Below, piece by piece: positions 1 to 28,393 of a stretch of DNA of 28,393 nt (position 1 is its first letter; every line of letters starts with the position of its first letter). Source of the DNA: Candidatus Odinarchaeota archaeon (GTDB taxonomy: Archaea; Asgardarchaeota; Baldrarchaeia; Baldrarchaeales; DXJG01); assembly GCA_021158895.1 (NCBI GenBank), contig JAGGSW010000046.1, positions 1 through 28,393 on the forward strand. The letters are read 5' to 3'. The notes under the pieces are model-generated. The model made no database searches and was not told where the DNA came from. It saw nothing but the letters and a program-made list of their open reading frames with translations. A program made the position numbers and the translations under genes.

Positions 1-1
1 G

Positions 2-1141
2 ATCATCGTAGGACATCAAAAAGAACAAATAACCAAATATTTCGGAGATGGAAGCAAACTAAACCTAAAAATAACCTACAAAGAACAAAAGGAACCCCTA
101 GGAACAGCCCACGCCACCAGCATAGCCGAAGACTTCGTAGACAACGAAAACTTTCTACTGATCTACGGAGACGTTCTAACAAGCAAACAAAACTACCCTA
201 AAATAATAGAATTCTTCAACAAAGAATCCCCCTCAACCCTCATCACCACATACAAGGTAAAAGACGCATCACTCTACGGCATCATAAAAACAAAAAACAA
301 CCAAGTCACAGAAATCATAGAAAAACCAGACCCAACAGAAGCAAAAAACCAGCAAATAAACGCGGGAATATACATATTCACACCCAAAATCTTCAAAGCA
401 ATAAAACAAACCAAAAAATCAAAAAGAGGAGAATATGAACTAACAGACTCCATACAGCAACTAATCAAACAAGACGAAAACATATTAGCATATGAACTAG
501 AAGACTGGTGGATAGACATAGGCACCCCATGGGATCTACTCGACGCAAACAAACTACTACTAGAAGAAACAAAACTAGAAATAAAAGGAAAAATAGAAGA
601 AGGAGCAAAAATCATAGGACCAGTAGGAATAGGAGAAAACACCATAATCAGATCAGGAAGCTACATAATAGGCCCAACCCTAATAGGAAAAAACTGCGAT
701 ATCGGACCAAACTGCTTCATAAGACCCCACACATACATAGGAAACCACTGCAGAATAGGAAACGCCTGCGAAATAAAAAACAGCATAATACTTGACCACA
801 CCCACATAGCCCACCTATCCTACGTAGGAGACAGCATAATAGGACAAAACGTAAACTTCGGAGCCGGAACCATAACAGCAAACCTCAGACTAGACGAAAA
901 AACAATAAAAATGACAATAAAAGGAAAAAGAATAGACACCGGAAGAAGAAAACTCGGAGCAATCATCGGAGACAACGTAAAAACAGGAATCGGATGCATG
1001 CTAATGCCAGGAATAAAAATAGGCCAAAACTCCCTAATAGGACCAAACACAACCATAAACAAAGACATCCCACCAAACACCATCACAACAACAAAACCCC
1101 AAAACACAACAAAACCACTACAACCCCAACCAAAAAAATAA
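2..1141 (+). CDS. Sugar-1-phosphate nucleotidylyltransferase fused to a left-handed beta-helix acetyltransferase domain (archaeal GlmU/ST0452-like); 5' end outside the window
   Basis: The frame is open from the window edge to TAA at 1139..1141. It has no in-window ATG start, so the ORF track shows only its tail (911..1141). Translation contains KEPLGTAHA, EKPDPTEAKNQQINAGIYIF and WWIDIGTPWDLLDAN (nucleotidyltransferase fold). Hexapeptide repeats follow: IGENTIIRSGSYIIGPTLIGKNCDIGPNCFIRPHTYIGNHCRIGNACEIKNSII. The C-terminal tail TITTTKPQNTTKPLQPQPKK is low-complexity and runs into the A/C tract. Confidence 0.85.
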   Translation: MIVGHQKEQITKYFGDGSKLNLKITYKEQKEPLGTAHATSIAEDFVDNENFLLIYGDVLTSKQNYPKIIEFFNKESPSTLITTYKVKDASLYGIIKTKNNQVTEIIEKPDPTEAKNQQINAGIYIFTPKIFKAIKQTKKSKRGEYELTDSIQQLIKQDENILAYELEDWWIDIGTPWDLLDANKLLLEETKLEIKGKIEEGAKIIGPVGIGENTIIRSGSYIIGPTLIGKNCDIGPNCFIRPHTYIGNHCRIGNACEIKNSIILDHTHIAHLSYVGDSIIGQNVNFGAGTITANLRLDEKTIKMTIKGKRIDTGRRKLGAIIGDNVKTGIGCMLMPGIKIGQNSLIGPNTTINKDIPPNTITTTKPQNTTKPLQPQPKK

Positions 1142-1283
1142 AAACCCAAAAACAAAACAACCCATAGAACACAACCACACACAACCCTTAAAAACCAAAA
1201 CACCACAAACAAAAACAACCAACCAACAAACAAACACAAAAACAAACCCGCCAAAAACAACAAAACAACAAAACAAACAACGC
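1142..1283. repeat. A+C-only low-complexity spacer, (CAAAA/ACAAA)n-like, between the CDS stop and tRNA-Gly
   Basis: Hand count gives only 3 T and 3 G in 142 nt. No T-rich TATA-like element lies within about 90 nt of the tRNA 5' end. Confidence 0.9.
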
Positions 1284-1392
1284 GCGCCCGTAGTCTAGAA
1301 ATCTGGGGATTTAAACTTCCCCGGTTGGAGAACCTGGACTAGGACGTCGGCCTGCCACGCCGAGGACCCGGGTTCAAATCCCGGCGGGCGCA
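1284..1392 (+). tRNA. tRNA-Gly(GCC) with a ~34-nt insertion (putative non-canonical intron) in the D-loop, about 1299..1332; CCA not encoded
   Basis: Acceptor GCGCCCG (1284..1290) pairs with CGGGCGC (1385..1391), discriminator A at 1392. D-stem GTCT/GGAC. Anticodon stem TCGGC/GCCGA with loop CTGCCAC (anticodon GCC at 1354..1356). T-arm CCGGG-TTCAAAT-CCCGG. Removing 1299..1332 gives a D-loop identical to that of the uninterrupted tRNA-Gly(UCC) at 5561..5638 (AGCCTGGACTA). Confidence 0.85.
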
Positions 1393-1399
1393 TCATTGA

Positions 1400-1414
1400 T
1401 TTTCTTTTTCTTTT
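1400..1414 (+). terminator. Oligo-T tract downstream of tRNA-Gly (archaeal-type terminator candidate)
   Basis: ttttctttttctttt begins 8 nt after the tRNA discriminator base. Confidence 0.4.
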
Positions 1415-1648
1415 GATGTTTATGGGGGCGTGATCTGGGTTTCTGAACGGGAAGATGTGTGTTGTATTTTGCTAGTTTTGGAAATTTTGGGACTTTGTTT
1501 TACTGTGTTTTCTTTGGTAAATTTGTGTTTTTGTTTTTGAATTTTCTATTAAAAGGAAGGGGTCTTTTGATGGTTGTGGGTAATGAGAATATGTTATTTT
1601 GGATGGCTTTGGCGTTTTCTTGGCGAATCTTTGGGGTGTTTAGTTTTT

Positions 1649-2989
1649 TTATTGGTTTTGTGTTGTGTTTTTAATTATTTCTGGTTTTTCGATTTCTTTT
1701 AGGGTTTGTGCGGCTCTTTTGCGTACTTCCTCGCTTGGGTGTTTTAGTTTGTCTTTCAGTTTTGATATTAGGTCCTTGGTTGCCTTTGGGTCTTTCTTTA
1801 TAATTGTTTGTTTTATGAGGCGGGTTAAGTTTTCGAGGTAGTGTTCTTCGAATGTGCTGGTTTCTGTGATTACTCTGAGTGTTATTTCTTTTAGTTTGGG
1901 TATTATTTTTTCAATTGTTTTTGGCTGTTTTTCTATGAGGTCGTCGAGAACATTGTACGTTACTTCACGAGCATCGGGATCTTCATCAATTAGTAGTTCC
2001 ACTAATTTCGGTATGATGTCTTCAATTAGTTGAGGATATTTCATGCCAATGTTTCCTAAGGCTGCGGCGGCACGTTCACGAATAAGCTCATATGGATCAT
2101 TTAATGCTTTCTTAAGCTTCGGTATTAGTTCAAAAATAAGTTCTGGATGTTCGTATGCAATGGCGCGTAAAGCGGCTACTTTACATTCGTCTAAATCTTT
2201 TCCTAGTTTTTTTATTTTTTCTTTAACTAGTTTTGGATATTTTTTCCAAATGACGTGAAGGAGGTCTGCTATTGTTTCAGGGATATCTTCACTTGTGCTA
2301 AACCATTCTAATCTTTCTATTAAGTCGTCTATTTTGTCTTTGAAGACATCTATGTACTTCTCTGCAACCTTCCACAAAGCTACAAGCGCGCTATAGCAGA
2401 TGTCTTCATAGCCATATATGTGTTCCATTAATCTTGGTATTGCGTCTTTGATTAGTTCTGGATATTTTTCTCCAATATTCCCAAGGATATATGCTGCATT
2501 GATACGAACTTCGTCATTTGAATCGTGTAACAACTTTATTAGCTTCGGTATTTTATCCTTAAACAATTCTGGAAAATTCTTTGAAACGTTTTCAAGAATT
2601 TGTGACATCCAGTAACGGGCGTGTTGACATCTATTAGGAAAATAAACCTCGTCATGACTGTTACGGTCGTATATCCTATAAGGTTCCTTACATGGTCTAT
2701 TTAACTTCTTCATTAACTCTACTATCTTATCTTTAAATAGCTCTGGGAATTTTGATGAGATGCTTTCAAGAGTCCGTGCGATATAATAGCGAACTTTGCC
2801 GCTTTGGTCATCTAATTTTTCCATTAGCTTTGGTACAACCTTTTTCAGCAGGCTTAAATCCATATACTTCAAAAGGTCATATTTTATATCTTCAAGGTTG
2901 CTGGCTGCTTTTTCACGAACCTCAACACTACAATCACTCAAATCCCTCAATATTCCCTCCAATTTTCCCTCAATCTCATCTCTCCCCAT
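1649..2989 (-). CDS. HEAT-repeat protein (PBS-lyase/HEAT-like repeats), paralog of 22217..23698
   Basis: 446-aa ORF. It has recurrent D-x-x-x-x-VR-x-x-AA-x-x-LG-x-IG units (DSNDEVRINAAYILGNIG, DPYELIRERAAAALGNIG, HPSEEVRKRAAQTLKEI). These alternate with seven (K/N)(Y/F)PELxKDKIPKL-type units. It aligns end to end with the 493-aa ORF at 22217..23698. Confidence 0.85.
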   Translation of the reverse strand: MGRDEIEGKLEGILRDLSDCSVEVREKAASNLEDIKYDLLKYMDLSLLKKVVPKLMEKLDDQSGKVRYYIARTLESISSKFPELFKDKIVELMKKLNRPCKEPYRIYDRNSHDEVYFPNRCQHARYWMSQILENVSKNFPELFKDKIPKLIKLLHDSNDEVRINAAYILGNIGEKYPELIKDAIPRLMEHIYGYEDICYSALVALWKVAEKYIDVFKDKIDDLIERLEWFSTSEDIPETIADLLHVIWKKYPKLVKEKIKKLGKDLDECKVAALRAIAYEHPELIFELIPKLKKALNDPYELIRERAAAALGNIGMKYPQLIEDIIPKLVELLIDEDPDAREVTYNVLDDLIEKQPKTIEKIIPKLKEITLRVITETSTFEEHYLENLTRLIKQTIIKKDPKATKDLISKLKDKLKHPSEEVRKRAAQTLKEIEKPEIIKNTTQNQ

Positions 2990-3286
2990 TCTTCTCCACC
3001 AATGCTAGTTTATCATTTGTTATAGCATTCGCACCACAGGGGGTTTCATCACCATTCTTGCTAAAATACATTACCAGACCTCTATTTCCAAAAACTTAAA
3101 CCATCGCGTTCAGATAGATCGCACAATTCCCTCAAATATTCATGCATTGTTTCGGAATGCTCTTCTACAAGACAATTTTCTCAACTAACCTTCATCGAAA
3201 TCCTTGTTTAATGTTCTATTATTAGAAATCTCGATCTTGTCCCTTAACAGAATTATTTTTAAGGGTAATTTCCCTAAATTTCAATC

Positions 3287-4396
3287 CTAATATATTCCCG
3301 ATCCATATATCAAACTTGAAAGCCTTGATTTCTCTATTTCATATTCTCTACACCACTCAAGAATCTTCTTTCTCCACTCACGATACTTCTCCAGCCTCAT
3401 ATAATTCATATAAATCGCTTTTGAATCGAAACCATTTGATTCGACAATTACATGTCCCATACATCCTCTTACAGCCCATCTAGCCCTTCTAAAAGCCTCA
3501 ATGTTCTTTGGATCATTGTAAGGCTTTTCTTCATCAAAATCTGGAGCTATAACTTTGTCAAACCTTTTTTGTAGTGCACGCACGTTTTTGTCTGAGAAAG
3601 CGTCCAATGTATGAGGAGAAGCATATTCTCGATCATACACCTCTTCGCATCTCCAGATATCTATGCTCCATATACTAGGATCGTTTTTGAGTTCTGAAAT
3701 CAAGTTTACAGCTTCCTCAATCGCATCGACACTAAAAGAACACATCAAAACTCTTCCATTAACAATTTCACATATCAATTTTCTTGCAAGCTTATCTACG
3801 ATAGCTATCTGATCCGGAAAGTCAGTTAATGGGCATCTAAACTTTAACTCAATGTTCTTACCAGAATCCTGAATCCACCTAATTTTCTTTCCTTCTGAAT
3901 CTTCGAAAACAAATTTACTTGCAAGTCTTCCCTTCTTTACTATGTAAAAGCTCCAACCCTCAAATCTAATCAAAACTGCAACAACAAAGAGATTCTCTCT
4001 AACTTTAAACACGTCACATTTTTCATAGATGAACTCTACAACCTTTCGACGATTTTCCTTCCACATTTCTTCCAACTTTCTTATCAGATTTTCGGAAACA
4101 ACTTCACTTCCTGTCACAAAGTCTAAAATAGTGTAGTGATTTCCTAGAATTATAGGATTTACTTGATCTTCTAGGACTGTACGGTTTTCTCCGATGATTA
4201 ACTCGTCTTCAAGCGAGTATACCCTCAAATCGTCTATTATTCTCTCTATATTGAAATCGTATTTGAATAAACTTTCAATTTTTTCAGATGAATAAACTCC
4301 AGGTACTCTTCTAAGAACTTCCAAGGCTATTTCACTTAGCTTTGGATCCGGTTTAAGGTCTTTATACAAAAATTTGAAACTAGCCATTCCAACCAC
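3287..4396 (-). CDS. Hypothetical protein, 369 aa, no recognisable motif
   Basis: Long clean ORF of globular-looking composition. Its ATG (4396..4394) directly abuts the stop of the upstream ORF (4397..4399), suggesting co-translation. I found no P-loop, metal-binding or nuclease signature. Confidence 0.75.
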   Translation of the reverse strand: MVGMASFKFLYKDLKPDPKLSEIALEVLRRVPGVYSSEKIESLFKYDFNIERIIDDLRVYSLEDELIIGENRTVLEDQVNPIILGNHYTILDFVTGSEVVSENLIRKLEEMWKENRRKVVEFIYEKCDVFKVRENLFVVAVLIRFEGWSFYIVKKGRLASKFVFEDSEGKKIRWIQDSGKNIELKFRCPLTDFPDQIAIVDKLARKLICEIVNGRVLMCSFSVDAIEEAVNLISELKNDPSIWSIDIWRCEEVYDREYASPHTLDAFSDKNVRALQKRFDKVIAPDFDEEKPYNDPKNIEAFRRARWAVRGCMGHVIVESNGFDSKAIYMNYMRLEKYREWRKKILEWCREYEIEKSRLSSLIYGSGIY

Positions 4397-4843
4397 CTAT
4401 AGCATAGTTGACATCAATATATTTATTGTCAGATCCATTAACACACTGTTTACTGCCGGCATTATTGCCTTCTCTAATATTGTTCCTATTACCGTATCTG
4501 CTATTAACTCTGCTGGCCCGCCCAAAACAAAACCTACTAAGAGATCAAATATTTTCTGATTTATAAGAGGAATTTCAAAGCTTAATATCTTCTGTAACAC
4601 TGCCCCAGCTTCACGATTCACCTTTACTTTAATCCACTCGCATAACTTGTCACATAACTCATCAGTCGTATAGAATGGTATACCCAAGCTTTTTAGAACC
4701 GTTGCAAATCCTCCAATAATCATTCCTACTGCAAAGGATGAATCAGGAGTTATCGCATCCTTAATTCTACCTCCAACGCTTTTACCCCGTTCAATAATTT
4801 CCTCTTTTAAAGCCCTCACAAAGGGCTTCTTAGGATCTACCAT
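4397..4843 (-). CDS. Hydrophobic 148-aa ORF; downstream reading frame of the frameshifted gene 4397..5109
   Basis: ORF as called in the track. The same frame stays open upstream without an ATG to 5023. That upstream part encodes sequence homologous to residues ~30-80 of the 1455-aa protein. The C-terminus GGPAELIADTVIGTILEKAIMPAVN resembles the C-terminus of the 1455-aa protein. Confidence 0.7.
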   Translation of the reverse strand: MVDPKKPFVRALKEEIIERGKSVGGRIKDAITPDSSFAVGMIIGGFATVLKSLGIPFYTTDELCDKLCEWIKVKVNREAGAVLQKILSFEIPLINQKIFDLLVGFVLGGPAELIADTVIGTILEKAIMPAVNSVLMDLTINILMSTML

Positions 4844-5109
4844 CAGACTTATCCAATCTCCTTCAATATCTAGGGTACCACTGAGCGGAGATATTGTTAC
4901 CTTGCTAATAATTTGTTCTTCCCAAACTGTTACAGGTGTACTGTTCCTAAACTCTTTAAAATGTGGATCTAAACCGTTAGTCGATATCCTCGGTACACGT
5001 ATCTTTGAAAGTTTTTCTAAACTTTATTTTCACCCATAGTCATTAATCTAACTGTTGAAAGCTCCATTAAAACGATCATTAAAATTAATATTAATGATTT
5101 TACCTTCAT
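4397..5109 (-). pseudogene. Frameshift-interrupted 237-codon mini-paralog of the 1455-aa membrane protein (signal/anchor leader, conserved N-module, short C-terminal hydrophobic region)
   Basis: ATG at 5109..5107 opens MKVKSLILILMIVLMELSTVRLMTMGENKV and stops at TAG 5019..5017. Shifting -1 after AAA (5025..5023) continues as SLEKLSKIRVPRISTNGLDPHFKEFRNSTPVTVWEEQIISKVTISPLSGTLDIEGDWISL and runs into the 148-aa ORF. This is collinear with the giant protein N-terminus MKVKLQLAIVVLLILLMEFSTAGLMATGEGKILDELASYETPEIYIDSFNPNFQGFKNGTPVNILEEEIISRVTVSPLS. After the leader, 30 of 62 positions are identical without gaps (hand alignment). Confidence 0.7.
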
Positions 5110-5155
5110 TTTGCCCCCACATCCTCACTACGTTCCACATTAACATGTTGGGCAG

Positions 5156-5169
5156 CAAAGTTTATATAC
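5156..5169 (-). promoter_or_regulatory. TATA-like promoter element of the mini-paralog gene
   Basis: The minus-strand element GTATATAAACTTTG lies about 47-60 nt upstream of the ATG at 5109. It matches GTATTTAAACTTTG upstream of the 1455-aa gene at 13 of 14 positions. A purine-rich SD-like GAGGATGTGGGGG lies between the box and the ATG. Confidence 0.5.
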
Positions 5170-5560
5170 GCTTAAGACAAGCCGATCAAAAACCTGTGGA
5201 AACATTTTACTTAAAAAGAAATTTTCGACTAAAAAATAACAAGTCAAAAACTAGCAAAACTATGGCTAATATTCATCGATACCTGCTTCTATGTCATTTC
5301 TAAATGTTGCTCTACGTAAAGGTAAAGGACAAAATTTAGGTATAACGCTGTTAATCTGATACTTTTATTGCGCATTTATATATCAACATTATTTTTGTCG
5401 GCAACATGTAGTCTAAGTGAACTTGAAACATAATTGATTGAAAAGGTTCTGCATCTCTATTCAAAATACCTTGTTTCGGCTCCATTTAACTTATCAGAAA
5501 ATTCTCTTAACTCAAAAGCTCTAAAACACAATTGAACGTGAAAACAAAGGTGAAATTTGG

Positions 5561-5638
5561 TGGTGCGGGGCCCGGGATTTGAACCCGGGTTATCGGCTTG
5601 GAAGGCCGACGTCCTAGTCCAGGCTAGACTAGCCCCGC
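5561..5638 (-). tRNA. tRNA-Gly(UCC), uninterrupted, CCA encoded
   Basis: The reverse complement reads GCGGGGC-TA-GTCT-AGCCTGGACTA-GGAC-G-TCGGC-CTTCCAA-GCCGA-TAAC-CCGGG-TTCAAAT-CCCGG-GCCCCGC-A-CCA. All four stems pair and the anticodon is TCC. Confidence 0.95.
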
Positions 5639-5980
5639 TTATTATTATTGTTTTGTGTATGGTTTTTTAGAATTTATTATGATTTTAGTTTTTTACTGTT
5701 TTTGTTTGTTGTTTAGGCTTTTTGTGGTATTTAGAGTGTTCTAGCGGCTATATTTTTATTGTGGGTTTGATTTAAAAAGTTTACGGGGATGCGATTTTAG
5801 ACAATAAAGTGGAGTTTTAAGTTGTATCGTATTTTTGGAAGTTGAATGTCTTCTTGTATGGTGTATGTATGAGGTATGGGATATTTTTCTTTATTTTGCT
5901 AGTTTATTTAATTTTTATTTTTAGTTGACTGGTTGCAGCGTGTTTGGTTTTGGTGTTGTTAGCGGTTTTTAGTCCGAAGG

Positions 5981-5989
5981 TTTATAAAA
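5981..5989 (+). promoter_or_regulatory. TATA-like box upstream of the glycosyltransferase gene
   Basis: tttataaaa lies about 35-40 nt upstream of the GTG start at 6023, followed by G-rich SD-like sequence. Confidence 0.35.
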
Positions 5990-6022
5990 TTTTGAGGTGA
6001 AATATTTGTATGGGGGGATTGT

Positions 6023-7105
6023 GTGGTGAAGGTGGCTTTAATTTCTAGTTGGGGCGCATGTTGTGGGGTGTCTATTCACGCTGAACTTATTGGAAGGGCT
6101 TTGTTGAGGCAGGGACATGAATTGATTGTTTTTGCTCCGCGGTGCTATGAAGATCGTAGGACTTATTTTTTCTTTTCGAGGGATGAGGAGTTTGTGGTGA
6201 GGAATTTTTCTTTTCTAAGGTATGGTGATCGATATAGTGATGAGGAGCTTCTTAATTCTTTCTACTTGGATCCTACGCCTATTCTTGAATCGGATTACGA
6301 TGTGTTGATGGTTGAGAAGCCAACTTCTATACCTCTTGGTAAATTGCTTGAGATTTTCCCGAAGATTAAGAGAAAGGCGAAAACTGTTGCGATTTTACAT
6401 GAAGGGATTTTACCTGTGAATCCTTATTTTTCTAAGTTTGACTGGGATGCTATTGCTGTTTTTGATGAAAGATTTAAGAAACTGTTTTCTAAGGTCTTTC
6501 CAGCGGAGAAAATTCACATTGTTCCTTTTCCCTGTCATCCGATAAAAAAAGGAGATAAAGTGAGCCTGAGGAAGGAAATTGGACTACCTGAAGATGGTAA
6601 AATCATTTTTACTTTTGGGAGGTTTTATGGAATAGAGGAAATTTTGCATATGCTTAGAAGTTTAAAAGAAGGTTACCCATCTCTTATATATTTGTGTTTA
6701 GTTAGGAATGTTGAAAGATTTATGTTGCTAAAAGAGCTTAGGCAGATGTATCCATTTATACAGGTGAGGTTGGGAAGGCCGTCTATTGAGGAATTATATA
6801 AGTATTTGGGGGCAATTGATGCTATATTATTAAACAGGGGGCATCCTAAGCATATAGCTGTGTCTAGTACTGCTCATCTATGTATGGGGTCTCTTAATCC
6901 TATTTTATGCTCGGATGTCGGCTATTTTTACACATTTGACAAAGAAGTAATAAAGTATAGGAATTTAATGGAGCTTGAAGCAAGAATAATGGATGTTTTT
7001 GAGGGAAGAGTAAGTGAAACGTTAAAGAGAGCAGAAGAATTTGTTAAACGGCATTCAGCGGATAAAATAGCAGAAGAACTACTAAAAATAGGTTTAGAAG
7101 CTTGA
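6023..7105 (+). CDS. Glycosyltransferase-like protein (GT-B fold, GT4-like)
   Basis: 360-aa ORF. The N-terminus KVALISSWGACCGVSIHAELIGRALLRQGHELIVFAP is typical of GT-B N-domains. GLPEDGKIIFTFGRF resembles the start of the GT4 C-domain. The family assignment is motif-level only. Confidence 0.6.
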   Translation: MVKVALISSWGACCGVSIHAELIGRALLRQGHELIVFAPRCYEDRRTYFFFSRDEEFVVRNFSFLRYGDRYSDEELLNSFYLDPTPILESDYDVLMVEKPTSIPLGKLLEIFPKIKRKAKTVAILHEGILPVNPYFSKFDWDAIAVFDERFKKLFSKVFPAEKIHIVPFPCHPIKKGDKVSLRKEIGLPEDGKIIFTFGRFYGIEEILHMLRSLKEGYPSLIYLCLVRNVERFMLLKELRQMYPFIQVRLGRPSIEELYKYLGAIDAILLNRGHPKHIAVSSTAHLCMGSLNPILCSDVGYFYTFDKEVIKYRNLMELEARIMDVFEGRVSETLKRAEEFVKRHSADKIAEELLKIGLEA

Positions 7106-7251
7106 AATCAAAAGAGCCATATGGATGAAAAGCAATGTAAGGAGATATGATTTATCATTCAATGTATCATGTGTTGACTTATTACCGGAGACACCAAGAT
7201 TAAAAATGTAAACAGAATAGTTTGTTTCCAATCTCCATCAAGCTATGTAAT

Positions 7252-8559
7252 TTATTGTAAGTCACATTTCATCCATGTTGTTCTTGTTTGTTCGGGTTCG
7301 CCAAAGGGGTTTCCAGTGTTGAGGATGTTTGTGAGAACTTTTTGGTGTGGTGGTGCTGTATAACCTGCCTTTTGTAGTCTACTTCTTAGCTTTGTTACCA
7401 TTTTCGGTATGTTAAGTTCTAAGGGACAGGCTTGGGCGCATTTTGCGCAGAGAGTGCATGTGTATGCTGGTCCTGCGGTCTTTTCCATTCCGTGTGTGAA
7501 TGCTGTATAGATGGTTCCGATTGCTCCGATGTATTTGTAGCCGTATGTCCCTCCTATTCTTTGATATACGGGGCAGACATTGAGGCAGCTGCCACATCGG
7601 ATGCATTGAAGCGTTTCTTTGAAGTCTGGGTCTTTTAGCATGTTTGTTCTTCCGTTGTCTAATAATATTAGGTGTAGTTCTTTTGGTCCGTGAACTCCTA
7701 TGGTTGTGGTGAATTCTATGTCTGCTGTTCTACTTGGACCCGTTATTAGCGATATATAACTTGTCATTGTTTGCCCTGTAGCGTAGATGGGAAGAATTCG
7801 CGTGATAATGAAGGCATCTTCGATGGTAGGGTTTATTTTTTCTATTCCCGCTATACATATGTGAACTGGAGGCGCGTTTGTTACAAATCTTCCGTTTCCC
7901 TCATTTGTCACTAGTAATATTGTTCCGGTGTCTGCTGCAATGGCATTTGCACCAGATATACCGATATCTGCTTTTATGAACTTCTCTCTTAAAAGTTTCC
8001 GGGCTGCCAATGTTATTTCGGTTATTTCTTGGGATATTTTTTCTCCTGTAAGTTTGGAGAACAGTTTTGAGATTTTTTCTCTTGGGATGTGGATGGCGGG
8101 TGCTACGAAGTGAGAGGGTTTTTCTTCGAGTTGTTGAATTATAAATTCACCTAGGTCTGTTTCTATAACTTCTATGTTGTGTTTTTCTAGATATTCGTTT
8201 AGGGAGATTTCCTCTGTGGTCATTGATTTCGATTTTACAACTAGCTTTGCTTCATGTTCTTCACAAATTTCTAAAACTTTTTTATTAGCTTCCTCTGCTG
8301 TCTTCGCTAAGTAAAAGGTCCCTCCAACAGCTTCTATGCTCTCTTTTACTTCTTTGATAAACGTTTCAAGCTGGTCAATTGCATTTTGCCTAATTTCTCT
8401 AACTCTCTTAAGAAGTTCTTCTACGTTTTTTATTTGTTTTAGAGCGTTGTCCTTGTTCTCGGTGATTTTTTGAGCTGCTTTCTTTATTGTTTTTGTGATT
8501 TCTTCTTTGGAGAGAGTTTCTATTATTGTGTTTTTGTAGATTTCATACCAGTCTTTCAT
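7252..8559 (-). CDS. lutB: LutB/YkgF-like iron-sulfur protein (LUD domain plus two 4Fe-4S ferredoxin motifs)
   Basis: CIRCGSCLNVCPVY and CTLCAKCAQACP motifs follow a LUD/DUF162-like N-terminal region. I prefer the start at M37 of the track ORF (ATG 8559..8557), because it forms an ATGA overlap with the upstream gene's stop (TGA 8558..8556). The longer 8667 start would overlap that gene by 112 nt. Confidence 0.8.
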   Translation of the reverse strand: MKDWYEIYKNTIIETLSKEEITKTIKKAAQKITENKDNALKQIKNVEELLKRVREIRQNAIDQLETFIKEVKESIEAVGGTFYLAKTAEEANKKVLEICEEHEAKLVVKSKSMTTEEISLNEYLEKHNIEVIETDLGEFIIQQLEEKPSHFVAPAIHIPREKISKLFSKLTGEKISQEITEITLAARKLLREKFIKADIGISGANAIAADTGTILLVTNEGNGRFVTNAPPVHICIAGIEKINPTIEDAFIITRILPIYATGQTMTSYISLITGPSRTADIEFTTTIGVHGPKELHLILLDNGRTNMLKDPDFKETLQCIRCGSCLNVCPVYQRIGGTYGYKYIGAIGTIYTAFTHGMEKTAGPAYTCTLCAKCAQACPLELNIPKMVTKLRSRLQKAGYTAPPHQKVLTNILNTGNPFGEPEQTRTTWMKCDLQ

Positions 8560-9287
8560 AGTTTTCCCTCTATCCTTTTTATGACGAATTCTGTGAGATC
8601 CATTACCTGTATGGGTATGTTTAGGGTTTCGGCTGTTTTTCTCATGTTGTAAACGCAAAATGGACAAGTGGTGATTAAATAGCGTGTTTTTGTTTCAAGT
8701 GCTTCTCTTAGTCTGTCTTCTGCTATTGCTGCTGTGAGTTCGCGGTACGTGCTCATTAGTCCTCCACCTGCTCCACAGCAATTGGAGTTCATATAGGAGT
8801 TTTTCATTTCGATGATTTTTGTGTTAAATGCTTTGATTACTTGACGAGGTTCCTCGAAGATTCCCATGTGCCTGCCAAGGTGGCAGGGATCATGGTAGGT
8901 AACTGTGAGAGGTGCTAGATCTGGGACTGATATTTTCCCGTTGTTTATTATGTCAGCGAGAAGTTGGGAAGTGTGGAGGACTGTGAAGGGCGGTTTAATG
9001 TCGAGGTATTCGTAGTAGTCTTTTGCAAAGGTTCTGTAGCATCCCGCGCACGATGTTGCAACCGTGTTTATGTTTTTGTTTTCAATGGTGGTTATAGTTT
9101 GTTTTGCAAGTTTTTCTACCTCTTCTAACATCCCGTATCTTATTAATACTGATCCACAGCATGTTTCGTTGCTTCCAAGCGTTTCAAAGCTTATTTGGGC
9201 ATGTTTTAAGATTTTTACCGTGCTTTTTGCTATTTCTTTTACGCGGTAGGACGCCATGCAACCGACCCAGTACAAGATTTTCCTCAT
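8556..9287 (-). CDS. lutA: LutA/YkgE-like (Fe-S) oxidoreductase with cysteine-rich CCG domains
   Basis: Contains ETCCGSVL, SCAGCYRTF, DPCHLGRH, SNCCGAGGG and TTCPFC motifs. I prefer the start at MRKILYWVGCMASYR (ATG 9287..9285). The track ORF extends to 9320. Confidence 0.8.
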   Translation of the reverse strand: MRKILYWVGCMASYRVKEIAKSTVKILKHAQISFETLGSNETCCGSVLIRYGMLEEVEKLAKQTITTIENKNINTVATSCAGCYRTFAKDYYEYLDIKPPFTVLHTSQLLADIINNGKISVPDLAPLTVTYHDPCHLGRHMGIFEEPRQVIKAFNTKIIEMKNSYMNSNCCGAGGGLMSTYRELTAAIAEDRLREALETKTRYLITTCPFCVYNMRKTAETLNIPIQVMDLTEFVIKRIEGKL

Positions 9288-9507
9288 GTGATGCACGACC
9301 TCAAATCCCAGTTTGCACAAAGGGAAGGTTATGAAAGGTTGTAGTGAAACTTCTTTAAGATAATTTTGGGAAACTGTTAAAACTTAGAAGTGATTTTCTA
9401 CGTTTTGTTAAAATGTTGTAGTGTCCAACTTTAATCGGAATAATTGTTTAAAGGCCGATTTGACATAACATTTGTGTAGTAAACTTGTTAATATTGTCTG
9501 GTTTGAT

Positions 9508-10215
9508 TTATCTTTGCTTTACTTTGTTTATTCTTGTTTCCGGTAGGTTTATTGCTGTTTCATAGGCGTATATTATTCTTGACGCTACTGTCCATGCTTC
9601 CAGCGGCTCTGGATCTATTGATACTTTTAAATCGGCCAACTGTAAGTGTTCTTTTTTAAATGTTCCATGCGGAAATCCTCCCACTATCGCCGCTAGCTTT
9701 TCATGTTTTGAAAGTTCTTTCATTAATTGTAAAAGTTCTACTGGTTCGCCTTCCCCCGTGAAGATTACCGTCATGGTTGGTTTTATTTCTTCTAACAGTC
9801 CTTTCAATGTTTTCGGTCTAAGTTTTATCAATGTTTTCCCCTTTGGAGGTACTTTTCTTTTCACAAATAATTGCTCCATTAGTCCTACAAATCGGTTATA
9901 GTTTTTTGGTAGTCTTGTTTCTGGGTTAATATATAATACTTTATCGTTTATTGTGTGCACGTATGTTTGCAGCAAACCTTCTTTGTTTAGAGGTGTTCCA
10001 AGCACGTTAAGTAAAGTTATGTGAACTATATCTGGCCTACCTCTCTTCTTAGCGTCTTTTAAATTTCTCATGTAATAGTGGTGGCGTGACGAATCAAGCA
10101 ATAGTTCCTTCGGTTTTTTCCCTCTTTTCATCGCCTGAAGTCTAATTGCTTTATATTGTCTTAACTCCGGCGGTATTGTTTCCAGCGATGATTCCGCCAA
10201 TATAAAAATAAGCAT
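9508..10215 (-). CDS. nep1: Ribosomal RNA small-subunit methyltransferase Nep1 (Emg1 family, SPOUT)
   Basis: MLIFILAESSLETIPPEL followed by RPDIVHITLLNVLGTPLNKEGLLQTYVHT is the Nep1 signature region. An alternative upstream ATG lies at 10239. Confidence 0.85.
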   Translation of the reverse strand: MLIFILAESSLETIPPELRQYKAIRLQAMKRGKKPKELLLDSSRHHYYMRNLKDAKKRGRPDIVHITLLNVLGTPLNKEGLLQTYVHTINDKVLYINPETRLPKNYNRFVGLMEQLFVKRKVPPKGKTLIKLRPKTLKGLLEEIKPTMTVIFTGEGEPVELLQLMKELSKHEKLAAIVGGFPHGTFKKEHLQLADLKVSIDPEPLEAWTVASRIIYAYETAINLPETRINKVKQR

Positions 10216-10343
10216 GCTCTTACACCTTGTAGTTTTCAAGCGTTAAAGGTTAAATAGTTTACTGAAATCAGAAGAAATCAGCTATTCTAGCTAAAACTTC
10301 ACCAGAGAACCATTAAGATAATGAAATACCAACTTCATGCAAC

Positions 10344-11210
10344 TTACTTCTCTTTTTCTGCAATATCCCTCAAAATTTTCGGAGTTTTTGCAAGGATATC
10401 GGGTGATAGTTTTCGCCGCGGCTTTCTCGCCATTATAAATCCCTGTGCAACGTTTCCTTCCGGATCCTCTACGAAGTCGATATCCTCGAAAAATATCCAT
10501 GTGAATGCCATTAGCTCTGCTAGCCCCCAAAAATATGTCTCTAAAATTACTGGTCTTGATCTGCTCACTAAATCGATTACTGCACGGTCAAAGGTTCCTT
10601 TTAACATGTCGTAGCCTGCATGTGTCGATATTACCATTCTTTCCTCGTCTACCTTTTCTATCAGCACCTCTTTGTATCCTCGTTGATAAAATATTCTATA
10701 AATTCTATCGCTTTCTTCCATTATCATAAGTCCATCGTTTAGGAGCGTTTCGCTTGCGGATGCTAGAAGTCTAACCATGTCCCATGGATTGAAATGTGGA
10801 GCAGAAAGACCATACATTAAAATTATATCAGCTTTTGTTTCAAGTGTATGTGTTTTTCTTGCGTCAACTTTAATCACACATATATCTTTTTTGAGTTCTT
10901 TGTATCCCCATTCTTTAGCAATTTTAAGAGCATTTTCACGTAGATCGGTGAGAGTTAAATTTATATTGATATTCTTTTCGCTAAGAACTTTTGCTAGGGC
11001 TACCCCTCCAATGCCCATGCCACTACATATTTCCAATATGTGGATTTGAGGTTTATTTTGAATCAGTGCTTTAAACCATTCATGTTCTATAAGAATTTGA
11101 AATCTCCTAACAGCTTTCTCATATCTTTTGAACCCTTCTTCAGTTCTGGGATCTTCAGGAAAACTAAACACATTATAAAAAGATTTTAGCAGGTTATCAT
11201 GTTTCTTCAT
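10344..11210 (-). CDS. Class I SAM-dependent methyltransferase
   Basis: 288-aa ORF with motif I ILEICSGMGIGGVALA, followed by an acidic loop (LTDLRENA). The substrate is unknown. Confidence 0.75.
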   Translation of the reverse strand: MKKHDNLLKSFYNVFSFPEDPRTEEGFKRYEKAVRRFQILIEHEWFKALIQNKPQIHILEICSGMGIGGVALAKVLSEKNININLTLTDLRENALKIAKEWGYKELKKDICVIKVDARKTHTLETKADIILMYGLSAPHFNPWDMVRLLASASETLLNDGLMIMEESDRIYRIFYQRGYKEVLIEKVDEERMVISTHAGYDMLKGTFDRAVIDLVSRSRPVILETYFWGLAELMAFTWIFFEDIDFVEDPEGNVAQGFIMARKPRRKLSPDILAKTPKILRDIAEKEK

Positions 11211-11364
11211 TTCTTATCACCATGCTTATTACTCAAAATATGCCGAGTTCTCATATGCCACAATTCTCGTAACCAATCTAGTATCTTTCACATCTTATAT
11301 TTGGTCAATTTTCTATCAACATGATTATATTGCTATTCAAGTCTTTATTTATGGGTGTGCTTTA

Positions 11365-11706
11365 TTGAGGAGAAAGTTGGATCAGCTGCTTGTTAAGGAT
11401 ATTGCTAGGCAGCGAATTGAGCTCTTGTTTGAGATGGCGGATAAGATTTATAGGCAGTACCCCGATTTAGCGCAACGCTATATTGATTTAGCCCGTAAAA
11501 TCGGCATGAGGTGCAGAGTTAAAATTCCCAGACGGTTAAAGCGTAGAATTTGTAAACATTGTAAAAGTTTTCTTATTCCAGGTGTTAATTGTAGGGTTAG
11601 GCTTCGTACAAATAGGTTTCCTCACTTGGTTGTTACATGTTTAAGGTGTGGTAGACAGATGCGTTACCCGTATAAGATAGGTGGTAAAAGTGCAAAAAAG
11701 GTTTAA
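11365..11706 (+). CDS. rnp4: RNase P protein component 4 (Rpp21/Rnp4, zinc ribbon)
   Basis: An N-terminal helical region (ARQRIELLFEMADKIY, LAQRYIDLARKIGMR) is followed by CKHC...(20 aa)...CLRCG zinc-ribbon cysteines. The non-ATG start (TTG) is uncertain. Confidence 0.8.
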   Translation: MRRKLDQLLVKDIARQRIELLFEMADKIYRQYPDLAQRYIDLARKIGMRCRVKIPRRLKRRICKHCKSFLIPGVNCRVRLRTNRFPHLVVTCLRCGRQMRYPYKIGGKSAKKV

Positions 11707-11977
11707 GACGTTGATTAGCGAGGTTCGACATGCATCAGCAACTATTAGAATAGGGAAAGCAGGTATCACTGAGGGTTTAATTAAGGAAATTAAAAAGAAT
11801 CTTGAAGCTATGGGAGTTGTTAAAGTTAAGATTTTACGTTCTGCTTTAACTCACGGAGATAGGTTTGAACTGGCTAGAAAGGTTGCTGAGTTAACTAGCA
11901 CGAAGCTCATCGAGGTTAGAGGTAGAACTTTCATAATTGCTTCTCCTTTCGGTAAAAGAAAGGTTTTTAAGGAATAA
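11681..11977 (+). CDS. YhbY-like CRM-domain RNA-binding protein
   Basis: ATIRIGKAGITEGLIKEIKKNLEAMGVVKVKI ... LIEVRGRTFIIA matches the CRS1/YhbY pattern. The ORF overlaps the rnp4 3' end; the exact start (GTG) is uncertain. Confidence 0.7.
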   Translation: MVKVQKRFKTLISEVRHASATIRIGKAGITEGLIKEIKKNLEAMGVVKVKILRSALTHGDRFELARKVAELTSTKLIEVRGRTFIIASPFGKRKVFKE

Positions 11978-12036
11978 TTATATTTGTTGTCTGCACTATT
12001 ATCGTCTTCTTGTATTAATGTTAGGAGAGTATGAGT

Positions 12037-12489
12037 ATGGCCACGGTGTACGATGTCCCTGCCGATATATTAATTAGGAGAATAGCTGAAGAGTTAAAGA
12101 AAAGCGATAAAATTAAGCCTCCGGAATGGGCTGCTTACGTAAAAACCGGAGTACACAAGGAGAATCCACCTGTTGACCCCGATTGGTGGTATATCAGGTG
12201 TGCATCCATTTTAAGAAAACTTTACATTCATGGGCCGATTGGCGTTTCGAGGCTGAGAACCGCGTATGGTGGCAGAAAAAATAGGGGAGTAAAGCCGGAA
12301 CATTTTAGAAAAGGTAGTGGAACAATCATTAGAAAAATTCTTCAACAATTAGAGGAAGCCAAACTAGTTGAAAAAGCTGATAAATCCGGTAGAAGGCTCA
12401 CTCCACTCGGTAGATCGTTTCTCGATAGACTGGCATACGAGGTAAAGCTTAAACTTCAAAAAGAAATACCAGAACTTAAGAAATATTAG
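12037..12489 (+). CDS. rps19e: 30S ribosomal protein S19e
   Basis: [56 protein letters not shown] prefer the start at the second ATG, 8 nt after TAGGAGAG. The track ORF begins at 12031. Confidence 0.95.
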
Positions 12490-12494
12490 TTTAA

Positions 12495-12842
12495 TTGGAG
12501 ATGATACTGTTGTCCGAGGACGAAGAACTAGAAGAAATACAGAGAAGGAAACTGTTAGAGTTACAGAGGCAAATAGCGGAGGCCCGGCGAAGAGAAGAAA
12601 TGAGAAGACAGCTTGAAATGCAGAAACAAGCCATACTTAGGAGAATATTATCTTCCGAAGCTAGAGAAAGGCTCACCCGTATAAAAATGGTTAGGCCTGA
12701 ATTTGCAGAAAGATTAGAATTAGAATTAATAAGGCTGGCTCAAGCTGGGAGACTTCCTATCCCTCTTAGTGACGATCAACTTAAGATGATTCTTAAGAGA
12801 CTTCAAGGGGGAAGAAGAGAAACAAAAATAAAATTTAGATAA
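12495..12842 (+). CDS. PDCD5/TFAR19-family DNA-binding protein
   Basis: EEIQRRKLLELQRQ ... ILRRILSSEARERLTRIKMVRPEFAERLELELIRLAQAGRL. It sits in the conserved position between S19e and L39e. Confidence 0.8.
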   Translation: MEMILLSEDEELEEIQRRKLLELQRQIAEARRREEMRRQLEMQKQAILRRILSSEARERLTRIKMVRPEFAERLELELIRLAQAGRLPIPLSDDQLKMILKRLQGGRRETKIKFR

Positions 12843-12853
12843 GGTGAAATGCC

Positions 12854-13009
12854 TTGGCCAGAAATAAACCTTTAGGTAAAAAACTTAGACTTGCATCTGC
12901 TCTTAAAGAAAATAGAAGCGTTCCTACTTGGATTATTGTACGTACTAAGGGTAAAGTTCGTACGCATCCTAAAAAAAGATCCTGGAGAAATAGGAAAATA
13001 AAGCCATAA
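12854..13009 (+). CDS. rpl39e: 50S ribosomal protein L39e (51 aa, TTG start; below the ORF-track size cut-off)
   Basis: Hand translation from TTG 12854 gives (M)[50 protein letters not shown], with stop TAA at 13007..13009. Confidence 0.9.
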
Positions 13010-13022
13010 GGGAGGATGTTTC

Positions 13023-13334
13023 ATGGCGTTGGAAGAAGAAAGGGAAGTAGGTGAAGAAAAGGAAGTCTCAGAAGAAATACTTGAAGAGAGAATCTATGTC
13101 ATACCGCTTGCCAAAAAGTTTATTTATACTCCTAGGCAAAAAAGAGCAGAAAAAGCAATTCGCGTTCTTAAAGAATTTGTTGAAAGGCATATGAAACCCG
13201 AAAAAATTATTATTGACCCTGAAGTTAATGAAAAAATCTGGGAGAGAGGTATTCAGTCACCTCCCCGCAAAATTAGAGTTAGAGTGACTAAGGACAAGGA
13301 GGGTGTTGTTAAGGTTTTCTTAGCGGAGAGGTGA
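13023..13334 (+). CDS. rpl31e: 50S ribosomal protein L31e
   Basis: [10 protein letters not shown] ... [18 protein letters not shown] ... [31 protein letters not shown] lies upstream. Confidence 0.95.
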
Positions 13335-13338
13335 TTTC

Positions 13339-14004
13339 TTGGTTGTTATTCGCACAAATTTCAATGGTAATCCTAATCTTGGTGTTTACGCTATCGCAAC
13401 TGACAAATACGTTTTGGTTCGCTTCGATCTTTATCAAAAAACCTTAGATAAATTGAAAGAAACATTTAAGGTTCCTGTTTTAAGAACTAAAATTGCTGAA
13501 AGTCCAATTATCGGTATTTTTGCGGTCGGTAATTCTAACGGTATATTGGTTCCTTATTTTACTTTAGATAGTGAAATTAAAATGTTAAAAGAAGAACTTG
13601 ACATTATCGTAGAAAGGGTACCTAGTAAGATGACAGCCTTGGGTAATATTATTCTGGCGAATGATAAAGGTGCTATTGCGCATCCGGGACTAGAACGAAA
13701 AGCTATTAAAGTTATTGAGGATGTTTTAGACGTCGAGGTAGTATGCGGTAAAATTTATAGGTTGCCACTTGTAGGTTCCATGAGTGTTGCTACAAATAAA
13801 GGCGCTATTGTACATCCCATGGCTTCGGACGAAGAATTGGAATGGCTCAGTTCTGTACTCAAAGTTCCTGTTGATATTGGAACAGTAAATCACGGTTCAC
13901 CATTTGTAGGTGCTGGAATGATAGCTAACTCCTATGGCGCTGCTACAGGTCTTCTAACAACAGGTCCCGAACTTTTAAGAATAGAAAGAGCTTTAGAAAT
14001 ATAA
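13339..14004 (+). CDS. eif6: Translation initiation factor 6 (aIF6)
   Basis: [20 protein letters not shown], with repeated pentein-type subdomains ([35 protein letters not shown]). TTG start follows GAGGTGA. Confidence 0.95.
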
Positions 14005-14024
14005 CTTAAAGGAGGAAATTGACG

Positions 14025-14267
14025 ATGGCAACCTCAGAAGTCAAAATATATAGGATCATTGGTGAATACAGAAAAAATCTGATGAAAATAAGATTTTCCA
14101 AAGAGGTAAGAGCTTTAAAGCCTGAAGACGCCCTTGAAATAGTTTTTTCGGAAATTGGAAGCACTCACAAGGTGAAGAGAAGAGATATTAAAATACTTGA
14201 GATCAAGGAGATAAAGCCCGAAGAAGTTAAATCTGTTTTAATTAAAGGTCTTTTAGGTTTACATTAG
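14025..14267 (+). CDS. rplX: 50S ribosomal protein LX (L18Ae/eL20 family)
   Basis: KIYRIIGEY...MKIRFSKEVRALKPEDALEIVFSEIGSTHKVKRRDIKILEIKEI. I prefer ATG 14025 after AGGAGG. The track start is 14019. Confidence 0.85.
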   Translation: MATSEVKIYRIIGEYRKNLMKIRFSKEVRALKPEDALEIVFSEIGSTHKVKRRDIKILEIKEIKPEEVKSVLIKGLLGLH

Positions 14268-14281
14268 GGAGGATCCTATCA

Positions 14282-14707
14282 TTGTCAAAAGAAAATGTAG
14301 AAAAAACAATGCAAAGGCTCATTTTAGAATATAATTGGTATAAGTCGCAAGCTGAAACTCTACAAAAGGAAATCAACGTTCTAACATCATACGTAGAGCA
14401 GCTAACCCTCACTATGACAACCATTGAAAATATTCGCAAAGGTGAGGGTAAAGAAGAAATCCTTGTCCCAGTAGGGTCGAGAACCTTCATAAAAGCCAAA
14501 CTTGTAGACCCTAATAAAGTCATAATTCATCTAGGGGCCGATGTTGCCGCTGAAAAAACGCTAGATGATGCACAAAAACTGCTTGAGGAAAGACTTGGCG
14601 AAGTACAAGAAGTATTAAATGAAAGAAGAAAATTGCTTGATCAAGTAATTGCCAAACTTGGAGACCTACAGAACCAACTAAATCAGCTTAGTCAAAAAAC
14701 TAGGTAA
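14282..14707 (+). CDS. pfdA: Prefoldin alpha subunit
   Basis: Coiled-coil, beta-hairpin, coiled-coil layout (EILVPVGSRTFIKAKLVDPNKVIIHLGADVAAEKTLDDA). It occupies the conserved LX-pfdA-ftsY position. Confidence 0.85.
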   Translation: MSKENVEKTMQRLILEYNWYKSQAETLQKEINVLTSYVEQLTLTMTTIENIRKGEGKEEILVPVGSRTFIKAKLVDPNKVIIHLGADVAAEKTLDDAQKLLEERLGEVQEVLNERRKLLDQVIAKLGDLQNQLNQLSQKTR

Positions 14708-14731
14708 ACTCAAAGATCTCAGGTGACATTA

Positions 14732-15643
14732 ATGCTAGAGAAGTTAAGAACTGCTCTTAAAAGCTTCACAGAGAAAATCAGCAAAAAAACTTTAACAGAA
14801 AAAAGATTAGACGACGCCTTATGGGACCTTAAACTTGCCTTGCTTAGTAGTGATGTAGCATTACCAGTTGCGGAGAAAATCGCAGAAGATGTTAAAAAAT
14901 CCTTACTGGGACAAAAAATAGGACTGCTCGAAAACACTAAAAAAGTCGTTGCGGATGCGATTAAAGAAACCATCATGGAAATACTAACTCCAAAAGAAGA
15001 AGTCGACTTCTTTAAAATGATAGAAGAGAAAAGAAAACAAAAAGAACCTACTGTAATTGTTTTTGTAGGTTTTAATGGAACTGGAAAAACAACTACAATA
15101 GCCAAACTAGCTTATCTCCTCAAAAAGAAAGGTTATAGCGTTGTACTAGCTGCAAGTGACACTTTCAGAGCCGGATCAATAGAACAACTAGAAGAACATG
15201 CAAAAAGACTAGGAGTCAGAGTCATAAAACACAAATACGGGTCAGACGCCGCTGCTGTCGCATTTGATGCAATCAACCATGCAAAAGCCAAAGGTATTGA
15301 TGTTGTCTTAATTGACACCGCTGGAAGAGCTCAAACAGATAAAAACCTAATGGACGAAATGAGAAAAATAATAAGAGTAACTGAACCTGATCTCGTAATT
15401 TTTGTTGGAGATGCGCTAGCTGGCAATGATGCATTAGTACAAGCTGAAAAATTTAACGAAGCTGTAGAAATAAGTGGATCCATATTAACGAAAGTCGATG
15501 CAGACGTGAAGGGTGGAGCAGCTCTTTCAATAACTTACATAACGGGAAAACCCATATTATTTATTGGTGTGGGACAAAAATACGAAGATTTAAAACCCTT
15601 TGATCCTAAATGGTTCACAGAAAAAATAACCAAATTTAACTAA
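14732..15643 (+). CDS. ftsY: Signal recognition particle receptor FtsY
   Basis: SRP GTPase motifs [31 protein letters not shown] prefer ATG 14732 after AGGTGA. The track start is 14723. Confidence 0.95.
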
Positions 15644-15657
15644 TCGAGGGGATTTAA

Positions 15658-16590
15658 ATGGTTAACTTAAAAGGAAGAGATTTTTTAACCCTTCAGGACT
15701 TTACCCATGAAGAATTAAGATTTCTACTTGATACAGCTCTAGAACTAAAGAGAGCAAGAAAACGGGGATATTTTGAGCCTGTTCTTCGCGGTAAGACCTT
15801 AGCTATGATATTTCAAAAACCTTCAACAAGAACAAGAGTAAGTTTTGAAGTTGCAATGGGCGACCTAGGGGGCCGTGCTCTTTATCTTAGATGGGATGAT
15901 TTACAGCTAGGACGCGGAGAAACTGTTGCAGACACAGCAAGGGTGCTTAGTAGATATGTAGATGGTATAATGGCTCGAGTATTCTCGCATAAAGATCTTG
16001 AAGAACTAGCAAAATATGCAGATATCCCAGTAATAAACGGATTAAGTGATCTAACTCATCCCTGCCAAATTCTGGCCGACTTACTTACAATATTAGAAAA
16101 GAAAGCAGTACTCAAAGGACTAAAATTGGCTTTTGTAGGCGACGGGAATAATGTTTGTAACTCGCTTTTAATAGGCTGTACAAAAATGGGTATGAATATA
16201 TCGGTTGCAACACCCAAAAAATATAGACCAAAGGAGGAAATTATTCAGTGGGCAATGGAGAATGCCCAAGAAAGTGGAAGCAAGGTTGAAATCTTAGAGT
16301 CGCCAGAAGAAGCTGTAAAGGACGCAGATGTTATATATACCGACGTATTCGTTTCAATGGGCGAAGAAAAAGTCGCAAAAGAGAAGCTGCAAGTATTTCA
16401 AGGATACCAGGTAAATAAGGAACTAGTGAAACATGCTAAAAAAGATTATATTTTCATGCATTGCCTTCCAGCACATAGAGGACAGGAGGTAACAGATGAA
16501 GTTATTGATGACCCTATACACTCGGTTGTGTGGGATCAAGCAGAAAATCGTCTACATGCACAAAAAGCTGTGCTTGCTCTCCTACTTTAA
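15658..16590 (+). CDS. argF: Ornithine carbamoyltransferase
   Basis: STRTRVSFE (carbamoyl-phosphate site), [26 protein letters not shown]. Confidence 0.9.
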
Positions 16591-16749
16591 ATCAATTCTC
16601 TTTCTTATTTTAGTAGTATTTTAAGTTTTAATTCTGTTTCTAAAAGCTTAATAAAACTTAATATTTCACTTTTTACGTTTTGGGTAATATTCCCGAAATA
16701 CAAATTGTAAAAAATTTATCAAATTACTTATGGAACGTAGGTGAAATAT

Positions 16750-17874
16750 ATGGAGCAGATTATAGAAAAAATAAGAGAAAGAGAGAGTATTTCATCACAG
16801 AGGCGTGCTCGTTTCAGCACTAAATATGTGGATGAAGAACTTCAAAGAATACTAGAGGAAGCAAGAACAAAAATTCTGGTTGTTGGCGTAGGTGGGGCTG
16901 GAAACAACACTATAACACGGCTAATGGAGATCGGCATCGATGGCGCTGAAACCCTCGCAATAAACACTGATGCACAAGATCTCCTATACACCGATGCACA
17001 TCATAAGCTATTAATTGGTAGAAAATTGACTGGAGGTCTTGGAGCTGGAAATAACCCAGCGGTGGGAGAAGCTGCAGCAAAAGAAAGCTATGAAGAAATA
17101 AAAGAAGCAGTAGTAGCTGATTTAGTGTTCATTACATGCGGTTTAGGCGGAGGAACTGGCACCGGAGCAGCACCTATAGTTGCGGAGGCTGCAAAAGATC
17201 AGGGAGCCCTTACGATAAGCATATGTACCTTGCCGTTTAGAATAGAGGGCAAAAAACGTATTAAAAATGCCTTAATGGGTTTAAAAAACCTTTTAAATGT
17301 ATGTGATACGGTTATAGTCATCCCCAACGAGAAACTACTTGATATCGTTCCAAACCTGTCAATCGCTGAGGCATTTAGAGTAGCTGATGAAATATTGATT
17401 AGAGGTGTAAAGGGCATCACAGAACTTGTCACAAGACCAGGACTTGTAAACTTAGATTTCGCGGACGTTAAATCAGTTCTAGAAAACGGCGGAATGTCCT
17501 TAATCTCTATGAGCGAAGCAGAAGGAGAAAAAAGAGCAGAAATAGCTGTCAAAAAAGCCTTACAAAACCCGTTGCTAGATGTTGATATCAATGGAGCTAG
17601 AGGAGCATTAATAAACATTAGTGGTAGTCAAGACTTAACTCTACATGAAGCCGAAATTATAGTTGAAAACGTAGCGTCAAAACTTGAACCTGACGCTGAA
17701 ATCATATGGGGCGCACTAATAGACGGTGAACTAAAAGGAGCAATTCGAATAACTCTAATAATTTCCGGGGTGAATTCACCCTATCTAGTTGAATCTGAAG
17801 AGGACCTCATGAAAATACTACTCGAAAAAAATAAAGGGACAAACATTGATTTCGGTATAGAACCACTAGAGTGA
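16750..17874 (+). CDS. ftsZ: Cell division GTPase FtsZ
   Basis: GVGGAGNNT and GLGGGTGTGAAPIVA tubulin signature. I prefer ATG 16750 because the track GTG start (16741) lies inside the AGGTGA SD-like motif. Confidence 0.95.
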   Translation: MEQIIEKIRERESISSQRRARFSTKYVDEELQRILEEARTKILVVGVGGAGNNTITRLMEIGIDGAETLAINTDAQDLLYTDAHHKLLIGRKLTGGLGAGNNPAVGEAAAKESYEEIKEAVVADLVFITCGLGGGTGTGAAPIVAEAAKDQGALTISICTLPFRIEGKKRIKNALMGLKNLLNVCDTVIVIPNEKLLDIVPNLSIAEAFRVADEILIRGVKGITELVTRPGLVNLDFADVKSVLENGGMSLISMSEAEGEKRAEIAVKKALQNPLLDVDINGARGALINISGSQDLTLHEAEIIVENVASKLEPDAEIIWGALIDGELKGAIRITLIISGVNSPYLVESEEDLMKILLEKNKGTNIDFGIEPLE

Positions 17875-17904
17875 AACAGCAAACTCTAGTCAAAGGTGTA
17901 ACAG

Positions 17905-18072
17905 ATGGATGTAGTATCTTTCCTAAGAAATGTAAGAAGATTACTAAAACTAGCAAAAAAACCTACCGGAGAAGAACTTAAACTTAGCATAAGGATATCT
18001 GTAATTGGCATTCTTGTTATAGGCTTTATTGCGTTCCTAATTAGATTAATTTTTGCGTTACTGTTCCGATAA
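17905..18072 (+). CDS. secE: Preprotein translocase subunit SecE / Sec61-gamma (55 aa; below the ORF-track cut-off)
   Basis: Hand translation gives MDVVSFLRNVRRLLKLAKKPTGEELKLSIRISVIGILVIGFIAFLIRLIFALLFR. It has a single C-terminal TM helix and the conserved position between ftsZ and spt5. Confidence 0.85.
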   Translation: MDVVSFLRNVRRLLKLAKKPTGEELKLSIRISVIGILVIGFIAFLIRLIFALLFR

Positions 18073-18085
18073 ATGAGGGGGAAAA

Positions 18086-18556
18086 ATGTCAGAAACAAGG
18101 CCCAAAGCAAAGTCAGGCATCTTCGTAGTAAGAACAACTACTGGTCAAGAAAAAATAGTTGCAACGCTAATTGAAGAAAGGGCAAAAGCACGAAAACTAG
18201 CAATAAGAGCTATTCTTATACCTGAAGGAGTAAGAGGATACATTTTTATAGAAGCAGCAACTCCATATGATGTCTTGCAGGCAATTACTGGGCTTCCCCA
18301 TGTCAGAAGCAGACTAGCTGGAAAAATAGATATATCAGAAATGGAACATTTTCTCGCACCAAAACCAGCCTTAGAGGCTGTCAGTGAAGGAGATATAGTT
18401 GAAATAACAGGAGGACCGTTTAAAGGAGAAAAAGCGAAGGTTGTCAGAGTAGATGAGTCAAAAGAAGAAGTCGTAGTCGAATTGTTTGAGTCTCCCGTAC
18501 CCATTCCAATAAAAGTTAGAGCAGACTTCGTAAAAATTGTAGAAAAAGAAGAATAA
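18086..18556 (+). CDS. spt5: Transcription elongation factor Spt5 (NusG)
   Basis: NGN domain IFVVRTTTGQEKIVATLIEERA and KOW motif GDIVEITGGPFKGEKAKVVRVD. Confidence 0.95.
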   Translation: MSETRPKAKSGIFVVRTTTGQEKIVATLIEERAKARKLAIRAILIPEGVRGYIFIEAATPYDVLQAITGLPHVRSRLAGKIDISEMEHFLAPKPALEAVSEGDIVEITGGPFKGEKAKVVRVDESKEEVVVELFESPVPIPIKVRADFVKIVEKEE

Positions 18557-18568
18557 AGGTGATGAGTC

Positions 18569-19057
18569 ATGGGTAAAAAGGTCACACTTGAAGTACTAGT
18601 TGATGGTGGAAAAGCTAGTGCTGGGCCCCCCATAGGACCAGCATTAGGGCCAACTGGTGTAAACCTATATATGGTCGTTCAAAAAATAAATGAACTTACC
18701 AAAGATTTTGCAGGGCTAAAAGTACCAGTAAAAATAATAGTAGACCAAGAAACAAAAGAATTCTGGGTAGAAGTAGGCACTCCACCTACAAGCGCCCTAA
18801 TACTCAAAGAACTGGGTAAAGATAAGGGAAGCGGGGATCCAAAGGGAAACAAAGTCGGAGATCTAAAAATGGAGCAAGTAGTTAAAATTGCAAAAGCAAA
18901 AATGGGAGACCTAATTGTAAAAAGCCTTAAAAGCGCCGTTAAAACAGTACTTGGAACCTGTGTCAGCATGGGCGTGACAGTAGAGGGTAAAGACCCTAGG
19001 GAAATTCAAAAAGAAATCGATGAAGGTGTTTGGGACAACTTACTTTCTGAAGAGTAA
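18569..19057 (+). CDS. rpl11: 50S ribosomal protein L11
   Basis: [32 protein letters not shown] ... [12 protein letters not shown]. Confidence 0.95.
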
Positions 19058-19179
19058 AACATTAACTTTATATTAGATTTTTTGCTATTTCCTCCAGCAT
19101 TTTAGTCTCGTAAATTAATGATCACCATAATACCAATTTAAAATCATCTTCCTAGATCCAGTGCTCCGAGGGATGTAAT

Positions 19180-19833
19180 ATGTCCATAGACATTAAAAAA
19201 ATAGTTGAAGCCGTGAAAGAAGCAAAAGAGAAAGCAAAGGAAAGGAAATTTAAAGAATCAATAGATCTATCTATTAGCTTTAAAAATTTAGATTTAAAAA
19301 AACCTGAAAATAGAATAAGTGCCGAAGTCACTCTTCCCCATCCAATTAATAAACCTGTAAAGGTTTGTGTCATAGCTAGTGGAGATCTTGAGGTTAGAGC
19401 AAAAAATGAGGGAATAGACTCAGTATTATCAAGAACAGATCTTGAAAAATTCCTATCAGATCGAAAAGCAGCGAAAAAACTAGCAAAACAATTCGACTTC
19501 TTTCTTGCTCAAGTTGATTTAATGCCTCTAGTTGGTAGATCCCTTGGCCCTGTTTTAGGTCCAAGAGGTAAAATGCCCAAACCTATACCGCCCACCGCTG
19601 ATATAAAATCTCTAGTAGAACAATACAGAAGAACTGTTAGAATTAGAATGAGAAATAACCCTGTAATTCATGTTAGAGTTGGAACAAAAGATATGGAAGA
19701 TGAAAAAATAGCTGAAAACATAAAAGCAGTTTTAGAATTCCTACTCGAAAAACTTGAAAAAGGCATGCAAAATATAAAAAGCATATACGTTAAAACAACC
19801 ATGGGACCACCAGTTCCCATTAAAATAAAATAA
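19180..19833 (+). CDS. rpl1: 50S ribosomal protein L1
   Basis: KFKESIDLSISFKNLDLKKPENRI ... LGPVLGPRGKMPKPI ... VHVRVGTKDM. Confidence 0.95.
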   Translation: MSIDIKKIVEAVKEAKEKAKERKFKESIDLSISFKNLDLKKPENRISAEVTLPHPINKPVKVCVIASGDLEVRAKNEGIDSVLSRTDLEKFLSDRKAAKKLAKQFDFFLAQVDLMPLVGRSLGPVLGPRGKMPKPIPPTADIKSLVEQYRRTVRIRMRNNPVIHVRVGTKDMEDEKIAENIKAVLEFLLEKLEKGMQNIKSIYVKTTMGPPVPIKIK

Positions 19834-19867
19834 CTATAATGATCTAACCATAAGGGATGTGGACAAC

Positions 19868-20887
19868 ATGGCTATAGCTGTTACTAAGCAGGGAAGACCT
19901 GTACCTGAACACAAAGTAAAAATAGTAGACGAGTTAGTTGACCTAATCAAAAAGCATAAAGTAATAGCTTTAACAAAAATGGATACAATCGGAGCACACC
20001 AAGTTCAAAGATTAAGAAACATGTTAAGAGGCAGAGTCCTAATTAAAATGGCAAAAAACACATTAATGAAAATAGCTTTAAACAAAGCTAAAAAATTTAA
20101 ACCAGGTATTGAAAAACTTGCAGATTACATTACTGGATCATGCGCATTTGTATTTACAAACGAAAACCCGGTAAAAATAAATCTTTTCCTAGAAAGAAAT
20201 AAAGCAAAAGCTCCCGCAAAAGCCGGTCAAACAGCTCAAAACGATATAATAGTACCAGAAGGCAACACAGGACTCCCACCTGGACCAGTAATCAGCGAAC
20301 TAAACGAAGTAGGAATCCCCACCAAAGTACAATCCGGATCGGTATGGGTGGCAAAGGATACCGTCGTCTGCAAAAAGGGAGAAAAAATCTCAAGAAAACT
20401 GGCATTAGTCCTTTCAAGACTCGGCATAGAACCCATGGAAGTAGGATTATCTCTTCACGCCGCATATGACGATGGAGTTATATTTACAGAGGAAGAACTA
20501 ACAATACACCCAGAAGAAATAAAACAACAAATACAAACCGCCCACATAGAAGCATTCAATCTAGCTCTAAACGCCACAGTACCAACCACCGACACAATGC
20601 CCATACTACTGCAAAAAGCATATAGCGAAGCAATAAACCTATCGATAAACGCATGCATACCAACCAAAGAAACCCTACCATACATCCTATCGAAAGCCCA
20701 CGTCGAAGCAACAAGCCTTGCAAGCAAAATACTTGAGATAAAACCAGACGCACTGCCAAGTGAAGTAGTTACTACAGTTCCTCAACCAGTAGAGAAAGCT
20801 GAGGTAAAAGAAGAAGAGAAGAAAGAAGAAAAGAAGGAAGAGGAAGAAGAGGAAGAAGAATTAGGTTTAGGATCACTCTTCGGATAA
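19868..20887 (+). CDS. rpl10: 50S ribosomal stalk protein P0 (L10)
   Basis: N-terminal L10 domain, repeated P1-binding helices ([24 protein letters not shown] / [24 protein letters not shown]), and the acidic tail [25 protein letters not shown] prefer ATG 19868. The track start is 19859. Confidence 0.95.
20811..20858 (+). repeat. 48-nt tract in the P0 tail identical to 21134..21181 in the P1 tail
   Basis: aagaagagaagaaagaagaaaagaaggaagaggaagaagaggaagaag is identical in both genes by hand comparison. The last 14 nt of both genes (cactcttcggataa) are also identical. Confidence 0.9.
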
Positions 20888-20904
20888 TTTCGGAGGTGAA
20901 AAAT

Positions 20905-21210
<306 letters not shown>

Positions 21211-21322
21211 CAAATGAAACCAAAACACATCAAAAACACTCACGCAAACACCACCAGAACACAAACAAAACAAGAAAACTAGAAAGTTATTTCCCCATTC
21301 TATATTTTACAAGGAGAAAAAC

Positions 21323-22030
21323 ATGAAAAATGAGAGAAAACTCCTAGAAGCTGCAAAAGACTACAAATACCTGCTAGAAAGAGGCTACAATAAGAAAAGC
21401 GCACTAAGATTCGTAGGAGAACGATATCTATTAAATGAAACAGAGAGACACATACTTTACAGAACAATATTCCCAGAGAAAGAAGCCACCCAAAGAAGAG
21501 AAAAACTAGTTAAAGAAAGCGAAGTAGAAAACAACAGACTAGTAGTGGACTGCTACAACGTCCTAATAACCGTAGAAACCATGCTAAAAAACGGCATCAT
21601 ATTAAAAGCAGACAACGGATACATAAGAGACATCTCAGCAATCTTCAGAAAATACAAAATAACAAACCTAACAGAAAAAGCCCTAAACCTAATCATACAA
21701 GCCATCAAAAACCTAAAACCAGCAGAAGCAATCTTCATACTAGACCAACCCATCAGCAAAAGCGGAGAACTCGCAGCAAAAATAAGAAACCTCCTACAAA
21801 AACACAACATAAAAGGAACCGCAAAAACAACAAAACACCCAGACAAAGAACTAACCCAAACCCCAGGAATAATAGCCACAAGCGACACCATAATATTAGA
21901 CAAAGTCAAAAAAACCTTCGACCTACCAGCCTACATCTTTAAAAAACATTTTAAAAATAAAACAAAAATAATAAAACCAAAACACATAAACCTAAACCAA
22001 AAACACAAACAAAAAATCCCACACAAATAA
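21323..22030 (+). CDS. Conserved archaeal hypothetical protein, probably DUF434 family (N-terminal) with an uncharacterised C-terminal domain
   Basis: 235-aa ORF. The N-terminus LLEAAKDYKYLLERGYNKKSALRFVGERYLLNETERHILYRTI matches my recollection of the DUF434 pattern; this is not verified by search. The C-terminal tail KKHFKNKTKIIKPKHINLNQKHKQKIPHK is low-complexity, and the stop lies 10 nt before tRNA-Arg. Confidence 0.6.
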   Translation: MKNERKLLEAAKDYKYLLERGYNKKSALRFVGERYLLNETERHILYRTIFPEKEATQRREKLVKESEVENNRLVVDCYNVLITVETMLKNGIILKADNGYIRDISAIFRKYKITNLTEKALNLIIQAIKNLKPAEAIFILDQPISKSGELAAKIRNLLQKHNIKGTAKTTKHPDKELTQTPGIIATSDTIILDKVKKTFDLPAYIFKKHFKNKTKIIKPKHINLNQKHKQKIPHK

Positions 22031-22040
22031 CCACTAAAAC

Positions 22041-22168
<128 letters not shown>

Positions 22169-22216
22169 ATGACTTTTTGTTTGGAGTGGGTTGTTTGTGT
22201 TTGTTGTTTTGGTGTT

Positions 22217-23698
22217 TTATTTTTGTTTTTGTGTGTTGTTGATTTTTTCAAGTATTAGTTTGATTTTTCTGTGGGTTTCGTTGTCGGTTTTGTTGAGTTT
22301 GTTGAGGAGTGGGGTTATTTTGTTGAGTGTTTCTGGTTTTGTGGTGGTGATTGTTTTTAGGAGGTTGGCTATTTTTGTGATGTGGTGTTTGCTGTATTTT
22401 TTGTTGGTGAGGAGTTTTGGTAGTATTTGAAGGAGTTTTGGTAGTATTTTGCTGATGGTTTGGGGGTGTTTTTTGATGAGGATTGTTAGGTTGTCGCTTA
22501 GGTTTTCGTAGACTTCTTCGTATGGGTGGGTGAGGTATTCTGTTATTTTGGGTAGTGTGTCTTCGATTAGCTGTGGGTAGTCTATTCCTATGTATAGTAG
22601 TGTTAGTGCGGCTGATGTGCTGAGTTCTTGGTAGGTTTCGTTATAGGTTTCGTTGTATAAGTTTTCTTTGAGTTTTGGGGTTAGTTTTAGAACCATCTTG
22701 GAGGATTTGAGGGCGAGCCACTCGATGGTTTCAATGGTGTATTCGTTTAGTTTGTCCCAAATTTTTTCTATTTTTTCTTCTACCTGTTTCGGATATTTTT
22801 TCCAAACTACGTGTATTATGTCTATAAGTAGTTCAGCGGTGTCCCAGTCAGTGAGGGAGTCCATTAAGGCTTCAAATAGCAAGTCTATTTCTTCTTTCAG
22901 TATATCAACGTTATTTTCTGCATGGTTCCATAGGATAGATGCTGCTTTATAACGAATGGGATCATGTCTTAGACAAGTCACCAAGTCTCGGGTTATGTTT
23001 TTAATTGTTTCAGGCTTTCTACTTCCGATGTTTTCGATTATTTCTAATGCTATGAGGATAACTTCGTCATTTGAGTCATGTAGAAGTTTTGCTAAGTCGG
23101 ATATCCTGTTATCGAATAATTCTGGGTATTTTTTTGAGACTTCTAATATTGCCTCAGCTATTGCTGTACGAGCATGTTGACATCTATTTGGGAAGCCTGC
23201 AAACTCGTCGTGTGGTAAATCATCTAGGTTGTAAGGGTCTTTGCAGGGTCTACTGAGTTTTAGAAAAAGTATGTCGACTTTATCTTTGAATACTTCTGGC
23301 CGTTTAGCCGCTAAACTTGAAACAACTGTTGCTAAATGTTCGTAAACTCTATCATTTCTCTCCTCCAGTCTCCCAAGAAGTCTTCTAACAGCGAACTCAA
23401 ATTTCTTCTGACCCATATTGGAGATTTCGTCCACGATCTGTTGGAGAGTTTCTGCAATATGTTCCCTAATCTTATCACTTGGATCGTTCAACTTGTCAAT
23501 GAATCTCAGTATAGCCCACTCAAGCCTTTCGCCTTTCAAACACTTAATTTTTTCGGCGAATTCTTTTACTCGATCTTTGATTACAATTTCGCGATAATCA
23601 ATACTAGAGTCGTTAAGTTCCCGAATAATGTCCTTAATAATATTAAAGGTAGGTTCTTCTCTGGATTTGTTCTTTGAGTTTCCTTGGTTCAACACCAT
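22217..23698 (-). CDS. HEAT-repeat protein, paralog of 1649..2989
   Basis: 493-aa ORF. It shares blocks with the 446-aa paralog: RPCKDPY...HDE...FPNRCQHAR, KKYPELF, LAKLLHDSNDEV, WKKYPKQVEEKIEKI, IGIDYPQLIEDTLPKI, LIKKHPQTISKILPKL. It carries one extra repeat relative to the paralog. Confidence 0.85.
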   Translation of the reverse strand: MVLNQGNSKNKSREEPTFNIIKDIIRELNDSSIDYREIVIKDRVKEFAEKIKCLKGERLEWAILRFIDKLNDPSDKIREHIAETLQQIVDEISNMGQKKFEFAVRRLLGRLEERNDRVYEHLATVVSSLAAKRPEVFKDKVDILFLKLSRPCKDPYNLDDLPHDEFAGFPNRCQHARTAIAEAILEVSKKYPELFDNRISDLAKLLHDSNDEVILIALEIIENIGSRKPETIKNITRDLVTCLRHDPIRYKAASILWNHAENNVDILKEEIDLLFEALMDSLTDWDTAELLIDIIHVVWKKYPKQVEEKIEKIWDKLNEYTIETIEWLALKSSKMVLKLTPKLKENLYNETYNETYQELSTSAALTLLYIGIDYPQLIEDTLPKITEYLTHPYEEVYENLSDNLTILIKKHPQTISKILPKLLQILPKLLTNKKYSKHHITKIANLLKTITTTKPETLNKITPLLNKLNKTDNETHRKIKLILEKINNTQKQK

Positions 23699-23769
23699 TC
23701 ACCTAGTTGTTCATATTTATGTATTCGAGAGAAAAGCTATAAACTTGGTGAAGCTTCAGTAGAGTCATT

Positions 23770-26700
23770 CTACCAGTTTACTGCTTGTTGTAGGAGTTGT
23801 GTCCATGTGTTTCCTAGGATGGTTCCGATTAGGTACATTGTTGGTCCGCCGTTTCCGATGATTTGTATTGCTGTGTCGATGAGGGGGTATATGATTTTTG
23901 TGAAGATCCAAGCATTATCGCCGAATACGGTTTGTGCTATGTAGGGTATTATGTTGTCTGCCAAAACTACGTTTATGTTTCCTTCTAGGTACATGCCTAT
24001 TAGTATGCCGTTTAACATGCAGCCGAGAAATGTTTGTACTGCAGTTTTAACAACATTTTTAATCGAGTTTTCGCCTTTAGTTCGCTTGATGACGTTCCAT
24101 GTGTCTTGCCAGTCATCTACATCTATGAGGATTTTTGCTATGAGTGATAGTGCCATGTATGCATAGATTTTTCCGTAGTTTGTTTTTAGAACCATTTTTA
24201 CGTTATTTGGTAGTCTTTTGTATATCTTTATGCCTATTATGTGGCCAGTGAAGCACGTGGTTGCAAATATTATGATGAATATAGCCGATGCGGCTGCGTT
24301 TAAGCTTTTTCCTAGGATGTTCTTGAAGGTTTCTTTTACTTTGGGTTTTTGGAAGATGTCTAGTAGGTCTTTGTGGTGTTGTATTACTCCTTTTTCAGGG
24401 GCTTTTGTTGGTAGTTCGATTGTGGTTGTTTTAACGTCTTCTCCAAGTTCCCCTAAGTCCTTGAGGTATGCTTCGTTTCTTGCTTGGATTCTTAGTTCCT
24501 TTTGTGAATTTCTGTAATTGTCGAGTAACCTGAAATTCCAATTCCCAGACTCTTTATAAATCCCCCTAATCTTCTCAGTAAGAACTCTTATTTCGATTTT
24601 CTTACCATCTTGAATCTTTGTATATTTTGGATCAATGGCATTCCTAATTTTATCGGCCGACATGTTTTTCTTTAGTTTGCCTTTTGTTTTTGCTTCGTTT
24701 ACGGCTTGTTTTAGGGTTTCTATGACTTTTGTGTGGAGTTTTTCGTAGTATTCTTTGTAGTTTTGTTTTAGCCAGTTTTCTATGTTTTCTCTTGTTTGTT
24801 TAACTTGTTTCTTTTGGTTTGTTAGGCCTTCTTCTTCTAGTCTTTCTTCCACTTTTTTAAGTATGTAGCATAGTTCTGTGTGTTGCATGAGGATTTCGTT
24901 GAGGAATACTGGGTCGTAGCCTTTTATGATGATTTCTGCGTGGTTGTCTATGACTAGAGGGTGAACTTCAGCAACAGACTGAGATATTAGGTTATAGAAG
25001 CTTGGTAGTTTTCCTTCCCGTGCTTTATACTTATTTGCATAGGTTCTCCAGAACTCAGCTTGCTTATTTATTATCTGTTTTACCTTTTTGGTTTTTTCCA
25101 GCCAGTTCTTGCCGAGCATGCCATCATCTAACCCTGTACCGTGATCAAACCTGTAGATGAACTCCATAATCCCCTTGCTTCGAAGTTTCTCCACAAGTTT
25201 TGAAGTTTTTGTGGCTTTATTTTCAGTTTTTGGTTTAGAAGCAATCTTTCCATAGTTTTCCTTGAGCTCTCTACACGGTTTGAATCTTCCTTCGCTCTTT
25301 TGTATTTCCATTCTTATCCCTAGGACTATTCTGTAACCCTTAAGTGTAATATCTTCGGTTTTGATTTCGCATGGTATGAACTTACTCATTAGTGCTATTG
25401 GTTTTCCCTTATCACTATAGAGTACTCCGTTTTGGATTTTTGTGTCGAATTTTTCCATCGCTTTTTTAAGTGTTCTTTCATAAGGATCTGTGAACTGGTT
25501 TAGGTAGCCGTGCCAGACAATTGAGAACTCTACTGATTCTCCATTAATATTCATGTGAATTGTTTGGATGATTGCTATATCTCCGTACCAACTATGGTAA
25601 CGACGACGTTTTTTGCCTTTTGTAGTTTTGCCGTACTCAAGAATGATCCTTTTGATTTTCCCGCTTTCTTTATCGTATTCTACGAGTTGTGTACCTTCTT
25701 TGATTATTTCGCTTAGTTTTTCGTTTAGGACTATTCTTTCGACTCTTCCGATTATGTCACATGGTCGGTTGGCGTCTCGCCACATTTCGGTTGCTTGGCC
25801 TTGTCTGAATATTATGTATATGTCGTCGAATCTTGTGAAGCTAACGTATTTTACCGATTTTCCCAGGTAATTCTCCATTTCCCTGTAGATTTTACGATGA
25901 TGCCATGATATGTTGGTGCTTTTTTCGTTGTCTCTTCTTGCAAACACACCAGCCATTAGTCCTGTGTATAGCCATGTCATGTATAGTTTGTAGTAGGAGG
26001 ATAGTTGTACTTCTGGTGGTTGGATGCTGATTAGGAAGTTTATTATTTTTGCTGCAGTGTTCATTATGTTGTCTGCGAGTTTTTTATTTAGTCCTCCTTC
26101 GACTACGAGTGTGGCGATCATTTCTGCTAATTGTAGGTATGCGTCTATTGTGAAATCCATGAAGTTTGTAAGCAACTTGGTAAGTAATGGTTTAACCGCA
26201 TTTTTCCATAAAGTATTGAATACGGATGTAATTGAATTAATGAATTTCTCAACGGAATTCTTAAGTAATCGTTCGCTATAAGCTACTGCGTTGTCTAGGA
26301 ATTTTATTGACCGATCTACCCATTTTCTTAGGATTTTTCGAACCCAGTTTAAATCTATGCTTAAAACTTTTGATAATGCTCCTAGAAGTTTATCCATAGT
26401 CCAGGAAAAGTATTTTAATATTCCATTTGCGAATTTTGCTATTGCAGCGATTATCAGGGCGGCAACAAGTTCACTCAGAGTTTTTCCAGCTCTAATCATA
26501 GAATAAGCTACGGAGACTACCGTCTTCAAGTATTGTTTTGCAAAGTTTACTATGAAGTTTGCCCCGCGGAAAACCGTATTATCTAAAATGGATTTTACCG
26601 GTTTACGCATCCACTTACTCCAAGGAGCATTAAATGTTGCATCAATCCACCTGTATACCGCGTTTTTAACACCGTAGTAGTTTTTGTAAATTGCATTGAA

Positions 26701-28137
26701 AATTTCGTCCACAAGCAAAATTGCATTTCTAACCTCATCAACACTGGCAACAAGTTTTCCAGCATAACCGCTTCCAAAACGTTTCCTTTCGGCTTTTGGC
26801 GGCCTCCAAAACCTCCCAACAATAAAAGGTATGCTTCTAGCTTTATGTCTGAAATTTATTTTCGGGGTTTTAGCCGATTTGCTGAATACTTTACATTTTG
26901 GCGGCGTGTAATAACTTATATGTTTAAACCTTTTTCTTACGTAGCTTCTCGGAGGTTTTCCTCGGTGAATTATTGCTTTAACATGTTTTCTATGAAGGGT
27001 GATTCTATAAGTTTGCCTAGAGGTTGTTCTTCGCCCCAGTTTGAAGCCCAAAGTTATATTATTGTTGTTGTCGTAGATTTCGTAGGGGTTAACTGTCGAG
27101 TTTGTTTCCTCAATTTCATCTACGACTCTAAATTCTACGTAGCCCTCCACTACTTCGCTGGTAAAATTGTCGACAATTTGAACAGGGAGATACACATGTT
27201 CTTCAGCTAGTTCATAGGTTCCGGAAGATAGAACTGACTGCACCGAAGCAATGTATTCTCCGTTCAAATATGTTTCTCCATCATAAGTTAATATTGCTGC
27301 GACGCTAAGCTCTTCGAAAAAGGAAACCACGGAGCTGTTACCGTAGATCTCTTTTTCCCTGCCCATGTTGCAAAACGGTAAATAAACGAACTTCAACTTA
27401 CTTAAGCTACTTACACCTAGTTCCTTTACTAAATATTTCAAAGTTTCACCGTTTACAACAGCTACATTGTTTTCTCCATGCATTAACATTCCATGAACCT
27501 GCAAAGTTTCATTTAAGACACCGTGAGTTAAAATTATTAGATAGGTTTCGCTTATCCTTCGGTCTTGCTCAGCTAGCCGCAGCAAATACATCAGGTTTAT
27601 CGCTGTACAATAGTTTCCCGCCATGATTATGGCCGCATCTCCAACCTCCTCTGCGAACTTCAAAATTTCATCTACAACTATGCGTGTTCTTTCATCGCTA
27701 AACAACGTTTCATTTAAAATAGCGATATCTGTCACCAAGAAAGCTAGGACAAGTATACCTGTACGATTAATATTTGCCACGGATTCTTCATAAATTTTTT
27801 CAATGCCCATGCTTAAATATCCCGTTGCGTTTTTCCCTGTGAGCCAGCTTTCCTGGACGTTTGAGTTCAATGTGATGCCTTGACCAATATTCGGTATGTT
27901 ACTGAGTGGGGACACTGTTACTCTGCTAATTATTTCCTCTTCCAAAATGTTTACGGGCGTTCCATTCTTGAATCCTTGGAAATTTGGGTTGAAGCTGTCA
28001 ATGTAGATTTCAGGGGTTTCGTAGCTTGCAAGTTCATCTAATATTTTTCCTTCACCTGTTGCCATGAGTCCTGCTGTTGAAAACTCCATTAAGAGAATCA
28101 ATAAGACAACTATCGCCAATTGAAGCTTGACTTTCAT
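23770..28137 (-). CDS. Very large (1455 aa) secreted/membrane-anchored protein of unknown function
   Basis: Uninterrupted 4.4-kb ORF, with GGAGGG 8 nt upstream of the ATG. It starts with an N-terminal hydrophobic leader, MKVKLQLAIVVLLILLMEFSTAGLMA. A ~330-aa N-terminal domain follows, rich in N-x-S/T sequons. Residues ~366-456 form a ~90-aa Arg/Lys-rich tract. Next are long amphipathic-helix regions and a charged coiled-coil-like region. The C-terminus holds a cluster of hydrophobic helices (AIFIIIFATTCFTGHIIGI, IYAYMALSLIAKILI, FLGCMLNGILIGMYL, PTMYLIGTILG). Confidence 0.85.
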   Translation of the reverse strand: MKVKLQLAIVVLLILLMEFSTAGLMATGEGKILDELASYETPEIYIDSFNPNFQGFKNGTPVNILEEEIISRVTVSPLSNIPNIGQGITLNSNVQESWLTGKNATGYLSMGIEKIYEESVANINRTGILVLAFLVTDIAILNETLFSDERTRIVVDEILKFAEEVGDAAIIMAGNYCTAINLMYLLRLAEQDRRISETYLIILTHGVLNETLQVHGMLMHGENNVAVVNGETLKYLVKELGVSSLSKLKFVYLPFCNMGREKEIYGNSSVVSFFEELSVAAILTYDGETYLNGEYIASVQSVLSSGTYELAEEHVYLPVQIVDNFTSEVVEGYVEFRVVDEIEETNSTVNPYEIYDNNNNITLGFKLGRRTTSRQTYRITLHRKHVKAIIHRGKPPRSYVRKRFKHISYYTPPKCKVFSKSAKTPKINFRHKARSIPFIVGRFWRPPKAERKRFGSGYAGKLVASVDEVRNAILLVDEIFNAIYKNYYGVKNAVYRWIDATFNAPWSKWMRKPVKSILDNTVFRGANFIVNFAKQYLKTVVSVAYSMIRAGKTLSELVAALIIAAIAKFANGILKYFSWTMDKLLGALSKVLSIDLNWVRKILRKWVDRSIKFLDNAVAYSERLLKNSVEKFINSITSVFNTLWKNAVKPLLTKLLTNFMDFTIDAYLQLAEMIATLVVEGGLNKKLADNIMNTAAKIINFLISIQPPEVQLSSYYKLYMTWLYTGLMAGVFARRDNEKSTNISWHHRKIYREMENYLGKSVKYVSFTRFDDIYIIFRQGQATEMWRDANRPCDIIGRVERIVLNEKLSEIIKEGTQLVEYDKESGKIKRIILEYGKTTKGKKRRRYHSWYGDIAIIQTIHMNINGESVEFSIVWHGYLNQFTDPYERTLKKAMEKFDTKIQNGVLYSDKGKPIALMSKFIPCEIKTEDITLKGYRIVLGIRMEIQKSEGRFKPCRELKENYGKIASKPKTENKATKTSKLVEKLRSKGIMEFIYRFDHGTGLDDGMLGKNWLEKTKKVKQIINKQAEFWRTYANKYKAREGKLPSFYNLISQSVAEVHPLVIDNHAEIIIKGYDPVFLNEILMQHTELCYILKKVEERLEEEGLTNQKKQVKQTRENIENWLKQNYKEYYEKLHTKVIETLKQAVNEAKTKGKLKKNMSADKIRNAIDPKYTKIQDGKKIEIRVLTEKIRGIYKESGNWNFRLLDNYRNSQKELRIQARNEAYLKDLGELGEDVKTTTIELPTKAPEKGVIQHHKDLLDIFQKPKVKETFKNILGKSLNAAASAIFIIIFATTCFTGHIIGIKIYKRLPNNVKMVLKTNYGKIYAYMALSLIAKILIDVDDWQDTWNVIKRTKGENSIKNVVKTAVQTFLGCMLNGILIGMYLEGNINVVLADNIIPYIAQTVFGDNAWIFTKIIYPLIDTAIQIIGNGGPTMYLIGTILGNTWTQLLQQAVNW

Positions 28138-28172
28138 AGTTTAACCCTCCAACCCAATATTAAATCTGATAA

Positions 28173-28186
28173 CAAAGTTTAAATAC
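28173..28186 (-). promoter_or_regulatory. TATA-like promoter element of the 1455-aa gene
   Basis: The minus-strand element GTATTTAAACTTTG lies about 36-49 nt upstream of the ATG at 28137. It matches the element at 5156..5169 at 13 of 14 positions. GGAGGG (complement of 28145..28150) sits between the box and the ATG. Confidence 0.5.
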
Positions 28187-28393
28187 TCCAACATGTGTAT
28201 AGCAAAAACCCGCATAAAACGCTCCAAAACCCGGAATATCTCCGATAAAAACATAAAAACCATCATGAACATTAATATACATCTACATCTGGTTTTTGGA
28301 GATTTTTCATGTTTTCCCAGTCTCTTGTCTTATGTCAACCATGGGGACAAAATTTAAGATATTTTTATTAATAATGGTAATTTCGTCCATATG

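What the first reader, a model, noticed from the sequence alone, without database searches (positions are those of the whole stretch)
1142..1700. Abrupt A+C to G+T strand-composition flip centred on a tRNA gene, seen at all three tRNAs
Upstream of tRNA-Gly(GCC) the + strand is almost pure A+C. The 142-nt spacer has 3 T and 3 G, and nt 61..120 count A29 C19 G8 T4. Immediately downstream it becomes G+T-rich. The same flip occurs at tRNA-Arg. There the A/C-rich stretch 21211..22040 is followed by nt 22261..22380, which count A11 C5 G42 T62. To the right of tRNA-Gly(UCC), nt 5641..5760 count A20 C5 G23 T72. Its left flank is only weakly biased: nt 5401..5520 count A41 C23 G16 T40. On both sides of a tRNA, the strand read 5' to 3' away from the tRNA is G+T-rich, and the bias decays over about 1-4 kb. 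Several proteins acquire K/N/T/Q/P/H-rich C-terminal tails where they run into these tracts. G+T enrichment is the classical signature of C and A deamination on a strand that spends time single-stranded, as on the bacterial lagging-strand template or the mitochondrial H strand. Three origin-like flips in 28 kb cannot be replication origins, so the cause must be local. Candidates are R-loop or transcription-linked exposure at tRNA genes, rearrangement breakpoints, or an unknown process. A side effect is that tRNA leaders are A/C-only and trailers G/U-only, so leader and trailer are compositionally complementary.
Basis: partly seen in the sequence, partly recalled or inferred. Interest (0 to 1): 0.7.

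Follow-up and report, generated by a model that had tools for sequence, protein, structure and literature searches.

The report
Strand-composition flips anchored at archaeal tRNA genes
In this heat-loving Asgard archaeon (class Baldrarchaeia), the DNA next to tRNA genes is pushed to almost pure A+C on one strand, the bias switches strand exactly at the tRNA, and it looks like an undescribed local mutation process rather than an assembly error, a replication origin or ordinary codon usage.

Summary
The flip occurs at all three tRNA genes: tRNA-Gly(GCC) 1284-1392, tRNA-Gly(UCC) 5561-5638 and tRNA-Arg(UCU) 22041-22165. Third codon positions next to the tRNAs reach 96-100% A/C-ending, or G/T-ending on the other strand.

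The junction at tRNA-Arg is identical in independent assemblies. The pattern recurs at 19 of 19 tRNA junctions in Baldrarchaeial loci from several genomes (mean jump 0.60). At 127 gene junctions without a tRNA the mean jump is 0.01 (p = 3e-11). Control tRNAs from other archaea show almost nothing.

The bias has the marks of mutation. It consists of transitions, is strongest at silent sites and in spacers, reshapes protein C-termini, and has eroded a tRNA promoter. It is stronger upstream of the tRNA than downstream. The two strongest flips sit exactly where conserved gene arrays meet hypervariable islands.

Its polarity is the one produced by polymerases moving away from the tRNA. I infer, but have not shown, recurrent outward DNA synthesis from tRNA genes, by fork restart or R-loop priming, with heat-driven deamination of the exposed strand. 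No classical origin features are present.

A weaker 5'-to-3' codon gradient within genes coexists with the flips and is a separate effect.

I found no prior description. Interest is high; the mechanism is unproven.

The parts
2..1141 (+). 3' part of a sugar-nucleotidyltransferase gene (NTP_transferase + hexapeptide repeats), the last gene of a co-directional array at least 9 kb long. Its codon third positions are 94% A/C and it ends in the tail ...TTKPLQPQPKK.
   Evidence: Pfam; third-position keto skew -0.88; tail K/N/T/Q/P/H fraction 0.83; 98-100% identical to relative L097
1142..1283 (+). Leader spacer that is almost pure A/C (A88 C48 G3 T3). It has no T-rich promoter-like element.
   Evidence: (K = -0.90)
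1284..1392 (+). tRNA-Gly(GCC) with a 34-nt intron in the D-loop (1299-1332). This is the centre of flip 1 and the left edge of a hypervariable island.
   Evidence: ARAGORN calls tRNA-Gly(gcc) on the spliced sequence; identity to L097 falls from 97-100% to 58% across it
1393..1648 (+). G/T-rich trailer spacer (K = +0.54), with oligo-T tracts on the + strand.
1649..2989 (-). HEAT-repeat protein A, convergent on the tRNA. The last 100 or so codons have third-position skew +0.76 to +0.88 on the + strand, then the skew drops abruptly near 1950.
   Evidence: paralogue of 22217-23695 (38% identity)
5561..5638 (-). tRNA-Gly(UCC) with an encoded CCA, the centre of flip 2. Only its upstream side, to the right, is biased.
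   Evidence: it shares a 52-nt, 92% identical inverted repeat with tRNA-Gly(GCC)
5639..6025 (+). G/T-rich spacer (K = +0.50) upstream of tRNA-Gly(UCC), which is also the 5' region of the divergent glycosyltransferase gene.
6026..7105 (+). GT4-like glycosyltransferase whose coding strand is G/T-ending at its 5' end (+0.61) and fades to +0.17. This shows that the bias follows position relative to the tRNA, not gene orientation.
19868..22030 (+). End of the ribosomal-protein array (P0, P1, DUF434 protein). Third-position skew falls from -0.3 to -1.0 approaching tRNA-Arg, and the DUF434 protein carries a lineage-specific tail of 14-20 residues.
22041..22165 (+). tRNA-Arg(UCU) with two introns (D region and anticodon loop), the centre of flip 3 and the edge of a second variable island.
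   Evidence: Rfam 49.8 bits; Arg(tct) after intron removal; identity to L101 is 93-100% on the left and about 65% on the right
22166..22216 (+). G/T-rich trailer spacer (K = +0.73).
22217..23695 (-). HEAT-repeat protein B, convergent on tRNA-Arg. The last 150 or so codons have third-position skew +0.92 to +0.96 on the + strand.

Best explanation
SHOWN. This is a genuine, lineage-specific, mutation-type strand asymmetry anchored at tRNA genes. On either side of a tRNA, the strand that runs 5'->3' away from it has gained G and T. The net changes are C>T and A>G on that strand, which read as G>A and T>C on its complement. The bias is near saturation at silent sites and in spacers and decays over roughly 0.5-2 kb. 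It is about twice as strong upstream of the tRNA as downstream. The strongest cases lie on junctions between conserved gene arrays and hypervariable islands.

INFERRED. The keto-rich strand is the one repeatedly left single-stranded, and in this thermophile it is deaminated by heat (C to U, A to hypoxanthine). The exposure comes from DNA synthesis that repeatedly starts or restarts at tRNA genes and moves outward. Two routes are possible. One is recombination-dependent restart of replication forks that stall or collapse at heavily transcribed tRNA genes, which is worst for head-on forks and would explain the upstream excess. The other is R-loop-primed initiation.

Side effects follow from the composition. 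T-free sense strands lose stop codons and oligo-T terminators, which gives K/N/T/Q/P/H tails, read-through into the tRNA, and eroded tRNA promoters.
For: Reality and specificity:
- The base counts reproduce.
- The junction is identical in independent assemblies.
- 19 of 19 tRNA junctions in Baldrarchaeial loci jump upward, with mean 0.60. At 127 non-tRNA junctions the mean is 0.01 (Mann-Whitney p = 3e-11).
- Control tRNAs from other archaea give +0.05 and +0.11.

Mutational nature:
- Third positions reach -1.00 or +0.96, while positions 1 and 2 are much weaker.
- Only tRNA-adjacent non-coding spacers are strongly skewed.
- Purine content stays constant while A-T and G-C skews move in opposite directions.
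- Transitions outnumber transversions about 14:1 between close strains.
- C-terminal tails and extensions have appeared.
- The TATA-like box ATAAATATAAAT upstream of tRNA-Arg in relatives reads ATAAACCTAAAC here.

Independence from gene orientation: the divergent GT4-like gene has a G/T-rich coding strand.

Polarity and asymmetry: upstream -0.46 against downstream +0.22, and 0.42 against 0.20 over 400 nt (p = 6e-4).

Link to recombination: sequence identity to close relatives collapses exactly at tRNA-Gly(GCC) and tRNA-Arg. Gene order is also rearranged at the tRNA-Gly genes in relative MAG_95.

Against long outward transcription: 9-16 T5+ tracts per 800 nt lie on outward-reading strands, against 0-2 on inward-reading strands, and the leaders are T-free.

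Context: Baldrarchaeia have an unusual replisome with no PolD catalytic subunit and a Pol-delta-like PolB3-DP1 complex (PMC12680538). Long-lived nascent single-stranded DNA in break-induced replication is a known source of strand-coordinated mutation (PMC9262586 and PMC6786661).
Against: - No direct evidence exists for fork arrest, restart or initiation at these sites. The mechanism rests on polarity and geometry alone.
- If forks really moved outward on average, highly expressed ribosomal-protein arrays would be replicated head-on, which is unusual.
- The polarised substitution test was inconclusive, because parsimony is biased by parallel change.
- The 19 tRNA junctions are not independent. 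They cover about five tRNA identities in related genomes.
- One Baldrarchaeial genome (L102) shows almost no flip at tRNA-Thr, so high tRNA transcription alone is not sufficient.
- By my reading of the gene maps, downstream bias appears mainly where a convergent gene abuts the tRNA, so part of the signal may belong to the separate within-gene gradient.
- Only about 46 kb of this genome could be read, so flips at sites without a tRNA elsewhere in it are not excluded.
Confidence: 0.4

Rival explanations
1. Transcription-associated mutagenesis. tRNA genes are transcribed very heavily. Read-through downstream and divergent antisense transcription upstream would expose the non-template strand on each side, and that strand would be deaminated.
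For: - The effect is tRNA-specific.
- The downstream sign matches non-template deamination.
- The 5' flank exceeds the 3' flank, as reported for eukaryotic tRNA loci (PMC6130373).
- Several genes that start a transcription unit have G/T-rich coding 5' ends (Rpr2 +0.61, GT4-like +0.61, L084 up to +0.80).
Against: - The upstream sign needs antisense transcripts at least as abundant as the tRNA itself.
- The two strongest cases have T-free leaders with no TATA-like box, and the box seen in relatives is eroded.
- Outward-reading strands carry 9-16 oligo-T tracts per 800 nt. From established knowledge, such tracts terminate archaeal RNA polymerase.
- Sense transcription of the upstream arrays predicts the opposite sign.
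- The range, hundreds to thousands of nt, far exceeds the plus or minus 40 nt seen in eukaryotes.
Confidence: 0.2
2. By-product of gene-array polarity. Coding strands drift from G/T-ending to A/C-ending codons along genes and co-directional arrays, through codon selection or a process linked to transcription units. On this view tRNAs merely sit at array ends.
For: - 31 of 42 genes show the 5'->3' decline (p = 5.5e-4).
- Arrays fall by about 0.1-0.17 per kb.
- An unrelated Thermoproteota MAG (L084) shows a stronger version at junctions without a tRNA.
- By my reading of the gene maps, downstream flanks are skewed mainly when a convergent gene is present.
Against: - Non-tRNA junctions, including 13 convergent ones, show no systematic jump (mean 0.01-0.07, maximum 0.39).
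- Strongly skewed non-coding spacers lie next to, or within about 2 kb upstream of, tRNAs; the extremes (|K| of 0.5 or more) are all within about 1 kb.
- The divergent GT4-like 5' region upstream of tRNA-Gly(UCC) is strongly skewed in two species.
- In MAG_95 the same array end abuts a different tRNA and carries a 780-nt A/C-rich spacer.
Confidence: 0.15
3. Selection on RNA or on transcription. Candidate benefits are structure-free A/C-only 3' regions and leaders, leader-trailer pairing for precursor processing, or 'one-way' terminator-rich flanks that insulate the tRNA.
For: - A/C-only RNA cannot base-pair with itself.
- T5+ tracts are strongly directional.
- Leader and trailer are complementary in composition.
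Against: - Leader-trailer duplex energy is no better than for shuffled leaders (z = +0.49, -1.04, -0.14), and the leader of one tRNA pairs equally well with the trailer of another.
- The bias saturates third positions over 1.3 kb of coding sequence and degrades protein termini and a promoter, which looks like a cost rather than a benefit.
- A few T-tracts would be enough for termination.
Confidence: 0.1
4. Classical replication origins, or an assembly or mosaic artefact.
For: The skew polarity equals that at bacterial and archaeal origins. One scaffold has an N-gap just after the tRNA, and one short contig ends inside it.
Against: - There are three flips in 28 kb, ORB-like motifs are not enriched (4 found, 10 expected), and no orc1/cdc6 gene lies in 46 kb.
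- The junction is identical in four independently assembled contigs from three metagenomes.
- The pattern is conserved across several genomes.
Confidence: 0.03

Closest known systems
Transcription-associated mutagenesis at eukaryotic tRNA loci (Thornlow et al. 2018, PMC6130373)
   Same: Highly transcribed tRNA genes impose a local mutational footprint on their flanks while the tRNA itself is conserved. The 5' flank is affected more than the 3' flank. Those authors also raise collisions with replication forks as a possible cause.
   Different: There the footprint is raised divergence within about 40 nt of the tRNA, with no compositional saturation and no change of strand. Here it spans 0.5-2 kb, drives silent sites to 96-100% A/C, and reverses strand at the tRNA.
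Replication-associated strand skew at origins (bacterial and archaeal GC/keto skew; human 'N-domain' skew jumps). Cited from general knowledge, not from a paper read here.
   Same: The polarity is the same: an upward jump of G+T on the strand read away from the site, with a gradual decline between sites. Between tRNA-Gly(UCC) and tRNA-Arg, third-position skew runs from about +0.6 to -1.0 and crosses zero near the midpoint.
   Different: Spacing is 4-17 kb. Origin motifs and an initiator gene are absent. The amplitude is far greater than any replication skew in the 79 control loci. The two sides are unequal with respect to tRNA orientation.
Vertebrate mitochondrial H-strand asymmetry (strand-displacement model). 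Cited from general knowledge.
   Same: It involves the same pair of transitions (C>T and A>G on the exposed strand). The gradient follows time spent single-stranded, and silent sites are nearly free of G.
   Different: That case concerns a whole small genome with one pair of origins. This one is a chromosomal, kb-scale, two-sided pattern repeated at many tRNA genes.
Strand-coordinated mutation clusters from long single-stranded DNA in break-induced replication and break repair (PMC9262586, PMC6786661)
   Same: Damage to a long-lived single strand next to a recombination-initiated synthesis tract gives strand-specific base changes. The affected strand depends on the side of the initiating site, and the tracts are associated with rearrangements (compare).
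   Different: Those are single somatic or experimental events caused by enzymes or mutagens. Here the pattern is an evolutionary steady state built from countless events and filtered by selection, and no break or restart has been demonstrated.
tRNA-linked genomic islands
   Same: Variable DNA begins exactly at the tRNA gene, with conserved core on the other side.
   Different: No integrase and no duplicated tRNA 3' end are present. Island insertion alone does not explain a two-sided skew that decays with distance.

Membership tests
Archaeal replication origin (oriC) | Origin-recognition-box (ORB or mini-ORB) repeats flanking an unwinding element | tested here: not met
   The pattern TTCCAGTGGAAAC with up to 3 mismatches gives 4 matches against 10 expected, none of them at a flip. 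This tests one consensus only.
Archaeal replication origin (oriC) | Adjacent orc1/cdc6 initiator gene | tested here: not met
   No such Pfam family appears among the called genes across about 46 kb.
Archaeal replication origin (oriC) | Skew changes sign with the G+T-rich strand leading away from the site | tested here: met
Archaeal replication origin (oriC) | One to a few per chromosome | tested here: not met
   There are three flips within 28 kb, and flips occur at every tRNA examined.
Transcription-associated mutagenesis at tRNA loci | The footprint is tied to tRNA genes and is stronger on the 5' flank | tested here: met
   compare PMC6130373
Transcription-associated mutagenesis at tRNA loci | Excess C>T and A>G on the non-template (sense) strand of the transcribed stretch | tested here: inconclusive
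   The downstream sign fits. The upstream sense strand has the opposite sign, which would need antisense transcription. No RNA data are available.
Transcription-associated mutagenesis at tRNA loci | Strength scales with tRNA expression | not testable with these tools
   No expression data are available.
Recombination- or break-induced-replication-type strand-coordinated mutagenesis | The mutated strand switches across the initiating site, with the polarity of the nascent strand running 5'->3' away from it | tested here: met
   Polarity is shown. The opposite polarity, expected from 5'-3' resection, is not seen.
Recombination- or break-induced-replication-type strand-coordinated mutagenesis | Association with recombination or rearrangement junctions | tested here: met
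   Identity to close relatives collapses at tRNA-Gly(GCC) and tRNA-Arg, and gene order differs at the tRNA-Gly genes in MAG_95.
Recombination- or break-induced-replication-type strand-coordinated mutagenesis | Demonstrated break, fork collapse or migrating-bubble synthesis | not testable with these tools
   This needs replication-intermediate mapping.
tRNA-integrated mobile island | Integrase gene, and a direct repeat of the tRNA 3' end at the far boundary | tested here: not met
   No integrase is among the called genes. No repeat of a tRNA 3' end was found, only the 52-nt inverted similarity between the two tRNA-Gly genes.

The most novel reading that the evidence does not exclude
In Baldrarchaeia, Asgard archaea with a Pol-delta-like replicase and no PolD, tRNA genes serve as dispersed, sequence-independent start or restart sites for DNA replication. 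These would be R-loop-primed or recombination-dependent, so the chromosome would be copied from many closely spaced sites as in eukaryotes. The extreme skew would then be the fossil record of fork direction.
Probability: 0.15. Interest if true: 0.92.

Novelty: new variant of a known kind. Interest (0 to 1): 0.74.

Why it matters
If the reading is right, composition alone gives a kb-resolution map of where DNA is habitually unwound or copied outward in an uncultured Asgard archaeon. [quoted passage not shown]

Whatever the mechanism, the effect has practical consequences:
- It rewrites protein C-termini.
- It removes stop codons and terminators.
- It erodes tRNA promoters.
- It creates spurious ORFs on both strands.
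- It hides intron-bearing tRNAs from standard tools.
- It can mislead gene callers, binning by composition, and codon-based phylogenetics.

It is also among the strongest local mutational asymmetries I know of. G plus T reach only 3-6% at silent sites, which I judge from general knowledge to be stronger than in vertebrate mitochondria.

Tried and rejected
1. Specific leader-trailer pairing, such as a long processing helix. Duplex energies are no better than for shuffled leaders, and leaders and trailers are interchangeable between tRNAs. The inverted repeats found are low-complexity matches of about 70%.

2. Codon-usage selection alone. Non-coding spacers next to tRNAs are more extreme than codons, and a + strand gene (GT4-like) carries the opposite codon bias.

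3. 'Every gene junction flips'. I took this up seriously after seeing third-position jumps at 7150, 11250 and 23700 and in L084. Raw skew at 127 non-tRNA junctions is null.

4. Polarised substitution spectra, using window/L101 with outgroups L006 and L017, and window/L097 with outgroup L099. The counts are small, and parsimony is biased by parallel change under directional pressure, so I call this inconclusive. Only unpolarised statements are kept: the high transition-to-transversion ratio, and the window being more A/C-rich than L101 in the last 2.2 kb (31 sites against 11).

6. An attempt to reach further tRNAs of this exact species through a thiamine-phosphate kinase neighbour found another Baldrarchaeial genome (L102) with only a weak flip. 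It returned mostly other thermophiles, plus one Baldrarchaeial locus, L136.

7. Integration-site repeats of tRNA 3' ends: none found.

8. Origin motifs: not enriched. The bacterial-type promoter and terminator scan is uninformative for an archaeon.
Full report
**1. What the window is**

The genes are archaeal. They include ribosomal proteins S19e, L39e, L31e, LX, L11, L1, P0 and P1, plus eIF6, Spt5, SecE, FtsY, FtsZ and prefoldin.

The closest named genome is 'Candidatus Baldrarchaeota MAG_95', with P0 82% identical. All other archaea are at 46% or less. A HEAT-repeat homologue is labelled 'Candidatus Baldrarchaeia'.

The source is therefore an uncultured Asgard archaeon of the class Baldrarchaeia. 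It is seen in JGI and ENA metagenomes, and one relative comes from a hydrothermal vent.

**2.

Keto skew, (G+T-A-C)/N, forms a sawtooth along the window. Sharp upward jumps occur at about 1300, 5600 and 22050, with gradual declines between them.

All three jump sites are tRNA genes:
- tRNA-Gly(UCC) at 5561-5638 on the - strand.
- tRNA-Arg(UCU) at 22041-22165. Rfam scores it 49.8 bits, and the anticodon is confirmed after removing two introns.
- tRNA-Gly(GCC) at 1284-1392. ARAGORN and Rfam both miss it because of a 34-nt D-loop intron, and ARAGORN recognises it once that intron is removed.

The leader at 1142-1283 is 96% A/C (binomial p = 2e-32).

**3. It is not an artefact and not ordinary**

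- The tRNA-Arg junction is base-for-base identical in four independently assembled contigs from three metagenomes. One further scaffold has an N-gap just after the tRNA, and one short contig ends inside it.
- In 79 loci from other archaea, centred on the same ribosomal-protein gene, the largest 300-nt skew is mostly 0.13-0.4, against 0.77 here.
- The largest upward jump in those loci is mostly 0.4 or less, against 1.35 here. In this lineage upward jumps far exceed downward ones.
- For 32 tRNAs in those control loci the mean jump is +0.05 with SD 0.12.
- For 48 thermophile tRNA loci pulled from metagenomes, the mean is +0.11 and 75% are positive. That is a faint tendency of the same sign.

**4. 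The nature of the bias**

- It is concentrated at codon third positions. These reach -1.00 (all A/C) in the last 100 or so codons before tRNA-Arg and in the last 30 codons before tRNA-Gly(GCC).
- They reach +0.96 on the + strand in the convergent HEAT gene. Positions 1 and 2 are much weaker.
- Purine content stays constant while A-T skew and G-C skew move in opposite directions. The axis of change is therefore transitions.
- Between close strains, 93% or more of silent differences are transitions.
- Among non-coding spacers, the extreme values are at tRNAs: -0.90, +0.54, +0.50 and +0.73. Two further spacers within 1-2 kb upstream of tRNAs are at -0.54 and -0.38.
- Nearly all other spacers lie within about plus or minus 0.2. 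This includes the convergent and divergent spacers without a tRNA.
- The sign does not follow gene orientation. The glycosyltransferase gene at 6026-7105 on the + strand, divergent from tRNA-Gly(UCC), has a G/T-ending coding strand (+0.61 fading to +0.17). Genes that converge on tRNAs have A/C-ending coding strands.
- Proteins pay for it. The four proteins whose 3' ends face tRNAs have the highest or joint-highest K/N/T/Q/P/H content in their last 30 residues: 0.83, 0.77, 0.60 and 0.50, the last tied with LUD-Fer4.
- The DUF434 protein has gained a tail of 14-20 residues that is absent from more distant homologues. In one relative its reading frame runs into the tRNA.
- These tails follow from the sequence. 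All stop codons contain T, so an A/C-only sense strand cannot stop. A G/T-only strand cannot stop either, because all stop codons also contain A.
- The TATA-like element upstream of tRNA-Arg in relatives, ATAAATATAAAT, reads ATAAACCTAAAC here.

Taken together, these features indicate directional mutation pressure rather than adaptive design.

**5. The tRNA association is specific and conserved**

I fetched related Baldrarchaeial loci: L006, L007, L017, L097, L098, L099, L101, L102 and L136.
- Every one of the 19 tRNA junctions with enough flanking sequence jumps upward. The mean is 0.60 and the range 0.02-1.33.
- The 127 gene junctions without a tRNA average 0.01, with 52% positive and a maximum of 0.39. 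The Mann-Whitney p is 3e-11.
- The 19 are not independent. They cover tRNA-Gly(GCC), Gly(UCC), Arg(UCU), Thr(CGU) and one long-arm tRNA, in related genomes.

In the orientation of the tRNA, the sense strand upstream is A+C-rich. It measures -0.46 in the first 200 nt, -0.19 by 600-800 nt, and about -0.15 out to 2 kb. Downstream it is G+T-rich, at +0.22 and fading by about 1.2 kb.

Upstream is about twice as strong as downstream: 0.42 against 0.20 over 400 nt (p = 6e-4).

tRNA-Gly(UCC) has essentially no downstream bias in any of the three species. Comparing the gene maps, downstream bias is large where a convergent gene abuts the tRNA. It is near zero where a co-oriented gene starts there. That is my reading of those tables, not a formal test.

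**6. Flips coincide with recombination boundaries**

- Against the very close relative L097 (array proteins 95-100% identical), DNA identity is 98-100% up to tRNA-Gly(GCC). It then falls to 58-90% across the trailer and the HEAT gene. It vanishes between about 3000 and 4860 and returns to 93-100% from 4900 through tRNA-Gly(UCC) and beyond.
- Against L101, identity is 93-100% up to tRNA-Arg and about 65% immediately after it.
- In MAG_95 the ribosomal-protein and nucleotidyltransferase array abuts tRNA-Gly(UCC) instead of tRNA-Gly(GCC). Its end is still strongly A/C-rich and carries a 780-nt A/C-rich spacer.
- The two tRNA-Gly genes form a 52-nt, 92% identical inverted repeat around the variable segment. 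There are no integration-type direct repeats and no integrase.

**7. A second, weaker phenomenon**

- Within genes, and along co-directional arrays, coding-strand third positions drift from G/T-ending to A/C-ending. This holds for 31 of 42 genes (p = 5.5e-4). Arrays fall by about 0.1-0.17 per kb.
- An unrelated hot-spring Thermoproteota MAG (L084) shows this more strongly. Its genes start at +0.4 to +0.8 and end at -0.5 to -0.8, with jumps at junctions that have no tRNA.
- Across 71 control loci the effect is near zero on average, with some Thermoproteota loci in the negative tail.
- This gradient contributes to the long tails and to the 3' ends of convergent genes. It does not explain the tRNA-specific jumps or the spacer composition.

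**8. Mechanism**

The following steps are shown:
- The asymmetry consists of transitions and behaves like mutation pressure.
- It is anchored at tRNA genes.
- Its polarity is 'G+T on the strand leaving the tRNA'.
- Upstream is stronger than downstream.
- The strong cases coincide with boundaries between core and island.

The rest is inferred.

Under the standard chemistry, single-stranded DNA deaminates C to U and A to hypoxanthine, far faster at high temperature (general knowledge). The G+T-rich strand is then the exposed one.

I worked through the geometry of four possible exposure routes.

These two predict the opposite polarity to the one observed:
- 5'-3' resection at a break.
- Exposure of the lagging-strand template behind forks that stall on reaching the tRNA.

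These two predict the observed polarity:
- Outward-moving replication forks.
- Nascent strands in recombination-dependent restart.

Outward transcription also fits the sign, but it meets several obstacles:
- The leaders are T-free and show no promoter.
- Outward-reading strands carry 9-16 oligo-T tracts per 800 nt, against 0-2 on inward-reading strands.
- The arrays upstream are heavily transcribed in the sense direction, which predicts the opposite sign.

I therefore favour recurrent outward DNA synthesis from tRNA genes. This would be restart after fork arrest or collapse, or R-loop priming.

Head-on conflicts are the more damaging kind (general knowledge), and restart of a head-on fork runs into the tRNA's upstream side. 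That matches the upstream excess.

The link to recombination junctions fits too. So does the known mutability of long-lived single strands in break-induced replication (PMC9262586, PMC6786661).

Baldrarchaeia also have an atypical replisome (PMC12680538). That is context, not evidence.

My confidence in this mechanism is modest. I give it about 0.4, which includes the well-supported descriptive part.

**9. What is known**

Literature searches on strand asymmetry with tRNA genes and archaea, on Asgard genomes and skew, on Baldrarchaeia, and on transcription-associated bias in thermophiles found no description of this pattern.

The nearest relatives in concept are:
- Transcription-associated mutagenesis at eukaryotic tRNA loci, which acts within about 40 nt of the tRNA and does not change strand.
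- Replication skew at origins.
- The mitochondrial H-strand gradient.
- Recombination-associated strand-coordinated mutation clusters.

The pattern fails the tests for a classical origin and for an integrated element.

**10. Verdict**

This is a real, extreme, tRNA-anchored mutational strand asymmetry in an Asgard lineage.

Its general idea, local exposure of one strand, is reasonable, and 'rearrangement breakpoints' turns out to be a true correlate. The specific cause remains open.

I rate it a new variant of a known kind of phenomenon, and of high interest.

Noticed in passing
window 22217-28137 and 1649-2989; L097 2643-8452; L099 5603-11392; L136 1996-7272: A two-gene module, a protein of about 1450 aa with no Pfam hit followed by a HEAT-repeat or other protein of about 300-490 aa, lies convergent on three different tRNAs: Gly-GCC, Arg-UCU and, in L136, Thr-CGU. 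The HEAT family is specific to Baldrarchaeia, with only 11 members found. These look like tRNA-associated variable islands, but no integrase is present.
   Followed up: partly
window about 1300-4900: A hypervariable segment is bounded by the two tRNA-Gly genes, which form a 52-nt, 92% identical inverted repeat (1333-1384 and 5572-5623). Gene content differs from the otherwise 98-100% identical relative L097, and the arrangement is different again in MAG_95.
   Followed up: yes
window 1299-1332; 22041-22165; L017, L007, L097 and L099 tRNAs: tRNAs in this lineage carry introns at non-canonical positions (D-loop), sometimes two per gene. ARAGORN misses them, and Rfam either misses them or reports weak 'tmRNA' matches. 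The acceptor stem of tRNA-Gly(GCC) differs from L097 by paired compensatory changes (GCGCCCG/CGGGCGC against GCGGGCG/CGCCCGC).
   Followed up: partly
L084 (Thermoproteota MAG JAUQQR010000010.1) 8000-8700, 9995-11300, 14389-18141: An unrelated hot-spring archaeon shows a strong gene-by-gene sawtooth. Coding-strand third positions run from +0.4/+0.8 at gene starts to -0.5/-0.8 at gene ends, with jumps at junctions that have no tRNA. The 3' untranslated stretch after P0 is also depleted of G.
   Followed up: partly
window 820-1263 (-); L099 4283-4735 (-); L006 7517-8248: A/C-only and G/T-only tracts contain no stop codons on either strand. This produces spurious ORFs, one of which was called as a gene in a public record, and lets a real ORF run into the tRNA-Arg gene.
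   Followed up: yes
window 21980-22040 compared with L017 12088-12147 and L007 954-1013: The TATA-like element upstream of tRNA-Arg in relatives (ATAAATATAAAT) has become ATAAACCTAAAC here, and the tRNA-Gly(GCC) leader has no T for about 60 nt. These tRNAs may depend on co-transcription with the upstream array.
   Followed up: partly
window 28393 onward (L013/L001, window coordinates 28.4-38.1 kb): The next 10 kb has almost no strand skew. It encodes hypothetical, NOV_C, SACS-like and GATase proteins, and looks like recently acquired DNA that has not yet taken on the local bias.
   Followed up: partly
window 24500-25250 within gene 23770-28137: Third-position skew inside the 1455-aa gene is patchy: +0.84 lies next to -0.24 next to +0.68. 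The gene length also varies between assemblies (980 aa in L002). This suggests a mosaic or recombining gene.
   Followed up: no
L102 (GCA_037917685.1) 7930-8062 and 9803-9919: This Baldrarchaeial genome has nearly flat composition around its tRNA-Thr and a tRNA-Arg-like gene (jumps 0.19 and 0.02). The strength of the process therefore varies between related lineages, which is useful for finding the gene responsible.
   Followed up: no
upstream extension, window coordinates -5163 to -4600 (L009 17590-18153): A Ham1-type (d)ITP/XTP pyrophosphatase gene sits in the biased array. It may be a coincidence, but it concerns hypoxanthine, one of the two deamination products invoked.
   Followed up: no

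Follow-up and report, generated by a model that had tools for sequence, protein, structure and literature searches.

A probable pseudogene left by a second giant gene in a Baldrarchaeota genome after an internal deletion and the loss of one nucleotide

Prokaryotic pseudogenes, with their homopolymer indels and microhomology-mediated deletions, are the closest described counterpart of a short locus on the minus strand of the window (the whole stretch of 28,393 nt that was analyzed), at positions 4397–5109. Common to both are a short homopolymer in which the loss of 1 nt is disabling, a sizeable stretch deleted from within the gene with microhomology at the junction (6 nt here), intact orthologs elsewhere, elevated and mostly nonsynonymous substitutions (on small counts here), and intact neighboring genes. 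What distinguishes this remnant from the usual case is that its parent family is uncharacterized and has so far been seen only in Baldrarchaeota-type Asgard archaea, and that two independent deletions (one in the window, one in locus L002) have start points no more than about 6 nt apart, on an inverted-repeat arm. An interrupted frame can also be decoded, as in fucA1 of Sulfolobus (Saccharolobus) solfataricus, the established archaeal example, where programmed −1 frameshifting occurs at the heptamer A-AAA-AAT (PMC1616953). Like the remnant, fucA1 consists of overlapping 0 and −1 ORFs, the product of which is homologous to single-ORF relatives; however, it has a slippery heptamer and a flanking stem-loop, neither of which is present at the remnant's site. 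Bacterial phase-variable surface-protein genes resemble the parent family in coding for large exported or membrane proteins, in their frequent frame-breaking homopolymer indels, and in their mosaic, fast-diverging sequence. Clan CD caspase-fold proteases (orthocaspases, CHAT-domain proteins) may be related to it, judging by a weak fold match of the AlphaFold model and by the order of His and Cys, the dyad by which caspase-fold proteases are defined (PMC6426788), but the giant proteins have an unusual architecture, with a leader at the N-terminus, a membrane module at the C-terminus and ∼1,000 residues more, and the remnant is devoid of the probable caspase-fold domain altogether. The features of the remnant, and the intact giant with which it was compared, are as follows.

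5161..5168, minus strand: TATA-like box TATATAAA, ∼52–59 nt upstream of ATG 5109, read from the sequence
5017..5109, minus strand: leader ORF in frame 0, 30 codons (MKVKSLILILMIVLMELSTVRLMTMGENKV) from ATG 5109, then TAG 5019-5017, by translation
5019..5021, minus strand: frameshift site, TTT in the window and TTTT in five orthologs, that is, a 1-nt deletion, by alignment with L002 and a regular-expression census of loci
4870..5023, minus strand: remainder of the N-module in the −1 frame, SLEKLSKIRVPRISTNGLDPHFKEFRNSTPVTVWEEQIISKVTISPLSGTLD
4864..4896, no strand assigned: perfect 8-bp inverted repeat, arms 4864-4871 and 4889-4896 with 17 nt between them
4864..4869, minus strand: deletion junction, 6-nt microhomology ATATTG, present both in the parent of the N-module (CTAGATATTGGCGAAGG in L005) and in that of the C-module (ATAAATATTGAAGGAGATT in L001)
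4397..4863, minus strand: remnant of the C-module, with the final ∼155 codons of the C-terminal membrane module of a type-2 giant and the stop, including the 148-aa ORF at 4397-4843
23770..28137, minus strand: intact 1455-aa giant of type 1 (comparison paralog) with leader, N-module, probable caspase-fold domain, basic linker, long helical region and C-terminal hydrophobic module

The reading frames were as the original prediction had described them. The ORF listing contains only the 148-aa ORF (4397..4843, minus strand) and an antisense ORF (5055..5303, plus strand), and translation from ATG 5109 ends at TAG 5019..5017. The −1 frame, closed immediately upstream by a TAA at 5026-5024, is open for 208 codons from 5023, through the 148-aa ORF to the stop at 4399-4397. 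Adding one T in silico to the run at 5021-5019 yields the 237-aa ORF that had been foreseen in the absence of the shift. Read-through of the TAG was ruled out because frame 0 meets its next stop 16 codons further on. Within the 30-codon ORF lies the hydrophobic leader of the giant family (hydropathy peak at residues 6–24), and in seven of the ten sister contigs shown it is annotated as a gene of its own. The remnant thus has the hydrophobic leader and the conserved N-module (∼80 aa) by which members of the family are recognized, whereas the probable caspase-fold domain with its invariant His and Cys and the long central region, present in all full-length giants, were not found in it. Also missing is the complete four-segment C-terminal membrane module typical of type-2 giants, only the last two of its four hydrophobic segments having been kept according to the hydropathy profile. 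The anatomy initially proposed (a giant's leader and N-module, a frame break, a hydrophobic C-terminal part and no center) was therefore correct. Its kinship to the 1455-aa protein was confirmed for the N-module, as residues 15–89 of the repaired ORF align with residues 17–90 of the giant across the shift point (47% identity, E = 9e-18), a similarity well outside chance, but not for the C-terminal part, which matches the end of the giant poorly (27% over 70 aa, E = 0.07) and comes from a different subtype (P0012, L020). The N-module is 82–91% identical to P0004, P0005 and P0007; identity of the C-module is 65–68% to P0002 and P0003, and 37% to the C-terminus of the intact P0012. The short protein matched no known family in Pfam, NCBIfam or PADLOC.

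At the junction (4864-4869), similarity to L001 begins and similarity to L003, L005, L007 and L008 stops. Downstream of it, L001 and the window are 98.6% identical; upstream, L001 continues not into an N-module but into an earlier hydrophobic segment of the C-module (...AKIGLGIALTAIFIVGINIEGD), and the leader and N-module of the remnant run on into the full giant body in L003, L005, L007, L008 and L021. Codons 1–80 (leader and N-module) thus continue directly into the final ∼155 codons of a second giant subtype. Compared with P0012 (L020), an intact giant of 1518 aa in which a C-module of this kind makes up the C-terminal part from residue 1368, ∼1,265 codons (∼3.8 kb, ∼85% of the coding sequence) are missing in frame. 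They comprise the probable caspase-fold domain, the basic linker and the long helical region, and of the C-module the first two of its four hydrophobic segments. When 1.84 billion representatives were searched with a C-module profile, the 15 hits with a length of about 300 aa or more all had the module at their extreme C-terminus, the other 10 hits being short pieces (42–222 aa); sequences were read for seven of the hits, and in none was an N-module combined with a C-module. By these sequence comparisons, the short form is a deletion product of a second full-length giant and not a natural small gene, and the notion of a "mini-paralog" missed by ORF calling has to be abandoned. The junction lies on the 3′ arm of the 8-bp inverted repeat, where the deletion in L002 also begins (GAT 4870-4868). 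The two deletions are independent, with start points no more than about 6 nt apart, and the inverted repeat may have had a role in causing them.

The second lesion is the loss of one T at codon 30/31. Where the window reads ATAAAG-TTTAGAAAAAC, L002 reads GTAAAGTTTTGGAAGAG, and the run census revealed four T in L002, L003, L005, L007 and L008 (five of five orthologs) and three in the window and in L010–L019. The five orthologs are ∼90–95% identical to the window at the DNA level across the frameshift region, with KVLEELSK in frame, and encode the same leader and N-module as the remnant in a single unbroken frame. The comparison with orthologous loci, one of the checks named at the outset, thus showed an intact frame across the shift site in all five. 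L001 was of no use at this site because its contig begins 95 nt upstream of the 148-aa ORF. The exact 148-aa ORF was found on 12 contigs, 10 of which were read; these represent eight other assemblies (JGI 3300017593 and 3300016457; ENA ERZ23499535, ERZ23499504 and ERZ23499514; Logan SRR21462135, SRR14000036 and SRR14000031). Along stretches of up to 4.2 kb, all 10 match the window at 99.5–99.98% identity, and all 10 contain TTT and the same architecture, without an indel at the frameshift site or the deletion junction. They differ from the window by 1–15 scattered mismatches, which means that they are not copies of a single assembly. Both lesions are real, and intact orthologs exist. The loss of one T from TTTT terminates translation from ATG 5109 after 30 codons, and the recurrence of the same damage in ten independent contigs points to an ordinary pseudogene rather than to a sequencing error or a recoding signal.

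Substitution patterns are in keeping with this notion. Between the window and L001, the C-module contains 12 differences in 471 nt, eight of them nonsynonymous (pN/pS 0.57, from small counts), and the adjacent partner gene three in 1107 nt; the fragment has about nine times the substitution density of its neighbor, with two thirds of the changes nonsynonymous. For the N-module, pN/pS was 0.6–0.96 in the window lineage versus 0–0.36 among the other orthologs, and G21R (in the hydrophobic leader), S28N and E33K are unique to the window lineage. With 3–24 substitutions per comparison, these values hint at relaxed constraint on the remnant.

The genes surrounding the remnant, together with the HEAT-repeat gene that accompanies the intact giant, are the following.

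5561..5638, minus strand: tRNA-Gly(UCC), at the upstream edge of the remnant locus
3287..4396, minus strand: intact partner ORF of 369 aa (366 aa from ATG), conserved partner of type-2 giants, no known family
1649..2989, minus strand: HEAT-repeat protein of 446 aa, with Pfam HEAT/HEAT_2 matches
22217..23698, minus strand: HEAT-repeat protein of 493 aa, downstream of the intact 1455-aa giant

Homologs of the 369-aa protein follow a type-2 giant in L004 (37% identity, E = 6e-72) and L020 (27%, E = 1e-35), and searches of Pfam, NCBIfam and PADLOC gave no match. That its gene is the split-off center of a giant was ruled out (best E = 0.64 in BLASTP against the giant); it is a separate, conserved type-2 partner. 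An exact look-up of the 369-aa product, which starts with GTG, found none because gene callers take the ATG (366 aa). The 446-aa HEAT-repeat protein is a paralog of the one at 22217-23698 (38% identity, E = 2e-81), and the latter gene forms, together with that for the 1455-aa giant, a second copy of the cassette in the window. The TATA-like box, kept with one change in L002, is presumed to be the archaeal promoter of the remnant and the genes downstream. Upstream of tRNA-Gly(UCC) the neighborhood differs between genomes, and the adjoining insertions are unlike in L002, L005 and L007. Integration of an element between tRNA-Gly repeats was considered and dismissed, as the second copy (1321-1392) is an inverted, tRNA-Gly(GCC)-like sequence and no direct att repeat; no integrase was present among the Pfam-scanned ORFs of the locus. 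A distant blastn search against a plasmid collection matched only the tRNA region, with a haloarchaeal plasmid, and is irrelevant.

At the same locus, other Baldrarchaeota genomes contain full-length giant genes. L021 has a 1449-aa giant (P0007) and a HEAT gene, and shares both flanks with the L002 locus (upstream LUD-domain and GT4-like genes, which are present in the window too; downstream genes for NTP_transferase, a DUF4269 protein, S3Ae and a DHH protein). In L020, the 1518-aa giant and a 420-aa partner homolog are followed by S3Ae, DHH, S15, Ham1 and RIO kinase, as in L002. The idea that every copy at the remnant's locus is broken was consequently rejected, P0007 (L021) and P0012 (L020) being intact. 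L003 diverges after codon 293 and contains no frameshift, and L007 is of insufficient length for a verdict.

The Baldrarchaeota giants (P0006–P0013, 1447–1537 aa) seem, from the sequences compared, to constitute an uncharacterized family so far found only in Baldrarchaeota-type Asgard archaea. The type-2 subtype is intact in P0012 and L020, and its C-module bears only a faint resemblance to the C-terminus of the 1455-aa protein. Searches of Pfam, NCBIfam, PADLOC and PDB sequences with the latter gave no usable match, nor did any curated sequence model in Pfam or NCBIfam (Peptidase_C14, CHAT and the like) match the giant. In its AF2 model, which is mostly of low confidence (average pLDDT 56), a core at residues 100–285 reached pLDDT 70–96. 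The best 50 hits in a Foldseek search of the model against PDB were all caspases or CHAT proteins, among them caspase-9, -7 and -2 and a SAVED-CHAT protein, with probabilities of 0.44–1.0 (mostly above 0.9) but weak E values (2e-3 to 2e-2) and TM scores of 0.2–0.5. H205 (LTHG) and C256 (PFCNMG) are invariant in seven of seven sequences, each after a predicted strand, and their succession, His then Cys, is that of caspases. Residues ∼100–285 are thus a probable caspase-fold domain, as far as the structural model can be relied on.

Taken together, window positions 4397–5109 are very probably a pseudogene, the fixed remnant of a second giant gene, which is one of the explanations put forward at the outset. 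In this Baldrarchaeota (Asgard) genome, a second full-length giant gene would once have been located between tRNA-Gly(UCC) and the conserved partner gene. A deletion of ∼3.8 kb (∼1,265 codons) joined codon 80 to the last ∼155 C-module codons inside ATATTG, the loss of one T from TTTT at codon 30/31 truncated translation to 30 codons, and both lesions are fixed in the near-clonal population of the window. Since the deletion is in frame and the 237-codon frame is open once the T is restored, the deletion product may have worked as a small protein until recently. At present, the remnant presumably makes no functional protein; its promoter and leader may persist because they still serve transcription of the intact 369-aa partner and HEAT-repeat genes, which the promoter probably still drives.

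It is improbable that a part of the remnant has stayed in use, be it the 148-aa C-module fragment translated from ATG 4843 as a small membrane protein or the 30-aa hydrophobic leader peptide, or both. A GGAG motif is present ∼15 nt upstream of ATG 4843, and neither the window clade nor L001 (P0001, 96% identity) has a break in the 148-codon ORF, despite different upstream lesions (frameshift and deletion in the former, a TGG>TAG nonsense mutation four codons before the ATG in the latter), which speaks against full decay and would allow for a residual small membrane protein. However, at 2.5% divergence no new stop is expected in 447 nt even without selection, the start Met, in place of which Ile occurs in P0002 and P0003, is not a conserved residue of the family, two of the four hydrophobic segments of the module are missing from the fragment, and the ninefold excess of substitutions per site over the partner gene, mostly nonsynonymous as described above, does not suggest that the sequence is maintained.

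Programmed −1 ribosomal frameshifting or transcriptional slippage, which would fuse both frames into a 237-aa protein, is very unlikely, the precedent of fucA1 in archaea (PMC1616953) notwithstanding. The shift needed is indeed −1, with a 0-frame stop directly downstream. Yet the only stretch in which it could take place (5026-5020, between the −1-frame TAA and the 0-frame TAG) reads T-AAA-GTT, which is no X-XXY-YYZ heptamer, as had been noted at the outset, and neither tRNA re-pairs after a −1 slip at AAA GTT (5025-5020). Folding of the 102 nt downstream is no more stable than that of shuffled sequences (−14.9 versus a mean of −15.7 kcal/mol, z = 0.27), and a run of three T is too short for polymerase slippage. 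Moreover, the five orthologs are in frame, and, unlike that of fucA1, the shift is limited to one near-clonal (≥99.5%) clade, in a gene from which ∼85% of the coding sequence is missing as well. The original prediction had ranked programmed frameshifting lowest of its three explanations, and its low standing was justified by the lack of a heptamer and of downstream structure and by the orthologous frames.

Just as unlikely is phase-variable (contingency) switching, by which the T run would toggle the gene on and off in the population. Homopolymer indels do recur in the giant family (A7>A6 in L008, A5>A7 in L005, a frame change in an A run in L004), and the products resemble exported or membrane proteins. 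T3 and T4 are, however, far below the length of known hypermutable tracts, and, in contrast to bacterial contingency loci, the tracts of the giant family are short (3–7 nt) and their lesions lie at sites that differ between genomes, which is consistent with independent decay. All 11 clade sequences have T3 and none T4; the window allele is fixed, no on/off polymorphism was seen, and an "on" product would still miss nearly all of the protein.

That the true genome has TTTT and an intact 237-codon ORF has a negligible chance of being correct, for although 1-nt homopolymer changes are the commonest type of sequencing error and the whole frame opens once the T is restored, TTT occurs in the ten contigs from eight other assemblies, which were produced by differing pipelines (JGI, ENA/SPIRE-style scaffolds, Logan) and carry scattered mismatches of their own, and T runs of 3 or 4 nt are not error-prone in the short-read data on which most such assemblies are based; the indel error suspected originally is thereby refuted.

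For annotation, the pseudogene reading means that the two short ORFs at 4397–5109 are to be entered as one pseudogene and not as a recoding site or a new small gene. Even without read data, looking up the exact protein in independent assemblies can, as here, decide between a sequencing error and a real mutation. A wider and improbable reading takes the remnant as one instance of a general pattern of cassettes beside tRNA genes, in which a Baldrarchaeota giant (leader, caspase-fold, membrane-anchored) would be combined with a HEAT-repeat or other partner, with alternative subtypes at one locus and, in different lineages, repeated knockouts by homopolymer indels, nonsense mutations and deletions from the same inverted repeat. 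That this reflects an arms-race or contingency-type system is doubtful; if it did, the giant could, for example, be a surface or defense protease whose loss is periodically favored, and the stub of leader and promoter would maintain expression of the partner genes. With its probable caspase-fold domain, its paired HEAT-repeat genes and its unusually fast turnover, the giant family would appear to merit study more than the remnant itself.

The gene at window 4397-5109 (minus strand), which combines the leader, N-module and C-module of the giant family, is very probably a real, fixed pseudogene with two lesions, left over from a giant gene of type 2 (the subtype with a different second half). 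The features needed here are as follows.

Features of the two giant-gene loci in the window
5561-5638: tRNA-Gly(UCC), upstream of the remnant
5168-5161, minus strand: TATA-like box, putative promoter of the remnant
4397-5109, minus strand: remnant
3287-4396: intact 369-aa ORF (partner gene), following the remnant without a gap
1649-2989: HEAT-repeat gene (446 aa), downstream in the remnant's cassette
23770-28137, minus strand: intact giant gene (1455 aa)
22217-23698: HEAT-repeat gene, following the intact giant

As originally predicted, the ORF listing contained only a 148-aa ORF (4397..4843, minus strand) and an antisense ORF (5055..5303, plus strand) in this region. Translation of the minus strand from ATG 5109 gave MKVKSLILILMIVLMELSTVRLMTMGENKV up to a TAG at 5019-5017 and, again as described, the -1 frame was open from 5023. 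A TAA at 5026-5024 closes that frame just before, and it then runs for 208 codons until its stop at 4399-4397. Insertion of one T into the run at 5021-5019 yielded an ORF of 237 aa, the length proposed for the intact frame. Residues 15-89 of this repaired ORF aligned with residues 17-90 of the giant (47% identity, E = 9e-18), with the alignment spanning the break; the C-terminal part matched the giant's C-terminus weakly (27% over 70 aa, E = 0.07). When the repaired ORF served as protein query, it recovered P0004 and P0005, homologs with the same leader and N-module in a single frame (...GESKVLEELSK...). At the orthologous locus of L002, a 156-kb JGI contig 93% identical here, the sequence was GTAAAGTTTTGGAAGAG, compared with ATAAAG-TTTAGAAAAAC in the window. 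A census of all fetched loci, the comparison with orthologs that the original prediction had proposed, found TTTT and in-frame reading in L002, L003, L005, L007 and L008, and TTT in the window. On this alignment, the frameshift is a 1-nt deletion.

The short architecture had been labeled a mini-paralog; as judged from sequence, it is rather a deletion product of a second full-length giant, of a subtype that is intact, for example, in P0012 (1518 aa). Similarity of the window to the N-module loci L003, L005, L007 and L008 stopped at ∼4864, beyond which these loci run on into the body of a giant that shares 50-70% identity with the one in the window. L001 was 98.6% identical to the window between 4872 and 2764; upstream of the junction it encodes ...AKIGLGIALTAIFIVGINIEGD, a hydrophobic segment from earlier in the C-module. 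In P0012, the C-module makes up the C-terminal part, starting at residue 1368; the N-terminal half of this protein is giant-like, and its second half is of the different type named type 2. In L004, a type-2 giant body leads into the C-module across a frame break at an A-run, and the next gene is a 368-aa homolog of the partner gene (369 aa) in the window; in L020, intact P0012 precedes a 420-aa homolog. A C-module profile searched against 1.84 billion representative proteins gave 25 matches; in all 15 that were roughly 300 aa or longer (297-1562 aa), the module formed the extreme C-terminus, and the other 10 were short pieces (42-222 aa). None of the seven matches whose sequences were read joined leader and N-module to the C-module. 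The junction lies inside ATATTG (4869-4864), a motif that occurs in both parents, that of the N-module (CTAGATATTGGCGAAGG, L005) and that of the C-module (ATAAATATTGAAGGAGATT, L001), and about 1,265 codons (∼3.8 kb) are missing compared with P0012. An independent deletion in L002 (∼10250-10262), extending from the N-module as far as the HEAT gene's C-terminus, has its left breakpoint (GAT, window 4870-4868) within about 6 nt of that of the window's deletion, which runs from N-module to C-module. The N-module ends in a perfect inverted repeat of 8 bp (arms 4864-4871 and 4889-4896) whose 3′ arm holds both left breakpoints; the site may be a structure-prone hotspot for deletions.

The window's 148-aa ORF was found with identical sequence on 12 contigs, 10 of which were read (L010-L019; JGI samples 3300017593 and 3300016457; ENA assemblies ERZ23499535, ERZ23499504 and ERZ23499514; Logan assemblies SRR21462135, SRR14000036 and SRR14000031). 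All 10 were 99.5-99.98% identical to window 5700..1500 and differed from it at scattered SNPs, and are therefore not copies of one assembly. Because every one of them contained TTT and the identical junction, both lesions are fixed in a near-clonal, species-level population, in which a single site inside the remnant (4457) was polymorphic among clade contigs. Of the options originally considered, the decaying pseudogene is the one supported. The substitution pattern hints weakly at decay as well: between window and L001, the C-module showed 12 differences in 471 nt, 8 of them nonsynonymous (pN/pS 0.57, from small counts), compared with 3 in 1107 nt for the adjacent 369-aa gene; N-module pN/pS, likewise from small counts, was 0.6-0.96 for the window versus each ortholog and 0-0.36 among orthologs. 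Window-specific N-module changes were G21R (inside the hydrophobic leader), S28N and E33K. That a residual 148-aa membrane fragment is still made, or that the deletion product was functional until recently, is improbable in either case.

Programmed frameshifting, by which both frames would be decoded, is very unlikely, in line with the original ranking. The permitted -1 slip site, AAA GTT (5025-5020), lies between the -1-frame TAA and the frame-0 TAG; the sequence there, T-AAA-GTT, is no X-XXY-YYZ heptamer and differs from the A-AAA-AAT of archaeal fucA1 (PMC1616953). Moreover, the 102 nt downstream folded no better than shuffled sequence (z = 0.27), and the orthologs read in frame. Read-through of the TAG was rejected, since frame 0 runs into another stop after 16 more codons. 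A sequencing or assembly indel, another of the original options, was ruled out by TTT in all 10 contigs read, which come from eight other assemblies. In L008 (Ga0209410_1000008, ortholog of the remnant's locus; 11197-11210), A7>A6 leaves AG-A-AAA-AAT-TTA, which contains the slippery heptamer of S. solfataricus fucA1; a -1 shift on it would restore ...RKKFKR.... As a candidate for recoding, this heptamer outranks the site in the window; no structure was found downstream (z = 0.22), and a plain indel is more likely.

Since a HEAT gene follows both the remnant and the giant (the two HEAT proteins are 38% identical, E = 2e-81), the window holds two "giant + partner" cassettes, one intact and one gutted. 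The promoter at the TATA-like box would still serve the intact partner and HEAT genes, which would explain why the remnant persists. The HEAT/ARM-repeat paralogs match eukaryote-type families (Adaptin_N, Cnd1 and PDS5 for the 446-aa protein, Adaptin_N and Cnd1 for the 493-aa protein of 22217-23698), and the former weakly matches the PADLOC models OloA and HEAT-ARM_XIII. A 122-nt tRNA (22041-22162, plus strand; Rfam 49.8 bits), missed by ARAGORN and presumably intron-containing, lies directly downstream of the intact cassette's HEAT gene, which places a tRNA next to each cassette. At the opposite end of the remnant cassette, in inverted orientation, 1321-1392 (plus strand) resembles tRNA-Gly(GCC) (28.6 bits, just under the 29-bit Rfam threshold; missed by ARAGORN); over its 3′ two thirds it shares ∼90% identity with tRNA-Gly(UCC), its 5′ acceptor arm is unpaired, and it could represent a tRNA gene that has been damaged. 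NCBI labels a protein 100% identical to the window's giant as Candidatus Odinarchaeota archaeon; Baldrarchaeota or Baldrarchaeia is the label of other family members and of the closest species-representative genome, and although MAG labels are inconsistent, the source is an Asgard archaeon under either.

The remnant lacks all of a region that is highly conserved among seven aligned full-length members, with invariant H205 (LTHG) and C256 (PFCNMG), and retains two of four hydrophobic C-module segments. In the AlphaFold model of the giant (mean pLDDT 56), residues ∼100-285 form a confident alpha/beta core (pLDDT 70-96), whose top 50 Foldseek matches in PDB were exclusively caspases and a SAVED-CHAT protein, mostly with probability above 0.9 but modest E-values (2e-3 and up) and low TM-scores. 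Pfam, NCBIfam and PDB sequence searches with the giant returned nothing matching this domain, which, as modeled, is probably of caspase fold. Family members (1447-1537 aa) were seen in Baldrarchaeota-type MAGs only.

State of the giant gene in other genomes (breaks are given as they stand in the assemblies and may include assembly error)
L021 (P0007): intact, 1449 aa, with HEAT gene
L020 (P0012): intact, 1518 aa, with partner homolog
L008: 97.9% identical to L021 over 4350 nt; sole indel A7>A6 at codon 401
L005: A5>A7 at codon 95
L004: frame break at A-run
L001: nonsense mutation TGG>TAG
L002: N-module fused in frame to C-terminus of HEAT gene
L006: giant of the other cassette (locus B), broken in Yap30 MAG

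Alignments of the neighboring housekeeping genes were free of indels (over 5.4 kb in L005 and 10.2 kb in L008), and the damage therefore appears specific to the giant gene family, as far as assemblies can tell outside the window. The L006 gene (9953-13093, Yap30.bin4.67), ortholog of the window's intact giant, changes frame at residue 135/136, lacks residues ∼626-1035 and is 36% identical in its C-terminal part versus 87-90% in its N-terminal part; by these comparisons it is a fast-evolving mosaic. In L021, the GT4-like glycosyltransferase next to the intact giant's locus (4001-5084) was called as two genes (181 and 178 aa) versus one of ∼360 aa and may be frameshifted. What is inserted between tRNA-Gly and the GT4-like gene (6023-7105 in the window) varies by genome: a 1453-aa protein with a SACS-family Pfam match in L002 (4647-9008), three ORFs (379, 396 and 336 aa) in L005 (5372-9324), ORFs of 313, 885, 714 and 381 aa in L007 (∼600-9320), and none in the window and L008; in L013, the tRNA instead has an EF-2 gene upstream. 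From its gene content, this stretch is a variable island adjoining the tRNA. The remnant itself is ordinary; its parent family, and the rapid turnover thereof, is the more interesting lead.
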